Made by a program: the position numbers and the translations under genes
From: Candidatus Nomurabacteria bacterium
GTDB taxonomy: Bacteria; Patescibacteriota; Saccharimonadia; Saccharimonadales; VXPC01
Direction of reading: 5' to 3'
NCBI GenBank assembly: GCA_020631905.1
Contig: JACKGQ010000001.1
Location: 229,854 to 293,853 of the forward strand
DNA length: 64,000 nucleotides
In this document: piece by piece, positions 1-64,000 of the stretch
How the letters are laid out: every line of letters begins with the position of its first letter
Numbering within the stretch: the stretch's first letter is position 1
Notes under the pieces: generated by a model
Database searches by the model: none
Told to the model about the DNA's origin: nothing
The model's input: the letters and a program-made list of their open reading frames with translations, nothing else

Positions 1-6
1 TTAGGT

Positions 7-1359
7 ATGAAGAAGGCGGTCAAACAACTAGCCGAGAAGGCGCTACGTGGTGGGCTTTATAACAAAGTGGTTTTGCCGAAACACTATGCGAACGCCGTCG
101 CCCAAAACATCAAGCACGGGTTTCCGGCCCGCCGGCTCAAGGTAATTGGTGTAACCGGTACCAATGGTAAAACCAGCACCTGTTATTTAATCCATAGCAT
201 GCTACTGGCAGCGGGCTACAAAGCTGGCCTAATGACCACGGTGGCTTACGGAGTGGGTAAGAATATTCAGCCGCAAATTCACCACATGACTAGCCAGCCG
301 ATTGGTCTGCTGCTGGAGCGGATAGAAAAGATGAAAGCCGAGGGCATGGACATCTTAGTATTAGAAGTCACCAGCCACGCCTTGGCTCAGTTCCGCACCA
401 TGGGTGTGCCGTTCGATATTGCGGTAATGACCAACGTCACCCACGAGCATCTCGATTACCATGGTACTTTTGGCGCCTATCTGGGGGCTAAACTCAAGCT
501 GTTTAAATTGGCCAATCGGAATAAGCACGGGCACCGGATTGGAATAGTTAACGCCGACGACGAAAACGCCGCTGTTTTTGCCGATGCGATTGAAAATGTC
601 CTGGCTTATACGCTAGATCCTAAAGCAACAGGTGCTGTCGCGGCGCCGCGCAAGCTCAAGCTAACCCCGCGCGGTAGTACCTACGAAACCGAGATCAAGG
701 GAGTCAAACTTAAGCTCAAGTGCAATTTACCAGGCAGTTTTAATGTGGCCAACAGTTTGGCCGCGGCGAGTGTGGGCGTGGCCTTGGGCCTCGAGGCCAA
801 GCAGATCGAGGCAGGCATCGCCAATCTCGACAACGTCGAAGGCCGAATGACTAGGGTCGACGAAGGCCAAAGTTTTGACGTAATTGTCGATTTTGCCCAC
901 ACACCAGATAGTTTCGAGAAGTTATTCAAAGATTTGCGACCAGTGGTCAAGGGCAGACTAATTGCTTTGTTTGGTAGCGCTGGCCGGCGCGACGAATCCA
1001 AGCGAGCCATTCAAGGCCGACTAGCCGGCAAATATGCCGATTTGGTCGTGGTGACCGAAGAGGACGACCGCGATATCGACGGTACCGAGATTATGAATCA
1101 GATTGCTCACGGGGCCGAGGAGTCGGGCAAGGTTCGTGATCAAGATCTATTTTTGGTACATAACCGCACCCAGGCGATCGAGCTTGCCCTCATGCAGGCC
1201 AAAAAGGGCGATACAGTCATTTTGCTAGGCAAGGGCCACGAGAAGACCATCGAGCGAGCTGTCGGTAGTGGCGGTACTAAAGACCCCGATAACCCATGGG
1301 AAGAGCACCCATGGGACGAGATCGGCACCACCCGCAAACTTCTTAAGACTATAAAATAG
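7..1359 (+). CDS. murE: Mur ligase family protein, MurE-like (UDP-MurNAc-L-Ala-D-Glu:diamino-acid ligase)
   Basis: 450-aa ORF. ATP-binding GVTGTNGKTST, DFAHTPDSFEKLF and GSAGRRDESKR...VVVTEEDDRD motifs match MurE-type Mur ligases. N-terminal domain is short. Confidence 0.8.
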   Translation: MKKAVKQLAEKALRGGLYNKVVLPKHYANAVAQNIKHGFPARRLKVIGVTGTNGKTSTCYLIHSMLLAAGYKAGLMTTVAYGVGKNIQPQIHHMTSQPIGLLLERIEKMKAEGMDILVLEVTSHALAQFRTMGVPFDIAVMTNVTHEHLDYHGTFGAYLGAKLKLFKLANRNKHGHRIGIVNADDENAAVFADAIENVLAYTLDPKATGAVAAPRKLKLTPRGSTYETEIKGVKLKLKCNLPGSFNVANSLAAASVGVALGLEAKQIEAGIANLDNVEGRMTRVDEGQSFDVIVDFAHTPDSFEKLFKDLRPVVKGRLIALFGSAGRRDESKRAIQGRLAGKYADLVVVTEEDDRDIDGTEIMNQIAHGAEESGKVRDQDLFLVHNRTQAIELALMQAKKGDTVILLGKGHEKTIERAVGSGGTKDPDNPWEEHPWDEIGTTRKLLKTIK

Positions 1360-1361
1360 TA

Positions 1362-1390
1362 TTGTAAAATAAGCATAAGTAGTGTATAAT
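1362..1390 (+). promoter_or_regulatory. sigma70-type promoter TTGTAA-N17-TATAAT upstream of G+C-rich ORF A
   Basis: TTGTAA at 1362-1367, exact 17-nt spacer, TATAAT at 1385-1390, in AT-rich DNA directly after the murE stop. Confidence 0.55.
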
Positions 1391-1473
1391 AGTGTTATTG
1401 ATCATGAGAGTGGTCATGAATTTTTGACAATGTGTGAAAAAAAAGCCGCGGTTTTCCGGAGGTGTGTGTTTAA

Positions 1474-2280
1474 GTGGTTTTAACACAGACCCCCGGAAAG
1501 CCAACAGGCGGCTTACTTCTACCCGGGAAATTGATTGGAACTACTACAGCCATGACCATGACCATGACCGACTCGACCGTCAGCACCGACAACCTGCTCC
1601 AGCAGGTTGGTGCCATCACCAGCCACAAGTTCTACGAAGTGGTGATTGGCGATGCCAGGGTCATCCTGGACATCGCAACCATCCACGGGATCGGCAGCAG
1701 GCAGGACGCCAACAACGCGAATTCCATCTGCTGGGCCATCCGCGTGGCCGAAGGCAAGATCAACGCCCTCGAGGGCTTCTACCGCAAGGTGGAGGCCCAG
1801 CTGGCCGCGGTGCGCGAGCACCCACAGAGCGAGCACCTCTACGGGCGGGTCCGCGCCGACATCGACGCCGGCATGCCGGCGATCGGTCAAGAGCTTCAGC
1901 ACCAGCTGCAGTTCGCGCAGGAGAGGCTCTTGCCGGGCCTCGAGAAGCGCCAGGTCAGCCTGGACAAGGCCCTGCAGATCCTGGCGCGAGTGCGCCAGGA
2001 AGAGGCTTACGCCGACTTCGTGGACCAGCGCGGCCCGGCACCGGCCGAGTGCTTCGAGAACCTCGATGTTCTCTGGGCGCATCTCCACGCCTACAGGGAG
2101 TGGAACAGCGTTCTGCCCGACAACCCCGCCTTGCGGCACATGGGGCTCGACCCCAGTGTGACCCACCAGGGTCACCGGCCGCACAGCTCCGCCAGCCGGC
2201 GGGGTGCCGGTCCGCGTGACGACGTCCGCCCGAAGGCCCGCAACCCCAAGGGGAAGCGGGGCAAGGGGAACAAGCAGTAG
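1474..2280 (+). CDS. hypothetical protein, strongly G+C-rich ORF (island A)
   Basis: GTG start 11 nt after GGAGG (1459-1463); alternative ATGACC x3 start at 1551. This frame gives balanced amino-acid composition and G/C-dominated third codon positions. C-terminal tail is basic (KARNPKGKRGKGNKQ). No family recognised. Confidence 0.6.
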   Translation: MVLTQTPGKPTGGLLLPGKLIGTTTAMTMTMTDSTVSTDNLLQQVGAITSHKFYEVVIGDARVILDIATIHGIGSRQDANNANSICWAIRVAEGKINALEGFYRKVEAQLAAVREHPQSEHLYGRVRADIDAGMPAIGQELQHQLQFAQERLLPGLEKRQVSLDKALQILARVRQEEAYADFVDQRGPAPAECFENLDVLWAHLHAYREWNSVLPDNPALRHMGLDPSVTHQGHRPHSSASRRGAGPRDDVRPKARNPKGKRGKGNKQ

Positions 2281-2309
2281 CCGCCAGGCCAGGGCTTAAG
2301 CCAAGGGTG

Positions 2310-2364
2310 GGAGAGGTGCGACAAGTAGGCATTTGTCTACTTGCTAAGAGCGCAATACCTCTCC
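2310..2364. terminator. nested hairpin between convergent genes
   Basis: Outer stem GGAGAGGT (2310-2317) / ACCTCTCC (2357-2364). Inner stem CAAGTAG (2322-2328) / CTACTTG (2337-2343). Lies between the ORF A stop and the stop of the minus-strand gene at 2436. Confidence 0.4.
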
Positions 2365-2435
2365 TGCCCGGGGCAATCAACACACATTGTCACTTCACCA
2401 AAGGTTTTACTAGAAATTTAAAACTTTTGACGAAG

Positions 2436-3293
2436 TTAAAGAGTCAGACTAACACAGCGGATAAAACCACCGCCCTTAACTAGCTCGGTTACGTTCGGAC
2501 TAAGCACGTTGTAACCTCTATCACGTAACTCACTTGCCAGATTATGAGCGTGATTGCTCATAATTACGGTTTTTCCTGTACTAACTAGGTTGCACGCGAA
2601 ACCAGTTTTAGCTTCGTCGAAGCTAACCTCGATTTTATCAATATCTGTTAGTGCACGGATTTTGGCTTGGCTTTCGGGCAGCAAGGCATCCGGGCAATAC
2701 GCGATGGTGTGGTCGTCGATGACCGCAAGCGCAAGATCGAGATCGTAAAAGAAGCTATCTGGCCAGCCGGTGACCGGATTGATGACCGGTTGGTTGTCGG
2801 CACCTAGCTCTGGAATAGCTTGCACACCGATAACAGTTTTACCAAATTCGCGTCCGAGCATGTCGTGCACCTCGGGGCTGGTGCGGTACTGACTACCAAC
2901 AAAAATGTAGTTACCGCAGGGTAGGGCATCGCCCTGGCCACTAAAGTGGAGATCATCTGGCAATTTAACTGTCTCGAAACCAAGCTTTTGCAGCGTTTCG
3001 AGCGCATAGGGCTCTTCTGAGGCGCGTTGCTCTGGCAAATTACTCATGACTGCCTTATCGCCAATTACCAGCGCCCAGTTGGCCGTATAAACCCCGTCTT
3101 GGCTAGTAGGTGGTGCGGGTACTTGAATAACCTCTATACCAGCTTGCTCGAACAAACTTTTGATTTCGGCATGTTCGGCTTGGGCTCTGGCTAGATCGAC
3201 AGGCTTGGAGGCATCCATATGCGAGTTGATCGCGAATCCGTCGTTAAAGTAGTTGGCATCGGACATCAAGACGCGTTGGTTAATCAGACTCAT
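2436..3293 (-). CDS. guanidino-group-modifying enzyme superfamily protein (amidinotransferase/DDAH-like)
   Basis: 285 aa. C-terminal GGGFIRCVSLTL resembles the catalytic-Cys motif of the amidinotransferase/DDAH/arginine-deiminase fold. The size fits DDAH-like proteins rather than ArcA. Confidence 0.65.
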   Translation of the reverse strand: MSLINQRVLMSDANYFNDGFAINSHMDASKPVDLARAQAEHAEIKSLFEQAGIEVIQVPAPPTSQDGVYTANWALVIGDKAVMSNLPEQRASEEPYALETLQKLGFETVKLPDDLHFSGQGDALPCGNYIFVGSQYRTSPEVHDMLGREFGKTVIGVQAIPELGADNQPVINPVTGWPDSFFYDLDLALAVIDDHTIAYCPDALLPESQAKIRALTDIDKIEVSFDEAKTGFACNLVSTGKTVIMSNHAHNLASELRDRGYNVLSPNVTELVKGGGFIRCVSLTL

Positions 3294-3644
3294 AGAAAAG
3301 TAGTATATAGGCCGAAGGCCTTAGGGGCTAGTTTTAAGGAAAGCAAAGCATTAAATCTTTACTAATATTTTCAAGAAAGCAAAGCTTTCCATCTCACTCT
3401 TCTATTTTTGAAGAGACCAAAAACAGAAGCAAAAAAAGTCTTCCCAGCCACCCAAACATCCAGACTATCAAGCTTACAGCTCTTAAATCTGGTAACTTGC
3501 GGAACTTGCTGGCAAAGCCAGCTGCATACAGTCCTCGTTACCATACTTAAGAACTACAAGCTTGCTAATCTCGAGTTTGGGTGATGCTGGATATACAAGA
3601 CCGACAGACATCTAATATCCGAGTTCTAAGATCTATCTCATATC

Positions 3645-3680
3645 AATAAACGAGAAAACCCCGAGCCCCTGAGAGGGCTC
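3645..3680 (-). terminator. rho-independent terminator of G+C-rich ORF B1
   Basis: On the minus strand, stem GAGCCC-TCTCAG-GGGCTC is followed by GGGGTTTTCTCGTTT, directly after the stop at 3693. Confidence 0.55.
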
Positions 3681-3692
3681 TAGGGCTCTCGA

Positions 3693-4127
3693 TCAGAAGC
3701 TCGGGGTAGTTGCCCCAAGTCGACGTCGCTCGAAGCGTCGCCGTTTTCCATGTTGCGAGCCATGCATTTCGCAGGTGTGCTGCGGGTTGGCTTCTGTCAG
3801 CCAGTAGCAGAGCAGAAGCTGCAGGAACTCGCACGACCGTCGTGTCAGCAACTGCTCGGGGCAGTTACGATCCAGGCTGGTCACGTAGTAACCAAAGGAA
3901 TCTTGGTTAACCAGTAGCGAGTGATGAACTTCACCACTCAGATCGGCCAAAACCCGAAGGTCTGGTAGCTGGCAGTTGGAGTTCAGCCGGATGCGAAGGT
4001 AACCACCTGGCGGTGTATACTTGCCGGCGAGACTCACCGTCCGGTTGTCGAAGTGAATGGTAGGAGGTAGGTCGGTAGCAGACATGTCGAGCATTTGGAG
4101 CGACAGTCTGTTGAGGGTCGGGCTCAC
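3693..4127 (-). CDS. hypothetical protein, G+C-rich ORF (island B1)
   Basis: GTG start preceded by AAAGGA. 144 aa with a Cys-containing, Arg-rich C-terminus. Has its own promoter and terminator. No family recognised. Confidence 0.55.
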   Translation of the reverse strand: MSPTLNRLSLQMLDMSATDLPPTIHFDNRTVSLAGKYTPPGGYLRIRLNSNCQLPDLRVLADLSGEVHHSLLVNQDSFGYYVTSLDRNCPEQLLTRRSCEFLQLLLCYWLTEANPQHTCEMHGSQHGKRRRFERRRLGATTPSF

Positions 4128-4161
4128 TTGAGATCCTTTGTTGGCGTGTGGGACGAACGAC

Positions 4162-4190
4162 TATTATGCCAAATTTATTGATAATGTCAA
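4162..4190 (-). promoter_or_regulatory. sigma70-type promoter for ORF B1 (TTGACA-N16/17-CATAAT/ATAATA)
   Basis: Minus strand reads TTGACATTATCAATAAATTTGGCATAATA, in a short AT-rich gap between two G+C-rich ORFs. Confidence 0.55.
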
Positions 4191-4195
4191 CCCAT

Positions 4196-4227
4196 AAAAG
4201 CGGAAACCCCAGGCTACTTGCCTGGGG
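4196..4227 (-). terminator. rho-independent terminator after ORF B2 and its tRNA-like 3' element
   Basis: Minus strand: CCCCAGG-CAAGTAG-CCTGGGG followed by TTTCCGCTTTT. Confidence 0.6.
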
Positions 4228-4271
4228 CGTTGTAGTGCGGAGCGACGGCTCGACGCACAATTCAAAAGGAG

Positions 4272-4360
4272 AAGGTTCGAAGTGGGCGAACCCGGGTTTG
4301 AACCCGGACCGAGGAAACCTCGGTGTATTGGCGGTTAATCCGCCCACTACTCGAAACCTT
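4272..4360 (-). other. tRNA-like structured element (acceptor-like stem plus T-arm-like hairpin plus extra hairpin); not a canonical tRNA
   Basis: Minus strand starts 3 nt after the ORF B2 stop. Acceptor-like pair GTGGGCG/CGCCCAC is extended to about 17 bp. Hairpins are CCGAGG-TTT-CCTCGG and TCCGGG-TTCAAA-CCCGGG (T-loop-like). No D-arm or 7-nt anticodon loop can be drawn. Confidence 0.4.
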
Positions 4361-4363
4361 GAG

Positions 4364-4807
4364 CTACTCCGACATCGCGGGCGGCAGCCCCGCCTCGTGG
4401 GTGGCGTACCACTCACGGTGGGGATCGATCACCCCAGGCTCTTCAGAGTTGTTGCCATCTTCGATCAGGCCGAGACCCTTCGGCCAAGTCCTGATCAACC
4501 CCACGATGGTTGCGATGACCTCCTGCTCCTTCCGGGTTGAGGCGTCCGTGACGGGCGCATCGTGGGCTCCGAGCAGGATTTTCACCGTTGCGGTGTCCGG
4601 GTAGTAGACCCAGTCGTCAGCGCTGATGCCGGCGACTTGACCCATGTCGGCAATCAGCTGGTCGAGGCCGGCAGATGTCAACGGCTGGAAGAACTCGATC
4701 TCGCCGAAGTGACTGTTGGGATGGACTGCAATTCGCAACCAACCACAGCCGTCACCAAGCGTGGTGAGCTCCCTATCCGAACCCTCAGTGAAGGTTGAAG
4801 GTTTCAA
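4364..4807 (-). CDS. hypothetical protein, G+C-rich ORF (island B2)
   Basis: TTG start 5 nt after AGGAGA. 147 aa with balanced composition. Has its own promoter. No family recognised. Confidence 0.6.
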   Translation of the reverse strand: MKPSTFTEGSDRELTTLGDGCGWLRIAVHPNSHFGEIEFFQPLTSAGLDQLIADMGQVAGISADDWVYYPDTATVKILLGAHDAPVTDASTRKEQEVIATIVGLIRTWPKGLGLIEDGNNSEEPGVIDPHREWYATHEAGLPPAMSE

Positions 4808-4851
4808 GGTGTCTCCTTGTAAAGGGCCCGGACTTGTTTCCGAGCTTGGGC

Positions 4852-4880
4852 ATCTTACACAATCTATATCACATTGTCAA
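4852..4880 (-). promoter_or_regulatory. sigma70-type promoter for ORF B2 (TTGACA-N17-TAAGAT)
   Basis: Minus strand: TTGACA (4875-4880), 17-nt spacer, TAAGAT (4852-4857). Confidence 0.6.
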
Positions 4881-4892
4881 ATTTATGAATAT

Positions 4893-5498
4893 ATGTTAAA
4901 AATATATATGTTTATGACTGAAGGAGTCTTAGCCGAACAAAACTTGACCTTACGGGTCGGCTTATTGCTCAAAAAAATTACTAAATACGGCCTAGGCGCA
5001 TTCCAAGATGGCCCCGAATTCTTTAAGCGCTCGATTGAAGATGGCCATGCCGTTGGTAAGTTTGCGCTAAAGGCAAGGCCGGGGGTCAATCTAGAAGCGG
5101 TTAAGCCGGAGTTTCGCATGGTTGTATCAGTCCCAGTCCGCGAAACTGGCGAAATTATTCTGGACGAAGAGACGCTTAATGTTGCATGGTGTAGCTTGCG
5201 CTCATTCCTAACCCCAGAAATAGTCGGTGGCGAACAACGCGACCCTAAAGAATGGGTGGTTAATTCCGGCACCGGCATAACCGATGAACAAACAGGCACC
5301 ACCGACAATGAAATTAAAGATTTATTAGACACAGTCACCGATTCTTCGTTAGTTGTGGCCGGCCAAACCTTGATAGAGGCTCCAGACCTCGAGCAGGAGG
5401 TTATAGCAGCCCTTAATCGTCAGCTAAGCTTAGCTGATCGACTTAATCAGTTGCTGGGCAACTATCTAGAACTGACTAGATTCGACGATATTTATTAG
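4893..5498 (+). CDS. hypothetical protein
   Basis: The long ORF 4716-5498 overlaps ORF B2 upstream, so the likely start is one of ATG 4893, 4908 or 4914 in the AT-rich divergent promoter region. No family recognised. Confidence 0.5.
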   Translation: MLKIYMFMTEGVLAEQNLTLRVGLLLKKITKYGLGAFQDGPEFFKRSIEDGHAVGKFALKARPGVNLEAVKPEFRMVVSVPVRETGEIILDEETLNVAWCSLRSFLTPEIVGGEQRDPKEWVVNSGTGITDEQTGTTDNEIKDLLDTVTDSSLVVAGQTLIEAPDLEQEVIAALNRQLSLADRLNQLLGNYLELTRFDDIY

Positions 5499-5506
5499 TC
5501 TATTGG

Positions 5507-5773
5507 TTAAGAGAGCGAGCAGACAGGTCGACCGTCGTTATCTATAGCTGTATCTGCGAAAGAAGCCATGCTTGGCTCAAACTGAAAAGTATAAGACTGG
5601 CCTTCTTCGTCAACACAGGTAACTCTAACTAGACCGTCATTATCGTGGTGGAATGTTGGTTCACCAATCACCCTACCGTTTAAAGAAACTGTACGCTGCA
5701 GAACTAACGCGACCACCGCATCTATACCTGCAACACGTGGGTCGCAAAGTTCATGCATTGACAAACTACTCAT
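5507..5773 (-). CDS. hypothetical protein (88 aa)
   Basis: ATG-initiated ORF filling the gap between flanking genes, with ordinary composition. No family recognised. Confidence 0.45.
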   Translation of the reverse strand: MSSLSMHELCDPRVAGIDAVVALVLQRTVSLNGRVIGEPTFHHDNDGLVRVTCVDEEGQSYTFQFEPSMASFADTAIDNDGRPVCSLS

Positions 5774-5826
5774 AATCTGTTAAATTTTAACACATAAGTA
5801 ATTAAAACGCAAACGATAAACATCTT

Positions 5827-6834
5827 ATGACTTCACCACTAGATAAAGTTAACGAACAAGACCCCGTGTTAAGTAGGCGGGCATTTGACCCGCTCGAAAT
5901 AGAGTTTGGCGATAAAAACTTAAGACGCCAAGCTTTAAATCTCGACATTGAAGCGCTGAATACATCGTTAGATCCTAATGAAAGAATCGAACTGTTAGTT
6001 GATGCATGTTATTTGATGTTTCGAGATGAGGAACTGGTTGAACGTGCAACTGGGCTAGCCCGTAGTACCATGGATATGGTTGTCGAGAGGTTAGATGTTG
6101 CACTGACTCCCACAGAGCGGCTTAGAATGCGTATGCGTTTACTCGATCTAGGTGAGTTGCACTCACTTGGACTAATCCGTCAAACCGAGCTCGATCACTA
6201 CGATGGTGATAGCCTAGAGGAATTTGATGCGAAGCACACTAAAGCTATGGTCGCTCGTGAGTCTCGATTAGTGCTTTCGGTTCGAGCGGGCATTGATATG
6301 CTGGAAGAAGCCCATAAAGCCCACGAAGCCTCGGAAGCCGAACCGGTGCTACAGAGAGATTTGCGCGGAATGATGTTTGAAGCCCTTGTTATGACATACG
6401 CCAGGTATCTCTTATATGAAGATGAGAACACTCTAGATGGTGTGTTCGGCAGTAGCTATTTTAGCGATAAAAGCTCAGCACACGACGCAACAACTAAGAA
6501 CCACGACATGGTCGTTCGAGATATAGACGGTAATCCAATATCGATCATACAGACAAAAAACTACCATATGGGACATAATCACTACGATCGGCGTATCGAC
6601 CCTGTCGAGGCGCACAATTTTGGACTGTTTATGCGCGAACCCGGTAAATATATACATGCTCTAAGGCTACTTATTGACAATAACCCGATGACATCAGAAA
6701 AGATGCTGGTCGAAGCGAAGGCCCGACTAGAAGAGATTACTGGGCTCAGGGCTCTTTTAGAGGCCCGACGCCAATCGCGCAGGGTGGCCTCGGGTATTGG
6801 TATGGCAGTTGAAGCTGCTGACGTAAGATTGTGA
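5827..6834 (+). CDS. hypothetical protein (335 aa)
   Basis: Long ORF with protein-like composition. No motif recognised. Confidence 0.6.
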   Translation: MTSPLDKVNEQDPVLSRRAFDPLEIEFGDKNLRRQALNLDIEALNTSLDPNERIELLVDACYLMFRDEELVERATGLARSTMDMVVERLDVALTPTERLRMRMRLLDLGELHSLGLIRQTELDHYDGDSLEEFDAKHTKAMVARESRLVLSVRAGIDMLEEAHKAHEASEAEPVLQRDLRGMMFEALVMTYARYLLYEDENTLDGVFGSSYFSDKSSAHDATTKNHDMVVRDIDGNPISIIQTKNYHMGHNHYDRRIDPVEAHNFGLFMREPGKYIHALRLLIDNNPMTSEKMLVEAKARLEEITGLRALLEARRQSRRVASGIGMAVEAADVRL

Positions 6835-6863
6835 TTGACACATTATTAGCACTCGGTTAGTAT
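6835..6863 (+). promoter_or_regulatory. groESL promoter TTGACA-N17-TAGTAT
   Basis: TTGACA at 6835-6840, 17-nt spacer, TAGTAT at 6858-6863. Overlaps the CIRCE operator. Confidence 0.65.
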
Positions 6864-6872
6864 GAGTGCCAG
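6846..6872 (+). promoter_or_regulatory. CIRCE inverted repeat (HrcA operator)
   Basis: TTAGCACTC-GGTTAGTAT-GAGTGCCAG versus consensus TTAGCACTC-N9-GAGTGCTAA, located upstream of groES. Confidence 0.85.
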
Positions 6873-6926
6873 AAACTGCGACGCAGTTTGTTATCAATAG
6901 CAATTCGTAAGAGGGAGTAAGACAGA

Positions 6927-7196
6927 ATGTCGAAATTAAGCATTGTACCGCTAGCCGACTTGGTGCTAGCCAAAAACGACGAAGCTCAGGCCAAGACTGC
7001 CAGTGGCTTGTTCTTGCCAGAAAATGCTCAAGAAAAACCAAAGACTGCCACTGTCGAGGCAGTTGGTCCAGAAGTTAAGGGTATTAAAGCTGGTGATCAG
7101 ATAATCTTTAAAAGCTATAGCACGACCGACATCAAACATGGTGGAGTTGATTACATTTTAGTAAAAGAAGAAGATGTTCTAGCAAAGGTAGGCTAG
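6927..7196 (+). CDS. groES: co-chaperonin GroES
   Basis: 89 aa. Contains the mobile-loop pattern TASGLFLPE... Sits immediately upstream of groEL. SD GAGGGAG lies 9 nt from the ATG. Confidence 0.95.
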   Translation: MSKLSIVPLADLVLAKNDEAQAKTASGLFLPENAQEKPKTATVEAVGPEVKGIKAGDQIIFKSYSTTDIKHGGVDYILVKEEDVLAKVG

Positions 7197-7246
7197 GACA
7201 CACTCAGAATAAGAACTAATAGTAAGAAAGGAGAAGTCTTAGGGCT

Positions 7247-7281
7247 CTAAGATCTAAGCTCTAAGATCCAAGATCTAGAAT
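7247..7281 (+). repeat. heptanucleotide tandem array (CTAAGAT-like, 5 units) in the groEL 5' UTR
   Basis: Units CTAAGAT CTAAGCT CTAAGAT CCAAGAT CTAGAAT end at the groEL ATG. Preceded by GGCTCTA. Confidence 0.85.
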
Positions 7282-8899
7282 GAGTAAACGAATATACTAC
7301 GATGCAGATGCCAGAGAGCGCTTACTGGGCGGTGCGAGGGCCCTGTACGAAGCTGTAAAAACAACTATGGGCCCCAAAGGTCGCAATGTGATTATCGCTA
7401 AAAGCTACGGCGCACCTACGATTACTCACGACGGTGTAACTGTTGCCAAAGGCATTGATTTACCAGATAACGATCCAGCTACTTTAGGCTATAAGGTGGG
7501 TGCCGAGCTGATCAAGCAAGCTGCCAACAAAATGAACGATGTTGCCGGCGACGGCACAACCACTGTAACTGTTCTGACCTACCATATTTTAAATGAAGCC
7601 AACAAACTAATTGCGGCTGGCCACAACCCAATGCAACTCCGCAAAGGCTTGGAAAAGGCTGCCGAAGAGGTAATTGCTGCTCTCGAAGGTATGCGCGAAG
7701 ATATCGGCAACGATAAAAAGCGGGTGGCTCAGGTAGCTACTATCTCGGCCGGCGACTCGACGATTGGCGACATGATTGCCGAAGTTATGGAAAAGGTCGG
7801 TCGCGAAGGTGTGGTAACTGTCGAAGAAGGCCAAGGACTGGCCATGGAAAGCGAAGTTGTCGAAGGCTTTACCTTTGACCGTGGTTTTGTTAGCCCCTAT
7901 ATGGTTACCGACAGCGGTCGCATGGAAGCAGTCTACGACAAGCCAAGTATCGTAATTACCGACAAGAAAATCTCGAGCATTCAAGAATTTTTACCAGTTC
8001 TTGAAAAGCTTGCCCAAGCTGGCAAAAAAGACGTAGTACTGATTGCCGAAGATGTTGAAGGCGAGGCTCTGGGAGCGCTGATTTTGAACAAGCTTAAAGG
8101 TGTGCTCAACACCGTTGCGGTTAAGGCTCCATCTTTTGGTGACCGCCGCAAAGATATTTTGAACGACATTGCCATTTTGACTGGTGCAACTGTGATTTCC
8201 GAAGACCAAGGCTATACCTTTGAGTCGGCCGACCTAAGCATGATCGGTAGTGCTCGCCGAGTAATTGTAACTGCCGACGAAACTACAATCATTGAGGGTG
8301 CCGGCAATCCGGTTGAATTAGCCTCGAGGATTGATCAGATCAAAACTCAGAGCACCAACGCAAGCAGCGAGTTCGACAAAGAAAACCTAGACAAACGAGC
8401 GGCTGCCCTAAATGGCAAAGTTGCGGTGATCAAAGTTGGTGGTGCCACCGAAACCGAGATCGAAGAGAAGAAATACCGAGTCGATGACGCTGTGGCTGCC
8501 GTCAAAGCCGCCCTCGACGAAGGCATCGTGCCTGGTGGTGGCGTAACACCTGTAAACTTAGCTGTTGCGATCGACGACACCGACTCTGGTGCCGCTATCT
8601 TGAAAAATGCTCTCGAACAACCATTCCGAATCTTACTAACCAACAGTGGTTTGAATGCCGACGAGTGGCTGCCGCAAGTTAAGGCCGGTAAGCCGGGTAT
8701 GGGACTAGACGTCAATAATCCAAGTAAATTGGTAGACATGAAGGCCAGTGGAATCGTCGACCCTGCTCGGGTAACACGCGAAGCCATCCAGAACGCAGTC
8801 TCGATTGCCGGCACCAGCATGACCATGGGTGCGCTTGTAGTCGACGAGCCAGAAGACAAGTCGGCTGGTGGTGCTCCTGATATGTCTGGCATGATGTAA
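7280..8899 (+). CDS. groEL: chaperonin GroEL
   Basis: 539 aa. Contains TMGPKGRNV, AGDGTTTVTVL and a C-terminal GGAPDMSGMM tail. Confidence 0.98.
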   Translation: MSKRIYYDADARERLLGGARALYEAVKTTMGPKGRNVIIAKSYGAPTITHDGVTVAKGIDLPDNDPATLGYKVGAELIKQAANKMNDVAGDGTTTVTVLTYHILNEANKLIAAGHNPMQLRKGLEKAAEEVIAALEGMREDIGNDKKRVAQVATISAGDSTIGDMIAEVMEKVGREGVVTVEEGQGLAMESEVVEGFTFDRGFVSPYMVTDSGRMEAVYDKPSIVITDKKISSIQEFLPVLEKLAQAGKKDVVLIAEDVEGEALGALILNKLKGVLNTVAVKAPSFGDRRKDILNDIAILTGATVISEDQGYTFESADLSMIGSARRVIVTADETTIIEGAGNPVELASRIDQIKTQSTNASSEFDKENLDKRAAALNGKVAVIKVGGATETEIEEKKYRVDDAVAAVKAALDEGIVPGGGVTPVNLAVAIDDTDSGAAILKNALEQPFRILLTNSGLNADEWLPQVKAGKPGMGLDVNNPSKLVDMKASGIVDPARVTREAIQNAVSIAGTSMTMGALVVDEPEDKSAGGAPDMSGMM

Positions 8900-8982
8900 G
8901 TATTCAGGAGGGAATGACTTTCCCTCCTGACGCGCAGGCAAATCGAAGATTTGTCTGGCTGTCCTCCCTTCGCAAAGGATCT

Positions 8983-9019
8983 AATAAACCCGGAGTAAAT
9001 CCGGGTTTATTAGTGTTTT
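8983..9019 (+). terminator. hairpin terminator downstream of groEL
   Basis: AATAAACCCGG-AGTAAAT-CCGGGTTTATT followed by AGTGTTTT. It is one of at least five hairpins between 8900 and 9130. Confidence 0.55.
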
Positions 9020-9231
9020 AAATGGTTATCTAGATGTTACTTATTCTTAAACTGGGAAGGTTGAGCGTTCTCGGGCTGCTCATATCCCAAAGCGGAATAA
9101 AGAGATCGGAGTGGATCCGATCTCTTCGCGGTTTTTGAGGAGGTGTGCTAGCCCTTCAACCAAAGACTTATAGCCTCTGATCAAATCCAGATTTATTTAA
9201 TTTTATGAAAATTGGGTGTTGTAAGTAAAAC

Positions 9232-9260
9232 TTGCAATACTTTAATACTTGTGGTATACT
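9232..9260 (+). promoter_or_regulatory. promoter TTGCAA-N17-TATACT (extended -10 TGG)
   Basis: TTGCAA at 9232-9237, 17-nt spacer ending in TGG, TATACT at 9255-9260. Upstream of the LPXTG protein gene. Confidence 0.6.
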
Positions 9261-9295
9261 ACAGTTACTAATTGGAAGGTTAGGAGTTGGATTAA

Positions 9296-9793
9296 ATGCC
9301 ATACAAGAAAAAAGATACCAAGATTTCTAATGCGCAAGCATATTTGAAGTCGACCGACACAGTCAGTCGACCGACTGCCATTATTATGAGCTTGTTAACG
9401 TTTTTGGCTGTATTTGCGGTTGTCTTGAGCCTATTCTTGGGTGGAAAGTGGTTGTACGACCGTCAGAACAATAATTCGAGCTCCTCGACCAGTACAACTC
9501 AGAGCACTTCTAGTAACACAGAAACAGACAATTCAAGCAAAGTTACCTCGAACTCAGCTGGCAACGACGGGCTTGGGATTACAGTTATCGACGGCGACGG
9601 CGAAAAGATTGCTAGTCGCGTGGGTGAGCAGTTTAACAAGTCGACCACTACCTCGACCGACAAGCCAGCTTCGACACCAGTCGTTAAAACCGATACTTTG
9701 CCTCGGACTGGTCCAGCCAACAATCTTCTGATTGCAGTCGGAGTTGTCGTAATTGTATCAGCTAGCCACAGCTTGTATGCTCGCCGCAGATAA
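9296..9793 (+). CDS. LPXTG-anchored Ser/Thr-rich surface protein
   Basis: N-terminal TM or signal anchor, S/T-rich spacer, then C-terminal LPRTG plus a hydrophobic stretch plus RRR, which is a sortase sorting signal. Confidence 0.8.
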   Translation: MPYKKKDTKISNAQAYLKSTDTVSRPTAIIMSLLTFLAVFAVVLSLFLGGKWLYDRQNNNSSSSTSTTQSTSSNTETDNSSKVTSNSAGNDGLGITVIDGDGEKIASRVGEQFNKSTTTSTDKPASTPVVKTDTLPRTGPANNLLIAVGVVVIVSASHSLYARRR

Positions 9794-9822
9794 CTCATAA
9801 AAATACGGAATTATCAGAATTT

Positions 9823-9848
9823 AGAGAGCTCGCCATGAGCTCTCTTTT
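9823..9848 (+). terminator. rho-independent terminator
   Basis: AGAGAGCTC-GCCAT-GAGCTCTCT followed by TTT. Confidence 0.7.
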
Positions 9849-9865
9849 GGTTTATGCTTATATAT

Positions 9866-10891
9866 ATGTTAGACGATCTTAAATATATTCACACCAAAGA
9901 TTCTGGCGATGCCTTGGGTATGGCCGAAAAGCAATGGCAGCAGCTCGAGCACGAGTTTCCTGTACCCGACCTAAATAAACCCGATAAAGTGGTCTTTGCG
10001 GGCATGGGCGGCTCAGCACTAGAGGCGCTGGTTTCGATGACCTGGCCTGGGTATAACGTGCCATTCGAGCTGGTTCGCGATTACGACTTACCTAAGTATG
10101 TCGACGATAAAACCTTGGTGATTGTCTCGAGCTATTCGGGTAATACCGAAGAGGCAGTTTCGGTGCTCGAACAGGCAATTGCCAGCCCGGCCCAGGTGGT
10201 CGTGCTAGCTGGTGGTGGCGAATTGGCTGATTTGACCCGCGATAAACATCAGATATATGTTGATTTGCCTAAAGCCAGCCAACCACGTTATGCAGTTTTT
10301 TATGCCCTTAAAGCACTAGTTACAATGCTCGAGCGAGCGGGTTTGGTAGCCGAGGCAGAAGCCGAGAAGGCTTTGCATAACAGTGCTGAATTTTTGCGCG
10401 AAGAAGTTAAAAATTGGCTACCCGATGTGCCAACTAGCAACAACCCGGCCAAGCGCTTGGCGCGTGAGCTGGTCGGTAAGTCACCAGTTGTTTATGCTGG
10501 CAAAGTCCTTGCGTCAGCTGCCTATAAATGGAAAATAAGTTTTAACGAAAATGCCAAGAACGTCGCTTGGTGGGGGCAATACCCGGAGTTTAATCATAAT
10601 GAGTTTATGGGCTGGAGCTCGCACCCACATGATAAGCCTTATGAGGTGATCGATTTGCGCAGTAGTTTTGACCACCCACGGGTTCGAAAACGTTTTGAAC
10701 TCAGCGACAAGCTACTAAGTGGCAAGCGACCTAAAGCCCATGTAGTAGAGGCCAAAGGCGCGACTATCTTAGAGCAAATTTTGTGGACGATAAGCTACGG
10801 AGATTTTGTTTCGATCTATCTTGCACTACTAAATGGGGTTAACCCAACCCCGGTCGACCTGATAGAAAAGTTCAAACACGAGCTTGGCTAA
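9866..10891 (+). CDS. bifunctional phosphoglucose/phosphomannose isomerase family protein (SIS domain)
   Basis: Contains GMGGSALEA and VIVSSYSGNTEE SIS motifs, and a PGI/PMI-type C-terminal half. An alternative ATG lies at 9854. Confidence 0.75.
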   Translation: MLDDLKYIHTKDSGDALGMAEKQWQQLEHEFPVPDLNKPDKVVFAGMGGSALEALVSMTWPGYNVPFELVRDYDLPKYVDDKTLVIVSSYSGNTEEAVSVLEQAIASPAQVVVLAGGGELADLTRDKHQIYVDLPKASQPRYAVFYALKALVTMLERAGLVAEAEAEKALHNSAEFLREEVKNWLPDVPTSNNPAKRLARELVGKSPVVYAGKVLASAAYKWKISFNENAKNVAWWGQYPEFNHNEFMGWSSHPHDKPYEVIDLRSSFDHPRVRKRFELSDKLLSGKRPKAHVVEAKGATILEQILWTISYGDFVSIYLALLNGVNPTPVDLIEKFKHELG

Positions 10892-10956
10892 AGCCCTCAT
10901 GCTTGCTTGAATGCAAGGCGGCATGTGTCTTAACTTAATGACAGTAAGGAGAGTAT

Positions 10957-11286
10957 ATGGCGTTAAGTATTGAAGCGGGCGAGATAGGATTTGAACATGC
11001 TGTGCTGGCTTACCAGGTGTGGCCAGATGGGCAAAGTATATCAAGTCTGAAGCTGCCAATTCGGGAATCGTCGGCCATGGCAGTCGAAGAGATCGATATG
11101 CCGGAAACAACAGCCTGGGTGACATTTTTTGTCGCAGCTGTTTGTGTAGCTAGAGTCCGGGACGAAAGTGCAGGTGTCGACAGACAGATGATTTTGAGCT
11201 CTAACACCAGTATCCCGGAGCTCGAGCTAGAAGATCACGTTGTGATTGAGAGAAGTGGCAAAAGGGTGAAGTTAGCACCATTATAA
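10957..11286 (+). CDS. hypothetical protein (109 aa)
   Basis: ATG ORF in an otherwise empty gap. No motif recognised. Confidence 0.4.
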   Translation: MALSIEAGEIGFEHAVLAYQVWPDGQSISSLKLPIRESSAMAVEEIDMPETTAWVTFFVAAVCVARVRDESAGVDRQMILSSNTSIPELELEDHVVIERSGKRVKLAPL

Positions 11287-11431
11287 CTGATACTAGAGCA
11301 AGGCGAGTTACCAGATTTTGTTCGGGACTGGCTGGTGCCTTACGTTGAACTTGGTAGCAGTGGTAATCCGACCGCGTCAGCCCTTAAGAGACTTCTATAA
11401 AAAATCTGGCCGGGACTTGATTTAGCTAATA

Positions 11432-12658
11432 CTATGAGCGGAGGGCGTCGATTGGTTTTTTGCGACTTGCTTTCCAGGCTGGGCCAGCCCCGAATAAGAC
11501 ACCGACAATAACCGACATAGCAATCGCCAGTAATATAACTGTTGGGCTGAAAGCTGGCTTAATGTTCGTAGTGGTACGAATGACTAATCCGGCTAGCTGC
11601 GATACAAATACACCGATAAAGCCGCCAGTTACACTGAGTACAATCGATTCCGACAAGAATTGACTCAGGACTTGCCAATTACTAGCACCAATCGCTTTAC
11701 GAATGCCGATTTCGCGGGTACGCTCGGCGACATTTACGAGCATGATGTTCATGATACCAATTCCACCAACAATCAACGAGATGGCGGCCACTGCGGCCAC
11801 TAAAGCCGTGACTAACTGAAAAATATCCTCGGTTACATACTCGAGTTCGCTCAGGCGTAATACACTGTAATCTTCTTGGTTATGGAGCTCATGGAGCTTC
11901 TGGTTGATAGTTTGCATAAGTTGATTAAGATCGGTTTGGCCTCGCACCAATATTTCTTTGATCTTGGTGTTTTCGGCTTGGAGTTTGTGCAAGGCCGAAA
12001 AATCTACAAAAACGGTGTTGTTGTAGTCTATGCCCAGGTTGATCGGGTTGGCTGGGAACCGTTCAAAGACACCTTTGATGACAAAATCTTGTCCGCGGAC
12101 TTTAATAATCGAGCCAATTGGCGAAGGATCACCAAATAACTGATCGGCTACCGAAGCACCGATCAGAACTGTCCTATCTGATGGTGTCGAGCTAAAATCG
12201 GAACCATAACTTATCTGGCGGCCAAGTAATCCGGAAACATTACTATTTGTGGCTATCAAGTAGCCATTGCTTAATAAGTTGCCATCACGGTCGGTGATTT
12301 CGGCGCTAATATCGGCTAGTGGCGAAGTTGCCGTAACCCCAGGTATGGCGTTGACTGCATCAAGGTCTGCTTGTGTCAGGCTATTTGAGCTAAGTGCACG
12401 GTTGAGGTTGTATCGGGCGATAGTGCCGTCTGGATTACGGTCGATCACATGACCCGAACGTATGCTAATCACATTGGCACCGCTGGCCTCTACCTGCGAC
12501 AGAACTTGATTCTTAACTCCTTGACCAACGTTGATTGCCAGCACTATCGAAGCTACACCAATGACTACGCCCAAGATTGTTAAGCCACTACGGACACGCG
12601 CACCACGTATATTGTGCATTGCGATTCGGACATTCGAACTAGTGTTGCTAAAAATCAT
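11432..12658 (-). CDS. ABC transporter permease, MacB/FtsX family
   Basis: 408 aa. N-terminal TM helix, large extracytoplasmic domain and C-terminal FtsX-type 3-TM bundle. Overlaps the upstream ATPase gene by 4 nt. Confidence 0.9.
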   Translation of the reverse strand: MIFSNTSSNVRIAMHNIRGARVRSGLTILGVVIGVASIVLAINVGQGVKNQVLSQVEASGANVISIRSGHVIDRNPDGTIARYNLNRALSSNSLTQADLDAVNAIPGVTATSPLADISAEITDRDGNLLSNGYLIATNSNVSGLLGRQISYGSDFSSTPSDRTVLIGASVADQLFGDPSPIGSIIKVRGQDFVIKGVFERFPANPINLGIDYNNTVFVDFSALHKLQAENTKIKEILVRGQTDLNQLMQTINQKLHELHNQEDYSVLRLSELEYVTEDIFQLVTALVAAVAAISLIVGGIGIMNIMLVNVAERTREIGIRKAIGASNWQVLSQFLSESIVLSVTGGFIGVFVSQLAGLVIRTTTNIKPAFSPTVILLAIAMSVIVGVLFGAGPAWKASRKKPIDALRS

Positions 12659-13497
12659 TTCTTCTTACCTTTTTGTTTAGAGGTACGTTTCTTGCTGGCG
12701 ACATGTTTCGGGTCGACTTGGTCTGCTTTTTTATGCTTTTTGCCAGACTTGCGGGCCTCGTAATCTTCGCGTTCGACAACGTCCTGGACCTTGGTTAGAT
12801 CGATTTGCTGATTTTCTTTCAAGGCTTGGTCGATTCGAATCAGTCCATCTTGCATGTATATGACTCGGCTGGCATAGCGGGTCAGCTCTGGGTTATGGGT
12901 GACCATCAAAATAGTATTGCCTTGCTTATTGATAGTTCGAAGTAAGTCCATAATCACTTTGCTGGAAGCTGTGTCGAGATTGCCGGTTGGTTCGTCGGCC
13001 ACAATCAGGGAGGGGCGGTTAACAAGGGCTCTGGCGATTGCGGCTTTCTGAGTTTGACCACCACTGAGTTGTTTTGGTAGGTAGTATTCCTTGTTGCGAA
13101 TCCCGAGTCTTTCCAAAAGATCGCTAGCTCGCTTAAGACTGTTGATGTGGGTGGTGCCCTTGTAGGTGAGTGGCAAGGCTACGTTTTCTAACACGGAAAT
13201 ATTCGGCAAAAGGTTAAAAGATTGGAAAACAAAGCCAATGTGGTCGCGACGAATTTTGGCTTTGCCACGGGCAGAGAGATCATTTATATGGACACCCTCG
13301 ACTTCGTAGATACCATCAGTGGGATCGTCGAGTAGGCCGATGACATTTAGTAATGTTGTTTTACCCGAACCACTTGGGCCCATAATAGCGAGGAACTCAC
13401 CCTGATCGATTTCGAGACTAACATCATCGAGAGCAATGGTGGTGGCGTCGCCAAGGCCGAAAACCTTGCGGATGTTTTGTAGTTTTACTATCTGCAT
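12655..13497 (-). CDS. ABC transporter ATP-binding protein (MacB/LolD-like) with Lys-rich C-terminal tail
   Basis: Walker A GPSGSGKTT, signature LSGGQ, Walker B LIVADEPT. About 45 aa of K-rich extension. Confidence 0.95.
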   Translation of the reverse strand: MQIVKLQNIRKVFGLGDATTIALDDVSLEIDQGEFLAIMGPSGSGKTTLLNVIGLLDDPTDGIYEVEGVHINDLSARGKAKIRRDHIGFVFQSFNLLPNISVLENVALPLTYKGTTHINSLKRASDLLERLGIRNKEYYLPKQLSGGQTQKAAIARALVNRPSLIVADEPTGNLDTASSKVIMDLLRTINKQGNTILMVTHNPELTRYASRVIYMQDGLIRIDQALKENQQIDLTKVQDVVEREDYEARKSGKKHKKADQVDPKHVASKKRTSKQKGKKK

Positions 13498-13577
13498 TCT
13501 GGACTATTATTGTAGATTGAAGATTGCTTTTCGAGCAAGCATAAGAACCAGAATTTTGTTCTGGTATAATAGAAGGC

Positions 13578-13871
13578 ATGAGTGAAGTGAGTATCGATCC
13601 CATTGACACAAGAGGCATGGTGGCGGGTTGCTATGCGACGTTTATTAGTTGGAATGACCATCCAGACACGGCTCCTATTACAGAATTTCTAGATCAGCAG
13701 GGTGTCGACTACTTACCAGTTTTGCTCGACCCAGAGAGAGAAACGTGGCTGGGGACTAGGCCAAGTCTCGATGTGCCAGGGTATGGAACATATGTTGGTC
13801 GAGAAGAGATTGAGGTGGCAGTCACTCATCTTAATCTCGGGTCTGCTGCAACTATGGCCGCTGGGCTCTAG
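13578..13871 (+). CDS. hypothetical protein (97 aa)
   Basis: ATG ORF. No motif recognised. Confidence 0.4.
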   Translation: MSEVSIDPIDTRGMVAGCYATFISWNDHPDTAPITEFLDQQGVDYLPVLLDPERETWLGTRPSLDVPGYGTYVGREEIEVAVTHLNLGSAATMAAGL

Positions 13872-13894
13872 CTTATGTGAAAAAATAATACTTT

Positions 13895-13921
13895 GGTTCG
13901 CGGTTTGTCGCCGAATCCCGT
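13895..13921 (+). repeat. degenerate copy of the tRNA-Ser T-arm region
   Basis: GGTTCG-cggtttgtcgc-CGAATCCCGT compared with GGTTCGAATCCCGT in the tRNA. The 10-mer CGAATCCCGT is identical to 14119-14128. Confidence 0.5.
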
Positions 13922-14049
13922 AAAATAGTTTGGCCGCACCAAATTCAAACCTTTTGGATTTGAGAGTAACAGCAATGACCTGTCAGACTAATACTTTTAC
14001 CACTTGTTTTGCAAAAGTAGTGATCCGACAGTCGTCATTGACTGCGACT

Positions 14050-14139
14050 AGGAGAGGTGTCCGAGTGGTTGAAGGAGCACGCTTGGAAAGCGTGTATGCG
14101 GGCAACCGTATCACGGGTTCGAATCCCGTCCTCTCCGCC
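14050..14139 (+). tRNA. tRNA-Ser (anticodon GGA), CCA encoded
   Basis: Acceptor GGAGAGG/CCTCTCC, anticodon arm CACGC-TTGGAAA-GCGTG, long variable arm, T-arm GGGTTCGAATCCC, 3' GCCA. Confidence 0.9.
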
Positions 14140-14300
14140 AGTGAGAAATAATTGAACCAAGGCAGTAAGTATTTAGTTACGCCTTGTTACAGGAGTACTG
14201 GATGCGAACCCGTAGGGTTACGAATCTTGTCATAATCTACTGATTTGACGAGATATAGTAGATGGTGGAATAGCTTTAGCTAGTCTACCACCGTACGTTT

Positions 14301-14318
14301 ATCCCGTCCTCTCCGCCA
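14301..14318 (+). repeat. perfect 18-nt direct repeat of the tRNA-Ser 3' end (att-like)
   Basis: ATCCCGTCCTCTCCGCCA at 14301-14318 is identical to 14122-14139. The two copies are separated by 161 bp of hairpin-rich non-coding DNA. Confidence 0.85.
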
Positions 14319-14325
14319 AATATTT

Positions 14326-15024
14326 ATGAAGACAAAACAACATAAAATCGCCCTTGTCCTGGCTCTAGTGGCTGCCGCTTGCGTAGCCTTGAGCATAGTT
14401 CGCTATATTTACTCAGGCACGATCAGACATTTGTATTTACCCTGGAATTTACTACTAGGTTCTTTACCTTTGTATCTTGCCTACATCTTGAGCCAGTATC
14501 GTGGACGCTGGTTTTGGGTATTGTTCATAGTCTGGCTACTTTTCTTGCCAAACGCTTTTTATATAGTCACTGATTTACTGCATCTTAACCCGATTGAAGC
14601 CAATCTTGAACACTACTGGGTAGGCAATTACCGTTATGCCCTAGAACCAAATAGCCCAGGCATTTTATTCGACACGGCACTCCTATTTATGTATTCGAGC
14701 TATGGCTTTTTGTTGGGGTTGATATCTACTGGAGTAGTCCATGATCAACTTCTCGACAAGAAGAGATTCAAGCCAAATGCAGCTTGGCTTACAATTTTGG
14801 GTTCGTTATTTTTGAGTGGCTTGGCGATCTTTATCGGGCGACGACTCAGACTAAATAGCTGGGACATAGCCACCGATCCAGTTGGGCTAGTAAAGTTAAT
14901 TGCCAATATATTTTTGCACCCAATAGCAAACGCCGAGGCTTGGGCTGTAACGTTACTATTCTTCTATGTTAGTGCTTGTTTTTATCTACTTTACCGAAGT
15001 TTGATATACTTAACTAAACCATGA
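14326..15024 (+). CDS. integral membrane protein (DUF1361-like)
   Basis: 232 aa with multiple hydrophobic helices. The resemblance to DUF1361 is from memory, not from a search. Confidence 0.65.
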   Translation: MKTKQHKIALVLALVAAACVALSIVRYIYSGTIRHLYLPWNLLLGSLPLYLAYILSQYRGRWFWVLFIVWLLFLPNAFYIVTDLLHLNPIEANLEHYWVGNYRYALEPNSPGILFDTALLFMYSSYGFLLGLISTGVVHDQLLDKKRFKPNAAWLTILGSLFLSGLAIFIGRRLRLNSWDIATDPVGLVKLIANIFLHPIANAEAWAVTLLFFYVSACFYLLYRSLIYLTKP

Positions 15025-16697
15025 ACTACCTTGAGGAGCTAGTAGCCGACCTAGAGCATTTTGGCGTAAAACCAGAGCTTATTCAGTTTGGCAACGACCA
15101 GATTGGCAGCGACATAGCGATGCCATGCTTTAGCTTAGCTCAAGAGCTGCGTCAGAGTCCCCAGGCGATTGCCCAAGATATTGCCGGCCGCCTAAATCAC
15201 CCCGACATCAACAGGACAGAAGCTCTGGGTGGTTATGTGAATATTTGGCTAAACGAAGAGTCGATGGTCCGAGGCTTAATTGCGCAAGGAGCAGAGAATC
15301 CTGATTATGGGTCGGTCGAACCAAATAATCGAACAGTAATCGTTGAATATGTGTCGCCGAACCTTGCTAAACCGCTTTCAATCGGACATCTGCGAAATGC
15401 GCTTCAGGGGAGAGCCTTGACTAACTTATATCGGTCGCAGGGCTACAAGGTTATTACCGATAGCCATTTGGGTGACTGGGGAACTGTGTTTGGTATGTGG
15501 GTAGTTGGTTTTCAGACATTTAGTAGCTACGAAGCCTTAGGCTCGGGAGGCAACAAAGAACTCGGCAGAGTTTATGTCGAAATGAGGAAAAGCTTGAAGG
15601 CCGAGGCCGAAGCCGGGCGGGATGAATTGAAGCAATCCGTCCAAGACTGGCTAATTAAGTTAGAGGCTGGTGACGAAGAGGCTTGGAAATACCATGAATT
15701 GTTTAAAAACATTTCACTGGCCGATACCAACCGGGTACTTGCAAAACTAAATATTGTTTTCGATGAAACTCTAGGGGAGGCATTTTATTACCAGCAAGCT
15801 CGTCAGTTAATCGAACAGTTGCTGTCAGATGGGGTTGCGACTAAACAAGATGATAATTCAGTTATTGTTGATTTGTCATCTGAGAATCTTGAAACACCAC
15901 TGTTATTGCAGAAGAGCAACGGAGCCCTGTTATATGCGTCGACGGATATAGCCACGATCAAGTACCGCGAGGAACGTTGGGATCCAACGGCAGTTTTGTA
16001 TGTGGTTGGCGCAGAGCAACAATTTCACTTTAGGCAACTTTTTGCATTTAATAAACTGGCTAAATATAGCGATGCCGACCTGGTCCATTATTGGTATGGT
16101 TTGGTCGAAGAGATTGGCGAAGATGGCCAGAGGCAAAAAATGAGCTCGAGGCGAGGTGCAGTCTATCTAGAAGATGTCTTAGACCTCGCCCTCGAGAAAG
16201 CAAAAGCTCAGGCCGAGCCAAACATGAGCACAGAAGATATTACAAAGGTCGCCTACGGAGCAATTAGCTACAGAGAGTTTCTGCAAGGACACCAGAGCAA
16301 TGTCTTATTTAACTGGGAAGAAATGTTTAGTCTAACCGGTAAATCCGGGCCATACGTCCAGTATGCGGCTGTTCGATTAAACTCAATTTTGGCTAAATCG
16401 TCGCTTCAGCCAGCAAGAACAGACGGTTATGATTGGCGAGCAGAACACAGTTTATTACACAAACTGCTCGGCTATCCAGCCCTCGAAAGACAGGCCCGAA
16501 CAGAGCTCGAGCCCAGCAAATTAGCTTTTTATATTTATGATTTAGCCAAAGATCTTAACCGATATTACGAGACAACAATAGTACTGGACGAAGATGAACA
16601 AGTTCAGGCAAACAGACTTTGGTTAATGCAAATCGTTAAGCAGAATCTGGCGCATGCTCTTGGTATTTTGGGCATCGACATTCCAGAGAAGATGTAA
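15021..16697 (+). CDS. argS: arginine--tRNA ligase
   Basis: 558 aa. Contains the class I motifs SPNLAKPLSIGHLRN (HIGH-like) and MSSRRG (KMSK-like) and a C-terminal anticodon-binding domain. Confidence 0.93.
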   Translation: MNYLEELVADLEHFGVKPELIQFGNDQIGSDIAMPCFSLAQELRQSPQAIAQDIAGRLNHPDINRTEALGGYVNIWLNEESMVRGLIAQGAENPDYGSVEPNNRTVIVEYVSPNLAKPLSIGHLRNALQGRALTNLYRSQGYKVITDSHLGDWGTVFGMWVVGFQTFSSYEALGSGGNKELGRVYVEMRKSLKAEAEAGRDELKQSVQDWLIKLEAGDEEAWKYHELFKNISLADTNRVLAKLNIVFDETLGEAFYYQQARQLIEQLLSDGVATKQDDNSVIVDLSSENLETPLLLQKSNGALLYASTDIATIKYREERWDPTAVLYVVGAEQQFHFRQLFAFNKLAKYSDADLVHYWYGLVEEIGEDGQRQKMSSRRGAVYLEDVLDLALEKAKAQAEPNMSTEDITKVAYGAISYREFLQGHQSNVLFNWEEMFSLTGKSGPYVQYAAVRLNSILAKSSLQPARTDGYDWRAEHSLLHKLLGYPALERQARTELEPSKLAFYIYDLAKDLNRYYETTIVLDEDEQVQANRLWLMQIVKQNLAHALGILGIDIPEKM

Positions 16698-16746
16698 CCA
16701 GACCAATATCTGGTAAAAAAGCTTATGTTCATGCTAAGCTTTTAGT

Positions 16747-18246
16747 ATGTTTGGAAGCAAAAAAGTAGAGGCTGGCAAGAAAGCCCTCGTTCTATTTCCG
16801 GATCAGTTATTCAAAATTGATGATTTGCCAAGCGTCGACAGAATATATTTTATTGAAGATCCGCTTTACTTCGGCAACGACAAGACATATCCCTACAAAA
16901 TACATGGCTCAAAGATAATCTTTTTACGGGCCAGCATGCAAGCCTATCTGGGCGAAGAATTGTGGCCAGCAAAATTAGAAATTGACTACATGGAGAACCA
17001 CCCAGATTTATGGTCTGGTGCAGCAGTTGCCAGAGCAGCACTCGATGGCTACGAAACAATTTATGTGTTCAAGCCCAATGATCACCGGCTCAAAGAGAGG
17101 TTGATTAAGGCCGAACAGGAGCTTACTGATGAGTATTCGGTTGTCTGGCTAGATCTACCTAATTTTTATCTACAGACGCAAGAAATACGCGAGTTTTTCG
17201 ATGCTAAAAAGACTGACTTTAAGAACTTTTACCAGTGGCAACGAGAGCGTTTTAACATACTTATCGGCAAAGACTATAAGCCTGTTGGTGGCGACTGGAT
17301 GCTACCCGAACCAAAACCCGTAAAGCAGGCTAGCGTAGGTATGCGTTCATTCGGTAACAATAAATATGTTGCCGAGGCCTATCATTATGTCGAGAATCGC
17401 TTTAGTCATTATCATAATCTTCCAGAAGATTTTATCTGGCCGGTTACTCGCGAAGAAGCTGGCCAATGGCACGAGGACTTTTTGTCTACACGACTAGCTG
17501 GCTATGCGGCCGGGTCTCATCAGTTAGATCTGGAGTCTTCTTGGAGTGGACGTTCGTTGATTGGTACACTTCTTGAGTCTGGCTTGGTTTACCCTCAAGA
17601 GGCGCTGAAATTAGCTACACAAAATCATAGCAAAAAGCCTGGAGAGTTGGTCGATCTAGAGCTCTATGTGCGAAATATATTGGGCTGGCGAGAGTACATG
17701 CGTGGTTATTACCTGGAGCGCTGTGTTGACTTGCCGGGTAAAAATGAACTCCAGGCGTCAAGGGTAATGACATCGGCCTGGATCGACGCTCAAACCGGAC
17801 TCGAGCCAGTCGACGCAATTATCAGAAAAGCTCGACGTACTGGCTACATATCTTCACAAGAACGAGTAGTAATGGCTAGTTTGATGCAAATTATCGGATT
17901 TCACCCCCAGAACGTTATTGCTTGGTTCCGGGAAATGTCGATCGATTCTAGTGAATGGCAATTGGTTACTAATGTTTTAGCGGTGACCCAGTTTGCTGGG
18001 GGCAAGAACCTATTAACAGCCCAGCCAGTATTGTTGTCTAGTAGTCAGTTAGTTGATATGGGCGCTCATGCCGATCAGACATGGCAAGAAATATGGGATG
18101 GGCTGTACAGCCGTTTTATCGACATGCACCGGACACGCCTAGATAAGAATGTCGTCAAACTTCATGACGCACTGGGCGAAGATATTAAGCGAGTGCTTGG
18201 CTACAGGGCGGGCGACTTCTTGGCCGAATATACAGTCCGCGGCTAG
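16747..18246 (+). CDS. photolyase/cryptochrome-related protein (PhrB/CryB-like, COG3046-type)
   Basis: FYQWQRERF...KPVGGDWM and ILGWREYMRGYY resemble PhrB-type proteins. The C-terminal half has only one Cys. Confidence 0.6.
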   Translation: MFGSKKVEAGKKALVLFPDQLFKIDDLPSVDRIYFIEDPLYFGNDKTYPYKIHGSKIIFLRASMQAYLGEELWPAKLEIDYMENHPDLWSGAAVARAALDGYETIYVFKPNDHRLKERLIKAEQELTDEYSVVWLDLPNFYLQTQEIREFFDAKKTDFKNFYQWQRERFNILIGKDYKPVGGDWMLPEPKPVKQASVGMRSFGNNKYVAEAYHYVENRFSHYHNLPEDFIWPVTREEAGQWHEDFLSTRLAGYAAGSHQLDLESSWSGRSLIGTLLESGLVYPQEALKLATQNHSKKPGELVDLELYVRNILGWREYMRGYYLERCVDLPGKNELQASRVMTSAWIDAQTGLEPVDAIIRKARRTGYISSQERVVMASLMQIIGFHPQNVIAWFREMSIDSSEWQLVTNVLAVTQFAGGKNLLTAQPVLLSSSQLVDMGAHADQTWQEIWDGLYSRFIDMHRTRLDKNVVKLHDALGEDIKRVLGYRAGDFLAEYTVRG

Positions 18247-18279
18247 TGTATACTGGCAGAATAAACAGAGGAGCGAGTT

Positions 18280-18705
18280 ATGGACTATCTTAGTGAGTTG
18301 GGCAATGTGAACATCATCGCGGTGTTATGTGCGACGTTTGTTTCTCTAGTGCTCGGTTTTATTTGGTATAACATGAATGTATTTGGAGCTAGATGGGCCA
18401 AATTGGCTGGCATTAAGAAAAAGGATTTAGACAAACCCAAGGGCATTGGCCTAAATATGTTGATTATGTCGATCGGGGCTTTTGTCGCGGCCAGCGTAAT
18501 TGCGGTGATTATGCAAGCAACAGATATGGATACAGGCTTAGATGGGTTTACGCTAGGCTTTTTGTTTGGTTTGGCTTTTCGACTCTCGTCCCATTTCATG
18601 CACAATGCCTTCGTTGGCAGAAACCATGAGCTATCGGTTATCGACGGCATGCATGATACTTTACAGCTCGCCCTGATGGGTCTAGTTATTGGTTTGTGGC
18701 TCTAA
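18280..18705 (+). CDS. small membrane protein (DUF1761-like)
   Basis: 141 aa with 4 hydrophobic helices. The N-terminal pattern LVLGFIWYNMNVFGARWAKLAG is typical of DUF1761 (from memory). Confidence 0.6.
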   Translation: MDYLSELGNVNIIAVLCATFVSLVLGFIWYNMNVFGARWAKLAGIKKKDLDKPKGIGLNMLIMSIGAFVAASVIAVIMQATDMDTGLDGFTLGFLFGLAFRLSSHFMHNAFVGRNHELSVIDGMHDTLQLALMGLVIGLWL

Positions 18706-18706
18706 G

Positions 18707-19036
18707 TTATTGCTTTGGCTTATCGAGTTTGTCTAAGCCAAGTTTTTTGACCATCAAGTAGATAACCAGAGCGGTTGCGACAAGGGTGATTATCGAATCG
18801 AGAATCGCTCCCCAGCCGATTGTTAGCTCGCGACCGCTTTTGAGTGATACGACTGTCCAGCTTAACCCAGACAAGCTTTCATTACCTAGAATGAAACCAA
18901 CGATTGGGCTTATAAGGTTGTTTACAATCGACGAAACAGCCCCGCTGGCTGCTACACCAATTGCTAAACCAACTGCTAAACCTACAACTCCCTGAACTCT
19001 TACGAAGTCGACGAATTCTTTGACTGTTTTATTCAT
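18707..19036 (-). CDS. mscL: large-conductance mechanosensitive channel MscL
   Basis: 109 aa. KEFVDFVRVQGVVGLAVGLAIGVA matches the MscL TM1 signature. Second TM helix and basic C-terminus present. Confidence 0.85.
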   Translation of the reverse strand: MNKTVKEFVDFVRVQGVVGLAVGLAIGVAASGAVSSIVNNLISPIVGFILGNESLSGLSWTVVSLKSGRELTIGWGAILDSIITLVATALVIYLMVKKLGLDKLDKPKQ

Positions 19037-19113
19037 AATACTTCCTCCTTTTTTTGCTTACTCATAGATTAGCATATATCGGCAACTCGGCATGCTCGAT
19101 GTATAATCATGCT

Positions 19114-19407
19114 ATGAAATCTGAGCCAAAATTATGGTTTAAAGCGAAACGCTACGGCTGGGGATGGCGACCTGTCAGCAAGGAGGGTTGGTTGGTTACA
19201 GTTATCTTCGCTGGCTACCTTGGAGTTATTGGTGTCGGGTATGGTAGAGTTGCCGAGAAACTAGAGCTAATCGATACAGGCAGTGGTTCGCTAATTTGGC
19301 TGACAGCCTTATATTTTACGAGTATCGCTGGTTCGGTGGCTGGTTTAATATGCCTAATAAGATCGAAGAGCGAAAAACCAGGCTGGCGCTGGGGAAATAA
19401 AAAGTGA
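19114..19407 (+). CDS. small membrane protein, hypothetical
   Basis: ATG lies 6 nt after TGTATAAT (19100-19107), so the mRNA may be leaderless. Two TM helices. The track ORF starts at TTG 19054. Confidence 0.5.
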   Translation: MKSEPKLWFKAKRYGWGWRPVSKEGWLVTVIFAGYLGVIGVGYGRVAEKLELIDTGSGSLIWLTALYFTSIAGSVAGLICLIRSKSEKPGWRWGNKK

Positions 19408-19796
19408 ACAACAATCTAAGTCCTCGCCAAAAGTATATACTCGAAGATGCTGGAACAGAGTTACCTGGCAGTGGGCAATTGCTTCACGTCGATAAAACTG
19501 GGGTATACCACTGTGCAAAATGCGATACGCCACTTTTTTTGAGTAGCTCGAAATATGACTCAAGCACACCCGGATTAATTGGTTGGCCTAGTTTTGATCA
19601 AGCCATTCAAGATTCGGTTGAGTTCCGCGAAGATAAATCTCTTGGACAGTTGCGGACAGAGGTTATCTGCAAGCAGTGCGGCGGCCATTTGGGCCATGTC
19701 TTTGCTGCGAATGATTCGAGCACAGGTCAACACTTCTGTATTAATTCGGCAGGTTTATGTTTTGAAGGCCAAGATGGCGAGAGAATCGATGGCTGA
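19404..19796 (+). CDS. msrB: peptide-methionine (R)-S-oxide reductase MsrB
   Basis: Two CxxC pairs (HCAKCDTPLF, ICKQCGGHLGHVF) and the GWPSF motif. Confidence 0.93.
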   Translation: MNNNLSPRQKYILEDAGTELPGSGQLLHVDKTGVYHCAKCDTPLFLSSSKYDSSTPGLIGWPSFDQAIQDSVEFREDKSLGQLRTEVICKQCGGHLGHVFAANDSSTGQHFCINSAGLCFEGQDGERIDG

Positions 19797-21129
19797 TAAG
19801 CAAAAAGATATTAAGCAGACGGGTAGATTGATAGATGTAGATCACATAAGTCTTGAGGAAATGATTGATGTACGTCAACCAACCGCACCCGTCCAGACTT
19901 TGGCAGCTCCATTGGTGTCAAAACCTAGACATCATTTTCTTAGGGCAACGATATTGGCAGTAATTTCTGTCGGACTGGCATTAAGCTATACGCTATATAA
20001 CCAGCATCTGGCTGTCTCGCCTGGTGTTGATCAAACCGTAACTCAACCTCAGCCATTAGATGAAATCGTAAAAGTTGAAGGTCGATATTTGTTTTCTGGA
20101 ACCTTGGTCTGGGACCGCAATGTGGAAGAGTGGAGCAAGGACGCCAACGGCAATATCGACCCAGCCCAGCCGTTCTCGTTGCTCGACAGTTATAATCCAG
20201 ATCAATATGGCGCCTGGATAGCCGACTTAGAATGTCCAACTATCGAAGCCGATATTCCTTTTGAGGCAGGTATGCAGCTACTCCAATTTAATTGTCGCCA
20301 AGAGTATTTGCCCTATGCCGCCAAGTATTTCGATTATTTTGATTTTGCCAATAATCACTCCGACAATTTAGGCCGCGATAAACTAATTGAGACCAAAGCT
20401 GCTCTCGAAGAAAATGGTATTGGTTATTTTGGCGACCCCGACCCAAGCCTAACCGACGAGACATGCAAGGTGGTTGCGTTGCCGGTTACAGTAACCATGA
20501 GTAATGGGATCACTAGCCACGAAGAAGATGGCCGGATGCCGATTGCCTTATGCGCCTGGCATTATTTCTATCGACTGCCAAGAGCTGGCGAGATAGAACA
20601 GATGCAAAAATATGCAGAAATTATGCCGGTGTTTGCTTTTTTGCACATGGGCACTGAGTACCAGACGCACTCCAACGCCTACCAGCAAAATGTAGCCCAC
20701 AAAATTATCGATGCTGGCGCCGATTTTGTGATTGCGAACAACCCACATTGGGTTCAGGAGTCAGAAAGTTATAAAGGCAAGTTAATAGTCTATTCAACTG
20801 GTAACTTTATTTTTGATCAAGCTTGGAGCCAAGAGGTCTCCAGTAGTGTTAGTATCGATGCTTTAACCGAATTTACGCTTGCTCCAGATGTTGAAAACTG
20901 GCTAGAGGTTGGCAAAAATTGCCCCGATAAGGCTGACTGTTATCAGCAAGTTCTGGAAGCTGGATTAAGTAAAATGTCCGCCTCTTATAGCTATACTCCG
21001 ATTGCTGGTTATATAAGCAAGACCACACCACAAGCTAGAGCCGACGCTGCTGGTCAAGCTTTTATCGAGAAGCGTCTCAACTGGGCCGAAGTGAGTAGTT
21101 TGCTTGAAAACAATCCACTAGAGCCCTAA
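19774..21129 (+). CDS. CapA/PgsA-family metallophosphatase-like protein, membrane anchored
   Basis: Contains ANNHSDNLG, FLHMGTEYQ and ANNPHWVQ motifs of the PGA_cap (CapA) family. The start could be ATG 19774 or 19789. Confidence 0.7.
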   Translation: MARESMADKQKDIKQTGRLIDVDHISLEEMIDVRQPTAPVQTLAAPLVSKPRHHFLRATILAVISVGLALSYTLYNQHLAVSPGVDQTVTQPQPLDEIVKVEGRYLFSGTLVWDRNVEEWSKDANGNIDPAQPFSLLDSYNPDQYGAWIADLECPTIEADIPFEAGMQLLQFNCRQEYLPYAAKYFDYFDFANNHSDNLGRDKLIETKAALEENGIGYFGDPDPSLTDETCKVVALPVTVTMSNGITSHEEDGRMPIALCAWHYFYRLPRAGEIEQMQKYAEIMPVFAFLHMGTEYQTHSNAYQQNVAHKIIDAGADFVIANNPHWVQESESYKGKLIVYSTGNFIFDQAWSQEVSSSVSIDALTEFTLAPDVENWLEVGKNCPDKADCYQQVLEAGLSKMSASYSYTPIAGYISKTTPQARADAAGQAFIEKRLNWAEVSSLLENNPLEP

Positions 21130-21140
21130 ACTAGAGTCTC

Positions 21141-21671
21141 ATGGAATTAAAAAAATTACTCTGGATTGATCTTGAGATGACTGGTCTGAGGCCGCAGACC
21201 GATATTATTCTTGAAGTTGCCTGCAAGGTTACCGACCTGGACTACAAGACCTTAGATGAGTACCAAGCAGTCGTTAAGCCAGACATAGATATCCAAGATT
21301 TACTCAACGATTTCAGTCGCCAGGCTCACACCGACAGCGGGCTGCTAGATAAGCTTTCGAGTGGCCAGACCTCGGACGCAGTTGAGGCTGCACTAATTGA
21401 TTTTGTTGAGCGGCATTTTGGCCAAGAAAAGGTGGTTATCGCTGGCAATAGTATCTATATGGATAGGCAATTTATTAACTATTGGTGGCCACAGCTAGCA
21501 GCAAGACTGCACTACCGGATGCTTGATGTAAGTGCCTTTAAGATTTTAGCCCAGGCCAAGTATGGACTTTTTTATACCAAAAAAGAAGCTCATCGAGCTC
21601 TCGACGACATTCAAGAATCGATCGATGAACTAGTTTTTTACGAGCAGCATATGGATTTAAAACATGAGTAG
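21141..21671 (+). CDS. orn: oligoribonuclease
   Basis: DEDDh exonuclease pattern: WIDLEMTGL, NSIYMDRQF, HRALDDI. Confidence 0.9.
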   Translation: MELKKLLWIDLEMTGLRPQTDIILEVACKVTDLDYKTLDEYQAVVKPDIDIQDLLNDFSRQAHTDSGLLDKLSSGQTSDAVEAALIDFVERHFGQEKVVIAGNSIYMDRQFINYWWPQLAARLHYRMLDVSAFKILAQAKYGLFYTKKEAHRALDDIQESIDELVFYEQHMDLKHE

Positions 21672-21993
21672 GAAAGAATTACACGACTTTTTACTCAGTT
21701 TCCCAAATACACGCCTCGACTATCCTTTTGGTGAGAGCGTGGCCGTCTACAAACTAAAGCATGGCGAAGAAGAAAAGATGTTTGCCCTGATGAGCGAAGG
21801 CAAAGAACCAATAAATTTGAGTCTAAAATGTGATCCAAATCTAGCCACACATCTGCGCGAAAAATACGAAAGTGTAATGCCCGGGTATCATTTAAACAAA
21901 AAACATTGGAATACGATCATACTGAGCGGGCAGTTGAGTCGGCAAGAGATCGAAGACTTAATCGCGCACAGCTATCAATTGGTTTCCGCCTAG
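21664..21993 (+). CDS. MmcQ/YjbR family DNA-binding protein
   Basis: 109 aa. YPFGESVAVYKL...MFALM...LSLKCDP...HLNKKHWNTI is typical of the YjbR family. Confidence 0.75.
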   Translation: MSRKELHDFLLSFPNTRLDYPFGESVAVYKLKHGEEEKMFALMSEGKEPINLSLKCDPNLATHLREKYESVMPGYHLNKKHWNTIILSGQLSRQEIEDLIAHSYQLVSA

Positions 21994-22589
21994 TTAGTGG
22001 CAGCTACATCGTAGCCTAGAAGAATTGATATGTTCGCGTAGGCTTGATTAATTGTCTCGCGCTGCGAAGTTGAATCAGTACCGGCGTATGCTTCCGCTAA
22101 TTGGCTGCGGTATTCAAGCAATTTGTTTGTGTACAGTTCATAGAACGAGGTGTCGTAGGTGTTGGCACTCGTAGCCGCATTGAGCTCGTCGCGTATGGTT
22201 TGATCGACAGCATTTTGAAGTTCTAGTTTTGTTACCTCACGACCGAGTTTTTCGAGTAAGCTGTTAATTGCAAAATGATCACTATTTAGCAGAACAACAG
22301 AACCTGCCAGAAGTTCCTGAGATTCTGAACTACGAATTTTGCTTTTTGCACCACTAGCTATATCTAGTAAGTCGGCTTGCTCGCTGTAGATCTCTGCCAG
22401 TCGATCTGCAGGGCCAGTATCTGGCTTGAGCACTATCCCGAATACTACCCAGGCTATAACTATCAGTAAGCAAATCCCACCAACCACCACCATCAACCGT
22501 TTGAGCATGCTTGGCTGGCCATTGGGGCTAAAACTACGTTTTGGTGACGTCTGAGTTTGGGGATTCAAAAAAAAGTCGTATTCACTCAT
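21990..22589 (-). CDS. membrane-anchored hypothetical protein
   Basis: 199 aa with a single N-terminal TM helix followed by a helical domain. Confidence 0.55.
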   Translation of the reverse strand: MSEYDFFLNPQTQTSPKRSFSPNGQPSMLKRLMVVVGGICLLIVIAWVVFGIVLKPDTGPADRLAEIYSEQADLLDIASGAKSKIRSSESQELLAGSVVLLNSDHFAINSLLEKLGREVTKLELQNAVDQTIRDELNAATSANTYDTSFYELYTNKLLEYRSQLAEAYAGTDSTSQRETINQAYANISILLGYDVAATN

Positions 22590-22751
22590 GCCATAAGCTT
22601 AACCGATAATCTCTGAATTTTAAATCCTCTAACAGCCGGGATTTAATTTGGGTTTCTGGGTGCGCTATAAAGTACAGTACCATCATAAACTGCCACTCGC
22701 GACAAGCTTCTGATTTGTTATCTGTTGGTAACAGAAGTAAAATAACCGCAT

Positions 22752-24515
22752 ATGAGTGAAGGCAAGGATCTGGTGTTCGATGTTAAGCAACGGCTCGGTA
22801 TCGAGGATGTAGTTGGCGACTACCTTGAGCTTAAGCGAGCTGGCCGTAATCTTAAAGCCTTAAGTCCGTTCAACCCAGAGAAAACAGCTAGCTTTATGGT
22901 CAGTCCAGAAAAACAGATCTGGCACGACTTTAGTTCGGGCAAGGGTGGTGACATGCTAAGTTTTATTATGGAGGTCGAAGGGCTAGATTTTAAAGAAGCG
23001 CTCGATTTATTAGCGCGCAAGGCCGGCTTAGATCCAACGGCGTATCGAAGCTCGGGCGACCAGGCTGCTGGCAAACTCAAAAAACGGGTAAGCGAGGCGT
23101 TAGAACAGGCAACTAAGTTTTATCAGACACAACTTCTGCATAACCCGGCGGCACTAAACTATGTAACCCAGCGTCGAGGTTTCACAAAGCAGTCTCTAAT
23201 CGACTTTAGAATTGGTTATGCGCCGGATAAGCTCAATGCTTTAAGTAGCTACCTCAGAGATAAGGGTTTTAAAGACACCGAGATAACTGGTGCCGGGTTG
23301 GCTGTGTTGCGATCTCGTGGTCCAATAGACATGTTTCGTGGGCGAATGATGGTGCCGTTGATGGACACTCAGGGTATGGTAATTGGCTTTACGGCAAGAT
23401 TGGTCAAAGATGGCCAGGACGGGCCAAAATACATCAATACACCTCAGACCTTAGTTTACGATAAATCACGACACGTGTTTGGCTTTTCGCAGGCAAAAGA
23501 CGCAATCCGAAGAGCTGGCTACGCGGTTGTTACAGAAGGTAACTTAGACGTTGTTTCGAGCCACCAAGCTAGCGTAAAGCAGGTAGTGGCAACTGCCGGT
23601 ACTGCCATGACAATCTACCACCTTAAAACAGTGGGCCGATTGACCAGTGATATTAGGTTAGCTTTCGATGCCGATCGAGCGGGTATCGCAGCAACGGAAA
23701 GAGCTATCGAGTTAGCCCAAGATCAGGACTTGCAACTTTCGGTAGTCAACATTCCATCGGGCAAAGATCCTGACGACATAGTTCGAGAAGATTCAGCCTT
23801 ATGGCAAGAAATTATTACCAAGCCTGTTTACGCAGTCGATTGGTTAATCGATCGTTATAAGAATATACTCGATATCGAAACAGCCCCAGGGAAGCGTGAG
23901 TTTACAGATGTAATTTTAAGACTCATAAAAAAACTCCAAGATCCGGTCGAAAAAGATCATTATTTAAGGGTCTTGGCCGAAATGGTAGATATCTCGCTTG
24001 ATTCGATAAAGCTAAAGCTCGATCAGATTAAGTTAGACAGTCAACCGACTAAGCGCCGGGTTGTCGAAAATTTGTCGAGCACAAATATTAAACCCGACGC
24101 CAGTGTAATCGAAGATAACTTCTTGGGTTTGCTAATTCTATACCCAACTACTCGGAGGGTGGCCGAAACTACTGCTGGACAGTTGTTGTTCTCGCGACCC
24201 GGCCGACAGCAGATATACGACTACATCTTGGCCAACCCACACGCGAGCATCGACGACATGTCGCCGCCAGAAGAGTTGCAAGAAGTTAGCGAGCATGTTA
24301 AACTTGCCGCGTTTACGGCAGAGCACAATTATCAAGATTTCGATTCGAACGAACGCCTGCGCGAAGCGAGTGATCTCGCACAAAAACTTATCAAAAATAG
24401 CAAACAACACACCAAAAATGAACTTATCAATCAACTTCGTCACGCCGAGACACAAGGCGACGACGACATGGTTAGTCAAATTGTTCAGGCTATCGACCGC
24501 CTCAACAAACAGTAA
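22752..24515 (+). CDS. dnaG: DNA primase DnaG
   Basis: 587 aa with primase core and TOPRIM (VTEGNLDV, DADRAG). The zinc-binding-domain region aligns but lacks the CHC2 ligands. Confidence 0.95.
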   Translation: MSEGKDLVFDVKQRLGIEDVVGDYLELKRAGRNLKALSPFNPEKTASFMVSPEKQIWHDFSSGKGGDMLSFIMEVEGLDFKEALDLLARKAGLDPTAYRSSGDQAAGKLKKRVSEALEQATKFYQTQLLHNPAALNYVTQRRGFTKQSLIDFRIGYAPDKLNALSSYLRDKGFKDTEITGAGLAVLRSRGPIDMFRGRMMVPLMDTQGMVIGFTARLVKDGQDGPKYINTPQTLVYDKSRHVFGFSQAKDAIRRAGYAVVTEGNLDVVSSHQASVKQVVATAGTAMTIYHLKTVGRLTSDIRLAFDADRAGIAATERAIELAQDQDLQLSVVNIPSGKDPDDIVREDSALWQEIITKPVYAVDWLIDRYKNILDIETAPGKREFTDVILRLIKKLQDPVEKDHYLRVLAEMVDISLDSIKLKLDQIKLDSQPTKRRVVENLSSTNIKPDASVIEDNFLGLLILYPTTRRVAETTAGQLLFSRPGRQQIYDYILANPHASIDDMSPPEELQEVSEHVKLAAFTAEHNYQDFDSNERLREASDLAQKLIKNSKQHTKNELINQLRHAETQGDDDMVSQIVQAIDRLNKQ

Positions 24516-24557
24516 GTTATTGATCTAAACAAATTATTCAAGAAAGGCTTATGACTA

Positions 24558-25679
24558 ATGGCAGGCAAGAAGAAAGAAAAAGTATTTGGCAAAAAAGAAA
24601 TTGAGACTATCAAGCAAAGTCTAATCGAAAAAGCGGGCGAAGAAGCTAGCTTGGACTACAAACTTATAGTTGCCGAAATACCAGATACACCAAAGAATCT
24701 TAAAGCTATCGACAAAGTAGTCAAAGGTTTAACCGATGCTGGTGTTGAGGTAATTATGCCCGAAGAGCCAAGCGAAGACGACCTAAGTGACGATTGGGAT
24801 GGTGAAGACGAAGAAATTGTTCTCGACGAAAAAACCTACCTCGACGATGTTTCCGACGACTCAGTACGCTTGTATTTGCGCGAAATCGGCAAAATACCTC
24901 TGTTGAGTCCAGAAGAAGAACTCGAACTAGCCTACAAAGTAAAAGAAGGCAATAAGCGCGCCAAAGATAAAATGGCCGAAGCCAACATGCGTTTGGTAGT
25001 GAGCATTGCAAAGCGCTACGTCGGACGTGGTCTAGATCTGCTTGATCTAATCCAAGAAGGCAACACCGGTCTGCTGCGTGCTGTTGAGAAGTTCGAACCA
25101 GACAAGGGTTTTAAGTTTAGCACCTATGCGACCTGGTGGATTCGCCAGGCTATTACCCGCGCAATTGCCGACCAAGCTCGGACGATTCGAATTCCGGTAC
25201 ACATGGTCGAAACGATTAATAAATTGTTGCGCACCCAACGTCGACTAGCCCAAGACCTCAACCGTGAACCAACTTTCGAAGAGATTGCCGAAGAGATGGA
25301 GATTGATGTCGACAAAGTTGAGCACATTATGAAGATCAAGCAAGATATTCATAGCCTCGACCAAACCATCCGCGACGACGAAGACGACAGCTCTTTAAGC
25401 GATTTTATCGAAGACACCGACACCATTACTCCCGAAGAATCAGCCACGAATCAGTTACTCAAAGAACATGTTAAAGAACTGCTTGCCGGCTTGTCTGAAC
25501 GTGAACAAAAAATTATTCGCATGCGCTTTGGCCTAGACGATGGCAAGAACCACACTCTCGAAGAAGTTGGCCAAGAGTTCCAAGTGACCCGCGAACGCAT
25601 ACGCCAGATCGAAGCCAAAGCTCTAACCAAACTGCGCAAGCACAAAGACAGCAAGAAGCTCCTCGACTATATTAAATAG
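24558..25679 (+). CDS. rpoD: RNA polymerase sigma factor RpoD (sigma70)
   Basis: Region 2 [14 protein letters not shown] and region 4.2 [24 protein letters not shown]. Confidence 0.97.
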
Positions 25680-25684
25680 GCTCA

Positions 25685-25710
25685 AGTTTATATAATTGAT
25701 TATATAAACT
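25685..25710. terminator. AT-rich palindrome between convergent rpoD and msrA (bidirectional terminator candidate)
   Basis: AGTTTATATAAT-TG-ATTATATAAACT. A T-run follows on the + strand. Confidence 0.5.
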
Positions 25711-25716
25711 GCTTTC

Positions 25717-26304
25717 CTATTTTTTGCCGGATTGGATTTGTTGCCAGACTAGCTCTTTGAACTCTTTGCGACCACTGGCGTTTTTGTAGATTTCGTAGCG
25801 GGCGGCGCTCTTCTTGTAGAACTCTTGGTGATACTCCTCAGCCTCGTAAAAGGTCGTAAACGGGAGTATCTCGGTAACGATTGGCTTGTCGAACTTGCCA
25901 GAGTCCTGCAGAGTTTGTTTACTGGTTTCGGCTTGAGACTTCTGCTCGTCGGTTTCGTAGAAAATGGCAGCAGTATACGATGGTCCTTGATCGATAAATT
26001 GACCAAAGGCGTCGGTGGGGTCGATGTTTTGCCAGAAGATATCGAGCAGTTGCTGGTAGGTAATCTTGGCAGGGTCGTAGTAGACCATCACTGATTCACG
26101 GTGGCTTGTACGCCCCGTGTAGGTATCTTCATATGTTGGGTTATATTCGGTGCCACCGCCGTAGCCACTGATAGCATGTTTAACTCCAGGAGTCTCCTGA
26201 AAAACTGCCTCCATACACCAGAAGCAACCCGTCGCAAAAATTGCCCGTTTCAAGCCTGGCTCGATCTGTTCACGAACAATCACTTTAGTTTGATTTAATT
26301 CCAT
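25717..26304 (-). CDS. msrA: peptide-methionine (S)-S-oxide reductase MsrA
   Basis: Contains the GCFWCME active-site motif. 195 aa. Confidence 0.93.
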   Translation of the reverse strand: MELNQTKVIVREQIEPGLKRAIFATGCFWCMEAVFQETPGVKHAISGYGGGTEYNPTYEDTYTGRTSHRESVMVYYDPAKITYQQLLDIFWQNIDPTDAFGQFIDQGPSYTAAIFYETDEQKSQAETSKQTLQDSGKFDKPIVTEILPFTTFYEAEEYHQEFYKKSAARYEIYKNASGRKEFKELVWQQIQSGKK

Positions 26305-26368
26305 GGCTCAACTCCGTAAAGTACCTAAAATTATACAACTTTCTTAATCAAGACTAGCCATAAGCAAG

Positions 26369-26397
26369 TTGACAAATGTCTGTCTGTATGCTAATAT
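26369..26397 (+). promoter_or_regulatory. promoter TTGACA-N17-TAATAT
   Basis: TTGACA at 26369-26374 and TAATAT at 26392-26397. ATG 26407 lies only 9 nt after the -10. Confidence 0.55.
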
Positions 26398-26406
26398 ATA
26401 TGCACT

Positions 26407-26607
26407 ATGACAGAAATAAAAATCACAGTAGTAGAAGAAGAAAATAATCAACCATCTACGGTAACCGTTAGACGTCTAGGCGGAGCCTCACTACCTAAAG
26501 ATTATGGTAGTGGTAACTGGGATCCAGATGCTGGTGGCTACAACGACCCCGGTAGTGATCGCGCCATTGCAGCTAATAATGGTGCTGAAATCGACGGCGG
26601 TTTCTAG
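26407..26607 (+). CDS. small hypothetical protein (66 aa)
   Basis: Supported mainly by the consensus promoter directly upstream. The protein is Gly/Asp-rich. Confidence 0.4.
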   Translation: MTEIKITVVEEENNQPSTVTVRRLGGASLPKDYGSGNWDPDAGGYNDPGSDRAIAANNGAEIDGGF

Positions 26608-27515
26608 GCTACTTTTGCAAGTGCTTGTTTGCGAGCGGCAATCGACTCGTAAACCTGGTTTTCGACCATTCGACGGTGGGCTTCTTCTGGATTGCCTAGA
26701 TATTGCCAATGCCAAGGTTCGTATATTATCCCGGCATGACTGATGGTCGATAAAGGGTTATCTGGATTAGGGTGATATGGCAGCCAGTAGCCACAGTCTG
26801 GCCCAAATTTTAAGAGTGCCTCAAATTCTAGGGATTGCTCAAAACTAGCAACATTATCTCTATAACCTGTCTGGGGATTTAGTAACAGTTTGCCAAATTG
26901 ATCGCCGATAATCATAAAGTCCACAGCCGGGTGCCGGTAGTCGCTGTGTTGTGAACTGCCTGGCACCGAGCAACGCTTCAGCGCATCGCCGAGGCCATAT
27001 TCAACAATCGCACGTAGCAAAGTTATTGCTTGGTATGAAGGCGATCGGTAGCCTGAATCGATAATTATTCCAGGACGTTCTGGCCAGTTGCGAATAGATA
27101 TTTGTTCGACGATATACTGGTTGCAATTTGCCTGAAGGCTTAATAAATCGGAGTAAGTATGGCGGGGCATGAATTTTGTGTTCGGTTGCCGGTATTTACC
27201 GTCGGCACCAACATACGCTTGCTGGATTTCTGCAAATGCAGCATCTGGCGGCACGTCGGCAAATATCTCTATCGGTGATTCGGTGCCAGTTTGAGGTTTT
27301 TCTAGCAAGAGCACATCTTGAAAGATTCTTGCTGCGTGCGGATGAGAATCGAGCATGGCCAAGAGTTGAGTTTTTGAGTAAGTAGGAGCAAATTTATTGT
27401 CCGGCTGGCTCAATATACTAATAATCCAAGCGTTGGCCTCGCTCAGCTCTTCGCTAGACCAGCGCCCAGAGAACTCCTCTGGGGTTATTTTGTCGACTGT
27501 GTATGTTTCGGTCAT
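26604..27515 (-). CDS. LAS-family (peptidase M15, VanY-like) D,D-carboxypeptidase-like protein
   Basis: SGYRSPSYQ, SQHSDYRHPAVD and EPWHWQY resemble the VanY/M15B metal-binding and catalytic motifs. Confidence 0.6.
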   Translation of the reverse strand: MTETYTVDKITPEEFSGRWSSEELSEANAWIISILSQPDNKFAPTYSKTQLLAMLDSHPHAARIFQDVLLLEKPQTGTESPIEIFADVPPDAAFAEIQQAYVGADGKYRQPNTKFMPRHTYSDLLSLQANCNQYIVEQISIRNWPERPGIIIDSGYRSPSYQAITLLRAIVEYGLGDALKRCSVPGSSQHSDYRHPAVDFMIIGDQFGKLLLNPQTGYRDNVASFEQSLEFEALLKFGPDCGYWLPYHPNPDNPLSTISHAGIIYEPWHWQYLGNPEEAHRRMVENQVYESIAARKQALAKVA

Positions 27516-27549
27516 TGCTCATACTCTAGCATACGCGTAAGATTCAATC

Positions 27550-27891
27550 ATGTCAGAAGAATTAGACAGAACAGACCTAGATCGTGTTAGAGAGGCGATC
27601 GGCTTACACAAACTCGTAGCTGGTGAAACAAGTACTTGGTATCAAACAGATTGGCCAGGCTATAGGATTTCCATAACCGAAGGATGGGGTTCGATAGAAA
27701 TTAGCGGTCAGTATCCTGCACCAGTTGAGCCCAATAGGGTCATTGAAGTGCCGGACAGATCATTCAGGCTGCTTGCAGATATTGACGGGTTATCGTACAA
27801 AATCGAAGAAATATTGTTCGGTAACTGGCGTGATGATGTCGATGGGCATGGCTATCGAGTAGGCGATAGTGATGAAATCTACTACGATTAG
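27550..27891 (+). CDS. hypothetical protein (113 aa)
   Basis: ATG ORF. No motif recognised. Confidence 0.4.
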   Translation: MSEELDRTDLDRVREAIGLHKLVAGETSTWYQTDWPGYRISITEGWGSIEISGQYPAPVEPNRVIEVPDRSFRLLADIDGLSYKIEEILFGNWRDDVDGHGYRVGDSDEIYYD

Positions 27892-28700
27892 ATTGTCGTT
27901 CTGAGTCTACGAATAGCAACAAACTGGTGCGGATTACTGAGTTTCGTGCAGTCGATGCCAGCACGAGTTATCGGGAGTGTTTCGCGTACGACTCCTCCCA
28001 GATATTGGGGATTCTTACGGCTAGAATGAGCAAGTTCTATGGAGTTGTTTTCTGTGTTCACAATAACGGCGATATGTTGGCGTTTATCGGCACCATCTAG
28101 CATATGCACCAGATCTCCTATCTGGGCATCCTCAGGACTTACAGCGTAGCTAGAAAAATCCGATGTGAGTGTGCGAACGTTACATAAATTGGCTGGCTTT
28201 CGGTTGAAATTATCGACTACCCAACTAATTGGTACGTCGTTCGGAAGGTTTTTAATCTCTTCGGGCGTAAGCTTATGCTTTTCTTGCCATTCTTTATAGT
28301 TTAGGGCTCCGTTCATGACAGCTTCTTTAGGCATTGCAAGCATGTCTGACAGTCGTACTCCATGAACAACTTCAAGCACTTCAGACATAACATAATATAC
28401 AAACCCTGAGCACTCGATTGCCTTATAGTTCATCGACTTATCTGGGAGGCTTCCATCTATTAGCTTTTGCCGGATTTGCTGACCATTTAGATCTGGGTAA
28501 TTCGCCTTAATGTAGTCGACAGATCTCTTGATTTCATCTGGACTAGTTTTGCCAAGACCTCGGATTGCTTGCTTGGTCTCTATATATAGGTCATTGCGTA
28601 AATAGGGAGCCCAAAAAACTTCGCCGGTGTTTGTGGTGTAAGAGAATCTGGAAATTGCTCGATTCAGAGCATTTTGAATATCTTTCTGTTGACCCGTCAT
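27888..28700 (-). CDS. NlpC/P60-like cysteine peptidase
   Basis: ECSGFVYYV (catalytic Cys context), GDLVHM...HIAVIV and ELAHSS resemble the NlpC/P60 Cys-His-His arrangement. Confidence 0.55.
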   Translation of the reverse strand: MTGQQKDIQNALNRAISRFSYTTNTGEVFWAPYLRNDLYIETKQAIRGLGKTSPDEIKRSVDYIKANYPDLNGQQIRQKLIDGSLPDKSMNYKAIECSGFVYYVMSEVLEVVHGVRLSDMLAMPKEAVMNGALNYKEWQEKHKLTPEEIKNLPNDVPISWVVDNFNRKPANLCNVRTLTSDFSSYAVSPEDAQIGDLVHMLDGADKRQHIAVIVNTENNSIELAHSSRKNPQYLGGVVRETLPITRAGIDCTKLSNPHQFVAIRRLRTTI

Positions 28701-28721
28701 CAGGTATAATATCTTAACACA

Positions 28722-29642
28722 ATGATACCAATAGCAGATATCTACGAGGCCCGGAAACGGATTTCACGGGTAGCCAAACTTACACCTGTTCTTACTTCGA
28801 ACAGTATCAATCTAGAACTTGGACGTAAATTATTTTTTAAGTCAGAGCATCTGCAGACAACAGGAAGCTTTAAAATACGGGGGGCTTTAAACGCGGTCTT
28901 GCAAGCACCTGAAAATGCGCCAGGGATTATCGGTTTTTCCTCTGGTAATCACGCCCAGGGCTTGGCCTACGCAGCCAGCATATCGTCAAGGCCAGCAATT
29001 GTAATTATGCCTAGCGACTCCTCGAAGCTAAAGGTAGAAGCCACCAAACGATATGGCGCCAAGGTTGTTACTGAGGGGGTAACAGTCGAGAATCGTTACG
29101 AGATATTAAGCAAGATGATTGTCGAAACCGGGTATCATCCGATTCCACCTTTTGATGACTATCGAGTTATGGCAGGTCAGGGTACGATAATGCTTGAACT
29201 GCTCGAGCAAGTTTCGGATCTGGATGCAGTGCTTGTTCCGGTAGGTGGTGGTGGGCTGATTAGTGGCATAGCATCCGTAGTAAAGCAGTTAAAGCCATCG
29301 ATCGAAGTTATTGGTGTTGAGCCTGTTGGTGGCGACGATACCTACCAGAGCTTACAGAAAGGTGAAAGGGTTCAGCTAGATAAACCACCGACAACAATCT
29401 GTGACGGTATCCGGACGATCATACCTGGCGAAAAAACCTTTCCGATCATTCAAGAGACAGTCGATAGAATCATAGTTGTCCCTGATGAGGCAACAATCAG
29501 GGCTCAAGCGTTGATCATGCAGAGAATGAAACAAATAGTTGAACCTACGGCGGCGATCACCCTAGGTGCTGTGCTTGTCGACAAAGATTTGCCAAGTAAC
29601 GTCGGCTTAATCTTGACCGGCGGAAATTGGATGCCACAATGA
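28722..29642 (+). CDS. PLP-dependent threonine/serine dehydratase family protein (serine racemase-like fold type II)
   Basis: SFKIRGA PLP-lysine motif, GGGGLISG glycine loop. 306 aa with no regulatory ACT domain. Confidence 0.85.
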   Translation: MIPIADIYEARKRISRVAKLTPVLTSNSINLELGRKLFFKSEHLQTTGSFKIRGALNAVLQAPENAPGIIGFSSGNHAQGLAYAASISSRPAIVIMPSDSSKLKVEATKRYGAKVVTEGVTVENRYEILSKMIVETGYHPIPPFDDYRVMAGQGTIMLELLEQVSDLDAVLVPVGGGGLISGIASVVKQLKPSIEVIGVEPVGGDDTYQSLQKGERVQLDKPPTTICDGIRTIIPGEKTFPIIQETVDRIIVVPDEATIRAQALIMQRMKQIVEPTAAITLGAVLVDKDLPSNVGLILTGGNWMPQ

Positions 29643-30472
29643 GCTTAAACAACATTAATCCAGATATTTTAAACTTACCCATACCTAGTTTTGAGGCAAA
29701 GCGTAAACAAAAAACGACCAATGGCTACGCCGACATATCACTCAACCACGACCACCCATTATTCAATGATCCAGTGGTTAAGTTGAGTGCTTACGATGTT
29801 CGATGTCAAAGTTATTATGCAAACAATAGTTGGCTCGGCGAAGGGAGTGGTTTTGAGGCGGCGATGCGAGATGTCTATGTTCGTCAGGACATAGCTGAGC
29901 GGCTACAACGTATCAACGCTTTTCTCGGATCGACAACCGCAGACTTTATTCACGAAGCACTTGGTGGAAGGGTCGATATTTTTGTAACAGATGGTCTTAG
30001 ACCAGTGGCATTGATAGAGGAGCTCTATCACCGACTAGTTCCAGATTCAATCCGCAGAGATCACCCTGAGTTGAGTGAGGCCGAAGTTATGCGCTGGCGT
30101 GACCATCGTATGGCCAAACCAGATTCGAATGCGCCACACTCTACCGGTGGTGCTATCGATATAGCGCTTTCGTATCCCGCAACAAATCAAAAAGTACCAA
30201 ATGGCTTTGAAAGAGATAATATGGAAACAATGATTCCAGAATATCTAGAGATTCTGGAGTTAAGCCAACCACTTTCACCCGAGCAGAGACTAGCCCAGCT
30301 TAATCGACGGATACTCTATTATTTAATGACATCTGCCAGTTCCGAACGTGGTGGGGCAGATTTTGTTAATAATGGACTTGAGCTCTGGCATTTTGGAACA
30401 GGTGACAAACTCTCTGGTTTAATTGGCGATAGAGACGCTTATTACGATCAGGTTGCGGAGCTTCCAGAGTAA
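29627..30472 (+). CDS. D-Ala-D-Ala dipeptidase-like protein (VanX/DdpX, peptidase M15D)
   Basis: HSTGGAID (HxxGxAxD) and ELWHFG (ExWH) motifs. Overlaps the upstream dehydratase gene. Confidence 0.65.
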   Translation: MDATMSLNNINPDILNLPIPSFEAKRKQKTTNGYADISLNHDHPLFNDPVVKLSAYDVRCQSYYANNSWLGEGSGFEAAMRDVYVRQDIAERLQRINAFLGSTTADFIHEALGGRVDIFVTDGLRPVALIEELYHRLVPDSIRRDHPELSEAEVMRWRDHRMAKPDSNAPHSTGGAIDIALSYPATNQKVPNGFERDNMETMIPEYLEILELSQPLSPEQRLAQLNRRILYYLMTSASSERGGADFVNNGLELWHFGTGDKLSGLIGDRDAYYDQVAELPE

Positions 30473-30483
30473 GCAGCATACTA

Positions 30484-30512
30484 TTGACAGACGTAAGAAA
30501 ATAATTTATAAA
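30484..30512 (+). promoter_or_regulatory. promoter TTGACA-N17-TATAAA (probable leaderless transcript)
   Basis: TTGACA at 30484-30489 and TATAAA at 30507-30512. ATG 30522 lies 9 nt after the -10. Confidence 0.55.
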
Positions 30513-30521
30513 CATATACCT

Positions 30522-30884
30522 ATGAATACTGAAGCAGGCAATTTATCTCAGCCCACTACTTACGGGCTATTAGACACACTTTGGTTTGATGAAGATCTGC
30601 CAACAACCCCAGTAATATCTAATGGTATGGGTGACATACTACGAGCAGATAGCTTCGAGTTGCCACCGGATGAAACAGTCGGCGACAGTAGGCCTATGCA
30701 GGTTATCCGTGTTCAAATGCAAGATGGCTCTGTGCATTTTCATATTGGCGATGGTACATTCGGTGATACCAATCAGAATGCTGTCACACTGAGAAAAGGC
30801 GATGTACTAGAAGGGGTGCCAGACCCAGAGAGATCTGCCGAACGTTTAGTCAAAATTGGTCGCTATGTGCACCGAGCAATTTAA
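30522..30884 (+). CDS. hypothetical protein (120 aa)
   Basis: In-frame ATG of track ORF 30423-30884, positioned right after a consensus promoter. Confidence 0.45.
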   Translation: MNTEAGNLSQPTTYGLLDTLWFDEDLPTTPVISNGMGDILRADSFELPPDETVGDSRPMQVIRVQMQDGSVHFHIGDGTFGDTNQNAVTLRKGDVLEGVPDPERSAERLVKIGRYVHRAI

Positions 30885-30996
30885 TTCTTATCCAAAAAAA
30901 TAACTTACTAATTAGAACTTCGCATATAAAAGTTGCTTGGTAGTTTGCTTTAAAACAAAGCCCGAATACCTATATGTTATGGTATAATATTTACAG

Positions 30997-33639
30997 ATGA
31001 GCAAGAGGTTAGTGATTATCGATGGCATGTCCGTCTTCTACCGGGGCTACTATGCCATGCCTAGCCTGAGCACCAAAGACGGCACACCGACAGGGGGTGT
31101 TTATGGTTTTACAAGCCTGGCACTCGAGATTATCAAGCAACTCGAACCAAATTATGTATGCGTAGCATGGGACAAGTCAAAAACAAGTACTCGCAAGCGC
31201 CTAGATCTATATCCGGAATACAAAGCTGGCCGCAAACCACCTCCACCAGATTTTTATGCTCAGATACCAATTTTAAAAGAATTGCTCGAAGCATTCAGTT
31301 GGCCGCTGTATGAATGCGATGATTATGAAGCCGACGATATCATTGCGACCCTTGCCAAGAAAGCCGAGGCCAAAGACATCCAAACAATTATTATCGGTTC
31401 GGATTTGGACTTGCTCCAAGCGGTGACCGCTAAGACACACATGTACGCGCTCAAGAAAGGCTTTAGTAACATTCAACAGTTCGACGAAGCCGAATTCGAG
31501 AATAAATATGGTATTAAAGTTGAGCAGTTTATTGATCTAAAAGCAATCATGGGAGATGGCAGCGACAATATCCCAGGTGTTTCCGGTATCGGCAAAAAAG
31601 GCGCTGCCGAGTTATTGCAACAGTTTGGCACGCTCGAGAATGTTTACGAAAATCTTGATCTTGTAAAAGAGTCGATGCGTAAAAAACTAGAAGCTAGTCG
31701 AGACATGGCTTTCTTGAGCAAAAAAATCGTCACCCTTATGCTCGACGCACCGGTCGATCTGGATTTAAAAGCTATGGATGTGAATGATGTCGATGCAGCT
31801 AGGGTGCGGGCAGATCTCCAAAAACTTGAATTTCATAGTCTGCTGCGTAGTTTGCCAAAGACGATGGTAGACGCAGCGGCTCCAATTTTGGCACCGCAAT
31901 CTAGCAGTAAGCTTACTTTACCCAAAGTGCACATACACAATCGTCTCGACAATTTTTCGGATATCGACACAAGCAAACCTGTGTTTACGCACGTTTTTTG
32001 TAAGGGTAGATTTGGTGATGACCCTCAGGCTGTGCTCCTAGCCAACGACAACAAATCTCTACATATCTACAAGTCCGTCGGCCCAGAACTCAGAACTCAG
32101 AACTCAGAACTCAGAATCTATGGTTATGCCACTAAGCATAGCTTACAGATGTTGATCAGGCATGGTTTTGAGCAAGTCGAAGTCGAGCACGATATTAAAG
32201 TCGGAGCATTTTTAATAAATCCTTTGATTCGTGAACAATCGTTGAGTGCAATCGCTCTGAGCGATGCAGGCTACGATATCGAGCTGGATGATCTAGATGT
32301 TCAGGAGTTTATTTCGAAAGCACCAGAAATGTGCGCGATTATCCATGCAGTTGTCGACAAGCAAAAAGATGTAATGCAGAAGACAGGCCGACTTAAAAAG
32401 CTCGCAGAGGATATCGAGTGGCCAGTAATACCAGTATTAGCGCGAATCGAGCTCGCTGGCATGAAACTCGACGCCGACTATTTACGTAAAATGGGCGAAG
32501 AGATGTCTGGCAAGATTAGCGATCTTGAGCAAACTATTTACGGCTACGCCGACGAACAGTTCAATATCAGCAGTCCAACTCAGCTTGCCGATATTCTATA
32601 CGACAAATTAGGTCTACCAACTCAAGGCGTAAAAAAAGGCAAAACAGGCTACAGCACGGCTGCCAGCGAGCTGTCTAAACTCCGTAACCTTCATCCAATT
32701 ATCGAATACATTAGCGAATATCGGGAGCTTACAAAGCTCAAGAGTACATATATAGATACCTTGCCAGAACACCAAGGTGCCGATGGCCGAGTACGTAGCG
32801 ATTTACGCCTGACTGTGGCGGCTACCGGACGCTTGAGCAGCAGTGAACCGAACCTCCAGAATATCCCTGTTCGTAGCGAAGTTGGCAAAAAAATTCGGAA
32901 TGCGTTTGTTGCCGAACCAGGTAACTTGCTTGTTAGTGCCGACTATAGCCAGTTCGAGCTGCGTCTAGCAGCCGTACTTGCCGGCGATAACGACATGGTC
33001 GAAGCTTTTAATAGTGACGAAGACATCCATACACTTACCGCAAGCCAGGTATTTGGCGTGGCACTAGAAGATGTGACGCGCGAGATGCGCTACGATGCCA
33101 AGACTGTTAACTTTGGTATTCTTTACGGCCAGGGTAGTCATGGTCTAGCCCAACAAACGGGTATGAGCTATGGGGAGGCCAAAGAGTTTATCGACAAATA
33201 TTTCGAAAAGCGGGCTGCTATACGCGAGTACATCAAGCACCTGCGCGAGCAAGCCAAAGAGCAGGGCTACGTCGAAACGATGTTTGGCAGACGTCGGCCA
33301 ACACCAGATGTTGCCAGCAGTAACTTTATCGTCCGCGAGGCAGCTTACCGCCAGGCAGTTAATATGCCAATTCAGGGGAGTGAAGCCGATTTAATGAAGA
33401 TGGCGATGATTAAACTCGAGAACGAGTTTAATCATAGTTCTGAGTTCATGGTTCTAAGTTCTAAGCAGAAACCACGGCAGATTATGCAGGTCCATGACTC
33501 GATCATCGTAGAATGTCGTGAGCAAGATGCCGAAAAGGTTAGCAAGTTAATGAAAGAAACTATGGAAAACATCTACCCAAGCCTCGAGATTAAACTCAAG
33601 GTAGATGTATCCGTAGGCACCAATTGGGGAGATCTTTAA
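30997..33639 (+). CDS. polA: DNA polymerase I
   Basis: 880 aa. 5' nuclease domain, central domain, and polymerase motifs DYSQFELRLAA, RYDAKTVNFGILYG and QVHDS. Confidence 0.97.
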   Translation: MSKRLVIIDGMSVFYRGYYAMPSLSTKDGTPTGGVYGFTSLALEIIKQLEPNYVCVAWDKSKTSTRKRLDLYPEYKAGRKPPPPDFYAQIPILKELLEAFSWPLYECDDYEADDIIATLAKKAEAKDIQTIIIGSDLDLLQAVTAKTHMYALKKGFSNIQQFDEAEFENKYGIKVEQFIDLKAIMGDGSDNIPGVSGIGKKGAAELLQQFGTLENVYENLDLVKESMRKKLEASRDMAFLSKKIVTLMLDAPVDLDLKAMDVNDVDAARVRADLQKLEFHSLLRSLPKTMVDAAAPILAPQSSSKLTLPKVHIHNRLDNFSDIDTSKPVFTHVFCKGRFGDDPQAVLLANDNKSLHIYKSVGPELRTQNSELRIYGYATKHSLQMLIRHGFEQVEVEHDIKVGAFLINPLIREQSLSAIALSDAGYDIELDDLDVQEFISKAPEMCAIIHAVVDKQKDVMQKTGRLKKLAEDIEWPVIPVLARIELAGMKLDADYLRKMGEEMSGKISDLEQTIYGYADEQFNISSPTQLADILYDKLGLPTQGVKKGKTGYSTAASELSKLRNLHPIIEYISEYRELTKLKSTYIDTLPEHQGADGRVRSDLRLTVAATGRLSSSEPNLQNIPVRSEVGKKIRNAFVAEPGNLLVSADYSQFELRLAAVLAGDNDMVEAFNSDEDIHTLTASQVFGVALEDVTREMRYDAKTVNFGILYGQGSHGLAQQTGMSYGEAKEFIDKYFEKRAAIREYIKHLREQAKEQGYVETMFGRRRPTPDVASSNFIVREAAYRQAVNMPIQGSEADLMKMAMIKLENEFNHSSEFMVLSSKQKPRQIMQVHDSIIVECREQDAEKVSKLMKETMENIYPSLEIKLKVDVSVGTNWGDL
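32084..32118 (+). repeat. heptanucleotide tandem array (CAGAACT x4 plus 1 degenerate) inside polA
   Basis: CAGAACT CAGAACT CAGAACT CAGAACT CAGAATC, translated as PELRTQNSELRI. Confidence 0.9.
33436..33463 (+). repeat. heptanucleotide tandem array (AGTTCTN-like, 4 units; reverse complement of the AGAACT core) inside polA
   Basis: AGTTCTG AGTTCAT GGTTCTA AGTTCTA, translated as SSEFMVLSS. Confidence 0.8.
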
Positions 33640-34200
33640 ATGAATGAAGACATAGCATTTAAAGGAAGATTGTTTGAGATTGTACATCTTCTGCAGGCCG
33701 ACGGCCGAGTGTTCGAGGTTGCTAGGCGAGCACCTGGGGTGCGATTAATTGTTGCAAATCAAAATGAAAAGAAGATTTTACTTACTAAAGAATTCAGGCG
33801 TGAGCTAGATGCCTGGGATTATCGTTTGCCTGGCGGCAAAGTATTCGATTCACTCGACGAATACGAAGCTTTTCGACAATCTGGTAAAGACATTCTAGTG
33901 GCTGCCAGATCCAAAGCTACTCAAGAAGGTGCCGAAGAAGCTGGGGTTGATATAAAAGACGTCGAGCTATTTGAAAAGTCTACTCTTGGGGCAACTGTAG
34001 AATGGGATTTGTTTGTGTTCGAAGTCACCAACTGGCAAGCACATAAAGATGGCCAAAAATTGGAAGATGGCGAGAACATCGAAGCCGACAACTGGTTCAG
34101 TTACGGGCAAGCTAAACAAATGATTTTAAATGGTGAAATGCAAGAACACCGCATCGCTTTGCTACTACTACAATGGCTGGAGAAACAAAATGACCGATAA
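33640..34200 (+). CDS. NUDIX hydrolase
   Basis: The Nudix-box region GGKVF...ATQEGAEEAGV is degenerate but recognisable. 186 aa. Confidence 0.75.
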   Translation: MNEDIAFKGRLFEIVHLLQADGRVFEVARRAPGVRLIVANQNEKKILLTKEFRRELDAWDYRLPGGKVFDSLDEYEAFRQSGKDILVAARSKATQEGAEEAGVDIKDVELFEKSTLGATVEWDLFVFEVTNWQAHKDGQKLEDGENIEADNWFSYGQAKQMILNGEMQEHRIALLLLQWLEKQNDR

Positions 34201-34606
34201 AGATTTTCTAAGAATTGCTGTAGAAGAGTCAAAGAAAGTTCCTGCGCCTTACGGTTTCGGTGCTGTAATAGTTAAAGATGGCGAATTAATTATTGCAGAG
34301 CATAATCATGTAGCCGAGTATAACGACCCTTCGGCACACGCTGAAGTAACTGCTATTCGAGCAGCATGTTCAAAGCTTGGTGATTGGCACATCCATGGCA
34401 CGACAATGTATACGTCCCACGAACCATGCATGATGTGTTTATGTTGTGCTGCCTGGGCACAGATTGACAGGATTGTGTTCGCAACTCGTGCTGATGAGCT
34501 TACGGAAGATATGTATGAGTTCAGAAACGCCGAATTCAAGAATATTGCTAGCAAGCTACAGAGACAAATTGAGGTTCAGTATTTGCCTTTAAGGATCGAG
34601 GAATAA
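34190..34606 (+). CDS. CMP/dCMP-type zinc deaminase (guanine deaminase/TadA-like)
   Basis: HAEVTAI and PCMMCLCCAAWA (HxE...PCxxC). ATG 34190 overlaps the upstream stop. Confidence 0.85.
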   Translation: MTDKDFLRIAVEESKKVPAPYGFGAVIVKDGELIIAEHNHVAEYNDPSAHAEVTAIRAACSKLGDWHIHGTTMYTSHEPCMMCLCCAAWAQIDRIVFATRADELTEDMYEFRNAEFKNIASKLQRQIEVQYLPLRIEE

Positions 34607-35250
34607 TGGAAGTACCGTATAACTTACATTTTGAGCCGAGTTGCGAAGAAGTGGTGTTGATTGCCCCGGGTAGCTCAGGCGGTATGAAGCAGAGCTTAAT
34701 TAGGGCCGTGTTTGAACGTGCTGTCGAGCAGAGGCTGACAGTCCTAGCCTTTGACTATCCGTATTACTACCGCGGTGACGAGCAACCATCAAGTCAACTA
34801 AGAGAAGAAGTTGAGGCTATGGCCGAAGCCACGGATTTACTATCTGAGGCTGGAGCAAAGAGTCTGCATATTATAGGGAAGTCGTTGGGAGGAGTTGTTG
34901 CCAGCATACTGCTCAGACACACTAGGCAGATGGAGCGTGAAGCCGATAAGCTAGGTGAAATAACTGAACCAGATGGCCCTTGGTCTTCGCTGTCGGATAG
35001 AGTTCGACTTACAGTAATGGGTTTTGTTATGCCTGATATAACAATCGAAGACCTAGCTGCCTATCGGGTCGATATTATTCAAGGACAGTTCGATCGATTT
35101 GCGAATGTCATGGATATCCGCGACATGCTCGACAACGCAGATAGGCCTGATATTGGCGTAACAGAAGTTGTTGGCGCTGATCATAGTTTTCGTGATTCTA
35201 GTGGCGACGATATCTATGTGCAAGCAGCTGTTAATCTGATCGAGTGGTGA
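34606..35250 (+). CDS. alpha/beta hydrolase fold protein
   Basis: GKSLGG nucleophile elbow (GxSxG) and C-terminal DH pair. 214 aa. Confidence 0.6.
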   Translation: MEVPYNLHFEPSCEEVVLIAPGSSGGMKQSLIRAVFERAVEQRLTVLAFDYPYYYRGDEQPSSQLREEVEAMAEATDLLSEAGAKSLHIIGKSLGGVVASILLRHTRQMEREADKLGEITEPDGPWSSLSDRVRLTVMGFVMPDITIEDLAAYRVDIIQGQFDRFANVMDIRDMLDNADRPDIGVTEVVGADHSFRDSSGDDIYVQAAVNLIEW

Positions 35251-35660
35251 TGACTAGCTTGATTCATAAAGTTGCTGGGATAATAATAAAAGACAGGCAG
35301 TTACTGGTGGTGCGTGAGTTTGGTAAGAGCGTGTTTTTTAGCCCGGGTGGTAAGATTGAGCCCGGCGAAAGCAAAGAGCGGGTGCTAATGCGCGAGCTGG
35401 CCGAAGAACTCGGAATTCAGACAACCCCCAAAGATTTCAGGCCTTTTGGCCATTACAAGGCCGAAGCTGCCGGGAAGGTAGGCGCGATGCTCGAGATGGA
35501 TGTACTGATGGTTACGAACTACGAAGGCCAAATAAGGGCTGGTAGCGAGATCGAAGAGCTAGCTTGGGTCGACAGCCAGAACCAAGCCGGCTTAGAGCTT
35601 GGCAGTATATTTGAACATCATGTTATTCCCGAGCTAAAATCGAAAAACTTAATTGACTAG
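35244..35660 (+). CDS. NUDIX hydrolase (MutT-like)
   Basis: Nudix box GGKIEPGESKERVLMRELAEELGI. Confidence 0.85.
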   Translation: MVMTSLIHKVAGIIIKDRQLLVVREFGKSVFFSPGGKIEPGESKERVLMRELAEELGIQTTPKDFRPFGHYKAEAAGKVGAMLEMDVLMVTNYEGQIRAGSEIEELAWVDSQNQAGLELGSIFEHHVIPELKSKNLID

Positions 35661-37201
35661 CGTCTAGATAAGTCGAGCAGATCAGACCAATACAAGATTG
35701 AGCCACTGGCTAATAGTCGGTTAACTTCGGGTATTAGATCGTTGTCATTAAAATAGCCACTCCAAACTGCTATCGGGCTGTGGTTGACTGCTATCAGACC
35801 ATCTTCTATATGTACTGAGTCGAACGAACTAGTTTCAAGCAGACTTGGGTTACCTGCAGCGATTAGTGTAATCTTGCCTGGATCGTATGGTACGAGTCGT
35901 AGGTCGTACAGCTCACCAGATATGACCGAGTAAGAGCCAATAAAAGCTATTTGATCAAAAGCATTGCGTATTACGAGCGGGTTTTGGATGGTCGTAAAAG
36001 CGTATGCACCTTCGTATGCTTCGTCTATCTGATAAAAGTAAACAGCTGTAACATTATTTAAGTACTCAATTGACCCCTCGCCATTTAACACCGACTCGAT
36101 ACTCGATTGTGCTGCCTCTTGTGGACTTGGCTCTTGCTCTAGGTAGTTAAGCGTATTAAAGTTTGAATTCATGTATTTGTTGTAGTAGCTGGCGGGGCAG
36201 ATTCGGTAATAATTGGTTAAGTCGACCAAGCCAGACTTGAAGCCAGGGTATTTAGCCTCGATATCTTCGATAATCGCATATTGCTTGAGCTGGTAAACCG
36301 AGCCCCAATCTACATCTCCCGGTAATACCATGCCTCGAGAAGTGAGCATTTCCGTAACAAGCGTAGCCCAATCTTCATGCTCACTTTGAGCACCGTAGGC
36401 GACCGCAAACTGACGAAACTCTGAAGGTTCGATTAACCATGGAGCTGGATCTAGATAGCGATCATTCAGGTAGCTGATTTGTCTCTGACTAGACTGCAGC
36501 TCGGCAATAAGTTGATGGTATCTACTGCCTGAGTTGCATAATTCGGTCTGAAGCGCATGAGCAATCTCGTGTACGAATGTGTCTGGCCCGGCCGATTCGT
36601 CAACCGCAATATCTTGGATGCCAATGTTGAACGCAGATTTGTTGAAAGTCACTCCAGCTGCGTCGCCCAAATTTGGGTTATCCGGGATAGAGTCAATCGA
36701 GGCAAAGACCGAAATGCGCAGATCGAGTGAGCGGACTAATTCGCTTGGGTAAAATCCTGGCCCGAGAATCGGTCCACTCGGGTCTGGATAAGGCAGGTTA
36801 TCGTACAGTGGCTGATAGATGGGATCATTCAGGCCGGCTGGGGCGTCTTCGGGAGTGTATACCGGGTTATATTCAACCCCACGTGCAACCAATGTTTGCT
36901 GGATGTAATCGGCTTGTAGACCGGTGTCAAAATACGCGTTTCTCAGTTTTAAGGATTCAAGTATTTGTTCAAACATGCCGCCAACAGGTATCGGCGTTTT
37001 CTCGATACATACTTGGCTGCCTGGACTCGTTTGGACGGTCGACTCGACGGATGGTTGCTGGTTTGAGTCTGCCATACTTGCAGCTGTATCGGTCGAGCTG
37101 TAGTCACCATCTAAGGCTAGTCCAAACATGCTCGATAACACTAAACCAAAGGCTACAAAGCGGCGGCGCACAAAGGGCTGCTCGTATCTTGTTATTTTCA
37201 T
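35657..37201 (-). CDS. secreted or membrane-anchored putative zinc metallopeptidase (HExxH)
   Basis: N-terminal hydrophobic anchor and the FVHEIAHALQ motif. No family otherwise recognised. Confidence 0.5.
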   Translation of the reverse strand: MKITRYEQPFVRRRFVAFGLVLSSMFGLALDGDYSSTDTAASMADSNQQPSVESTVQTSPGSQVCIEKTPIPVGGMFEQILESLKLRNAYFDTGLQADYIQQTLVARGVEYNPVYTPEDAPAGLNDPIYQPLYDNLPYPDPSGPILGPGFYPSELVRSLDLRISVFASIDSIPDNPNLGDAAGVTFNKSAFNIGIQDIAVDESAGPDTFVHEIAHALQTELCNSGSRYHQLIAELQSSQRQISYLNDRYLDPAPWLIEPSEFRQFAVAYGAQSEHEDWATLVTEMLTSRGMVLPGDVDWGSVYQLKQYAIIEDIEAKYPGFKSGLVDLTNYYRICPASYYNKYMNSNFNTLNYLEQEPSPQEAAQSSIESVLNGEGSIEYLNNVTAVYFYQIDEAYEGAYAFTTIQNPLVIRNAFDQIAFIGSYSVISGELYDLRLVPYDPGKITLIAAGNPSLLETSSFDSVHIEDGLIAVNHSPIAVWSGYFNDNDLIPEVNRLLASGSILYWSDLLDLSRR

Positions 37202-37246
37202 GTCACACTAGTAAAGCACCCGTTCACCTGATCGACAAGCATAAGC

Positions 37247-38458
37247 TTAGGCGCGTCTAGGCTTAATGCCAAGAGCACTAATAGTTACGAATACAAATAA
37301 AAACGCCAAAAATGCGTAAGACGACCGAGCTCCGAACAGACTAATAAACACGGCGATGCCAAGCTTAGCGACCAGCGATCCTGCAAATGTCGATGTGTAA
37401 TATGTAGGGTAGGCCATGTCTTCTTCGTGGCGATCAACTTGGTCGAACACAAATAGTTCGCAGATTGGCTCTAGGAAAGATAAAGCCAGCGAACAAGCAA
37501 TCGTAACCCCGATCACAACATGTATGTCATTGGCAATTAACATTAGTATTGAGGCAATTGTGAGCAACGAAAAACCGGTGGCAAATATCTTTCTATACCC
37601 GAAAAATCGGACGGTTTTAACTGTCAAAAATTCGAACAAAAACAGCGGCAACTGCGTTGCTCCAACTACCAACCCGACACTAGTTGGGCTGTAACCGTTA
37701 TCGAGCATAAACAAAGGCAAAAATGCCCAGACGTAACCCCACCACAATCTAACTCCTAAGCTCTGGATATAGGCAATGGTTAAGTTTTTTCGAGATAAGT
37801 AAAACTTAATGTTGGCTAGCGGATCGGTATCGAGCTTGACGCGTCGTTTGCCCTTAACATGTATCGGTAACAAAACGATTATTATTGCCGAAATCATGAT
37901 AAAACCACCGCTTAGTAATAGGGTGTTTCTTGTACCTAACTGACTTAATGCTAGTCCTCCAAGGATTGGTCCCACAAACCAACTAAAGTTAATCAGCGAG
38001 CCAAAGATACCCTGAAGGTTTGTGAATTCACGCTTAGAGCTTGTAGTGTCTTTAAGGGCGATATTGATTGCGTTGCCGCCAAACATCAATAATATATTGG
38101 TTAAACAGTAGGTAATAATCGCGACTGGCACAACTTTTGTAAGACCCAAAAAAATGGTTGCAAACGACAGGAGTATTCCCGAAACCACATATATAACAAT
38201 CTCGCTATATTTTTCGAGCAGATACGGCGCGACCATGGTAAACACAATCGCCAGTAGCGAGCCGAGTGCGGCTACGTACCCAACCGCAGCATCGGTTAGA
38301 CCGATGTTATGAAAATATATCGAGGCAATCGCGGTTAATATCGATGTGCCCATCGATAGGGCAATCCTAGATACCAAGATCTCGCCACTGGCTTTTATAT
38401 GGATTGGACTTTTTAAGAAATCGCTCATGAAGTCTGAGTATAAACCAAGCGTGTACAA
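37247..38458 (-). CDS. MFS transporter
   Basis: 403 aa with about 12 TM helices and a basic loop (HVKGKRRVK) between the two halves. Confidence 0.85.
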   Translation of the reverse strand: MYTLGLYSDFMSDFLKSPIHIKASGEILVSRIALSMGTSILTAIASIYFHNIGLTDAAVGYVAALGSLLAIVFTMVAPYLLEKYSEIVIYVVSGILLSFATIFLGLTKVVPVAIITYCLTNILLMFGGNAINIALKDTTSSKREFTNLQGIFGSLINFSWFVGPILGGLALSQLGTRNTLLLSGGFIMISAIIIVLLPIHVKGKRRVKLDTDPLANIKFYLSRKNLTIAYIQSLGVRLWWGYVWAFLPLFMLDNGYSPTSVGLVVGATQLPLFLFEFLTVKTVRFFGYRKIFATGFSLLTIASILMLIANDIHVVIGVTIACSLALSFLEPICELFVFDQVDRHEEDMAYPTYYTSTFAGSLVAKLGIAVFISLFGARSSYAFLAFLFVFVTISALGIKPRRA

Positions 38459-38465
38459 TATAGCT

Positions 38466-39044
38466 ATGATAAAAGCAGTTTTGTTTGATTGCTTCGGGGT
38501 TTTGGTCGAAGATGGGCTGGGGATTATGAGCCGTGAATTTCAGCCCACGCAAAATCAGTGGCAAGAAATGCAAGTTTACCGATTGCAGGCCGACCAAGGC
38601 AAAATCGATAGCCAGCAAGTTCAGCAAGAGTTTGCCCGGATTCTGAATGTTAGCTACGAACAGATCGCCAATTCTTTTGGTCGTCTTCACAAGAACTATT
38701 CAATGTTCGAAATAGTTAAAAGTATCAAGAAGCAAAATTTAAAAACCGGACTCCTCAGCAATGTGAGTCCTGGCTTTATTGAACGTTATTTTAGCCCCGA
38801 CGAAAAAGGACTGTTCGACACAATGCTACTAAGTTTTGAACTCGGTTTCACTAAGCCAGACAAACGCTTTTTCCAAGAGGCAGAGTTACGGCTTGGAGTC
38901 GATTCGAGTGAGTGCATATTTATCGATGACAACCAGCAAAACGTAGCCGCTGCGGAAGCCTTAGGCATGCTCGGGCATGTTTATGGCAACTTGAATGATC
39001 TCGGTTCGTTTCTTCGAGTTAATGGGGTTGGTGTTGAGCTTTAA
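38466..39044 (+). CDS. HAD-superfamily hydrolase
   Basis: Motif I LFDCFGVLV (DxF/D variant), motif IV FIDDNQQNV. ATG 38466 is taken within the longer track ORF. Confidence 0.8.
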   Translation: MIKAVLFDCFGVLVEDGLGIMSREFQPTQNQWQEMQVYRLQADQGKIDSQQVQQEFARILNVSYEQIANSFGRLHKNYSMFEIVKSIKKQNLKTGLLSNVSPGFIERYFSPDEKGLFDTMLLSFELGFTKPDKRFFQEAELRLGVDSSECIFIDDNQQNVAAAEALGMLGHVYGNLNDLGSFLRVNGVGVEL

Positions 39045-39281
39045 TTAGCGGATTTTGACGTAGAGTTTACGAGTTAGTTGGCAACGAGTTTTAACCTCGT
39101 AGTAGCGCATTCGCAAGATGCTAGCAGTGGCAGCGTTGGGCATATAAACTGTTAACATGTTTGGCTGAATCCGGATTTCTGGAGTTAGCTCGAACTCTTG
39201 GCGAATAAATTCTCGGAGTGCGGTTACTTCTGTTGGCTCCTCCATGTTCTTCTGCAATAAAAGATCTTTAAGCGAATCCAT
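39045..39281 (-). CDS. hypothetical protein (78 aa, possibly DUF721/DciA-like)
   Basis: Small basic protein. The family assignment is a weak recollection only. Confidence 0.4.
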   Translation of the reverse strand: MDSLKDLLLQKNMEEPTEVTALREFIRQEFELTPEIRIQPNMLTVYMPNAATASILRMRYYEVKTRCQLTRKLYVKIR

Positions 39282-39298
39282 GAGCTAAGTATATAGTA

Positions 39299-39327
39299 TT
39301 GAAGAAATCGTCTAAGTATTGTAGAAT
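39299..39327 (+). promoter_or_regulatory. promoter TTGAAG-N17-TAGAAT upstream of G+C-rich ORF C
   Basis: TTGAAG at 39299-39304, 17-nt spacer, TAGAAT at 39322-39327. Confidence 0.55.
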
Positions 39328-39373
39328 ATGCATCTGGACAATCCGGTCCAATTACCCAAAAAGGGGTACGTAC

Positions 39374-39901
39374 ATGAACGAAGATTTCCATTCTGATATC
39401 GGTGGGGTTCGTGACCAGCTCAACAGCTTGTTACGGGAAATCAGGGAGCTTCAGGCAAGAGCTGCCCAGTTCCAGTCTGATCTCGATCGCCGTCGTTCCG
39501 TGCAGCTCGACCCTGGCATCACCTCTGTTGACGCACAACTCGCGGAGTTCAGGTTGAAGATCATGTTCCTCCGCACAGAGTTGCTCGATGTCGCTGAGGG
39601 GGGCATCACCGAGGCCTATGCCAGCAGAGTCGACGAGAGCATGCCCGGTGTCGTGGAGTTCTACAACGAGTTCTTCGAAGCTCTCCAGACCTACGTCTTC
39701 GAGCCCGACTGGTTCCCGTTGAGGTTGGTCTTGGTGCCGAAGCCATCGAGCTGGCACACGCCCTCGGTGTCTCACACCCAACTGGTAGACAGTTTCAAGC
39801 AGGAACTCGCTGAGTTGTTCGCCAAGCACGGTGTGACCAGTGGACGCGTCGACGTCCGTAGAGGTCAGATCGTGGCCTTCACCCTGGATCCCCAGCGGTA
39901 G
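39374..39901 (+). CDS. hypothetical protein, G+C-rich ORF (island C)
   Basis: ATG lies 8 nt after AAAAAGGGG. 175 aa with a coiled-coil-like N-terminus and G/C-rich third codon positions. The antisense ORF 39431-39973 is a GC artefact. Confidence 0.6.
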   Translation: MNEDFHSDIGGVRDQLNSLLREIRELQARAAQFQSDLDRRRSVQLDPGITSVDAQLAEFRLKIMFLRTELLDVAEGGITEAYASRVDESMPGVVEFYNEFFEALQTYVFEPDWFPLRLVLVPKPSSWHTPSVSHTQLVDSFKQELAELFAKHGVTSGRVDVRRGQIVAFTLDPQR

Positions 39902-39980
39902 ATGGCTAGAAGCGGATCGGATTACCACTCCGGGGTGTGGAGCGTTAAGTTCCACCCCGGGGTGCCGATTCATGAAAACG

Positions 39981-40004
39981 ACACTCCGACAGGAGTGTTT
40001 TTTG
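39981..40004 (+). terminator. rho-independent terminator
   Basis: ACACTCC-GACA-GGAGTGT followed by TTTTTT. Confidence 0.75.
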
Positions 40005-40049
40005 CTACAAGAACTATGAACAGAAGTCTCCGGACTATATACTAGCTGT

Positions 40050-40913
40050 ATGCCGGAGTTACCAGAAGTCGAGACGGTTGTTTTGGGTTTGCGCAGCCTT
40101 TTACCTGGACATAAGTTTGTGCGGGTCGAGTTTGACTGGTCAAAAAGTTTCCCGAATACGCAAGCCGATGTCGAGAAGTTTTTGTTTGGTAGCGATGTAA
40201 TCGATGTCCGACGTCGCGGTAAGGCAATTTTAATCGATCTTAGCAGTGATTATACATTGGTAATTCATCTCAAGATGACCGGTCAACTTGTATATCGTGG
40301 TGAGTCCGATTTCGGCGGCGGTCACCCAAGCGACAGCCTAGTCGACAAACTGCCCGACAAGTCGACTCGGGTTGAGTTTGAGTTCGAAAACGGTCATAAA
40401 TTATTCTTTAATGATCAGCGAAAGTTTGGCTGGGTCCGGCTGTTACCAACTCTCGAGGTTGGCGAAATAAATTTTATGAAAAATCTTGGCCCAGACGCGC
40501 TAACAGTCACTGACACAGAGTTTGTAAAAAGATTTAAATCTCGCCACAAAAGTATTAAAGCCTGTTTACTCGATCAGACTATCTTGGCGGGTTGCGGTAA
40601 TATCTATGCCGATGAGGCTTTGTGGGCTAGCCAAATACACCCAAAAACTACCGCCAGTAAACTGACAGACAAGCAGCTTGCCGAGCTGCATAGATGCCTC
40701 CAACAAGTCCTAAAACTCAGCATTAGCTTGGGTGGCAGTAGTAGCAAAAACTATGTTAACGCTCAAGGCGAACGCGGCAGTTATTTAACTTTTGCGAACG
40801 CTTACGGGCGTGATGGTTTGCCATGCAATCGTTGTGGGCAGGAGATGACTAAAATGGTGGTCGCTGGTCGAGGTACACACGTCTGCCAGGGCTGTCAGCG
40901 AGTCAAAAAATGA
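40050..40913 (+). CDS. mutM: formamidopyrimidine-DNA glycosylase
   Basis: N-terminal MPELPEVE, H2TH region and C-terminal zinc finger CNRCG...CQGC. Confidence 0.95.
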   Translation: MPELPEVETVVLGLRSLLPGHKFVRVEFDWSKSFPNTQADVEKFLFGSDVIDVRRRGKAILIDLSSDYTLVIHLKMTGQLVYRGESDFGGGHPSDSLVDKLPDKSTRVEFEFENGHKLFFNDQRKFGWVRLLPTLEVGEINFMKNLGPDALTVTDTEFVKRFKSRHKSIKACLLDQTILAGCGNIYADEALWASQIHPKTTASKLTDKQLAELHRCLQQVLKLSISLGGSSSKNYVNAQGERGSYLTFANAYGRDGLPCNRCGQEMTKMVVAGRGTHVCQGCQRVKK

Positions 40914-41815
40914 GCGTAACGACATTAGTCGGTAGCCCTCAACGTGTCCTAGATGAGCTTACCAAGATCAGGACAAATTTTATCGATCAGTACGGCGAAT
41001 TAGCTGTCGAAGTTATTGATGATCCTGAGCTGCCACTAGAAACTATCCTGGCGGCAGCTGCTAGTTTGCCGTTTTTGGTCGAGCGAAAACTGGTAATAAT
41101 TAAGGATCTAAGTAGGTTTAGCGACGCACAAGACCTACAGAACTTATTGGCAGCCACTAGTGATAGCGTGGAGTTAGTGCTCACGGATCGCAATCTAGAT
41201 AAACGTAGTAAGTTATATAAAACTCTCCAGAAAACTACCGAATTTAATGAATTACGTCCTGCCAGTGGACAAAACCTAGTTCGACAAATTATCGCTTGGT
41301 CGCAAGAGATCGACTTACGGCTGAGCCCGCAAGCAGCCGAGTATTTGATCGACCAGGTAGGTGAAAACGAGGCGATGCTAAAGAGTGAGCTCCATAAGCT
41401 TGCGATTGTCGGCAAAGCCGATAAATCTACGATCGACGAGTTGGTCGAGAAACAGGTTCATAGTCGGGTTTTCGATTTACTTGATGCAGCCATGAACAAG
41501 CAACTGGCGCTAGCCGATCAACTTTACGCCGAACAACGTGCCCAAAAAGTTGAGCCACAGGCAATCTGGGCTCTAATTGTTTGGCAACTTCAGGTGCTGG
41601 CACTTGCCAAGACCACTAAAGACCCGGAGGCCATTGCAAAGCAGGCTGGTATAAATGTCTACCCAATCAAAAAGGCCTTAAAGCTAGCTAAAAGTATGGA
41701 TTATGCGCGAATGCTAGACTTAACAAATCAAGCAGTTGAGCTAGACTTATCGATAAAAAACGGTATCGACCCAGACTCAGCAATTAGACTATTTCTTGCG
41801 AACCTAGCGACCTAA
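40910..41815 (+). CDS. holA: DNA polymerase III subunit delta
   Basis: 301 aa. ATGA overlap with mutM. The clamp-loader delta-like three-domain length and pattern are a moderate match judged by eye. Confidence 0.7.
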   Translation: MSVTTLVGSPQRVLDELTKIRTNFIDQYGELAVEVIDDPELPLETILAAAASLPFLVERKLVIIKDLSRFSDAQDLQNLLAATSDSVELVLTDRNLDKRSKLYKTLQKTTEFNELRPASGQNLVRQIIAWSQEIDLRLSPQAAEYLIDQVGENEAMLKSELHKLAIVGKADKSTIDELVEKQVHSRVFDLLDAAMNKQLALADQLYAEQRAQKVEPQAIWALIVWQLQVLALAKTTKDPEAIAKQAGINVYPIKKALKLAKSMDYARMLDLTNQAVELDLSIKNGIDPDSAIRLFLANLAT

Positions 41816-41861
41816 AAAGCCTCTGCTAGAGAGGCTTTAGATGTGTTTGGTGGTTTTGAGA

Positions 41862-42242
41862 CTATTTATTAGCTGGTGCCTTTTTAGGAGCAGCTTTTTT
41901 TGGAGCTGGCTTAGCAGCTGGAGTTTTCTTAGCTGGTGCCTTTTTGGCAGCCGGTTTCTTAGCTGTTGAGCTAGGCTTTGAGCCGGCTTGCTTGGCCGCA
42001 TTGGCAACTTGGGCCTTTTTGCGGGCGGCTTTATTTTTGTGAATCACGTTCTTTTTGGCAGCTTTATCGATTGCACTGTCGACGGCAACTTTAGTGGCCT
42101 GGATATCGGCAGATTTTCCACCCTTTATGGCTGCCTGGAAAGCTTTTAATGCATCACGGACTCGACGCTTGGCAACACTGTTGCGTTTGGTGGCCGCGTT
42201 AGTCTGCTTAACACGCTTTTTTGCAGATTTTATGATTGGCAT
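41862..42242 (-). CDS. rpsT: 30S ribosomal protein S20 with Lys/Ala/Pro-rich C-terminal extension
   Basis: N-terminus MPIIKSAKKRVKQ...; the last roughly 40 aa are AKKPAAKKAPAKKTPAAKPAPKKAAPKKAPANK. Confidence 0.9.
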   Translation of the reverse strand: MPIIKSAKKRVKQTNAATKRNSVAKRRVRDALKAFQAAIKGGKSADIQATKVAVDSAIDKAAKKNVIHKNKAARKKAQVANAAKQAGSKPSSTAKKPAAKKAPAKKTPAAKPAPKKAAPKKAPANK

Positions 42243-42375
42243 TTTATTCCTTTTGACATTAGTTATTATCTTATAACCGGTGTAATATACACTAAAATCT
42301 TACTTTAAGCAAAAACTACTTGAATAAACAAAACGTTTATGGTAATGTACCAGGAGTAAAACTAAAAATAAAAAT

Positions 42376-43977
42376 ATGGATCAAAATTCACCCAATCCTA
42401 AGCAACAAATAGTCGAAAAGCTAAAATCGTCCGAGAACGTTTTAGTAACTGTGAGCACTAACCCAAGTGTCGATCAGCTAGCAGCCGCCATAGGCATGAC
42501 CTTACTGCTAGACAAACTTGGAAAACGAGTAACCGCTGTCTATAGCGGAGAAACTCCAAGTACAATCGAATTTCTTAATCCAGAGGGAAATCTGCATAAA
42601 GGTATCGACAGCCTTCAGGATTTTATTATTTCACTCGACGCCAGTAAGGCAGACAAGCTGCGCTATAAAAGAGATGGCGATGTTGCAAAGATCTTTATTA
42701 CTCCCAATAAAATCGCGATTTCCGAAGACGACCTCAGTTTTAGTAAAGGTGATGTAAATGTCGACACTGTGGTTGCGCTCGGAGTTGATCAGCGCGAACA
42801 CCTCGATCAGGCGATAGTTGCCCATGGCCGAATACTCCACGATGCCAGTGTGCTGACTATGATGGCTGGCAATGCTACTAGTGATGTTGGATCAATCAAT
42901 TGGCAAGATCCGGCTGCTAGCAGTTTGTCGGAGATGATTGTTAGCATCAGCGAAGCTTTTCAGAGTGGTTTGCTTGATGCACAGATGGCAACAGCCTTCT
43001 TAACGGGCATTGTAGCCGAAACAGATCGGTTCAAGAATAGCAAGACCACGCCAAAAGTCATGACAATGTCGGCTCAGTTGATGTCGGCTGGAGCAAACCA
43101 GCAATTGATAGCCGATAATCTGAGTCAGCCACCCGTAGAGCCAGAAAAGACCGAACCAGAAAAGGTCGAACCTGAAGTTGCACCAGCAGAGTCAGAGCCA
43201 CAACAAGAGCAGCCGGAACAACAGTCTGCCGAAAGAGTCGATTTTAATAACGCACCTACCGAAGAAAAAAAGCCCGCCCAATCTTCTGATGTGCTGAACT
43301 TTAATATGCACGACATCGAAGGCAACGTGACTTACGGCGACGAGGCTGGCGGGGCCCAGAAGGCCAAAGCAGATGACGAAGTTGAGGTAGACTTACGTAC
43401 CGATCGAATTCATATCGATAACGAAGGCAATATGCAGGCCGTCGACAAAGAAAACCCCGATTCAAATTCGAGTGAAAATGCCGGTGTGTCCGAGAACCCA
43501 GCCAACCTTGGTCAAGCATCTACTGCAACTAGTCCAGAGCCCGAAGCCGAGAACCAGTCACCGGAAGCCGAACGTCACGCCGAAGGTGGCGAGAGCTTTG
43601 CTCTCAATAAGCGCATGAAGGTCATCCAACCACTACCACCAGAACCAGAAGAAAAGCCTGACGCAACATCTGCTCCAGAGGTGTCGGACAGGACAATCGA
43701 CGATATCGAGACTCGTATCCAGCAGAATAATATACCAGAAGCAGACCAGGCAGTCATCGAACCTGCGTTGCCGGTTTCCCAAGATAATGCTCGCGAACAA
43801 GTTTATGATGCAATTAAAGCCGATTTACCAAACGAGGCTCCAGAGCCTATCAAAGCCCTCAACGCAATGCCTCTTAACGAAGGTGATACCGAACCGTTAA
43901 GTGAGCCAACTCAGCCTCAAGTAGAGTCGACAGCACCACCGCTACCACCTCCGCCAATCGCTCCCGATGGCGCTTAA
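42376..43977 (+). CDS. DHH/DHHA1-like protein with long acidic low-complexity C-terminal region
   Basis: The N-terminal ~230 aa resemble NrnA-type phosphoesterases, but no DHH motif is visible. The C-terminal ~280 aa are E/P/D-rich. Confidence 0.45.
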   Translation: MDQNSPNPKQQIVEKLKSSENVLVTVSTNPSVDQLAAAIGMTLLLDKLGKRVTAVYSGETPSTIEFLNPEGNLHKGIDSLQDFIISLDASKADKLRYKRDGDVAKIFITPNKIAISEDDLSFSKGDVNVDTVVALGVDQREHLDQAIVAHGRILHDASVLTMMAGNATSDVGSINWQDPAASSLSEMIVSISEAFQSGLLDAQMATAFLTGIVAETDRFKNSKTTPKVMTMSAQLMSAGANQQLIADNLSQPPVEPEKTEPEKVEPEVAPAESEPQQEQPEQQSAERVDFNNAPTEEKKPAQSSDVLNFNMHDIEGNVTYGDEAGGAQKAKADDEVEVDLRTDRIHIDNEGNMQAVDKENPDSNSSENAGVSENPANLGQASTATSPEPEAENQSPEAERHAEGGESFALNKRMKVIQPLPPEPEEKPDATSAPEVSDRTIDDIETRIQQNNIPEADQAVIEPALPVSQDNAREQVYDAIKADLPNEAPEPIKALNAMPLNEGDTEPLSEPTQPQVESTAPPLPPPPIAPDGA

Positions 43978-44008
43978 TTAACCTTTGTCTAGTTAGCCTA
44001 TTTTATGT

Positions 44009-44042
44009 ATTCAGATTATATAATCGATTATATAATCTGAAT
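44009..44042. repeat. perfect 34-bp AT-rich palindrome immediately upstream of truB
   Basis: ATTCAGATTATATAATC|GATTATATAATCTGAAT. Shares the core TTATATAAT-N-GATTATATAA with 25685-25710. Confidence 0.85.
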
Positions 44043-44047
44043 AAGCA

Positions 44048-44881
44048 ATGGAATTAGACAGAATCTTACTAATTGATAAACCTCAAGGTTGGACATCGTT
44101 CGATGTTGTCGCCAAAATTCGTGGCTCTATGCAAAATAAGTACAACTTGGCTTTGCGGGATACACCCGAGCTTTGTGGTTGCGAAGAGTGCAAGGCAGAA
44201 GTGAAGCGCAGAGCAAGCCTTACATCAGTAAGGCGCGCGAGCACTGGAACTTCTAACGCGGCAATCACGCACCAGACGACTGGGAATGATCAGATTCATT
44301 CTGATTATCCAAGGCGTCGACACAAAATTCGGGTGGGTCACACAGGTACATTAGACCCTATGGCTACGGGTTTGCTGGTGATTGTGACTGGCAAGAACAC
44401 AAAAATGGTCTCCGAGATGATCAAGCACGACAAAACCTACGAGGTCGAACTAACTTTGGGTTCGATAAGTGACACAGGTGATGCCGAAGGTAAGCTGACC
44501 AATCTAAATAAGCTTGTACCAGATGCACTGGCGGTAGACGAAGCAGTCTTAAGTTTTGTTGGCGAAATTATGCAGACACCGCCCGCTTATTCGGCGATAA
44601 AGATTAACGGCAAGCGGGCTTATCAGCTAGCCCGAGAGGGCAAAGAAGTAAGGTTAGAGCCACGCAAAGTGAACATTTACTCAATCTTAGACATAAAGTA
44701 CGAGTATCCAGTAGTAAGTTTTGTGGCCGAGGTGAGTAGTGGCACCTATATTCGCTCACTGGTGCAAGATATCGGCCAGATGCTTGGCACAGGTGCTTAC
44801 ATGAGTGGCCTCAGGCGCACCAAAGTCGGCGAATATGATATTGATGACGCCACAGAACCTGAATCGCTTGAGCTTGCATAA
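44048..44881 (+). CDS. truB: tRNA pseudouridine(55) synthase TruB
   Basis: LLIDKPQGWTSFDVV and GHTGTLDPMATG (catalytic Asp). Contains an insertion of about 67 aa between these motifs. Confidence 0.9.
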   Translation: MELDRILLIDKPQGWTSFDVVAKIRGSMQNKYNLALRDTPELCGCEECKAEVKRRASLTSVRRASTGTSNAAITHQTTGNDQIHSDYPRRRHKIRVGHTGTLDPMATGLLVIVTGKNTKMVSEMIKHDKTYEVELTLGSISDTGDAEGKLTNLNKLVPDALAVDEAVLSFVGEIMQTPPAYSAIKINGKRAYQLAREGKEVRLEPRKVNIYSILDIKYEYPVVSFVAEVSSGTYIRSLVQDIGQMLGTGAYMSGLRRTKVGEYDIDDATEPESLELA

Positions 44882-44910
44882 GCCAGAGTATGGAGTATAA
44901 GTAACGGCTT

Positions 44911-45810
44911 ATGAGTGCAAGAAGCCGTCATACACCTACTTTGAGTGGCAGACTAGATATGGTCTTCCCGAATGACCCGATGTCCGAGGCCCGTAGCAGT
45001 GGGCGAATGGTGGTTCAGGAATTTACCTGGGGCGATGCATTGAGTAAAGTTGTCGAACAACTAGATATTAGCGTAGCAGATGCCCTAAAAATGCTCGGCA
45101 TATCTTTGGAGACCGTCCAGAACAGTGGCGTGATCAAGCTGACCGATGGGGCATATGCCGAATATCAGGAAGACCGGGTCGATGAACTGGCTAGAACAAT
45201 CGCTACGCAGATACAGCCAGAAATCGAAAGAATTGGGTTGCGATTCGAGGAGCTTAAGGCTGGTTGGCGTGTTGAGGAGGATCGTCTGGATAGCTACCAA
45301 AAACTAGCTGAGATGCTCCTAAATTATGCTAGTGAGACAGATAATCTGCATGAAGACCTTAACTCTCAAGCAAGACATTTTCCACCTCGCACAGCTCTAA
45401 GATATGCAATTTATGAACTCAGGGATTTTAATGACGATCTTCAGGCTAGACTCCGGGATATGGCCGGTCGCTTAGAAAAAAGTGCACACCTACTATCGTT
45501 AGCCGATCTGGCGACAGGTGTACTTGAAGCCGGTCTCTCAAGTTCTTACGGACAACTAATTACCTCTAGGGCTCTAGCTTCGACCATAGAAGCTATTTTG
45601 CAGGGGCATCGTTACGACGTTTCGCGCGTCTTGGTTGATCGACTTCTGGTTGGTGACACTCAGCTAGATGTTTTTAGGAGACAACTACGAACCGAAGCAT
45701 ATGAGTACTGCTTGGCCGAAGCTCGAGACAGGTGGCAGCAGGTTGCCGAAGTTGTCTTTCTAGCCGAAGATCCATACTACTTAAGAGTTAAAAACGGTCA
45801 AGAACAATAA
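44911..45810 (+). CDS. hypothetical protein (299 aa)
   Basis: Long helical-looking ORF. No motif recognised. Confidence 0.55.
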   Translation: MSARSRHTPTLSGRLDMVFPNDPMSEARSSGRMVVQEFTWGDALSKVVEQLDISVADALKMLGISLETVQNSGVIKLTDGAYAEYQEDRVDELARTIATQIQPEIERIGLRFEELKAGWRVEEDRLDSYQKLAEMLLNYASETDNLHEDLNSQARHFPPRTALRYAIYELRDFNDDLQARLRDMAGRLEKSAHLLSLADLATGVLEAGLSSSYGQLITSRALASTIEAILQGHRYDVSRVLVDRLLVGDTQLDVFRRQLRTEAYEYCLAEARDRWQQVAEVVFLAEDPYYLRVKNGQEQ

Positions 45811-45816
45811 AATAAC

Positions 45817-45845
45817 TTGCATAATATTTACACATATGTTATAAT
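45817..45845 (+). promoter_or_regulatory. promoter TTGCAT-N17-TATAAT driving the G+C-rich non-coding locus
   Basis: TTGCAT at 45817-45822, exact 17-nt spacer, consensus TATAAT at 45840-45845. Confidence 0.65.
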
Positions 45846-45852
45846 GATGTAA

Positions 45853-46410
45853 TCAACCTGAGGTGAGGTGTTTAACCCCTTGAGTTGAACATTTACAATC
45901 AGGTACTAGAAAAAAAATCGCGGTGGCGAGGCAGACGACGGTGTTGGATTACCGTATGGCGCCTTAGCCCCAGTTGGCATGTTGCAAGCAGCAATTCTGC
46001 AGCGTCATCTGACGTGCACCACATTTGTTGGCCGGCAAAGATTAGCCGGACTTGCCAAACTTCTCCGAGGTGCGCGTCGCGTGCTTTGGGGTGCGTGCGG
46101 GCTCACCCGCAACCGAATGGGCGATGCCGGATCCGCTGGCCGCCGAATAGACCCTAGTGAAAGGGGTAAGCTGTGGTCCCACCGGGCCTCTAGGCCGTAC
46201 CGGTCCAAGATGCTACCACCCGAAAGGGGGAGCTATATCAGACTGGTACGGCTATCTTCAGTCAAAATCTGGTGCTCCGCTACAGGCTTGCGTCCACTAC
46301 GTGGCCACCTGGGGCGGAGCACCGAGACCCAATGAAAACCGCCGCCCCGACCTCGTGCAATCGGCCGCAAGGCAGCATGGGGTCGGGGCACAGGTTATCT
46401 AGTACCTGAA
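45853..46410 (+). ncRNA. candidate large structured ncRNA, class unassigned
   Basis: Consensus promoter upstream. An 11-bp closing inverted repeat (45899-45909 / 46399-46409) encloses a core of about 61% G+C. The core has perfect 9-13 bp helices and GNRA loops on the + strand. Only R/W/C-rich overlapping ORFs are present. Confidence 0.55.
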
Positions 46411-46457
46411 TTTCCACTAAATCTTAAAAGAGTTAAGGTTTGATGGAGATTAAATAC

Positions 46458-46485
46458 TTGCCACATCTGTTATTTGTGGTACAAT
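46458..46485 (+). promoter_or_regulatory. rpsO promoter TTGCCA-N16-TACAAT with TG extension
   Basis: TTGCCA at 46458-46463 and TGgTACAAT at 46477-46485. Confidence 0.6.
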
Positions 46486-46554
46486 TTAGGCTAACGCCAT
46501 CACTCTTATCTGAATAATTAGAAGAGTACAAAGTAATAAAGGAGTAATACCTGC

Positions 46555-46821
46555 ATGATTTCAGCTGATAAGAAAGCTAAAACCATCAAAGCCCACGCCC
46601 GCAAAGATAGCGACGTCGGCTCACCAGAAGTTCAGGCAGCTGTGCTGACAGAACGCATTAAAGAAGTTACTGAACATCTTAAAGTTAATAAAAAAGATAA
46701 TATGGCTCGCCGTGGTCTGCTTCAGATGGTCGGCAAGCGACGTCGATTATTGAGCTACTTGGCCCGCAAAGATGCTGCTGGCTACCAAGCTTTGATTAAA
46801 AAGCTCGGCATTCGCAAGTAG
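46555..46821 (+). CDS. rpsO: 30S ribosomal protein S15
   Basis: 88 aa. [48 protein letters not shown]. Confidence 0.97.
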
Positions 46822-46897
46822 TTAGGCTTAGTTAGTTTGGGGTGAACCCCCGAACTCTAGTGAGCCTAACTATAAGTCTCACAAGAACATTATTAAA

Positions 46898-46976
46898 AGT
46901 CAGCTTTTGTAAGTAATAGATCTAGACTACTCGGATAGTAATCTCGGAGTATTTAAATCTGTTACTTAAGCTGACT
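46898..46976 (+). promoter_or_regulatory. long hairpin in the rpsO-pnp intergenic leader
   Basis: AGTCAGCTT (46898-46906) pairs with AAGCTGACT (46968-46976), extended by TAAGTAA/TTACTTA. Its position matches the known pnp leader stem of other bacteria. Confidence 0.45.
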
Positions 46977-46992
46977 ACTTAGAAGGAGATAT

Positions 46993-49110
46993 ATGGATAT
47001 TATCAATCCTAAAGGCGACAAGACTTTACGTGTAAGTACAGAATTTTGTGGCCGCGAATTAAGCCTAGAAGTTAACCGTTTGGCTTTCCGCTCGGAGGCT
47101 GCCGTCTTGGTAACTTACGGCGACACTGTTGTGCTTGGCAACGTCAATGTTGGCGACCCGATTTCGGGTATGGACTATTTTCCGCTTACAATCGACTACG
47201 AAGAGCGCTTTTATGCAGCCGGCAAGATAAGTGGCTCGCGCTACATTAAACGCGAAGGTAAGCCAAGCGACGACGCTGTGCTTATCGGGCGACTTATCGA
47301 TCGGCCAATTCGACCACTGTTTCCGAAAGGTTATCGTAACCAAGTGCAGGCAGTAGCGACTGTCTTGAGCCTCGATCCAGAGGTTCGACCAGACGCTGTA
47401 GCCATGATTGCCATCAGTACCGCCATGACACTAACCGGAGTGCCGTTTGACGGCCCTGTAGCTGGAGTGCGTGTTGGTTTGGTTGATGGCAAGCTAGTAG
47501 CTTATCCAAATACCAGCGACATCAAGACAAGCGATCTAGATATTATGGTTGCTTGTGTCAAAGACGGTGTAATGATGGTCGAGGCCGGGGCAAACGAAGT
47601 TAGTGAGGCGACAATCGTCGAAGCTATGGAGGTTGCGCTAAAGGCCGTACAACCAGTCCTCGAGCTGCAAACCAAACTAGCCAAAGATCTAAAAGTTCAG
47701 GCTCAAGAATACGAGCTGTTGCTGCCAGATGCCGATATCGACGAAGCTGTAACCGACTTTTTGAAGGGTAAACTAGGCGATAAGGTCCAAGGTGGTTACT
47801 TTGAGCGCAAAGCTAGCTTAGACGAATTACGTCAGCAGATGGTCGACAAATTTAGTGCCGATTTAGGTGAAGATGCATGGGGGGCTGTAAAAGGTCAGTA
47901 TCTCGATGCTTTCGAACTAATCGTTAATAAAGATGTTCGAGAACAAATTATTACCAAAGGCGTGCGCCCCGATGGCCGCGAACTTACCCAGGTTCGACCA
48001 TTAAGCAGCCAGGTAGGTGTATTGCCGCGAACTCACGGCAGCGCCATTTTTACTCGTGGTGTAACCCAGGCGTTAAACATTACAACCTTGGCGCCCCTAT
48101 CTTACACACAAGCGGTTGATACAATGGAAAAAGACGAAGAGCGACGCTACTTCCATCACTACAATGCCCCTGCCTATACTTTAGGCGAGACTGGCCGTAT
48201 GGGTAGCCCAGGCAGGCGCGAGATTGGCCACGGTTATTTGGCCGAGCGAGCGGTTAGCCCGATGCTTCCTAGTGAAGAAGATTTCCCATATGCAATCAGA
48301 ACAGTTACCGAGATTATGAGCCAGCATGGTAGCACCAGCATGGCCGCTACTTGTAGTAGTGTACTTAGCCTGATGGATGCCGGCGTGCCTCTAAAGCGGC
48401 CAGTCAGTGGTGTGGCTATGGGTCTGATTATGGATGGCAAGAAGCCGGTTGTGCTAACCGATATTCAAGATGCCGAAGACTTTGCTGGTGATATGGACTT
48501 TAAAGTCACTGGCACCACCGAAGGCGTAACCGCCCTACAGATGGACATGAAAGTTCATGGCCTGCCAGTCGATGTATTAGCTAAAGCCATTGAACAGGCT
48601 AAGCAAGGCCGCGCCGATATCTTGGCTCACATGCTCAGCGTGATCAAGGCGCCACGAGCCGAACTCAGCCAATATGCACCACGTGTCGAAACCATCAAGA
48701 TTAATCCAGACAAGATCCGCGATGTGATTGGCAAGGGTGGCGAAACCATCCAGAGGATTATTGCCGAAACAGGTGCCGATATCGACATCAAAGACGACGG
48801 CACAGTCTTCTTAGCCAGCAACGACGGCGAGATGATGGCCAAAGTTAAGCAGATGATTGCCGACCTAACCGAGGAGCCAGAAGTTGGCAAAATCTACCGC
48901 CAGCGTCCGGTTGTTAAGGTGATGGATTTCGGGGCATTCGTAAATCTCTTCCCAGGTACCGACGGCATGGTTCACGTGAGTGAAATGGCCGAAGAGAGGG
49001 TTGAGAGCCCAAGCGATGTAGTTAAAGAAGGTGATCTTGTCGACGTTAAACTGATGGCGATTGACGACCGAGGACGACTTAACCTAAGCATGAAGAAGGC
49101 CAAAGGCTAG
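46993..49110 (+). CDS. pnp: polyribonucleotide nucleotidyltransferase (PNPase)
   Basis: 705 aa. Two RNase PH domains, KH (IGKGGETIQRI) and an S1 domain. Confidence 0.98.
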   Translation: MDIINPKGDKTLRVSTEFCGRELSLEVNRLAFRSEAAVLVTYGDTVVLGNVNVGDPISGMDYFPLTIDYEERFYAAGKISGSRYIKREGKPSDDAVLIGRLIDRPIRPLFPKGYRNQVQAVATVLSLDPEVRPDAVAMIAISTAMTLTGVPFDGPVAGVRVGLVDGKLVAYPNTSDIKTSDLDIMVACVKDGVMMVEAGANEVSEATIVEAMEVALKAVQPVLELQTKLAKDLKVQAQEYELLLPDADIDEAVTDFLKGKLGDKVQGGYFERKASLDELRQQMVDKFSADLGEDAWGAVKGQYLDAFELIVNKDVREQIITKGVRPDGRELTQVRPLSSQVGVLPRTHGSAIFTRGVTQALNITTLAPLSYTQAVDTMEKDEERRYFHHYNAPAYTLGETGRMGSPGRREIGHGYLAERAVSPMLPSEEDFPYAIRTVTEIMSQHGSTSMAATCSSVLSLMDAGVPLKRPVSGVAMGLIMDGKKPVVLTDIQDAEDFAGDMDFKVTGTTEGVTALQMDMKVHGLPVDVLAKAIEQAKQGRADILAHMLSVIKAPRAELSQYAPRVETIKINPDKIRDVIGKGGETIQRIIAETGADIDIKDDGTVFLASNDGEMMAKVKQMIADLTEEPEVGKIYRQRPVVKVMDFGAFVNLFPGTDGMVHVSEMAEERVESPSDVVKEGDLVDVKLMAIDDRGRLNLSMKKAKG

Positions 49111-49156
49111 AGCTGCCAAATAGCATCCATTTTGGGCACTAGAAAGACGTGAGAGT

Positions 49157-49711
49157 ATGGCAAAAAATTTACACGAAACAGGTTACGAGCATCGGTTTGT
49201 GGCATTTGATTTCAGTGGCTTTCCTTCTGTGATTGAGGTCGATGGTATAACCCTAAATTTCTTTAATCTCGAAGATGCCGAACGACTAGATGAGATAACG
49301 TCTGATGACACCGTCCAGAGGTACATTCCTTGGGCAGCTGAAGATAAGCGTGCATATATTGAAAGGACGACTACGGCCAGGCAGAACAGAGGCCCCCGAT
49401 ATGCCATAAGGCTAGGAGAAATTCTGATTGGCCATTTTGCCATTTTTCCTAGTCCTGACGTACAAGGTGTTATTGAACTAGGCTACGTTATTGATAAGGC
49501 TTACAGGGGCCAAGGAATCATACCTAAGGTTTTGCTTGAATGTGAGTCAATAATTAGAGAGCAAATGCCTAAAGCAAGAATAGGCTTAGCAATAAACGAT
49601 GAAAACGAGGCGAGTATACGTGTTGCCCAAAAAGCAGGTTTCGAACGTACCGATACTATCAGTGATGGAGATAGGTTGTATATAAAAGTAGGGGATCAGA
49701 TTGGTCAATAA
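49157..49711 (+). CDS. GNAT family N-acetyltransferase (RimJ/RimL-like)
   Basis: YRGQGI acetyl-CoA-binding-loop pattern. 184 aa. Confidence 0.8.
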   Translation: MAKNLHETGYEHRFVAFDFSGFPSVIEVDGITLNFFNLEDAERLDEITSDDTVQRYIPWAAEDKRAYIERTTTARQNRGPRYAIRLGEILIGHFAIFPSPDVQGVIELGYVIDKAYRGQGIIPKVLLECESIIREQMPKARIGLAINDENEASIRVAQKAGFERTDTISDGDRLYIKVGDQIGQ

Positions 49712-50300
49712 GCAACAGCAACTAGATCAGATTGCGGCAGATATTATCAAAAATAATGTCTGCCATGAGCTAGCGGCTGGGGCAATTCAGTTGGTGATGG
49801 GAGTGGGTGACCCAAATGCCGATATTGTTTTGATAGGTGAAGCCCCGGGCAAGAAAGAAGATGAGCAAGGCGAACCATTTGTCGGTGCCTCTGGTAAATT
49901 TTTGAACGAAATGTTAGAATCTATACACCTAAACCGTTCTCAAATATACATAACGAACATCGTCAAGTACCGGCCACCGAACAATCGCGACCCGTCACCA
50001 ATTGAGAAAAAGGAGTTTACACCATATCTAGAACGCCAACTGGAAGTTATAAAGCCAAAAATTGTTGTAACTTTAGGTCGGCATTCTGGGGAATATTTTT
50101 TACCAGATTTAAAAATTAGCCGAGATCATGGCCAAGCTTTCCGGATGTCCTGGAAACCAAGCGATGGTAGCGAAGGATTAAATCTAATAGTTTTACCTCT
50201 GTACCATCCGGCAGCCGCCCTTTATAACGGTGGTATGCGCCAAACCTTGTTATATGACTTTGCCAAGATCCCAATCATTATTAAGAAAATGAATAAATAA
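49701..50300 (+). CDS. uracil-DNA glycosylase, family 4-like
   Basis: GEAPGKKED, FVGASGKFL and LYHPAAAL motifs. Only one Cys in the whole protein. Confidence 0.8.
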   Translation: MVNKQQQLDQIAADIIKNNVCHELAAGAIQLVMGVGDPNADIVLIGEAPGKKEDEQGEPFVGASGKFLNEMLESIHLNRSQIYITNIVKYRPPNNRDPSPIEKKEFTPYLERQLEVIKPKIVVTLGRHSGEYFLPDLKISRDHGQAFRMSWKPSDGSEGLNLIVLPLYHPAAALYNGGMRQTLLYDFAKIPIIIKKMNK

Positions 50301-50319
50301 TTAATTAAAAGGAAGATTA

Positions 50320-52404
50320 ATGAATCAAAATCCTAACCAGCGTCCAAGACAAAACAATCGGCGCCCAAATCAAAATCGACAACCTAACCAAAAGAACCAA
50401 GCTCAGAAATCCGGAGAACAAAGTAACCGGAGTCAGGCTTTAAGTTTAAAAAATTCAGAAACAAGCCGTGGACAAGCTATTCGAGCTTCGCGACGAAGTC
50501 GAGATTTAGCCGACAAAGTCCTAGATGGCGCAAACTTAGCCGATCAAAACAGCACGCGAAAACGAGCCAACCTATTGCCTATAAAGAACGAGAATAAACT
50601 TAGAGTTACGCACCTTGGCGGTCAAGACGGTATCGGCGAAAAGAACATGATCGTTATCGAGTATGGCGACGAAGCTATCGTTACCGACTGCGGTAATGAG
50701 CTTGGTCTAGATTTGCCTGGCATTAACTACTCTGTTCCAGATGTCAGCTATTTAGAGACTATCAAACACAAGATTAAGGCATATGTGATTAGCCACGGTC
50801 ACCTTGACCACATTGGTGGTTTACCGCATATATTGCCAAAGTACCCGGCACCAATTTATGGTTCGATATTTACAATTGGTATGGTTCAGAAAACTCTTGG
50901 TAATCATCAAAATACAGCCGATATCTTAGACGAGTTCAGTTATAACGAAATGAATATGGATAATCATGAAAGACTGATGGTCGGTAAGCATTTTACAATC
51001 GAACTTGTGCGAATCACACACTCTATACCAGAGAGCAGCCTGATAGTTGTTGATACACCGCTTGGTCGAGTGATCAACACGGGTGATTTTCGTCTTGACC
51101 CAGAGCCGCTAGACAGCCGCCCGAGTGATCTTGAGCGGATTAAAGAACTCGGTAAAGACGGCGTTTTGCTACTGATGAGTGATAGCACAAATTCACAGCG
51201 CCCAGGTCGCACACCTACCGAACATACACTTCAAGATAGCTTCCACGATGTCATCAAGAATGCTCCCGGACGTATCATGGTGGCCAGTTTTTCGAGCAAC
51301 ATTAACCGCGTCCAAATGATTATAAATAGTGCTAGCGAAGCTGGCCGAAAAGTAGCTATCGATGGTCGAAGCATGATTCAACACGTCGAACTTGCAGTTA
51401 AACTTGGCTTGCTCCGAGTGCCTAAAAATACGATCGTGGCGATGGCTCAGGCCGTCAACCTACCAGATGAAAAGGTCTTGGTAATGTGTACTGGTGGTCA
51501 GGGAGAGAACGGGGCAGCTCTGCCACGCATGAGTATTGGCGAACACAAACACATCAAGCTACGTGAAGGCGACACTGTTGTAATTAGTTCGACCCCAATT
51601 CCAGGTAACGAAGTCGCTTATGAGCAACTTGGCAACGATTTGATTAAGCTTGGTGTTTTCTTGTTTAGAGCACCTACATGGGAAGTTGATGGCTGTAGCG
51701 GTCCACTTCATGTTTCTGGACATGCTTTCCGAGATGAGCATAAAGATATGATCGAAATGTGTAAGCCAAAGTACTTTACGCCAATTTATGCTGGCGCCTT
51801 TAACCGCAAACATCATCAAAATGTTGCAATCGAAATGGCTACGATGCCGCGTGATCGAACTTTTATGGTTGATAATGGCGATGTGCTCGAGATTGACGAG
51901 AATCTGGCTGCCAAACTCCACAAAGACGCTGTTAGCCATGGCTCGGTGTTAGTCGATGACTCTGGCCAGACAGTGCCTAGCGTAGTCGTTAAAGATCGCT
52001 TGCTCTTAAGCGAGACTGGCCTAGTAGTAGTTGTGCTTACAATCGACCGCCGTACTGGTGGGTTACTGACCAGCCCAGACATCATCACCCGAGGTTTCAT
52101 TTATATTCGTGACAACGAAGAGCTAATGAATCTATTCCGCGGCGAACTACGTCGGGCGGTATCTCAGCGCTACAAGCGCGTCGATCTAGATCGCTTTAAA
52201 GCCGAGCTCAAAGATCATGTTACTCACTTCTTGTTCGATCAGACCCAGCGAAGCCCGATAGTAATACCAGTCATCAACGTCGTTGGAGGCCGTAAGGGCT
52301 CTGACGGCAAAGAACAGCCAGCAACTAACAAAGACGTCGAAGACCAGCAGAAACGTTTTGCCGAGCTGCGGGCAGCTATCCGCAGCCAAGACCAACGCGA
52401 TTAA
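50320..52404 (+). CDS. rnj: ribonuclease J with Q/N/R-rich N-terminal extension
   Basis: HGHLDHIGG metallo-beta-lactamase motif and beta-CASP architecture. The first ~70 aa are NQNPNQRPRQNNRRPNQNRQPNQKNQ... Confidence 0.93.
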   Translation: MNQNPNQRPRQNNRRPNQNRQPNQKNQAQKSGEQSNRSQALSLKNSETSRGQAIRASRRSRDLADKVLDGANLADQNSTRKRANLLPIKNENKLRVTHLGGQDGIGEKNMIVIEYGDEAIVTDCGNELGLDLPGINYSVPDVSYLETIKHKIKAYVISHGHLDHIGGLPHILPKYPAPIYGSIFTIGMVQKTLGNHQNTADILDEFSYNEMNMDNHERLMVGKHFTIELVRITHSIPESSLIVVDTPLGRVINTGDFRLDPEPLDSRPSDLERIKELGKDGVLLLMSDSTNSQRPGRTPTEHTLQDSFHDVIKNAPGRIMVASFSSNINRVQMIINSASEAGRKVAIDGRSMIQHVELAVKLGLLRVPKNTIVAMAQAVNLPDEKVLVMCTGGQGENGAALPRMSIGEHKHIKLREGDTVVISSTPIPGNEVAYEQLGNDLIKLGVFLFRAPTWEVDGCSGPLHVSGHAFRDEHKDMIEMCKPKYFTPIYAGAFNRKHHQNVAIEMATMPRDRTFMVDNGDVLEIDENLAAKLHKDAVSHGSVLVDDSGQTVPSVVVKDRLLLSETGLVVVVLTIDRRTGGLLTSPDIITRGFIYIRDNEELMNLFRGELRRAVSQRYKRVDLDRFKAELKDHVTHFLFDQTQRSPIVIPVINVVGGRKGSDGKEQPATNKDVEDQQKRFAELRAAIRSQDQRD

Positions 52405-52417
52405 AGGGTGTGTCTTG

Positions 52418-53002
52418 ATGATAAACCAGTTTAATCGCCCGGATAGAAGCTACGATATTCTGCCGTACGATCCTGTGTGGGCTATAAAATTTAAAGAATT
52501 ACGCGAAAGGCTCAAGGCGGTCCTTGGAGATATAGCGATATTAGTAGAGCATATTGGTAGTACGGCAGTTCCAGGTATGGCGGCCAAGCCACAAATTGAT
52601 GTCATAGTTGGAGTAAACAACCTAGAAGATGTGCGCACACTTAAAGACAAAATGGCAGATGCCGGTTTTAGCGCCAGAGGCGATTTCGTTGGTAACGGTG
52701 AAGAGTACTTTACTGAAGATGATCAGGCTGGTCACAGACTAGCGAGTATTCATATTCAAAAAATAGATAGTCCGGAAATTCCTAAACAAATTCGTTTTCG
52801 TGAATACATGCGGCTGAATATCAATGGCGATCGAGATTTATACGAGCTGAAGAAACAAGAACTAAAACAACTCTTCCCAGATAGCTATAATGCCTATGGC
52901 GACGGTAAACGTCTGCTACTCGAAGAAATTCATCAACGCTGTAAAAAGTGGGCCGAAGAAGCTAACTTTCACTATGAAGATTACATAAATAGAGATGAGT
53001 AG
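52418..53002 (+). CDS. GrpB family protein (UPF0157)
   Basis: EHIGSTAVPGMAAKPQIDV signature. ATG 52418 is taken within the longer track ORF that overlaps rnj. Confidence 0.8.
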   Translation: MINQFNRPDRSYDILPYDPVWAIKFKELRERLKAVLGDIAILVEHIGSTAVPGMAAKPQIDVIVGVNNLEDVRTLKDKMADAGFSARGDFVGNGEEYFTEDDQAGHRLASIHIQKIDSPEIPKQIRFREYMRLNINGDRDLYELKKQELKQLFPDSYNAYGDGKRLLLEEIHQRCKKWAEEANFHYEDYINRDE

Positions 53003-53004
53003 AT

Positions 53005-53667
53005 GTGGATTTGTTTACATCTAACCTAGACGCCTTGCATCATGTGCAGCGCGAGGTGCTGAGAAAGCTTACTTACAGCCCATTCGTACTGTCGCACGCA
53101 GCATTGCTACCAGAAGGAATGGCTGGCAATTCTTTTAACTATCATTTACGTACTCTGATTCGCCAGAAGCTTATACAGAAGAACGAAGAGGGCTACCTTC
53201 TAACACCACTAGGCAGGCTGGTGATTGATTCGATGTCTCTCGACGACAAACGCTTTAAGTTACGACCAAGTGTCGGTATCATGCTAATTATTAAATCAGG
53301 CCGCAAGACCTTACTTTATAAGAGTAGTCGGCAGCCTATGCCAGGTTTTGTAGCTCTGCCATATGGCAAATTAAGAATATCGCAAACCTTTTTTGAAACA
53401 GCCGAGCGTATAATCAAGCGCCGTGGAATAGACCCACGAGCTATTAAGGATCTAGAGTTTAGAGAACCATTTAACCTTCGTTATTACCAGGGCGAACAAC
53501 TGGTTGCGCATCGGGTGGGTGAAATATGGACAGCAAATTACTCAGGCACCTTAAGTGATTTTCAGACAGAAAACGGGCAGACATTCTGGAGCGATCAACT
53601 AGTCGAATCTAAAGAGCTAGATCTGCTGACTAGTACTGGCTTACATGATGCTCGGATAGACATCTAG
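53005..53667 (+). CDS. hypothetical protein with N-terminal winged-helix-like domain
   Basis: GTG start. FNYHLRTLIRQKLIQKNEEGYLLTPLGR resembles a wHTH. The C-terminal domain is unassigned. Confidence 0.4.
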   Translation: MDLFTSNLDALHHVQREVLRKLTYSPFVLSHAALLPEGMAGNSFNYHLRTLIRQKLIQKNEEGYLLTPLGRLVIDSMSLDDKRFKLRPSVGIMLIIKSGRKTLLYKSSRQPMPGFVALPYGKLRISQTFFETAERIIKRRGIDPRAIKDLEFREPFNLRYYQGEQLVAHRVGEIWTANYSGTLSDFQTENGQTFWSDQLVESKELDLLTSTGLHDARIDI

Positions 53668-53737
53668 GTAAAAAGTTTTACTTACCTACGCAGGCTTGGG
53701 TTGCTATCGTTTTGCCATAAACGAAAGGATAGAAATA

Positions 53738-54610
53738 ATGGCAGTCGAAACAAGATTTCCAAATTCAGATATGAAAGAACGCTGGGAGATTATGAACGAA
53801 GCCCTGCGAGTCTGTACACACTTGGCGATGCGAGCCTTTGCTGAAGGTTACGATTTACAGGTGGAATATAAGCCTGATGGCAGTAAAGTCACCGAGTTAG
53901 ACGTAGCCTTAAACGAGAAGTTGATAGAGCTAATCAAACAACACTTACCCCAGGACACAGTACTAGGCGAAGAAGTAAAGTATCTACCAGCCCAACCTAA
54001 TGGCTTTGTTTGGCTCCACGATCCCATAGATGGAACAAGTGGCTTTGTGCGTAATTCTCGTAATAAAACTCCAGGTCTTTGCACCTCGGCGGGCATGATC
54101 GCACTGATACCTCCTGGACAAAAGCAGCCCTGCATGGCTGGTGTCGATCGAATATCTGACGAGCCAGAAACATATGCACTGAGTGATTGGTCGAATTGGG
54201 GAGTCGACATGCCAGAAGCATACCGGGTCAGAACTGAGGTTGAGTCTTTAGCCCAAGTCGAGCGTTACGACTGGAACCACTGGGACGGCGCTGAACTTGA
54301 TTTAAGAAGGTTAGACGCACATCTGCCAAAGACCGCAAAAAGAATCAAGATTTCTTCGCTAGGAATTATGGCGGGTAGGGTGGCGACTGGCTTGCTCGAC
54401 TTTGCAGTGTTTCCGGGACCTCGCAGCAACCCACATGACTACGTACCGTCAATGTATTTGCTAGACAATAACCCATACGAACCGTGGGTAACCAACTTAG
54501 ACGGAGAGACCATTGTAAACATAGATTGCCTGAGACCAACCAACGGCGTGATACTTGCTAGCTCTCAGCACCTGGGCGCTGAGCTACTAGAGCTATGTGC
54601 TAATTTGTAA
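53738..54610 (+). CDS. inositol monophosphatase family protein (SuhB/CysQ-like)
   Basis: LGEE and WLHDPIDGTSGF motifs. RBS GAAAGGA lies upstream of ATG 53738. Confidence 0.8.
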   Translation: MAVETRFPNSDMKERWEIMNEALRVCTHLAMRAFAEGYDLQVEYKPDGSKVTELDVALNEKLIELIKQHLPQDTVLGEEVKYLPAQPNGFVWLHDPIDGTSGFVRNSRNKTPGLCTSAGMIALIPPGQKQPCMAGVDRISDEPETYALSDWSNWGVDMPEAYRVRTEVESLAQVERYDWNHWDGAELDLRRLDAHLPKTAKRIKISSLGIMAGRVATGLLDFAVFPGPRSNPHDYVPSMYLLDNNPYEPWVTNLDGETIVNIDCLRPTNGVILASSQHLGAELLELCANL

Positions 54611-54699
54611 CGAACACTTTACGAACATGACTTTTTGTGATACAATATAGGCCGACTGATATTAGCAACAAAAACATAACTAACCTATAATAAGAAGCC

Positions 54700-56964
54700 A
54701 TGGCAAAAAAGAAATCTAAAAAGAAATCTGCTGCAAAAAAGAAAGCAGAAGTTACCGAGAAGAAGTCTTCACCACTCCTAAGGCAATCGTTTGCGTTCAT
54801 ATTAATTATTATTGCGCTGTTTGTCTTGTTTGGGAGTTTTGGTCAAGGAGGGGCGCTACCGGTAGGTCTATTTAAGATGTTCTCCTGGCTGGTCGGCTAT
54901 ACTGCCTATATAGTCGTTCCAACGGTGATTGTTTATCTGGCTATCCAGAAGTTTAAGCACGAGGACAATATCATCCCGTTCTCGAAATTAGCCTCTGCGG
55001 TTGTGGCCGTCAGCATGTTAGCAGGGATGCTACACGTCTATGTAGACCGCAAAGACGCCGCCAGTTTAGCTGGCGATGGTTCGTATGGAGGCCAGATTGG
55101 GCATTTTGTTAGCTCAGTTTTACTGACAATGCTTGGTAGTAACACGGCGTTCATATTGCTGGTTGCACTGACTATTATATTTTTCTTATTCACTTTTGGC
55201 GTCTCGCCGAAAAGATTCTTCGGTGCATTTATAAAATTATTCAAACGCACAAAAGCTGAAGACAGCGAAGAGTCAGATGAAGTTACCGATTTAGCTCAGC
55301 TCAAAGGGCATAAGCAAGCCAAGTTTGAACTCCACGAAGGTGTTCCAGTCGAGAATCATCACGATGAACCTGCAGATGGCAAGCGATTATCTAGCTTTAA
55401 GAATAGTGTTGAACAACTCGCCAAAGATGAGAATCATGAGGCCTTAACAATCGCTGCCGACGAAGACTGGCAGTTCCCAAATATTGACTTACTAAACCAA
55501 AAACAAGACAAGGCCGATGCTGGCGATGTCCAGGAGAATGCCGAAATTATCCGAGAAACATTGGCCAATTTCAACATCGATGCCCAGATGGAGGGAGCTA
55601 ACATCGGTCCACGCGTGACCCAATATACACTCCGACCGCCATCAGGCACCAAGCTTACCCGGATCACAGGTCTCGAGAGCAACATCGCTCTCGATTTGGC
55701 GGCTCAGTCGATCCGAATCGAAGCTCCAATTCCAGGTAAGCGAGCGGTTGGTATAGAAGTCCCGAATAAAAAAGCTGCAACTGTACGCTTGAGTGGGGTA
55801 CTGTCTTCTAAAGAATGGGCTGCCGAGAAAAATGGCCTGGCTTTCGCGATTGGTCGAGATATCTCGGGGTCACCAATTGTTGAAAGACTTGAGCAAATGC
55901 CACACTTGTTAATCGCTGGTCAAACAGGCTCCGGTAAATCAGTCATGATCAACAACTTGCTAACCAGCTTGCTTTTCCATAAGAGCCCAAGCCAGATGAA
56001 GCTAATTTTGGTCGATCCTAAACAAGTCGAATTAACTCCTTACAGCGACATACCGCATCTACTCACACCGGTTATCCACGAACCAGAGAAGTGTGTTAGT
56101 GCCCTCAAATGGGCGGTTGCCGAGATGGAGCGTCGCTTACGGGCGTTTGCAGAAGTTAGTAAACGCAACATTGTTGATTACAATAGTCTAAAAACTGATG
56201 CTCAGATGCCTTACATCGTGATTGTTATCGATGAGCTGGCCGACCTTATGATGGTGGCGGCTCGCGATGTCGAGGCGCTAGTTGTTCGACTTGCCCAAAA
56301 AGCCCGTGCTGCCGGTATACACTTGGTACTTGCGACCCAGCGACCAAGTGTTGATGTAATCACCGGTCTTATCAAAGCAAACGTACCTGCCCGAATTGCC
56401 TTCACGACTGCTAGCCAGGTAGATAGCCGCACGATTCTTGACCAAATCGGTGCCGAGAAGTTACTTGGCCTGGGAGATATGTTGTTCACTACGGCAACAA
56501 TGCCAAAGCCAAAACGAGTTCAGGGTGCCTTTATCGGTGACGAAGAAACGGTTAAAGTATGTGATTTCTTGCGCGATCAACGAACTCCGCAGTATGACGA
56601 CGAGGTTGTCAGTATGCCAGTTCAGCTACACGGACGTGGTAGCACTGTCGTGGGTTACGGCGAGGGTACCGATACAGAAGACGACATGTGGCGAGACGCC
56701 GTTCAGGTTGTAATCGACAGCGGCAAAGCTAGTACAAGCTTATTGCAACGACGTCTGCGAATTGGTTATGCCAGGGCAGCCCGAATTATCGAAGCCATGG
56801 AAGAACAGGGCATAATCGGCCAGGCAGATGGTTCACGTCCGCGTGATGTGCTCGTAAGCAGTGCCGATGATGTATTTGGCGGCGGTGGGTCACACGAGTT
56901 CGATGATTTTAACGAACCCAGTGTCAACGATGATGGTGAACAAATCGATGTTCATGTTGGCTAA
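54700..56964 (+). CDS. ftsK: DNA translocase FtsK
   Basis: N-terminal TM helices, Walker A GQTGSGKS, Walker B VIVIDELADL and a gamma domain (LLQRRLRIGYARAARIIEAME). Confidence 0.95.
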   Translation: MAKKKSKKKSAAKKKAEVTEKKSSPLLRQSFAFILIIIALFVLFGSFGQGGALPVGLFKMFSWLVGYTAYIVVPTVIVYLAIQKFKHEDNIIPFSKLASAVVAVSMLAGMLHVYVDRKDAASLAGDGSYGGQIGHFVSSVLLTMLGSNTAFILLVALTIIFFLFTFGVSPKRFFGAFIKLFKRTKAEDSEESDEVTDLAQLKGHKQAKFELHEGVPVENHHDEPADGKRLSSFKNSVEQLAKDENHEALTIAADEDWQFPNIDLLNQKQDKADAGDVQENAEIIRETLANFNIDAQMEGANIGPRVTQYTLRPPSGTKLTRITGLESNIALDLAAQSIRIEAPIPGKRAVGIEVPNKKAATVRLSGVLSSKEWAAEKNGLAFAIGRDISGSPIVERLEQMPHLLIAGQTGSGKSVMINNLLTSLLFHKSPSQMKLILVDPKQVELTPYSDIPHLLTPVIHEPEKCVSALKWAVAEMERRLRAFAEVSKRNIVDYNSLKTDAQMPYIVIVIDELADLMMVAARDVEALVVRLAQKARAAGIHLVLATQRPSVDVITGLIKANVPARIAFTTASQVDSRTILDQIGAEKLLGLGDMLFTTATMPKPKRVQGAFIGDEETVKVCDFLRDQRTPQYDDEVVSMPVQLHGRGSTVVGYGEGTDTEDDMWRDAVQVVIDSGKASTSLLQRRLRIGYARAARIIEAMEEQGIIGQADGSRPRDVLVSSADDVFGGGGSHEFDDFNEPSVNDDGEQIDVHVG

Positions 56965-57026
56965 ATCTTAGTCTATATTGCAAGTGGTGTATCAACGGAG
57001 TATGCTGGCCTTTAGAGGCACGCACG

Positions 57027-57800
57027 ATGCAAGACACCAGAATAGAAGCACCACTCGATAAATACAAAATGCCACTGCCGGTAATTACGCCAGCTTATAT
57101 TGCTCGAACACTAGGGCGTTCAGGCGTGGATGGGCATCATTCAAATTTTAACCGGCGTCGAGCAGAGCTAAATACGCCTGGTGGTCGGGCGCTACGAGCG
57201 CTTAGGGTTCAAGATATTCTAGTGCCTGTGCATCGTCGATTTAACGAAGTTTGTCGACAACCAGACTTAAGTTTTCTTGATCACCCCATACCGGGGCAAC
57301 CAGTGTTTGAGCGAGTCCCGCTTTACCACGCCGCCTATATTCCAACTCACGGCATAAACCCATATGCTGATGATCCAAGCAAATTCGTCAGTCTCAGTCC
57401 TAAGCAGCGCGCTTTGCTCGGTGAAGACGTAGAGCTCGAAGGCAGATTCGACCGAGACAACAGATACGTCCTATCTGAGCATATCGGTAATTTTATGTTT
57501 GGCTTTATGCTTGATAATTTTACCGACGAAACTGATCTAGAAAATGTGTCCGCCTTAAGTCTCAAGAAAGCCAAACAAGCTAGATTAATCCGAGAAATTA
57601 TGAAGCGTGTGGTTGGAGATGCTGCAGCATTGGCTCAGCCAATGTATAAGCGGGCTAGGCTTGATCGCCGAACGACTCGTATGCGTCACTGCATACACGC
57701 AGTCGAAGTCTTAGTTGATTTACTCGACAGGGCTTATGTCAATCGTAGCGCAGAAGATGTTTTTGGTTTCGAACTCAAAGCACGGGCTGGGTTGAGTTAA
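57027..57800 (+). CDS. hypothetical protein (257 aa)
   Basis: Long ORF with protein-like composition. No motif recognised. Confidence 0.55.
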   Translation: MQDTRIEAPLDKYKMPLPVITPAYIARTLGRSGVDGHHSNFNRRRAELNTPGGRALRALRVQDILVPVHRRFNEVCRQPDLSFLDHPIPGQPVFERVPLYHAAYIPTHGINPYADDPSKFVSLSPKQRALLGEDVELEGRFDRDNRYVLSEHIGNFMFGFMLDNFTDETDLENVSALSLKKAKQARLIREIMKRVVGDAAALAQPMYKRARLDRRTTRMRHCIHAVEVLVDLLDRAYVNRSAEDVFGFELKARAGLS

Positions 57801-57835
57801 TCAGATATATTCAAGCTCACTTAAAAGAATAAATG

Positions 57836-57862
57836 GAAAAGCCCGGATAAAGTATCCGGGCT
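57836..57862 (-). terminator. 10-bp hairpin terminator (U-run on the minus strand)
   Basis: AGCCCGGATA-(AAG/CTT)-TATCCGGGCT at 57840-57862. On the minus strand it is followed by TTTTCC. It also sits after the + strand ORF 57027-57800. Confidence 0.7.
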
Positions 57863-58319
57863 GGGTAGTCTTTTTACGAGCATACCCGAAGGCTCGACTG
57901 GGATAGCATCTCTTTTCTTCGAGATGTTGACCATTTTTAGGCGGTTGCAAGCGGTTAAACGCGCTTCGGCCTAAAAAGGTGAGGTCTCTCAGTGTAACCT
58001 CAGCGAACCTGTGGAACGTGTCACTAGGGCTATTGCCACCGGACTTGCGTCCAGTATCTACGTTCCAAGGTGTGCGCCGCCTATCCGGTAAGGTCCTGGC
58101 GTCGGCCTCAGCGTTGCATGCAGTAGCCCATTCGGGCTAAAGGCTTCGCATCTTGGTCGGGGCCATGCTTTCGAAGCGCACAAAATTCTTGCCGAGTTAC
58201 CCCTCGGCAGGGTGGAGGCGTTACAGCTACTCGTAGCCGAAAGCCTTCTGCAGCCAGCGTAGCTGGGCTGCAATCATCTCTCCCCCCTTTCGATAGACGT
58301 AGGAATTTGGATGATGACA
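57836..58319 (-). ncRNA. candidate large structured ncRNA, class unassigned
   Basis: Minus-strand promoter at 58326-58354 and terminator at 57836-57862. The ~480 nt between have no plausible ORF but many perfect helices: 9-bp 57934-57942/57969-57977, 7-bp 58013-58019/58060-58066, and GGAC-GCAA-GTCC at 58041-58052. Confidence 0.55.
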
Positions 58320-58325
58320 AGACAT

Positions 58326-58354
58326 ATAGTAACATAACATAGAAAAATAGTCAA
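58326..58354 (-). promoter_or_regulatory. promoter TTGACT-N17-TACTAT (minus strand)
   Basis: Reverse complement of 58349-58354 is TTGACT. A 17-nt spacer follows. Reverse complement of 58326-58331 is TACTAT. Confidence 0.6.
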
Positions 58355-58379
58355 TATATTTTTAAAGATTGCAAAACAT

Positions 58380-58408
58380 TTGCATGCGACCACTGTTAGT
58401 GATACAAT
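58380..58408 (+). promoter_or_regulatory. rpsF operon promoter TTGCAT-N17-TACAAT
   Basis: TTGCAT at 58380-58385 and TACAAT at 58403-58408. Divergent from the ncRNA promoter. Confidence 0.6.
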
Positions 58409-58473
58409 TTCACACGCAAACTTCAGCTTGTGGCTCAAAGTGCACAGGCATTAACCAAAGGAAGGAGTCTTTA

Positions 58474-58848
58474 GTGGATACATACGAAGTTGCGGTTTTG
58501 TACCATCCCGATCTCGAGCTTGACCTCGACAAAGGTGCAACCAAAGTTAAACAAATAATTAGCGACGCCGGCGGCAAATTAGTTGCCGAAGATGTCTGGG
58601 GGAAGCGCAAGCTAGCTTACCGAATCGCCGGTAACGAGCACGCGGTTTATGCCTTTTACGAGGTGCAGATGCCTGGTACAGCGATTGCCAAGATAGAGGC
58701 TAGTCTGAATATCACCGACGAAGTGATCCGTTTTTTGATATCAAAGAACGACACCGAAGCAGTCGAAAAGGCCCGAATTTTTAAAGAAAAACGCAAGCGT
58801 GAAGAGTCTGACGACGAACAAAAAGCAGAAGATAACAACGACAACTAA
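58474..58848 (+). CDS. rpsF: 30S ribosomal protein S6 with acidic tail
   Basis: GTG start after AAGGAAGGAG. YEVAVLYHPDLE...WGKRKLAYRI. The track ORF extends further upstream (TTG 58369). Confidence 0.9.
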   Translation: MDTYEVAVLYHPDLELDLDKGATKVKQIISDAGGKLVAEDVWGKRKLAYRIAGNEHAVYAFYEVQMPGTAIAKIEASLNITDEVIRFLISKNDTEAVEKARIFKEKRKREESDDEQKAEDNNDN

Positions 58849-58974
58849 CTTTTAAGAATGGAAAGGAGGCTTCGCTAGCAGAGGGAAAAGAGCAGCCGGA
58901 AGTTTGGATTCATTCCAAACACCGCGCGCCGAGAAAAACCGTAGGTTTGTCTTGGATAGCGAAGCGAAAATAGT

Positions 58975-59436
58975 ATGGCGAGAAGTTTTAACCAGGTAAC
59001 ATTAATGGGCAACCTGACTCGGGATCCAGAGCTACGCTCAACCCCAGGCGGCCAAAGCGTTTGCAGCTTTAGTCTAGCGCTTAATCGCAGCTACAAAGAC
59101 AACAGTAGTGGTGAGTGGAAAGAAGCCACCGACTTTGTCGATGTTACTGCATGGGCTGGTCTCGCTGAGCGAGTGGCTCAGTATTGCCAAAAAGGTAAAC
59201 AAGTACTTGTGAGCGGTCGTTTACAGTCGAGCTCTTGGGAGCAAGACGGTGCTAAGCGTAGCAAGGTAGAGGTTGTAGCTAACGATGTAACCTTCTTGGG
59301 TGGCGGTGGCCAGTCTGAAGATGGTGGAGCGGGTGGTGGCGCTAGCCAGGCTCGATCTAGCAAGCCAACCGACGAAGATGTAGTCATCAACGACGTCCCC
59401 GACGGCGAGATCGACCTCAGCGAGATACCCTTTTAG
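58975..59436 (+). CDS. ssb: single-stranded DNA-binding protein
   Basis: OB-fold N-terminus (NQVTLMGNLTRDPELR), Gly-rich linker and acidic tip DLSEIPF. Confidence 0.95.
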   Translation: MARSFNQVTLMGNLTRDPELRSTPGGQSVCSFSLALNRSYKDNSSGEWKEATDFVDVTAWAGLAERVAQYCQKGKQVLVSGRLQSSSWEQDGAKRSKVEVVANDVTFLGGGGQSEDGGAGGGASQARSSKPTDEDVVINDVPDGEIDLSEIPF

Positions 59437-59472
59437 TAAGTAAAATCTAAACACGGTGGATTAAGGAAATAC

Positions 59473-59751
59473 ATGAGCGAACACGAGAATTTAATATGTG
59501 TCGAAGGCAAAAGGTGCTCGAACTGTCCATTTGTGGGTAATGTTGCCGTGAAAGCAGTTATCGTTGATCGTCGTGATGGTTCGTTAACAGTTGACTATGT
59601 CGACGGCACCGAACCGGCACCTGAAAGAGATCAAGCTGATTCTGCGAATGCTAAGGATGCAAAGATGCTGATTCGTTTTGGTGTATGCTCGAGCCATGGC
59701 TCATGGGACACTGAAAAATACAGCGAACTAAATGAAAATATGATGGGCTAA
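59473..59751 (+). CDS. hypothetical protein (92 aa) inserted between ssb and rpsR
   Basis: ATG ORF with a CxxC-containing N-terminus (CVEGKRCSNCPF). No family recognised. Confidence 0.45.
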   Translation: MSEHENLICVEGKRCSNCPFVGNVAVKAVIVDRRDGSLTVDYVDGTEPAPERDQADSANAKDAKMLIRFGVCSSHGSWDTEKYSELNENMMG

Positions 59752-59782
59752 ATAACTAGAATTAAATTAAGAAAGGAGATGA

Positions 59783-59824
59783 GGCTCTAGCTCTATGAAC
59801 TTAGAACTATGAACTCAGAACTAA
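59783..59824 (+). repeat. heptanucleotide tandem array (GAACTNA-like, 6 units) in the rpsR 5' UTR
   Basis: GGCTCTA GCTCTAT GAACTTA GAACTAT GAACTCA GAACTAA, ending 3 nt before ATG 59828. Confidence 0.85.
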
Positions 59825-59827
59825 AAC

Positions 59828-60040
59828 ATGAAAGATGCTAAGAAAATTAAAAGTGATCACACTGGGTCAATCTATTTCGACCACAAAGACGTCAAAGCGT
59901 TACAGCGCTTTACCGACCAGTTTGGTCAGATACACCCACGCAAAAAGACAGGGCTAACAGAGATGCAGCAGCGTCGATTAAGCCGTGCAGTTAAGCGGGC
60001 TAGGCACCTAGCACTATTACCATTCGTTTCACGAGGATAG
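59828..60040 (+). CDS. rpsR: 30S ribosomal protein S18
   Basis: 70 aa. RRLSRAVKRARHLALLPF. Confidence 0.92.
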   Translation: MKDAKKIKSDHTGSIYFDHKDVKALQRFTDQFGQIHPRKKTGLTEMQQRRLSRAVKRARHLALLPFVSRG

Positions 60041-60044
60041 ATCG

Positions 60045-60602
60045 ATGAATCCAACAGATTTAAAAAAGGGTACACTTTTTACACTCGACGGCGAGCCTTA
60101 TCAATCGATCGAATATCGGCAAAAGGTGATGGGACGAGGTAGTAGTGTAGTGACTGTTCGTGGACGGAGCCTAAAAGATGGCCGAATTATCGAGAAGACA
60201 TTCCGAGGCAGCGAAGATTTAGGCTACGCTGACATTGCCAAGCAAAATGCTCAATACTTGTACGCTGACGACTCGACACTCTACTTCATGAATGAAGATA
60301 ATTACGAGCAGATAGAGCTCAGCCGTGAGATGGTTGGCGATTACGCCAGCTACCTCAAAGAAGGTTCACGCGTAATTGTCCAGTTTTTTGAGGGTCAACC
60401 GATTACAGTGGAGTTGCCAAAAAATGTCTGGCTGCAAGTTGAGTATACCGAGCCAGCTGTCAAAGGCGATACCAGTAGCAGCGTTCAAAAAGATGCCAAA
60501 CTAGAGACTGGTTTGGTTATTAAGGTGCCAATATTTATCAAAACCGGCGACGTGATCTCGGTAGATACCGAAACTGGCGCTTACCGCGAACGTCAGAAAT
60601 AA
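60045..60602 (+). CDS. efp: elongation factor P
   Basis: 185 aa. LDGEPYQ...EPAVKGDT...KVPIFIKTGDVISVDTETGAYRER. The loop tip is Arg (MGRGSS). Confidence 0.95.
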   Translation: MNPTDLKKGTLFTLDGEPYQSIEYRQKVMGRGSSVVTVRGRSLKDGRIIEKTFRGSEDLGYADIAKQNAQYLYADDSTLYFMNEDNYEQIELSREMVGDYASYLKEGSRVIVQFFEGQPITVELPKNVWLQVEYTEPAVKGDTSSSVQKDAKLETGLVIKVPIFIKTGDVISVDTETGAYRERQK

Positions 60603-60623
60603 ACAGGTTCGAGGATAGCGCAG

Positions 60624-61175
60624 ATGCCCCTGCATAAATATTTGGAAACTGGTGCAAGCACAGCAGGTTTTGAACCAGCCAATGAGTTGATGGTGTTAGT
60701 GCCTCTGGCCAAATTTCCAGATGAGTTTGGTGGTGATAACCAGCCTTGGCCGCGGCATATCACGGTCTTGGCACCAGCCAAGATTCCTGCCGAGCAGCAA
60801 CTAACAGCAATTGGAGTAGTGGCCGAAGTGGCCCATGCAAATCTTGCTAGTGTTATCCAGTTCGGTGAATCCGAAGATTTCTCTGGCTCAGATGCTCAGC
60901 CGGTTGCAGTTGAGCGCGCCAGATTAAGGTTGCTTCATATAGATTTGCTCCAAGCACTCAAGAATGCCGGTGTAGACTGGCCAATCGGCGAGTGGGCCGG
61001 GGCATTTTATAACCCTCACTCCAGTGGTCAGCGAGAGATAGACCCAGCGCTAACGATACCTGTCTGGACACTGATGGTGATTGGTAAATACGCACTCGAG
61101 CAAGGCGGCTCGACTAAGCGAGTCTTAGACGCTTCGCGGATGCAATGGCCAGAAAGTCAGGCCTCTAGATTATGA
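60624..61175 (+). CDS. hypothetical protein (possible 2H phosphoesterase-like)
   Basis: RHITVLAP and NPHSSG could be the two HxT/S motifs of the 2H fold. The evidence is weak. Confidence 0.35.
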   Translation: MPLHKYLETGASTAGFEPANELMVLVPLAKFPDEFGGDNQPWPRHITVLAPAKIPAEQQLTAIGVVAEVAHANLASVIQFGESEDFSGSDAQPVAVERARLRLLHIDLLQALKNAGVDWPIGEWAGAFYNPHSSGQREIDPALTIPVWTLMVIGKYALEQGGSTKRVLDASRMQWPESQASRL

Positions 61176-61888
61176 GACTAGACGAATATCTAGTGTATAA
61201 AAAACTTGTTGACTCGCGGTCGCAGGCTCAAGACCTGATCAAACGCGGTAAAGTTCGAGTCGACACAAAGTTTATTGCTAAGCCAGCTTGGCGAGTGAAT
61301 GGCAACGAACGGGTTCAGCTTACCGAAAAAGACAAGTTTGTTTCTCGCGCAGGCCATAAACTAGCATCTGTAGTCGAGGCATTTAAACTCGATTTTAAGA
61401 ATAAAATTGTGCTCGATGTCGGCAGTAGCACGGGCGGTTTCACCGAGTTAGTCCTCAAGGCTGGCGCCAAAAAGGTGATTGCTGTCGATGTTGGTAGCAA
61501 TCAAATGCGGCCACACTTAGCGACAGACCCACGGGTAGACCTGCGCGAGAAAACAGACATTCGAGATGTGCGGCTATCAGAGCTCGAACTGCCAGACTTG
61601 GTTGTGGCCGATGTGTCATTCATTAGTCTGACGAAAATTCTGCCATCGCTAAAACAGAACCTAAAGTCCACCACCATCTTGGCGGTGATGGTTAAACCTC
61701 AGTTTGAGTCCGAGGGCTATAAATTAAATGATGGTGTGGTTAAAAATAGCAAACAACGCCGGGAGATTTTAGAGCGTTTTGAGTTGTGGCTAAATCAGAA
61801 TCGCTGGTTAATCCTTGGCAAGCGCGACTCTGGTCTGGCTGGCAGCAAAGGTAACTTAGAGCGATTTTATCTTTTAAGGCAAGCCTAA
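61172..61888 (+). CDS. tlyA: TlyA family rRNA (cytidine-2'-O)-methyltransferase
   Basis: N-terminal S4 domain (RLDEYLV) and the SAM motif VLDVGSSTGGFT. Confidence 0.9.
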   Translation: MRLDEYLVYKKLVDSRSQAQDLIKRGKVRVDTKFIAKPAWRVNGNERVQLTEKDKFVSRAGHKLASVVEAFKLDFKNKIVLDVGSSTGGFTELVLKAGAKKVIAVDVGSNQMRPHLATDPRVDLREKTDIRDVRLSELELPDLVVADVSFISLTKILPSLKQNLKSTTILAVMVKPQFESEGYKLNDGVVKNSKQRREILERFELWLNQNRWLILGKRDSGLAGSKGNLERFYLLRQA

Positions 61889-61938
61889 AAGACTCATCTT
61901 GCTTTGTTCTCGTTACTTAAATCTTTATACTATTAAGC

Positions 61939-63639
61939 ATGAGCAAAAAGCAGGCGGTGGTAGCTTTTATACGGCGAGTTTATTGGTTTCGCATATTGCT
62001 CGTATTAACCGCGATCTGCATACTCGACATTCTCTTTCAGCTTGGTCTACCAACTAACACTACTAGCTCAAACGCTCGGCTCGGAGAAAACAATATTGTA
62101 TCGATGAAAGCCAGCGATATCGAACATATGCTCTCGGTTTACGAAGATAGTTCGTACATTTATATCAAGGTAGGCGATGAGCAGTATATTAAAAAGTTTA
62201 AGGACGTCGGTATTACAATCGATATCGACAAGGCCAAGACTCTTGCAAACTATGGCTTGTCGAAGAAGCTGATTCCGTTTAGCGCTCTGTATCGATTTAC
62301 AAATAGTTATCATGACTTGCCATTGATTTACAATTCCGAAACCGCCAGGCCCTTTATCGAAGAAATTGCCGCCTATGGTAATGTCGAACCCGAGCCGGCT
62401 CGCCTAATCGCCAATAATGGCCAAGTTGGAGTTGTGGCCGACGTACCTGGCACGAATGTCGATGTCGAAGATGCGCTACAGGCGCTTGGCCATGTAGAGT
62501 ACGTTGACCGAATCGAATTCTATGCCGATCAATACGCGGTCCGCAGTGAGTTAACCGAGGCAAAGGCTTCTGAGTTTGCCAATCAGGCCAACCAATTTAT
62601 TAAAACCCCACCCGTATTTGAGCTTGATGGTCAGGTGGTTAATGTTGCGCCCACCAATATGGCCGATTGGTTTAATATCGAACAAGTCAATAGCAAATAT
62701 CAGCTAGCCCTTAATCAAGACGCAGTTGGCGAGTATTTAGACCAAGTTGCTCATGAACTTTTTGTTCCGTCTGTTGGTACTAAGGTAACCTTACTGGATG
62801 GTCAGGAAACAACTCGAGTAAATGGAGTCGCAGGTAAGGTCTTAGATAAGCAGAAGGCTCTTGCCGATATCGAAGCGGCACTCAGTAAGGGTGATGTGGG
62901 TCAGTCGATTGATCTTCGGTTAACTGATGTCACGCCTGGAGTAACATACGAACGCACATATTCACGCACTATTAGTGGCCTAAAGGTATTTGTCGCCGAC
63001 ACTGCCGCCCGAGGAAATTTCTATGTAAGCTTAGTTGGCATAGACAATCCTAGCATGAAGGCTGAATACCGAGGTGGCACGAGCATAACTGCCGCTAGCA
63101 CCTATAAAGTCTACGTTGCATATTACATTATGCGCGAGATTGAGCAGGGTCGAGCCGAATGGTCGGACAAGCTTCCTAGTGGACGCCAAGTAGAATCGTG
63201 TATGGAAGATATGATAGTCGTCTCGAGCAATTCGTGTGGTATCGAACTGCGAGATTACTTTGGCATAAGCAAGATTAATAATCAGTTACGAGCAATTGGT
63301 TTACCCAAGGCTCAAGTTGGCCCAGCCCAAACATCTGCCGACGACTTGTCTAACTTCTTCTACAAGCTGACTACCCAGAATATTCTTAGTAGTACTAATC
63401 GAGATAAACTGATTGATATGCTTAAGCGCCAAATACACCGTTTGGCAATACCAGCTGGCGTAGCCCCAACGCCAGTGGCCGACAAAGGTGGTTTTTATGG
63501 CACCTATAATCATGACACCGGAATTGTGTACGCCACCAATGGTCGATATGCATTAACGATCATGAGTGCCGGAGGCTATAGCAAAGCTGACCTTGCCAAT
63601 CTTGCTAGAGATATCCATAATTTTGTAATCAAACTATGA
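61939..63639 (+). CDS. membrane-anchored serine hydrolase (class A beta-lactamase/DD-peptidase-like C-terminal domain)
   Basis: N-terminal TM helix. C-terminal SxxK (ASTYK), SxN (SSN) and KxG (KGG) triad. Confidence 0.6.
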   Translation: MSKKQAVVAFIRRVYWFRILLVLTAICILDILFQLGLPTNTTSSNARLGENNIVSMKASDIEHMLSVYEDSSYIYIKVGDEQYIKKFKDVGITIDIDKAKTLANYGLSKKLIPFSALYRFTNSYHDLPLIYNSETARPFIEEIAAYGNVEPEPARLIANNGQVGVVADVPGTNVDVEDALQALGHVEYVDRIEFYADQYAVRSELTEAKASEFANQANQFIKTPPVFELDGQVVNVAPTNMADWFNIEQVNSKYQLALNQDAVGEYLDQVAHELFVPSVGTKVTLLDGQETTRVNGVAGKVLDKQKALADIEAALSKGDVGQSIDLRLTDVTPGVTYERTYSRTISGLKVFVADTAARGNFYVSLVGIDNPSMKAEYRGGTSITAASTYKVYVAYYIMREIEQGRAEWSDKLPSGRQVESCMEDMIVVSSNSCGIELRDYFGISKINNQLRAIGLPKAQVGPAQTSADDLSNFFYKLTTQNILSSTNRDKLIDMLKRQIHRLAIPAGVAPTPVADKGGFYGTYNHDTGIVYATNGRYALTIMSAGGYSKADLANLARDIHNFVIKL

Positions 63640-64000
63640 GTCGTCGAAAAACATATCTTGGTCTGGCCATTTTTGGAATGTTGATTGCCGCCAGTCTTGG
63701 CTACATACTGATTGCAACTTTTCGCGTAAGCAAGTTGCCCGATATTGAGCAGACCAATCAAGAGCCGACCACACACCAACAAACGTCGGACTCCGAGCCA
63801 GAACTGCCCGAGCCAACCCACTTTAATGCTCATGTATTGCAGCAAACTATCGACGATTGGGTCACCAACCATGCCGGAACATATGGAATTGTCGTCCAGG
63901 ACCCGCGCACCAAGGATACGTTAGCAACTTATAATCAGCACCAAACTTTTTTTACGGCAAGTCTATACAAGTTGTATATGGCTTTTCTGGTCTGGCAAGA
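63636..64000 (+). CDS. membrane-anchored serine hydrolase paralog, 3'-truncated by the window end
   Basis: ATGA overlap with the previous gene. Translation MSRRKTYLGLAIFGMLIAAS... reaches TASLYKLY (SxxK). No stop codon before position 64000. Confidence 0.55.
   Translation, partial: MSRRKTYLGLAIFGMLIAASLGYILIATFRVSKLPDIEQTNQEPTTHQQTSDSEPELPEPTHFNAHVLQQTIDDWVTNHAGTYGIVVQDPRTKDTLATYNQHQTFFTASLYKLYMAFLVWQ

Follow-up and report, generated by a model that had tools for sequence, protein, structure and literature searches.

In the type I toxin systems hok/sok and aapA1/IsoA1, the toxin mRNA carries a long-distance interaction between its 5' and 3' ends ('fbi/tac'). Obelisk and viroid-like RNA elements are about 1 kb long, highly structured and carry one ORF. 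Saccharibacteria live as obligate epibionts; their genomes are tiny and highly syntenic, and the few variable junctions in these genomes encode lineage-specific biology, probably including host interaction. Here we analyse an island (island A) at a junction of two core genes within a 64-kb stretch of Saccharibacteria DNA (64,000 nt, called the window below). We propose that positions 1425-2392 may form a relocating, self-contained cassette, about 0.97 kb long and with a single gene, and that its structured mRNA would be closed end to end and placed under post-transcriptional control. This reading leans on predicted folds and is tentative; we put its probability at roughly 0.4. The features are collected in Table 1.

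Table 1. Features of the island and its flanks, in positions of the window
Feature	Position	Strand	Remark
murE	7-1359	+	core flanking gene (Pfam)
Lineage-specific extra segment	1360-2435	+	between the stops of the convergent murE and DDAH-like genes
Sigma-70-type promoter TTGTAA-N17-TATAAT	1362-1390	+	10/12 match; outside the conserved cassette
Small AT-rich hairpin TCATGA-GAGTGG-TCATGA, then AATTTTT	1402-1424	+	
5' terminal arm TGACAATGTGTG	1425-1436	+	perfect 12-nt inverted repeat with 2381-2392
Leader hairpin, 53 nt	1450-1502	+	10-bp basal stem, A•C mismatch, variable paired upper stem
Most conserved nucleotide block GGAAAGCCAACAGGCGGCTT	1495-1514	+	3' arm of the leader hairpin plus single-stranded tail
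CCCGGG	1522-1527	+	contains CCGGG, conserved in all three leaders
ORF	1552-2280	+	242 aa with the first ATG as start, 240 aa with 1558; stop TAG at 2278-2280
Nested GC-rich 3' hairpin	2305-2369	+	z=-3.5; no U tract
3' terminal arm CACACATTGTCA	2381-2392	+	complementary to 1425-1436
AT-rich hairpin with 18-bp arms	2392-2436	.	inverted repeat between the cassette and the DDAH-like stop
DDAH-like amidinotransferase gene	2436-3293	-	core flanking gene (Pfam)

Insertion site, composition and gene start

The island is a real accessory, lineage-specific insertion. The closest relative (L251), whose MurE is 83% identical, has no island, and its murE and DDAH-like genes share an overlap of 8 nt; two further relatives (L253 and L254) have a 199-nt gap at this junction, and another (L252) carries a different ORF of 469 aa there. 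The abrupt GC steps at both ends could also be read as an assembly chimera or contamination, in which a high-GC fragment was mis-joined into a Saccharibacteria contig. The preliminary description had asked that junction continuity be checked for this reason, and two further assemblies are 100% identical to the window across one or both junctions: one from Logan (L250, seen in 2 samples) over 1-3382, including both junctions, and one from ENA (L271) over 1558-2434, including the right junction. In addition, two other loci have the same layout, with a GC-rich ORF in AT-rich flanks. Judged from assemblies, the probability of a chimera is negligible. All three assemblies, including the window, have the island in the same orientation. 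Among near-identical strains, none without the island or with an inverted island was found; the other strain assemblies break before the island or agree with it. Sludge samples contain this strain, for example those behind SRR12358676 and ERZ27309300.

In composition, the island stands apart from the rest of the window, which has 46.8% GC overall. The windowed comparison suggested in the preliminary description places the 800-nt GC peak of the entire 64 kb at 1501-2300, with 65.6% (mean 46.8%, sd 3.3). The ORF at 1552-2280 has a GC content of 66.5% and GC1/2/3 values of about 0.67/0.42/0.90, and its GC3 lies at z=9.6 relative to 45 core ORFs (0.46±0.046, maximum 0.60). The earlier remark that G or C occupies nearly every third codon position thus holds, and the G+C counts given with it, 46/60 in 1801-1860 and 39/60 in 1861-1920, are exact. 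Four overlapping ORFs that it had taken for by-products are also there (1434-2219 and 1646-2161 on the plus strand, 1519-2184 and 1955-2383 on the minus strand); a long antisense ORF in the codon-aligned frame is expected at a GC3 near 0.9. Local GC-biased conversion spreading from a hot spot was rejected as a cause of the GC excess, as no GC3 gradient enters the flanking genes. GC3 is in fact lowest (0.39-0.42) at the 3' end of the DDAH-like gene, which adjoins the island. Among other hot-spot genes, the syntenic B1 family likewise has a high GC3 in two genomes.

The true start of the gene is the ATG at 1552 or 1558, as judged from the sequence. Codon periodicity is absent from 1474-1551 (GC1/2/3 of 0.47/0.57/0.50, measured over 1474-1563), this stretch falls within the conserved leader hairpin, and the homologous proteins begin at the MT... 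position. The NCBI annotation starts the gene at 1558 (240 aa). A GTG start at 1474 with GGAGG as its ribosome-binding site, as first proposed, is wrong, both elements being inside the conserved leader hairpin. The GGAGG itself exists, one position away from where it had been placed (1458-1462, not 1459-1463), and the threefold ATGACC repeat had been misplaced by one position as well (1552-1569, not 1551-1568).

In the predicted protein, roughly 190 aa form an all-helical core, which is followed by a disordered basic tail, the latter including the KGKRGKGNK segment noticed before, and its sequence has no obvious hydrophobic segment. AlphaFold, run with one sequence and with three sequences, gave helices at low confidence (pLDDT 52-53), and a Foldseek search of these models against PDB returned nothing at E<=0.001, the fold matches being meaningless. 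Sequence searches with the protein against Pfam, PHROGs, NCBIfam, PADLOC and PDB found nothing significant; the initial impression that it belongs to no recognised family therefore agrees with the libraries.

Relatives of the protein and the question of import

A search for relatives in Actinomycetota, their phages and Patescibacteria had been recommended, and it was carried out on a large scale. About 15 billion proteins were searched, with exhaustive HMMER over 1.84 billion representatives and with two passes, single-sequence and profile, over a set of 5.8 billion clusters. Only two further lineages (L001 and L255) were recovered. The homologues (P0002/P0125, E 5e-9; P0004, E 9e-5) are three proteins 28-35% identical, with motifs along their whole length, among them HPQ..LYG.vR..iDaGMP and A[YF]..W, which are common to all. 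As judged from the neighbouring sequences, both further lineages lie in Saccharibacteria-type contexts. The L001 locus comes after the tail of a GroEL that is 77% identical to the GroEL of the window, and the L255 locus lies next to a gene homologous (46%, E 3e-8) to the 88-aa gene at 5507-5773 of the window, in which the junction corresponding to the L255 site is empty. The three copies thus occupy three different gene-end junctions in the same murE-groEL neighbourhood. So far, this is an orphan family seen only in related Saccharibacteria.

Beyond these lineages, no relative turned up. A tblastn search of 50,697 phage and 72,556 plasmid records gave none. In IMG/VR, the protein profile and two leader patterns gave chance matches only, without a hairpin partner. 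The matches listed for the two-arm leader pattern in public genome and metagenome contigs were chance matches, with no genuine relative among them by local BLAST. No Actinomycetota homologue appeared in the protein, phage, plasmid or IMG/VR searches.

These results bear on the origin proposed in the preliminary description, namely a gene imported from a high-GC donor and expressed from a resident-type promoter. Two parts of that proposal stand: the island is an accessory insertion, and a sigma-70-type promoter lies just outside the conserved cassette. The donor part, an Actinomycetota or phage source, is what the searches leave without support. We consider a recent import from an actinobacterial host, phage or plasmid, with donor codons behind a recipient-type promoter, possible but on balance unlikely. 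The GC3 of 0.90 and the sharp composition borders without a gradient into the flanks fit such an import, as do the syntenic site that is empty in relatives and the GC3-rich B1 hot-spot family. The window protein is intermediate to high-GC-like (GC1 0.68, GC2 0.43, FYMINK 0.19), and its GC1 and FYMINK fall inside the range of 246 high-GC ORFs. The 3' hairpin without a U tract, a style common in Actinomycetota, also counts in favour. Actinobacteria are the hosts of cultured Saccharibacteria, and Patescibacteria that parasitise Gordonia are present in wastewater (PMC11659515, PMC11880426), which was likewise counted for import.

However, exhaustive searches found no homologue in actinobacterial genomes, phages, plasmids or IMG/VR, the sole relatives are in Saccharibacteria contexts, and a leader of middling GC, common to L001 and L255, travels with the ORF. 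GC3 falls from 0.90 in the window copy to 0.83 in L255 and 0.62 in L001, and the amino-acid composition of the latter two is core-like, with a GC2 (0.37-0.40) below that of 97-99% of the 246 high-GC ORFs; this would be unexpected if the family had long resided in high-GC genomes. Moreover, with proteins only ~30% identical, import would have to have happened recently and separately three times, each time bringing the same rare family into one 9-kb neighbourhood. The preliminary description had named homologues confined to Patescibacteria, with the same locally high GC, as the pattern speaking against its idea and for vertical inheritance; this is nearly what we find, with the copies at three different sites, so that inheritance is not simply vertical either. 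An actinobacterial origin is unsupported.

The GC excess of the family is mainly synonymous and ends abruptly at the cassette borders. In our view it belongs to the cassette family as such and does not prove that the gene was recently imported from a high-GC host. Thus, a striking GC3 outlier in a genome of this kind need not be host-derived; what the outlier represents here appears to be a within-phylum family with its own conserved architecture at the RNA level (or single-strand level), which moves between junctions. How accessory genes keep a GC3 of 0.8-0.9 when the genome has 47% GC is a puzzle that the B1 homologues raise as well. Should the import reading be true after all, the cassette would provide a marker by which to identify the uncultured host.

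Conserved leader, terminal arms and predicted folding

The promoter at the left edge is present as first described, matching the consensus at 10 of 12 positions; the number of promoter-like sites in the scan was 4, where 0.6 would be expected. In L255, TTGACA-N17-TAATAT (10/12) lies 41 nt upstream of the left arm. Nucleotide homology with L001 begins at TTGACA, 1424 (z=18), and the promoter region upstream is not significant (z about 2). The idea that this TTGACA is the -35 element of a promoter within the cassette was discarded, there being no suitably spaced -10 in any copy. Weak minus-strand promoter-like sites occur at 1430-1401 and 1388-1361 (9/12 matches each). An 11-mer, TTGACAATGTG, common to the fronts of islands A and B of the window, was put down to a -35 hexamer and to chance: at one mismatch, at least 3 matches occur in 15/100 shuffles, and the two fronts have no further similarity. 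The TCATGA...TCATGA hairpin that had been reported between promoter and cassette (1402-1419) is likewise present. With the T run behind it, it would either form a stem-loop at the 5' end of the transcript or weakly terminate murE; L001 has an analogous hairpin and T run at 193-220, scored as terminator-like. On the other side, the AT-rich hairpin next to the DDAH-like stop is likely a shared bidirectional transcript end, and an analogous one follows the right arm in L255, as read from its sequence.

Between these flanks, the leader hairpin (z=-4.6) has the same architecture in L001 and L255, with the base and the A•C mismatch retained. Three lineages are known, two of them with complete cassettes, and in this very small set of sequences the basal stem has four double compensatory changes, two one-sided changes via G·U and 0/28 broken pairs. 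The block GGAAAGCCAACAGGCGGCTT (conserved over 17 nt) is identical or near-identical in L001 and L255, in which the proteins are just ~30% identical, and it is unique in the 64-kb window even at 3 mismatches. Downstream, the conserved CCGGG element could be an alternative pairing partner for the leader hairpin's 3' arm. A covariance model of the leader finds the three copies only. Searches of Rfam 15 with the leader, the 3' hairpin and the cassette gave chance-level matches far below the gathering scores, and permissive thresholds likewise gave nothing.

The cassette is bracketed by a 12-nt inverted repeat that the preliminary description had missed. A repeat of this kind arises in 32/2000 shuffles of the sequence. 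Both complete copies have perfect arms, of 12 bp in the window and of 11 bp in L255, and eight pairs are invariant between them and three are doubly compensated. TTGACAA is conserved in all three copies, the 5' arm consists of TGACAA and 6 variable nt, and the inner halves of the arms differ between copies yet match within each copy. The energy of the arm duplex is reached by 10/500 shuffles for the window and by 2/500 for L255, and the arms pair in both the minimum-energy and the centroid folds of the cassette. Just inside the 3' arm, a terminator-like hairpin had been reported at 2310-2364. The nested hairpin is there, and an analogous GC-rich hairpin lies at 943-978 in L255, so that it is complete in two copies; it has no T tract, and we do not call it a terminator. 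If transcription ended at this hairpin (2369), the 3' arm would be outside the RNA.

The predicted folding of the cassette is exceptional, with whole-cassette z values of -11.5 in the window and -6.7 in L255. Against synonymous-codon shuffles, the window ORF scored z -6.3 (24 shuffles) and -4.7 (40 shuffles), the L001 ORF -4.3 to -4.6 and the L255 ORF -1.9 to -2.2. For comparison, 27 core genes gave -0.77±1.24 and 21 actinobacterial high-GC ORFs -0.51±1.13, each with a minimum of -2.9; the window ORF is outside both null sets, and the L255 ORF is not clearly outside. The notion that high GC alone explains the stable fold is ruled out by the synonymous shuffles together with the 21 actinobacterial ORFs. 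The converse notion, that structure explains the GC-richness of all hot-spot genes, was rejected as well, because the neighbouring GC-rich B1 and B2 ORFs, and their families, have no excess RNA structure.

Considering the terminal stem, the extreme folding z and the GC-rich island in an AT-richer genome, one might take the locus for a structured non-coding RNA gene with the ORF as a high-GC by-product, the more so as the clearly non-coding island C of the same window looks alike. The strong codon periodicity (0.67/0.42/0.90) argues against this, as do the three protein homologues with motifs along their whole length and the lack of an Rfam match, and such a gene is very improbable.

A more serious question is whether the inverted repeats act on DNA, either as the ends of a non-autonomous element moved in trans or as those of an on/off switch flipped by a recombinase. 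The perfect Watson-Crick repeats lie exactly at the borders in two copies, with inner halves matched copy by copy; the promoter is just outside the left repeat in both, and three different junctions are occupied in related genomes. Furthermore, both strands fold equally well in terms of minimum energy (-481 kcal/mol for the plus strand and -482 kcal/mol for the minus strand), and only 22/331 pairs of the cassette fold are G·U. We nevertheless regard a DNA-level role as distinctly unlikely. Neither the window cassette nor that of L255 has a direct repeat at its ends that could be a target-site duplication. Motif and covariance-model scans show no second copy in the 64 kb, and one protein copy is on record for the genome. 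Neither the cassette nor the ten neighbouring ORFs scanned (to ~18 kb) contain a transposase or recombinase, and the three assemblies have a single orientation. Such a role would also leave the leader hairpin with its G·U intermediates and the excess structure of the ORF unexplained. In the centroid folds the strands do differ (-434 kcal/mol for the plus strand vs -322 kcal/mol for the minus strand), the ensemble of the plus strand being much better defined.

We return to the cassette with a closed mRNA as the reading that we prefer. The unit came with, or landed beside, the sigma-70-type promoter on its left and the AT-rich hairpin on its right. Its order is 5' arm, leader hairpin, single-stranded block, poorly exposed ribosome-binding site, ORF of ~240 aa, GC-rich hairpin and 3' arm. 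The external promoter would transcribe the unit through both arms, yielding an unusually stable mRNA with its ends paired with each other, and this paired-end structure may govern mRNA stability, processing or translation. One might guess that the basic-tailed protein binds nucleic acid, possibly its own leader. A bolder and rather improbable version is that the locus belongs to an undescribed element of CPR bacteria, in which an RNA or single-stranded intermediate would be functional and possibly mobile, structure would drive the synonymous G/C, and the protein would bind the leader. If true, this version would give a joint account of how the unit relocates among gene-end junctions with no transposase, of its conserved cis elements and of its excess GC3.

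Comparison with known systems

Several described systems share parts of this design. The RNase III stems of rRNA and other stable RNAs are long-range stems that bracket a GC-rich structured transcript in a lower-GC genome, and island C of the window looks alike; unlike them, the stem of the cassette brackets a protein-coding gene. Hot-spot cargo and islets, acquired by horizontal transfer, resemble the island in their deviant composition, their insertion between conserved core genes with different cargo at the same junction in relatives, their patchy distribution and their orphan protein. In contrast to these, there is no nameable donor here, the relatives are only within the same phylum, and the cassette has elaborate conserved cis elements that are absent from ordinary islets.

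Integron cassettes offer another parallel, with a single ORF followed by an imperfect hairpin, an external promoter upstream and occupation of different sites. However, neither attC core site, R'' (RYYYAAC) or R' (GTTRRRY), is present in the flanks of the window or L255 cassettes, no integron integrase is among the ten neighbouring ORFs scanned (core genes or unknowns), and no attI or cassette array was seen; the long conserved 5' leader and the terminal inverted repeats also set the cassette apart. MITE-like elements and invertible segments have short perfect border inverted repeats and a promoter outside the repeat, as the cassette does, but the cassette differs from them in having no target-site duplication, one copy, no nearby transposase or invertase, and one observed orientation.

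Obelisks and viroid-like RNAs come close in size (~0.9-1.0 kb), in extreme predicted structure and in a single ORF of ~200-240 aa without an assigned fold. The cassette, on the other hand, lies in chromosomal DNA beside core genes in three DNA assemblies, its fold is branched and not rod-like, and it has no ribozyme and no sequence relative among them.

The likeness to the hok and aapA1 mRNAs is of another kind. Those mRNAs encode a hydrophobic peptide of <60 aa, whereas the protein here is a soluble, helical one of ~240 aa, and no antisense RNA gene is evident, the minus strand having only the weak promoter-like sites given above. What the cassette would share with them is the format of one small gene under a promoter of its own, a compact folded mRNA with an occluded translation start (predicted here), and a short end-to-end stem that encloses the coding region and is backed by compensatory changes. 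If the closed-mRNA reading is true, it would extend the control principle of tiny toxin mRNAs to a protein gene of normal size.

The cassette, its junction and its relatives

Island A is a real accessory cassette, a single gene that looks expressed, between murE and a convergent DDAH-like gene. Chimerism had been a concern at its abrupt GC steps, yet an assembly artefact is very unlikely, since window 1-3382, with both GC boundaries, recurs at 100% identity in a Logan contig from two samples (L250), and 1558-2434 does so in an ENA contig (L271). The first base of the ENA contig is exactly the second ATGACC unit of the threefold microrepeat at the start codon; this may hint at in-frame repeat-number heterogeneity in the population, altering how many Met-Thr pairs the N-terminus has, or be no more than an assembly break. 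Further downstream, contigs from several independent assemblies of this strain (NCBI GCA_020428525.1, Logan, ENA) break in or near the AT-rich spacer between the DDAH-like gene and Island B, pointing to poor coverage, a repeat or heterogeneity among strains at that place.

The murE-DDAH junction itself is variable. In the nearest relative found (L251, MurE 83% identical) the two genes overlap by 8 nt; in L253 and L254 (MurE 74%) they are separated by 199 nt holding an opposite-strand 62-aa ORF; and in L252 (MurE 79%) the junction is filled by a different 469-aa ORF with its own promoter. Given these differences, the whole interval from murE to the DDAH-like gene is a lineage-specific insertion. 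The 469-aa protein of L252 is an orphan with an HEMNH (HExxH-type) motif and normal GC content (46.6%), its promoter lying directly behind the murE stop; it had no match in Pfam or PADLOC.

Positions of the cassette, its parts and other features (window coordinates unless another locus is named)
Feature	Position	Strand
murE	7-1359	
Lineage-specific insertion	1360-2435	
Promoter TTGTAA-N17-TATAAT	1362-1390	
TTGACA, onset of similarity to L001	1424	
Cassette (Island A)	1425-2392	+
Leader hairpin, 53 nt	1450-1502	
Richest 800 nt	1501-2300	
ATGACC x3 microrepeat	1552-1569	
Cassette ORF	1552-2280	+
Nested 3' hairpin	2305-2369	
DDAH-like gene	2436-3293	-
Assembly breaks	3353-3670	
Island B	3640-4880	-
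B2	4127-3693	-
tRNA-like element	4288-4352	-
B1	4807-4364	-
88-aa gene	5507-5773	
ORF directly behind groEL	9296-9793	
Island C promoter TTGCAT-N17-TATAAT	45818-45846	
Island C	45850-46410	+
rpsO	46555-46821	
pnp	46993-49110	
tsaD	L250 2-1087	
469-aa ORF	L252 4224-5633	

The family is very rare and has so far been seen in Saccharibacteria only. A word-indexed search of 5.8 billion clusters returned only the cassette protein itself, and Pfam, PHROGs, NCBIfam, PADLOC and PDB held no match. When 1.84 billion representatives were searched exhaustively with phmmer, P0002 (E 5e-9, query residues 3-188) and P0004 (E 9e-5) emerged; a 2306-aa repeat protein also matched and was read as spurious, and a three-sequence profile added no further members. 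The three proteins share the motifs HPQ..LYG.vR..iDaGMP and A[YF]..W and a basic tail; the gene is thus real, and a purely non-coding RNA is a very unlikely reading of Island A.

The cassette has relocated among gene-end junctions: in three related genomes it occupies three different ones, all within a single ~9-kb neighbourhood (murE ... groEL). At the relative's locus L001 it lies behind the 3' end of groEL (product 77% identical to window GroEL). In L255, whose protein P0125 falls in one 90% cluster with P0002, it adjoins a gene homologous (46%, E 3e-8) to the window 88-aa gene, and the corresponding window junction is empty. The window ORF at the position of the L001 cassette has an LPXTG motif for cell-wall anchoring (Pfam E=2e-4).

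Conserved cis elements and RNA folding

The conserved cis elements of the cassette show compensatory changes. Nucleotide similarity between window and L001 sets in sharply at TTGACA, reaching z=18 in the leader against only ~2 in the upstream promoter region, and it persists in the leader although the proteins are only ~30% identical. In all three copies the leader folds into a 9-10-bp basal stem, an A•C mismatch and an upper stem, the last differing in sequence in each copy and still paired (9-12 pairs). With the leaders registered on the mismatch, three basal pairs are invariant, four have changed on both sides and remain paired, and two show a one-sided change by way of G·U, with no broken cell among 28. 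A near-invariant block, GGRAAGCCAAYNGGCGGCU, and then a CCGGG element follow 3' of this hairpin. Run over the window and the relatives' loci, a covariance model of the hairpin matched nothing beyond the known copies.

These elements revise the start of the gene. The preliminary description had begun the ORF at GTG-1474 behind a GGAGG ribosome-binding site; both lie inside the leader hairpin (z=-4.6, kept in homologous loci), codon periodicity appears only from ~1560, and the homologues have their N-terminus at the MT... position. The NCBI annotation gives a 240-aa product beginning at 1558 (H6798_01245, hypothetical protein of CPR bacterium), labelled 'Candidatus Nomurabacteria' where neighbouring proteins are labelled 'Candidatus Saccharibacteria'. 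The proposed promoter held up as the best of four promoter-like sites found against 0.6 expected. A sigma-70-type promoter with 10/12 matches precedes the 5' arm by 34 nt in the window and by 41 nt in L255; L001 has a weaker candidate only, plus the groEL terminator. The nested hairpin described at the 3' end is present (z=-3.5) but lacks the T tract of a terminator, and several coordinates in that description were shifted by one.

In both complete copies (window, L255), a GC-rich 3' hairpin without a U tract is followed 11-12 nt on by the 3' arm, and an AT-rich hairpin separates that arm from the convergent neighbour. The terminal arms of the window copy read TGACAATGTGTG/CACACATTGTCA and those of L255 GACAAAGCATG/CATGCTTTGTC, with eight pairs the same and three doubly compensated; shuffles reached the duplex energy in 10/500 and 2/500 cases, respectively. 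Such inverted repeats could instead act on DNA, as transposon ends or the borders of an invertible segment, which we regard as distinctly improbable: a target-site duplication is absent, the 64-kb window has no second copy, the ten neighbouring ORFs scanned include no recombinase, and all three assemblies show a single orientation.

The whole window cassette folds at -481 kcal/mol against -390±8 in dinucleotide shuffles (z=-11.5; L255, z=-6.7), and the arms close the molecule in minimum-energy and centroid structures of both. Because mixed composition can inflate such scores, synonymous codons were shuffled within the ORF, preserving protein and codon usage. The window ORF scored z -6.3 (24 shuffles) and -4.7 (40 shuffles), L001 -4.6 and -4.3, and L255 -1.9 and -2.2, compared with -0.77±1.24 (min -2.9) for 27 window core genes and -0.51±1.13 (min -2.9) for 21 genuine high-GC actinobacterial ORFs; two of the three members thus lie well beyond both null sets. 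Strand specificity of the modelled fold is weak: the reverse complement has equal minimum energy (z=-8.2), though with a far less sharply defined ensemble (centroid -322 vs -434 kcal/mol), and G·U makes up 22 of the 331 pairs.

A separate structured stretch, Island C (~560 nt, up to 62% GC), lies upstream of rpsO and pnp with its own promoter and no credible ORF. It folds at z=-8.2 with its ends joined in a terminal stem of ~12 bp, CAGGUACUAGA/UCUAGUACCUG, matched nothing in Rfam even at E<=1, and is a candidate for a large structured RNA not described before.

Composition and origin

The GC content of the ORF is far above background, as first noted; the quoted counts (46/60, 39/60) are exact and the four overlapping by-product ORFs are present. 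The richest 800 nt reach 65.6% (window 46.8%; 800-nt stretches, mean 46.8%, sd 3.3). GC1/2/3 is 0.67/0.42/0.90 from ATG 1552 and 0.66/0.44/0.85 in the frame first proposed, and GC3 lies 9.6 sd from 45 long core ORFs (0.46±0.046, max 0.60). The excess is chiefly synonymous and ends at the cassette borders. No GC3 gradient enters murE or the DDAH-like gene, whose end adjoining the cassette is lowest (0.39-0.42), which argues against a spreading conversion process.

Codon-position GC content of the cassette family and reference ORFs
ORFs	GC1	GC2	GC3
246 ORFs from high-GC loci	0.69±0.06	0.50±0.06	0.86±0.04
Window core ORFs	0.57	0.38	0.47
Window cassette ORF	0.68	0.43	0.90
L255 cassette ORF	0.61	0.40	0.83
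L001 cassette ORF	0.60	0.37	0.62

GARP/FYMINK values of the L255 and L001 proteins are core-like. The family thus combines proteins of mid-GC look with third positions up to saturation, which is not the picture of long native residence in high-GC genomes; the shifted GC1 of the window copy leaves room for a past period under GC pressure. Import from an actinobacterial host or its phage, the origin first suggested, has composition and ecology (PMC11659515, PMC11880426) as its sole positive evidence. We consider it rather unlikely: 50,697 phage and 72,556 plasmid records gave nothing significant (best E about 0.4), IMG/VR no significant match, and both relatives, where their DNA is readable, sit in Saccharibacteria.

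Other genes of the region are also GC3-rich. Island B holds two small orphans (Pfam, PHROGs, PADLOC), B1 (GC3 0.76) and B2 (0.64), each with a TTGACA-type promoter and a canonical terminator; neither family has excess RNA structure. Syntenic homologues (30% and 38% identity) lie beside the DDAH gene in L252, where that of B1 has GC3 0.87 in a 48% GC genome; GC3-rich accessory genes thus recur at these junctions across different Saccharibacteria. The B1 3' UTR contains a tRNA-like element with a T-arm-like GGTCCGGGTTCAAACCCGGG, a weak mascRNA/tRNA-like Rfam match under the gathering score (25 bits, E=0.019) in which ARAGORN finds no tRNA. MurE and tsaD, upstream of it, have raised GC3 (0.60, the top of the 45 core ORFs, and 0.48-0.62; orthologues in relatives, 0.36-0.45), even along each gene without grading toward Island A.

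Possible role and known systems

From three lineages, read at the sequence level, we propose that the cis elements would act in the transcript. The terminal stem would close an RNA folded throughout and bearing a recognisable leader hairpin, and this closed fold may stabilise the mRNA or restrain its translation until processing or binding takes place. Considering that a helical protein with a basic disordered tail is paired with a leader having a conserved mismatch and a single-stranded block, our guess is a self-regulating nucleic-acid binder.

The closest working analogies are RNase III processing stems and the hok and aapA1 toxin mRNAs, which use a 5'-3' long-distance interaction. The cassette is a member of neither family, since its product is not a small toxic peptide and an antisense RNA is not evident. 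Nor does it fit any family of proteins, RNAs or mobile elements described so far. As an orphan cargo gene at a hot spot of the genome it belongs to a familiar general kind; its conserved end-pairing, leader architecture, hyper-structured coding region and synonymous-only GC excess are unfamiliar.

Follow-up and report, generated by a model that had tools for sequence, protein, structure and literature searches.

Several described systems come close to parts of the locus considered here. In enterobacteria, regulatory sRNAs such as CpxQ and SroC are derived from the 3′UTRs of mRNAs, and in Firmicutes sRNAs of the RsaE/RoxS type use C-rich seeds to block ribosome-binding sites. The locus resembles them in having a structured RNA directly 3′ of a coding region, with the terminator of the mRNA shared, and its motif RNA is better conserved than the coding region, as in 3′UTR-derived sRNAs. 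As in the C-rich-seed sRNAs, an unpaired C/U-rich tract (CCUCC, CCCUCCCC) could pair with ribosome-binding sites of the GGAGG type. It differs from all four in that the motif is unrelated to them in sequence and in Rfam, and in that the organism is a reduced-genome episymbiont. The locus also resembles the orphan-gene islets of recombination hot spots, namely a variable slot between conserved genes filled with lineage-specific hypothetical genes of atypical composition, but unlike in such islets the anomaly is common to homologues and to positional counterparts in many genera. Finally, it has adjacent acidic and basic small proteins in a variable region, as type II toxin-antitoxin systems do, whereas its genes have separate promoters, a terminator between them and no known domain.

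Saccharibacteria are obligate episymbionts with tiny genomes. To our knowledge, very little is understood of their gene regulation or of the roles of their many orphan genes, and we know of almost no regulatory RNAs described in the phylum. The window, that is, the whole stretch of 64,000 nucleotides that was analysed and to which all positions refer unless a relative is named, comes from a member of Saccharimonadales and contains a pair of G+C-rich minus-strand ORFs, called B-up (upstream) and B-down (downstream) below. The reading that we favour, with some reserve, is that they are two real and separately transcribed small-protein genes, long-standing and fast-evolving residents of a hypervariable slot and not recent foreign DNA.

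Layout of the two expression units

The elements of the island and its flanks are as follows, in the direction of transcription of the pair.

4893-5498, plus strand: divergent neighbour gene, 201 aa; about 35% identity over 69 aa to a truncated ORF of the homologous locus L089
4852-4880, minus strand: B-up promoter, TTGACA (4880-4875), N17, TAAGAT (4857-4852); scan 10/12
4808-4851, minus strand: B-up 5′UTR; its hairpin (4826-4845) lies close to the predicted 5′ end, and AAGGAGA occupies 4818-4812
4364-4807, minus strand: B-up, 147 aa, TTG start, acidic, pI 4.5
4268-4370, minus strand: Y-shaped structure starting at the B-up stop codon; fold z −5.6; a U-run follows
4235-4258, minus strand: H3 hairpin, GCG-UC-GAGC-(CGUC)-GCUC-CGC, the best-conserved non-coding element of the island
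4196-4228, minus strand: terminator of the upstream unit by folding, a 9-bp hairpin CCCCAGGC...GCCUGGGG, then UUUCCGCUUUU
4163-4190, minus strand: B-down promoter, TTGACA-N16-CATAAT with TG; scan 11/12
4128-4162, minus strand: B-down 5′UTR, with the conserved block GTCCCAnnCGnCAAC-AAAGGATCnnAA ahead of the GTG start
3693-4127, minus strand: B-down, 144 aa, GTG start, basic, pI 8.7
3645-3680, minus strand: terminator of the downstream unit, GAGCCCTCTCAGGGGCTC, then GGGGTTTTCT; scan 3680-3663 plus T-run
2436-3293, minus strand: DDAH/amidinotransferase-like gene (Pfam PF19420, E 9e-11)

Both ORFs are present and G+C-rich, as a sequence-only reading of the window had claimed. B-up has a GC of 0.61 (GC1/2/3 0.61/0.46/0.76) and B-down of 0.57 (0.61/0.46/0.64). 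The GC3 and codon analysis which that reading had proposed gave a real excess over the window's long ORFs (GC3 median 0.46), with z = 3.4 for B-up and 2.1 for B-down; the anomaly is strong in the former and moderate in the latter. Codon periodicity, with GC2 lowest and GC3 highest, is clear in these ORFs and in those of the relatives. It is weaker in B-down, where all three known strain differences are non-synonymous and the coding region is unusually structured (z −3.8), which that of B-up is not (z −1.6). The coding status of B-down appears less secure than that of B-up.

It had also been stated that neither protein matches a familiar family, and nothing in any of the protein family libraries searched speaks otherwise: there was no PADLOC match (0) and nothing significant in Pfam, NCBIfam or PHROGs for either ORF, and a sequence search of the PDB with the ORFs found nothing. 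An exhaustive search of 1.84 billion representative proteins gave B-up one true homologue, P0005 (33% identity, E 2e-8), with which it shares the invariant motifs GDGCGWL and DPHxE..TH. Matches of B-up to the giant proteins P0003, P0004 and P0006 (E 3e-12 to 4e-4) were rejected as noise; these are PKD-like repeat proteins rich in T, A and D, matched 9-22 times over B-up residues 49-96. The B-up alignment as query found nothing in metagenome or viral contigs, and B-down found only itself among 5.8 billion clusters. In the databases searched, the orphan status of both ORFs is real. Single-sequence AlphaFold2 models reached pLDDT 52 (B-up) and 47 (B-down), the low-confidence B-up model having the topology beta-beta-alpha-beta-beta-alpha. 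Foldseek against the PDB returned nothing below E 0.045, a value that B-up reached with Prp, SMU.848 and eIF1/YciH-like small alpha/beta folds; the best E for B-down was 0.24, and the fold matches are not usable. By eye, the acidic B-up has no N-terminal hydrophobic segment. The Cys-rich, Arg-rich C-terminus that had been credited to a protein called B1 belongs to the downstream ORF, 3693-4127, which contains a Cys/His-rich segment (C89, C99, C107, H117, C119, H122, H126) and ends in the tail KRRRFERRR.

Promoter-like sites in positions 1-9000 are not above chance (10 found, 7.4 ± 2.7 expected), but the two promoters are credible because each recurs at the same position in L089, a locus on a 1-kb metagenome contig that encodes P0005. 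This contig contains a divergent neighbour, both promoters (TTGACA-N17-TAGTAT of the B-up type and TTGACA-N16-CAAAAT of the B-down type, each in the same place as in the window), the 5′UTR blocks, the terminator and the start of the second ORF. The two promoters proposed earlier were both found by scan and are kept in L089. By itself the fold of the B-up 5′UTR hairpin is not significant (−12.9 kcal/mol, z −1.8); L089 retains this hairpin and its loop GAAAACAGGT, with compensatory changes. Shine-Dalgarno sequences and start codons are conserved between window and L089; AAGGAGA lies 4 nt ahead of the TTG start of B-up, in agreement with the AGGAGA reported before it. The block GTCCCAnnCGnCAAC-AAAGGATCnnAA is known from these two loci only. 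The terminator scan misses the hairpin at 4196-4228 because its T-run is interrupted (UUUCCGCUUUU); in the same place L089 has CCUCAGAC...GUCUGAGG, then UUUUCGCCUUU, with stem changes that are compensatory relative to the window. A terminator after each ORF is therefore upheld, by scan for 3680-3663 and by folding and retention in L089 for 4196-4228. The distance between the ORFs is 236 nt, and "AT-rich" is not an apt description of this spacer, since 4128-4363 has an overall GC of 0.52: the part with the promoter and 5′UTR (4128-4195) has a GC of 0.40, and 4196-4363 is highly structured with a GC of 0.57.

The second ORF of L089 begins at the same GTG, and 8 of 24 residues are identical to B-down, before it is cut after 31 codons. 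As L089 repeats the layout, both the pairing and the two-unit design have been conserved, in one extra locus only; the proposed test of pair conservation was positive within that limit. The earlier view of two expression units and not an operon agrees with the promoters, the intervening terminator and both 5′UTRs being kept beside a protein of 33% identity. The sequence comparison shows that the predicted anatomy of the island, with both units, is conserved in one other lineage. The P0005 gene has a GC3 of 0.88 between flanks of GC 0.48-0.52, and the 201-aa neighbour in the window has a normal GC3 (0.45). This neighbour matched only itself in the protein database, and another neighbour of 335 aa, used as query, found nothing in genome contigs.

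The slot between murE and groES and its covarying RNA

The order murE-groES is kept in 63 of 80 relatives in Saccharimonadales, and the distance between the two genes ranges from 74 nt to 6.4 kb (murE, groES and groEL were named by eye and from relatives, not by Pfam). In the window, the 5.5-kb block between them had been called purely hypothetical; it contains the DDAH/amidinotransferase-like gene (PF19420), which is conserved in 30 of the 80 relatives. In L009, the closest relative sampled, the slot contains unrelated genes and both window ORFs are absent. Many relatives carry a small GC3-rich ORF on the minus strand there (GC3 0.53-0.92 in genome backgrounds of 0.35-0.70), and a GC3 excess was seen in most of the 15 positional counterparts examined, other genera included. 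Direct reading of the sequence shows that most of the slot ORFs of relatives have a near-consensus promoter of their own. BLASTP, jackhmmer and hhalign detected no homology of the small ORFs across genera and linked only the close sets {B-up, P0005}, {L067, L029} and {L027, L028, L030}; the "positional family" is thus inferred from place, size, strand, composition and shared RNA. For the counterparts in L028 and L030 the dN/dS of 0.24 demonstrates, at the level of sequence, purifying selection on this one pair.

A structured RNA occurs in the slot in 11 relatives, always on the same strand, and covaries: 89% of cells are paired as against 31-50% in slid controls, 19 of 37 pairs are changed on both sides, and none of 500 shuffles reached the observed values. 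Plus-strand matches to the model score far lower. Two motif models, R1 and R2, were defined in the present analysis, and no Rfam family matches the motif. It consists of a hairpin H1 and a stem H2 (GGGYUUGR...YCAARCCC) that encloses a hairpin H3, of the form GCG-(UC/UYGC)-stem-loop-stem-CGC, and a C/U-rich, anti-Shine-Dalgarno-like tract. The inner stem of H3 is GAGC/GCUC, AGGC/GCCU or GAGGC/GCCUC across the relatives read by hand, and in the model-fitted alignment its four innermost pairs are invariant. The RNA begins 7-16 nt past the stop codon of a same-strand ORF of 111-207 aa in 10 of the 11 loci; in L044 the GC3-rich ORF ends about 58 nt upstream. The hairpin sequence after the ORF varies among relatives while its presence is conserved. 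Covariation in the RNA and recurrence of slot and module in other genera are thus shown by comparative sequence analysis. In the literature full text nothing was found on such an ORF-RNA module in Saccharibacteria.

The window has a variant form. With default filters, R1 and R2 gave no window match at E up to 10 or up to 1; with filters off, matches of 6.2 and 4.4 bits, below significance, are in order and on the right strand, and the first aligns 4288-4326 as H1 and a collapsed H2 of R1. The Y structure can be read as a short H1 (CCGAGG-UUU-CCUCGG) and this collapsed H2 (CCGGGUU/CAAACCCGG) enclosed by a new outer stem. At 4290-4306 one H2 strand directly follows the other (CCGGGUU-CAAACCCGG), and H3 is not between them, so that H2 does not enclose H3 as it does in the motif. 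H3 itself is present: 4236-4257 is identical to L067 8378-8399 at 20 of 22 positions, its stems are conserved in L089, and it aligns to R1 positions 77-105. The position is also that of the motif: the structure starts at the B-up stop codon, on the strand of B-up, with the DDAH-like gene on one side and groES on the other. The H3 match of 20/22 and this position indicate weakly that the window RNA is a member. H3 is patchy, being nearly identical in the more distant L067 and absent from the closest relative L009. The exact 20-mer of H3, a word of 75% G+C, gave 50 metagenome matches; 49 were rejected as chance matches in unrelated G+C-rich contigs (0.53-0.77), apparently coding by eye, and the sole real one, L091, is the same sequence as L067.

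The core of the Y structure, 4288-4352, looks tRNA-like. In common with tRNA-like RNAs such as mascRNA/menRNA (RF01684) and the bacterial YrlA-type Y RNAs, it folds into a stem of 7-11 bp resembling an acceptor stem, a short arm like that of the anticodon and a hairpin similar to a T-arm, whose loop is UUCAAA. Unlike in tRNA (RF00005), the loops have 3 and 6 nt (7 in tRNA), there is no D-arm, and 3 extra nucleotides stand between the T stem and the acceptor stem. The RF01684 model scored 25.4 bits against a cut-off of 42.5. ARAGORN, and Rfam at gathering score, found only the tRNA-Ser at 14051 and nothing at the Y structure. A tRNA, a tRNA remnant or an integration site at 4288-4352 was rejected, ARAGORN and the Rfam tRNA model being negative and the geometry wrong. 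Neither L089 nor any of the 11 motif relatives has this shape, and comparison explains it by the shortened H1 and collapsed H2.

Age and nature of the pair

The GC3 values of 0.76 and 0.64 against a median of 0.46 make both ORFs atypical, and it was on such grounds that they had been called foreign-looking. Recent acquisition from a donor rich in G+C (an actinobacterial host, for instance), with the composition still unadjusted, would also agree with their absence from L009 and with the hypervariable slot, and the patchy H3, present in L067 and not in L009, allows lateral exchange among Saccharimonadales. We nevertheless consider it improbable. No homologue outside the group was found among 1.84 billion representative proteins or 5.8 billion clusters. 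The P0005 gene shows the same contrast (GC3 0.88 in flanks of 0.48-0.52), and counterparts in other genera exceed backgrounds of 0.35-0.70. Because the GC3 contrast is kept in a 33%-identical homologue together with AT-rich promoters and UTRs, it is old; and since the anomaly is accompanied by conserved non-coding elements, it is no mark of recent import. Nor are there marks of mobility: Pfam shows no integrase in the seven hypothetical ORFs scanned between 1.4 and 6.8 kb, a tRNA is lacking within 9 kb, and flanking repeats are limited to short matches that are probably due to chance. As a statement of recent import, "foreign-looking" is thus unsupported, in view of the homologue and of most of the counterparts. 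A site-specific cassette array would make the long hairpin after each stop an attC-like recombination site: three G+C-rich ORFs (1474-2280, 4364-4807 and 39375-39901) are followed at once by a long imperfect hairpin, and such hairpins vary in sequence while their presence is conserved. Integron cassettes are usually promoterless, however, and here each ORF has its own promoter; the ends of the hairpins, read by eye, lack RYYYAAC/GTTRRRY core sites, Pfam found no recombinase or integrase in the seven hypothetical ORFs of 1.4-6.8 kb, and G-U pairs and strand-specific model scores point to structure in RNA and not in DNA. The attC interpretation was rejected for want of core sites, and an integron-like origin is hardly credible.

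Two further readings concern what the conserved entity is. Very fast sequence divergence is typical of conflict genes, and it is seen here in oppositely charged small proteins (pI 4.5 for B-up, 8.7 for B-down), encoded side by side within a variable accessory slot and apparently conserved as a pair in L089; the acidic B-up would then neutralise the basic B-down as antitoxin, immunity protein or chaperone. Against this, PADLOC, Pfam, NCBIfam and PHROG gave no match to a defence, toxin or antitoxin model, and the 236 nt between the genes, with a conserved terminator and a separate promoter, are unlike type II toxin-antitoxin operons. Moreover, single-ORF versions, acidic or basic, predominate in relatives, and inspection by eye revealed neither a signal peptide nor a secretion system nearby, all of which makes a conflict pair quite doubtful. 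The other reading, which is unlikely, takes an independent small RNA gene as the conserved thing and the ORFs as incidental or, more strongly, at least one of the window ORFs as spurious. The RNA is indeed more conserved than any ORF, G+C-rich DNA yields long ORFs by chance, and B-down has its fold z of −3.8 and only non-synonymous polymorphisms. However, an ORF of 111-207 aa ends 7-16 nt ahead of the RNA in 10 of 11 loci, which does not fit an independent RNA gene. The ORFs are not expected to be spurious with their clear codon periodicity (GC2 lowest, GC3 highest), the protein-level homologue of B-up with its invariant motifs, the dN/dS of 0.24 between L028 and L030, the conserved Shine-Dalgarno sequences and start codons, and the ordinary structure of the B-up coding region (z −1.6).

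A possible role for the 3′ RNA

On the favoured reading of long-resident genes, the upstream unit would be the local version of a recurrent same-strand module, in which a strong promoter of the sigma-70 type precedes a small GC3-rich ORF, with a structured RNA a few nt after its stop codon and then a terminator. In relatives the DDAH-like gene comes next after this terminator. Most relatives with the module have one small ORF only, acidic or basic, and downstream of its RNA L067 has no B-down-like gene and no codon periodicity. In the window lineage, the RNA would have been rearranged, with H1 and the collapsed H2 forming the tRNA-like Y and H3 left free, and the DDAH-like gene is separated from the RNA by a second unit, that of the basic, Arg-tailed B-down.

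With a hairpin at its 5′ end, a G+C-rich body and hairpins at its 3′ end, the B-up transcript might be a long-lived monocistronic mRNA. The 3′ RNA may act as a regulator, released as a 3′UTR-derived sRNA whose C-rich tract would cover ribosome-binding sites, or may instead be a binding site for the small protein. On balance we would guess that this mRNA is stable and monocistronic and that its 3′ RNA either has a regulatory role or binds the protein. The 3′UTR is more conserved than the coding region, with H3 and the terminator kept while the proteins have diverged beyond recognition, and the RNA shares its terminator with the mRNA; in the window version the C-rich tract is short and H2 collapsed. 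The high GC3 may be kept by selection or by a local process, and would not reflect a lack of time to ameliorate.

It is possible, and tentatively proposed, that these loci represent an undescribed Saccharimonadales ORF-RNA module, in which a very fast-evolving ORF, its GC3 well over the background of most genomes, stops a few nt before a covarying RNA and its translation is coupled to that RNA, which would be a regulator or the RNA partner of the protein. Under this proposal the window pair would be a derived two-gene version, and the similarly built G+C-rich cassettes at 1474-2280 and 39375-39901 would be of one design class with it. If true, the motif is a candidate for a new family of structured RNA, absent from Rfam. 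G+C-rich "islands" in these genomes could then be old and maintained, and detection of transfer by composition would misread them; what keeps the third positions of one small gene G+C-rich across backgrounds of 0.35-0.70 would be a puzzle. Two promoters, one hairpin and two small proteins are short and concrete targets for metatranscriptomics and for emerging genetic tools. Among the ORFs that such a module would include, GC3 is about 0.53-0.92 whatever the genome G+C, and some of the encoded proteins have Arg-rich tails.

Two G+C-rich ORFs and their expression units

The window originates from a Candidatus Saccharibacteria metagenome-assembled genome; contig JAGQMU010000017 (GCA_020428525.1) is identical to 3353-10807, and independent ENA and Logan assemblies contain the same sequence (99.7-100%). 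Island B was described in the sequence-only reading as two G+C-rich, GC3-biased ORFs, and both are present, with GC3 of 0.76 (B-up, the upstream ORF; z = 3.4) and 0.64 (B-down, the downstream ORF; z = 2.1) against a median of 0.46 for the long ORFs of the window, whose overall G+C is 0.468.

Features of island B
4880..4852, minus: B-up promoter, TTGACA-N17-TAAGAT (scan)
4364-4807, minus: B-up, 147 aa, TTG start, GC 0.61, GC1/2/3 0.61/0.46/0.76
4196-4228, minus: hairpin between the units; folds well, U-run interrupted
4190..4163, minus: B-down promoter, TTGACA-N16-CATAAT with TG (scan)
3693-4127, minus: B-down, 144 aa, GTG start, GC 0.57, GC1/2/3 0.61/0.46/0.64
3680..3663, minus: B-down terminator (scan)

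The spacer, said to be AT-rich, is so only in its promoter and UTR part (GC 0.40); GC is 0.52 overall and 0.57 for 4196-4363. A Cys-rich, Arg-rich C-terminus, ascribed to "B1", does exist, but the protein concerned is B-down. The coding region of B-up is not unusually structured (folding z -1.6), so that its GC3 has no evident cause in simple selection on mRNA folding. The coding status of B-down is less certain because its ORF is more structured than usual (z -3.8), its codon periodicity is weaker, and its strain differences are three non-synonymous (H25L, M121V, H126R) and none synonymous.

Contigs from independent assemblies stop at nearly the same two points, 3662-3671 within the B-down terminator (L002/L006, L007 and L008) and 4484-4493 within B-up (L007 and L008 again), which could reflect strain-level variants there or low coverage. 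Just upstream of the DDAH-like gene (2436-3293, minus), a 27-nt direct repeat lies at 3332-3394 (TTTTAAGGAAAGCAAAGCATTAAATCT and TTTTCAAGAAAGCAAAGCTTTCCATCT, spacing 36 nt), and its first copy contains the end (3353) of this genome's NCBI contig.

Neither protein matches a Pfam, PHROG, PADLOC or NCBIfam family, and in a word-indexed search of 5.8 billion clusters both retrieve themselves only. Only one true homologue emerged when B-up was run by exhaustive phmmer against 1.84 billion representatives: P0005, a protein of 126 aa (E 2e-8, 30-33% identity) in which GDGCGWL and DPHxE..TH are invariant. Three giant PKD-like repeat proteins also matched, and were rejected as compositional noise. Predicted structures gave no usable lead for either protein. 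P0005 is encoded on a Logan contig of 1,051 nt, L089, where the layout of the window recurs element by element.

Elements of L089, in comparison with the window
Divergent neighbour: ~35% identical to the 201-aa ORF at 4893-5498 (plus)
Upstream promoter: TTGACA-N17-TAGTAT
5'UTR hairpin: compensatory changes relative to the window
B-up homologue: GC3 0.88; flanks GC 0.48-0.52
Long hairpin: directly after the stop codon of the B-up homologue
Hairpin: TGCGTCGAG-N6-CTCCGCA
Terminator: stem sequence differs from the window, pairing retained
Second promoter: TTGACA-N16-CAAAAT
Second 5'UTR block: GTCCCAnnCGnCAAC-AAAGGATCnnAAGTGA, nearly identical to the window
Second ORF: same GTG start; 8/24 residues identical up to the contig end

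Since promoter-like sites overall are not above chance in number (10 vs 7.4 +/- 2.7), the case for the two promoters is this comparison. Both promoters and the terminator between the ORFs recur in L089, which bears out the proposal of separate expression units, and their conservation supports functional promoters and terminators. With the layout repeated, the two-unit design is conserved across a distance at which synonymous sites have reached saturation. Conservation of the pair, proposed earlier as a check, is thus found in L089, but at one locus and with the second ORF only partial.

The murE-groES interval and the origin of island B

When one genome per species was scanned with GroEL as anchor, 80 Saccharimonadales loci were obtained, and in the nearest GroEL is 80% identical. 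Of these loci, 63 have murE upstream of groES and 30 have a DDAH-like gene; the murE-groES distance varies from 74 nt to 6.4 kb. By tblastn, none of the 80 loci matched B-up, B-down, island A (ORF 1474-2280), the 201-aa ORF or the 88-aa ORF (5507-5773, minus), and jackhmmer linked the last to ORFs of L067 and L029. L009 is the closest relative, and there only 2 nt by ORF calls separate murE from the DDAH-like gene, so that island A is an insertion; two unrelated genes occupy the DDAH-groES space of this locus. The hypothetical genes adjoining groES in the window, the 88-aa ORF and a 335-aa ORF (5827-6834, plus), have homologues in L067 (5480-6823) and in L029 or L018. In L067 the pair is found away from groES, with murE on one side and the DDAH-like gene on the other; the slot is thus internally rearranged.

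On the minus strand of the slot, many relatives have an ORF of ~110-210 aa with GC3 of 0.53-0.92, in most cases with its own near-consensus promoter, as read directly from the sequence. GC3 exceeds the background of the same genome (0.35-0.70) in 13 of 15 examined, the exceptions being L070 and L081. By pI, the proteins divide into an acidic class (4.5-5.1: B-up, P0005 and those of L029, L067 and L044) and one that is mostly basic (8.7-11.7: B-down plus eleven more), in which most have a Lys/Arg-rich tail; only close sets can be linked by sequence methods. For the L028 and L030 orthologues (77% identity), dN/dS of 0.24 marks these as real genes under purifying selection. A basic subfamily (L027 7579-7989, L028 7549-7968, L030 1602-2015, all minus) shares the motif RARSR-SHPSNG and, at the C-terminus, RRR(RR). 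Downstream of its ORFs come TGAGCT...TCGCTGGGG and a long hairpin that directly follows the stop codon. L089 is similar at the start of this 3' region (TGAGCTG...TCGCTGGGG), although the proteins are unrelated.

Island B had been read as foreign-looking and cassette-like; the idea of a foreign cassette is not supported. The island is not recent foreign DNA, because its contrast in composition is of long standing and is shared among lineages, conservation extends to the AT-rich regulatory flanks as well as the G+C-rich body, and neither donor homologues nor mobility marks were found.

A structured RNA following the small ORFs

A hairpin of the window, H3 (4236-4257), matches L067 8378-8399 at 20 of 22 positions. 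Around H3, independent energy folding recovered a common architecture each time in L067, L036, L080, L029 and L045. It opens with H1, a long hairpin; next comes H2 (GGGCUUGG...CCAAGCCC), a stem that contains H3 together with a C/U-rich tract (CCUCCGCCCCUC...), and a terminator or U-run follows. Covariance models, made first with five and later with seven sequences, gave 11 members (seven at 72-104 bits, four at 26-33 bits), all on the minus strand within the murE-groES interval. Covariation is strong: in an alignment that is model-fitted and somewhat favours the structure, the share of paired cells is 89% (31-50% in slid controls), and 19 of 37 pairs changed on both sides, values reached by 0/500 shuffles; the outcome is similar with all 11 members. 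Scores for the plus strand fall far below these and G-U pairs are present, which makes the structure a minus-strand RNA. No Rfam family matches it at E up to 10.

Ten of the 11 members follow an ORF of 111-207 aa on the same strand and start 7-16 nt past its stop codon; an ORF at this position in L044 has no codon periodicity, and the GC3-rich ORF there ends ~58 nt upstream of the RNA. In the loci read further downstream, the next gene is usually the DDAH-like one, apparently with its own -10 element. Between the RNA terminator and the DDAH-like gene of L067, ~330 G+C-rich nt (7959-8291, minus) lack codon periodicity in all frames and do not resemble B-down.

The window itself gave no match to the models under default filters. 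Once the filters were removed, the best segments matched the motif in strand and order, 4288-4326 aligning as H1 and H2 with its two strands now adjacent (6.2 bits) and 4232-4257 as H3 (4.4 bits). The region folds into a tRNA-like Y shape (z -5.6) with a sub-threshold match to mascRNA. ARAGORN was negative. The alignment explains the Y shape as what appears to be a degenerate, rearranged version of the RNA motif, and a tRNA relic was rejected. In L089, H1, H3 and the terminator are present and H2 is absent. That the window element belongs to the RNA family is suggested by H3 identity and position, the model score not being significant.

We infer a long-lived monocistronic mRNA with a 5' hairpin, a G+C-rich body and 3' hairpins, whose 3' RNA would be regulatory. 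Its C-rich tract, which is anti-Shine-Dalgarno-like, and the short distance from stop codon to H1 suggest that it may be a 3'UTR-derived sRNA or a switch sensing translation, and the Arg-rich tails that some of the small proteins may bind nucleic acid, possibly the 3' RNA. The more notable outcome is this recurrent ORF-plus-RNA module, together with the persistence of gene-specific G+C content in a hypervariable Saccharimonadales slot.

Other G+C-rich elements of the window

Island A (1362-2400, plus) has the same cassette layout, with a promoter at 1362-1390, an ORF of 268 aa (1474-2280, GC3 0.85) and a long hairpin directly after the stop codon. A third cassette of this design lies at 39299-40000 (plus), where TTGAAG-N17-TAGAAT and a 5'UTR precede a G+C-rich ORF (ATG 39375 to stop 39901, GC3 ~0.72), followed by a long hairpin right after the stop (CCGGGGUGUGGA...UCCACCCCGG) and a terminator. 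The ~500-nt block at 45899-46421 (plus; GC 0.60-0.65) shows no codon periodicity (GC1/2/3 0.61/0.61/0.58) and no Rfam match at E up to 1, and is a candidate large structured non-coding RNA; an inverted repeat (CAGGTACTAG...CTAGTACCTG) lies on either side, a promoter-like TTGCAT-N17-TATAAT before it, and rpsO and pnp downstream. Upstream of the ORF at 58369-58848, GC is at least 0.58 over 57938-58304, with a maximum of 0.61.

Follow-up and report, generated by a model that had tools for sequence, protein, structure and literature searches.

The closest described relatives of the arrays analysed here are the TAACTGA heptamer direct repeats found in marine Beggiatoaceae, some Cyanobacteria and Bacteroidetes (MacGregor 2015, PMC4679880). 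These occur in arrays of 2–6 copies, mostly in forward orientation and directly upstream of start codons at the SD position, ribosomal-protein genes included (PMC4679880). Rare reverse copies lie inside ORFs, in peripheral or non-conserved parts of the encoded proteins, among them an RNA polymerase beta-prime-like protein; a single unit dominates in each genome, the phylogenetic distribution is patchy, and the role of the repeats is undefined (PMC4679880). [quoted passage not shown] In a more recent study (10.1101/2022.06.06.494920), contiguous STRR-type heptamers of cyanobacteria, as in the Nostoc recF and recO leaders, lie close to start codons or overlap them, while the SD is distant or non-canonical; they are suspected, though not proven, to act in translation or transcription.

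The window, by which we mean the whole stretch of 64,000 nucleotides that was analysed, comes from a Candidatus Saccharibacteria genome and contains four related heptad arrays with the unit N-AGA-A/T-CT, which is GAACTNN in another register and is represented by CAGAACT, TAGAACT, ATGAACT and AAGATCT. Two arrays lie in polA, one in sense and one in antisense orientation, and one each in the groEL and rpsR leaders:

7246 to 7277, plus strand: array in the groES-groEL spacer, of TCTAAGA / AAGATCT type (TRF, 4.6 copies, 84% matches)
30997 to 33639, plus strand: polA, an 880-aa ORF for DNA polymerase I in which both intragenic arrays lie
32084 to 32118, plus strand: polA site 1, four copies of CAGAACT followed by CAGAATC, encoding PELRTQNSELRI (aa 363-374)
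33436 to 33463, minus strand: polA site 2, on the plus strand AGTTCTG AGTTCAT GGTTCTA AGTTCTA, encoding SSEFMVLSS (aa 814-822)
59793 to 59824, plus strand: rpsR leader array, ATGAACT TAGAACT ATGAACT CAGAACT (TRF, 4.6 copies at period 7; 94% matches at period 14)

Sequence inspection and TRF bear out the polA runs as the first-pass annotation had written them, both in frame, and its grouping of these runs with the groEL and rpsR leader arrays into one dispersed, sequence-related family stands, with the leader arrays confirmed by TRF. An array was defined as at least three consecutive units, each with no more than one mismatch to N-A-G-A-W-C-T; four loci in the window answered to this definition, whereas 30 simulated versions of it (first-order Markov) gave 0.0, a comparison that is somewhat circular because the consensus came from the same data. 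At all four loci TRF reports 4.3–4.7 copies, arranged head-to-tail and longer than expected by chance, as in heptanucleotide LSSR, and four of the five period-7 arrays that it finds in the window share one core. The weak traces at 3621-3634 and 40011-40024, which had also been assigned to the family, are not convincingly above chance, with about 1.5 two-unit hits (at most one mismatch) arising in simulations; the minus strand at 3622-3635 is an exact two-unit match, for which simulations give an expectation of 0.13. The region examined so far covers ~75 kb of the 770-kb genome, at a density of ~4 arrays per 75 kb, and the 10.8 kb of the same genome examined beyond the window held no further arrays. 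That two of the four arrays fall within one 2.6-kb gene is mildly unexpected, with a probability of roughly 5% by chance. An ATG within 5 nt after all four arrays was considered as a shared feature and discarded as not significant, because the ATG at site 1 derives from conserved Tyr-Gly codons.

Tandem repeats are prone to mis-assembly, and many of the arrays in our scans of other genomes lie at contig ends. The arrays described here, however, are located inside long contigs, preserve the reading frame and have the same sequence in five or more assemblies made independently from different samples (SRR12358675, SRR12358676, ERZ27309307, ERZ28654902 and GCA_020428525.1), so that an assembly or sequencing artefact is refuted and retains practically no credibility as an explanation. 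No variation in array length was found among the assemblies compared, all of which are at least 99.8% identical to one another, and ongoing slippage is thus not demonstrated.

Both the arrays described here and the TAACTGA arrays are short and combine a 7-nt unit with an AACT core. The unit N-AGAACT (GAACTNA) agrees with TAACTGA at no more than 5 of 7 positions, and is therefore a relative of the TAACTGA family rather than the same repeat. As in that family, the groEL and rpsR arrays are in forward orientation a few nucleotides before a start codon with no SD between, and the intragenic polA copies occupy variable loops, site 2 being reversed. Departing from the TAACTGA pattern, site 1 lies forward inside a gene, its CAGAACT variant having no forward stop codon; an SD is retained about 46–49 nt upstream of both leader ATGs; and the host is a reduced-genome Saccharibacterium, unlike the TAACTGA hosts. 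Set against LSSR as summarised from Mrazek 2007, the arrays are likewise head-to-tail, longer than chance, lineage-sporadic and of the most abundant period, 7, whereas a 7-nt unit in frame twice in one conserved enzyme gene is unlike the intragenic LSSR of that summary. The STRR-type units are different (TTTTGAA and others) and belong to another phylum, and intragenic in-frame copies are not reported in the portion of that study available to us. The novelty implied by the first-pass annotation, to which the origin of the arrays was inexplicable, must accordingly be given up: repeats of this kind, including those that abut start codons and occasional reverse copies in ORFs, have already been described (PMC4679880). 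The polA arrays are an instance of that kind, to which their occurrence in Saccharibacteria/CPR is added here.

In the groEL leader, the array ends 2 nt before the ATG at 7280, and the SD sequence AAGGAG (7228-7233) is found 46 nt upstream of that ATG. The arrangement ahead of rpsR is closely similar: the array ends 3 nt before the ATG at 59828, the downstream ORF encodes S18, and AAGGAG (59773-59778) is located 49 nt upstream. GGAG, GAGG and AGGA are absent from positions -18 to -4 ahead of both start codons. The two leaders also share flanking sequence beyond the heptads, TAAGAAAGGAGA ... GGCTCTA. Our best guess is that the leader arrays serve as an unstructured, SD-independent region for ribosome loading or standby, or as a site for an RNA-binding factor.

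Several other roles for the leaders were considered and rejected. A hairpin that brings the distant SD close to the ATG is not indicated, as neither of the two leaders is predicted to fold more stably than shuffled sequences (z = -0.3 and -0.65), and a sigma-70 consensus scan revealed no promoter-like site in either leader. By inspection, neither an N-terminal extension nor a uORF offers an explanation: an in-frame TAA lies 18 nt ahead of the groEL ATG, the orphan SD has no start codon at a usable distance after it, and the short ATG-initiated frames within the rpsR array lack an SD at usable spacing. Rfam returned nothing at the gathering threshold in the whole window, groEL leader included, and nothing at E <= 1 in 58800-59900, which spans the ssb and rpsR leaders. 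A structure bridging SD and ATG is predicted for the ssb leader (z = -2.7), which is a different element.

The groES-groEL spacer is 83 nt long in this genome, whereas the nearest relatives have one of 12 nt (locus L219) and one of 8 nt (locus L221); most of the 79 spacers listed from other Saccharibacteria loci are short as well. No arrays of at least three units were found in roughly 70 kb of the nearest relatives, whose GroEL proteins are 88% and 83% identical to that encoded here. Since these relatives lack arrays and have spacers of 8–12 nt, all of the gains tested are recent and lineage-specific, and the array family, as far as these sequence comparisons reach, appears to have expanded recently in this one Saccharibacteria lineage.

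We assume polA to be essential in this organism. Motifs A, B and C of the encoded protein are intact, its alignment with Taq Pol I gives E = 6.5e-161, and an identical database protein carries the Pfam 5'-3' exonuclease N and C and DNA_pol_A domains. In an AlphaFold (AF2) model of mean pLDDT 85, sites 1 and 2 are both predicted to be in loops where local confidence dips, in line with the earlier suggestion that the arrays are tolerated. Twenty-two aligned orthologues were used for comparison, including those that are 80% and 68% identical.

The periodicity of site 1 is perfect over 33 nt (TRF 32084-32116, period 7, 4.7 copies, 100% matches, unit CAGAACT), while the residues change from unit to unit; successive units are read in different frames and specify different amino acids, so the arrays are repeats at the nucleotide level and not repetitions of codons, as the first reading of the sequence had held. 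That reading had placed site 1 in the linker after the 5'-nuclease domain. In the model, this linker is found at ~aa 290-305, and site 1 falls instead inside the degenerate 3'-5' exonuclease-like domain, in a loop between predicted strands 354-358 and 372-376 (pLDDT 72, with neighbouring blocks at 94-95). A codon alignment with the closest orthologue (L001) indicates that the array replaces ~7 codons of a length-variable loop with a net gain of 1 aa (3 nt), and that its final six codons, N-S-E-L-R-I, are homologous to N-D-R-L-R-I of the orthologue; the surrounding block of the PolA alignment is rich in indels. The nearly absent net gain stands against a simple expansion, and needs an extra deletion or a shorter ancestral loop. 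CAGAACT contains no stop codon in any sense frame, which makes a forward array inside a gene possible at this site. At the RNA level, site 1 is less structured than shuffled sequences (z = +1.45).

Site 2 is a more degenerate array, reading TAGAACT TAGAACC ATGAACT CAGAACT on the antisense strand (TRF 33436-33465, period 7, 4.3 copies, 73% matches, unit AGTTCTA). It belongs to a 33-nt (11-aa) insertion at ~33442-33474, immediately before motif C (QVHDS), that is missing in all 22 orthologues, adds 33 nt relative to the 80%- and 68%-identical ones, and corresponds to a 10-aa gap in the alignment with Taq Pol I. The expectation that orthologue alignment would identify both polA segments as lineage-specific insertions holds for site 2; site 1 is no simple insertion, as it is partly homologous and gains a single residue. 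The model portrays site 2 as a short helix followed by a loop (pLDDT 77-85), and other Saccharibacteria carry longer insertions of at least 20 aa in the same loop, just upstream of it. In reverse orientation, the array is free of stop codons only in the frame that polA uses.

Both segments are in frame and PolA retains every catalytic motif, as would be the case if the peptides ELRTQNS-ELR and EFMVLSSKQKP had been selected for PolA function and the periodicity of the DNA were incidental. We regard such adaptive insertions as highly improbable: selection on peptides that differ in every unit cannot yield a 7-nt periodicity, the same DNA unit is present in non-coding leaders, and the segments are missing from every orthologue and lie in loops of low conservation.

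A 7-nt unit endangers the reading frame, as had been pointed out, because only changes of three units preserve it, and site 1 remains a latent frameshift hotspot. Phase-variable contingency loci are known, for instance, from Haemophilus and Neisseria, with tetra- and pentanucleotide tracts, and from Moraxella, where uspA2 has an AGAT tract in its 5' UTR. The arrays resemble these loci in that the unit is not a multiple of three, two of them are within the polA ORF and two are between an SD and an ATG; with 4.7 perfect copies in an ORF, site 1 has a known contingency architecture and could in principle toggle PolA on and off by frameshifting, or generate a mutator-like subpopulation. It is nonetheless very unlikely to be a functional switch. 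Five copies of a 7-mer are a short tract for high-rate switching, no length variants occur in any of the assemblies, and the 90% protein cluster of PolA is a single sequence, found on two contigs. Moreover, polA encodes a housekeeping polymerase, unlike the surface or restriction-modification genes typical of contingency loci, and the absence of the array from relatives means that the trait would not be conserved.

We consider it probable, on balance, that the polA arrays are intragenic strays of a recently expanded heptanucleotide family that is normally start-codon-proximal, and that they persist as tolerated passengers without adaptive value. Arrays would lengthen and shorten in 7-nt steps through slipped-strand mispairing, for which the 4.7 perfect copies of site 1 are the clearest case, and new ones may start from an AGAACT-like hexamer already present at the locus or be copies of an existing array. 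Their usual place would be outside genes and in sense orientation, as in the groEL and rpsR leaders. To persist in a needed enzyme, an array would have to pass three filters: a net length change divisible by three (+3 nt for site 1 and +33 nt for site 2), a frame in use that is free of stop codons, and a structurally permissive, length-variable loop. The polA gene displays the end state, and filtering is the process by which it would have been reached; that both copies pass on frame, stop codons and loop position argues for tolerated passengers over adaptive protein features.

Generic slippage does not account for the core shared by four of five arrays, or for the direct sequence comparison in which site 2, read antisense, is identical to the rpsR leader array at 26 of 28 positions, order of variant units included (a rough estimate puts the chance of that order at ~0.05); a sequence-specific process or selection is thereby implied. 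One candidate is copy-paste spread, whether by gene conversion, by a switch of template from one array to another while the DNA is replicated or repaired, or by means of a small mobile module that is non-autonomous, in which case site 2 would be an inverted copy of an rpsR-type array and site 1 a conversion patch over its loop. The similarity of the groEL and rpsR leaders beyond the heptads, the origin of all of the arrays in one lineage over a short evolutionary time, and the exchange of sequence at site 1 with hardly any change in length are consistent with such spread. On the other hand, neither terminal inverted repeats nor a target-site duplication were found in the flanks of the four arrays, and a search for a linked transposase or reverse transcriptase was equally negative; the AGTTCT that borders site 2 on each side belongs to the repeat itself and is no separate duplication. 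The groEL array is built on another unit variant (AAGATCT), site 1 is perfect and homogeneous, as is typical of slippage in situ, and homology of its last 18 nt to orthologue codons indicates that a local seed existed. Taken together, copy-paste spread is a credible but clearly less likely account than the preceding one.

Heptad arrays are widespread beyond this genome. Across the window and 80 Saccharibacteria loci, tandem repeats most often have a period of 7, with 42 arrays versus 19 of period 6 and 8 of period 8, and about three quarters of these period-7 arrays lie outside any ORF of at least 70 aa. Among the matches listed, more than 120 genome stretches carry arrays of four GAACTNN units; many phyla are represented, including Acidobacteriota, Planctomycetota, Verrucomicrobiota and Bacteroidota. 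In 120 of these scan loci, chosen for carrying a period-7 array, there are 274 arrays of period 7 versus 31 of period 6; the GAACTNN scan loci also hold ~120 heptad arrays of other units, and the GAACT core is not singled out by the scan. Among intergenic GAACTNN arrays that end no more than 10 nt before a start codon, 12 are forward and 1 is reverse, and 9 of 10 tested N-termini of the downstream ORFs match the starts of Pfam domains, including S13, L17 and the DnaE PHP domain.

A more far-reaching reading, which we think improbable, is that (G/T)AACTNN arrays form a cross-phylum, orientation-specific leader module that, by way of a conserved RNA-binding factor or an rRNA contact, replaces the SD next to the start codon and spreads within a genome by sequence-specific copy-paste, the polA copies being collateral. 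The 11-aa insertion beside the PolA active site, or the frameshift-prone site 1, could then feed back on slippage and repair and contribute to the burst of arrays in this lineage.

In conclusion, heptamer arrays that abut start codons, a poorly understood class, are now extended to Saccharibacteria/CPR. The lineage described here offers a dated natural experiment: since its split from the relative with 88% identical GroEL, it has gained an array between the groEL SD and ATG, an rpsR array is found in the same position between SD and ATG, and two more arrays have entered polA. Should the leader arrays sustain translation without a nearby SD, they would constitute an initiation element that is both compact and portable; should site 1 slip, an enzyme of replication and repair would carry a built-in frameshift hazard. 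For polA itself, the arrays are mainly an example of how selection sieves insertions of simple repeats according to reading frame, stop codons and position in a loop.

Four heptad arrays, tandem repeats of a 7-nt unit, occur in the window, part of a Candidatus Saccharibacteria genome, and all share the register N-A-G-A-(A/T)-C-T:

7246-7277, sense: groEL leader array (TRF period 7, unit TCTAAGA, 4.6 copies)
32084-32116, sense: polA site 1 array (TRF period 7, unit CAGAACT, 4.7 copies, 100% matches)
33436-33465, antisense: polA site 2 array (TRF period 7, unit AGTTCTA, 4.3 copies)
59793-59824, sense: rpsR leader array (TRF period 7, 4.6 copies)

A search for at least three consecutive units, each with at most one mismatch to this consensus, returned exactly these loci, with no hit when the window was simulated 30 times under a first-order Markov model; the test is partly circular in that the consensus was derived from the arrays it scores. 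Because the arrays recur unchanged in independent assemblies of at least five samples, we consider them real and an artefact effectively excluded; no copy-number variants were seen across these assemblies. The polA heptads described in the first-pass annotation are borne out in sequence, coordinates and translation, while the two weak traces it had added to the family (40011-40024 and 3621-3634) are at chance level in simulations; its overall interpretation was partly right. Apart from these, the window has one period-7 array with about three copies or more, CCACCAA x3.3 at 22477-22498; it overlaps an ORF on the minus strand (21990-22589), and its sequence has no relation to the AGAACT family. 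TRF also reported TGAAGGT (2.1 copies, 4789-4803).

The polA ORF (30997-33639, 880 aa) retains intact polymerase motifs, and its product matches an NCBI protein at 100% identity and aligns with Taq Pol I at E = 6.5e-161. Both arrays had been proposed to be in-frame, lineage-specific insertions, which holds for site 2 (aa 814-823): it belongs to a clean 11-aa (33-nt) insertion missing from 22 of 22 aligned Saccharibacteria orthologues, among them the 80%- and 68%-identical ones, which were compared as DNA too; Taq Pol I shows an alignment gap at that position. In an AlphaFold2 model (mean pLDDT 85.2), site 2 forms a short helix and loop (pLDDT 77-85) linking helix 777-813 to the strand that runs into motif C, and this loop is permissive, since some other Saccharibacteria PolA proteins carry 20-45-aa insertions in it, just upstream of site 2. 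Site 1 (aa 363-374) is not a simple insertion, and rather than in an inter-domain linker, as first proposed, it lies within an indel-rich block of a degenerate exonuclease-like domain, where the model shows a loop joining strand 354-358 to strand 372-376 (block pLDDT 72 versus 94-95 in flanking blocks). Its last six codons, AAC TCA GAA CTC AGA ATC (N-S-E-L-R-I), are homologous to N-D-R-L-R-I in the closest orthologue, over which site 1 gains just +1 aa net; the array thus seems to have started at a local seed and spread over ~7 upstream codons, overwriting them.

Each unit encodes different residues despite perfect 7-nt periodicity, so the repeat originated at the nucleotide level rather than through codon repetition. 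By inspection, CAGAACT is stop-free in every sense frame; reversed, as at site 2, the array is interrupted by stops in two frames, leaving open only the one that polA uses. Adaptive insertion of a peptide is effectively excluded. The architecture of site 1 would be compatible with a contingency switch, but no array variant supports this role, which we consider very improbable.

The two leader arrays are non-coding, and the gap between array and start codon is 2 nt for groEL and 3 nt for rpsR. A strong Shine-Dalgarno (SD)-like AAGAAAGGAGA lies 46 nt upstream of the groEL ATG and 49 nt upstream of that of rpsR, with no SD between it and the ATG in either leader. The groES-groEL spacer is 83 nt here, compared with 12 nt (TAA-AGGAGGACTATA-ATG) and 8 nt in the nearest relatives, with 88%- and 83%-identical GroEL, respectively; in most of the other Saccharibacteria loci compared the spacer is short as well, and an SD precedes the ATG by 5-10 nt. 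Because ~70 kb of relatives' DNA contains no array of at least three units and their spacers are short, site 2 and the groEL leader array, the two covered by this comparison, are recent gains specific to this lineage. Folding predicts both leader arrays to be unstructured, and neither a consensus promoter nor an Rfam match was found for them. The sequence AGGGCTCT, present twice at 3670-3689, adjoins a terminator-like hairpin (GAGCCCCTGAGAGGGCTC), and the GGCTCTA motif appears again at the 5' edges of the two leader arrays (7237-7248 and 59783-59792).

About half of the crudely called window genes lack an SD and several appear leaderless, making SD-independent initiation plausible in this organism. 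An SD was present in 31 of 61 such genes, even with the caller choosing among the first six candidate starts. In many without one, the ATG is preceded at ~7-12 nt by a TATACT or TATAAT box (e.g. 40030-40052; 3293-3315, minus strand; 61920-61941; 28700-28724), which suggests that leaderless mRNAs are frequent in this Saccharibacterium. Separately, a ~100-nt structured element (58866-58974; fold z = -2.7) separates an SD (AAGGAGG at 58863) from the ssb ATG, and its predicted closing stem, CUUCGCUA/UAGCGAAG, brings the SD near the start codon. Homologues occur in two other Saccharibacteria, between SD and groEL ATG in one (locus L204, 3176-3301; nhmmer E = 1e-10) and directly upstream of a sequence that looks tRNA-like by eye in the other (locus L180, 637-736, minus strand; E = 4e-6). 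Rfam yields nothing for it up to E <= 1. The element may represent a recurrent or mobile RNA that has yet to be described.

We favour, as the probable explanation, a lineage-specific burst of an AACT-core heptanucleotide simple repeat, in which array length would change through slippage and the polA copies would be passengers retained after filtering by reading frame, stop codons and position in loops. Site 2, read antisense (TAGAACT TAGAACC ATGAACT CAGAACT), matches the rpsR leader array (ATGAACT TAGAACT ATGAACT CAGAACT) at 26 of 28 positions, variant-unit order included; by a rough estimate, independent arrays of the family would match this well in unit order ~5% of the time, a hint, not proof, of copying. 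This inverted near-identity would fit the main rival, a templated copy-paste process that seeds arrays, as would the length-neutral replacement of sequence at site 1 and the presence of common flanking motifs in both leaders, but mobile-element hallmarks were not found at the arrays and we regard it as rather unlikely.

Of all long simple repeats in prokaryotes, heptanucleotides rank first in abundance, and polymerase slippage has been proposed as the cause of such repeats (Mrazek et al. 2007, as summarised in PMC4679880). TAACTGA direct repeats in marine Beggiatoaceae, some Cyanobacteria and some Bacteroidetes, with a single dominant heptamer unit per genome, lie mostly forward and directly upstream of starts at the usual SD place, ribosomal-protein genes included, with rare reverse copies within ORFs at non-conserved protein parts; their function is unknown, and S1, Csp and CsrA were discussed as candidates (MacGregor 2015, PMC4679880). 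A Nostoc preprint describes heptamer arrays near starts, the SDs being distant and the regulatory effects unresolved (bioRxiv 10.1101/2022.06.06.494920).

Our scans agree with and extend this pattern. GAACTNN x4 occurs in more than 120 stretches of a species-representative genome collection, the matches listed including Acidobacteriota, Planctomycetota, Verrucomicrobiota, Bacteroidota and Patescibacteria. Among these listed matches, intergenic arrays ending at most 10 nt upstream of a start are 12 forward versus 1 reverse, 9 of 10 tested downstream N-termini fit Pfam domain starts (S13, L17, DnaE PHP domain and NifU included), and period 7 dominates the tandem-repeat census. As their loci also bear ~120 arrays of unrelated units, the scan cannot separate a special GAACT core from one slice of a general heptad phenomenon. 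Period 7 likewise dominates in 80 Saccharibacteria loci, where arrays lie outside ORFs in about three of four cases; unit sequences vary by genome, and many Saccharibacteria have no array. Some lineages (loci L134, L145, L211, L212, L178/L179) are heptad-rich, with up to 6-7 arrays per 12 kb, mostly intergenic and upstream of the SD, in units unlike the window's (AGTCGCC, CTCTGCC, CTATAAC, CAATTTA, TAAATGT); most others have none. Within the scan loci (L013-L132), arrays drift lengthwise into related units (GAAAACT, GATAACT, CAGTACT, GGACTCC), many lie at contig ends, and several Acidobacteriota (e.g. L015, L026, L033) carry inverted pairs flanking 20-100 nt that would fold into very long hairpins. 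AGAACTN x4 is present in 14 viral or proviral contigs (IMG/VR, L224-L237), so such arrays also occur in viral-classed contigs.

The polA heptads are a new case of an already known kind of repeat, and their value as a polA curiosity is moderate to low. Somewhat more valuable are the dated case in which heptad arrays have moved the SD away from essential genes, and the indication from the scans that repeats of this class are much more widely distributed than originally described.
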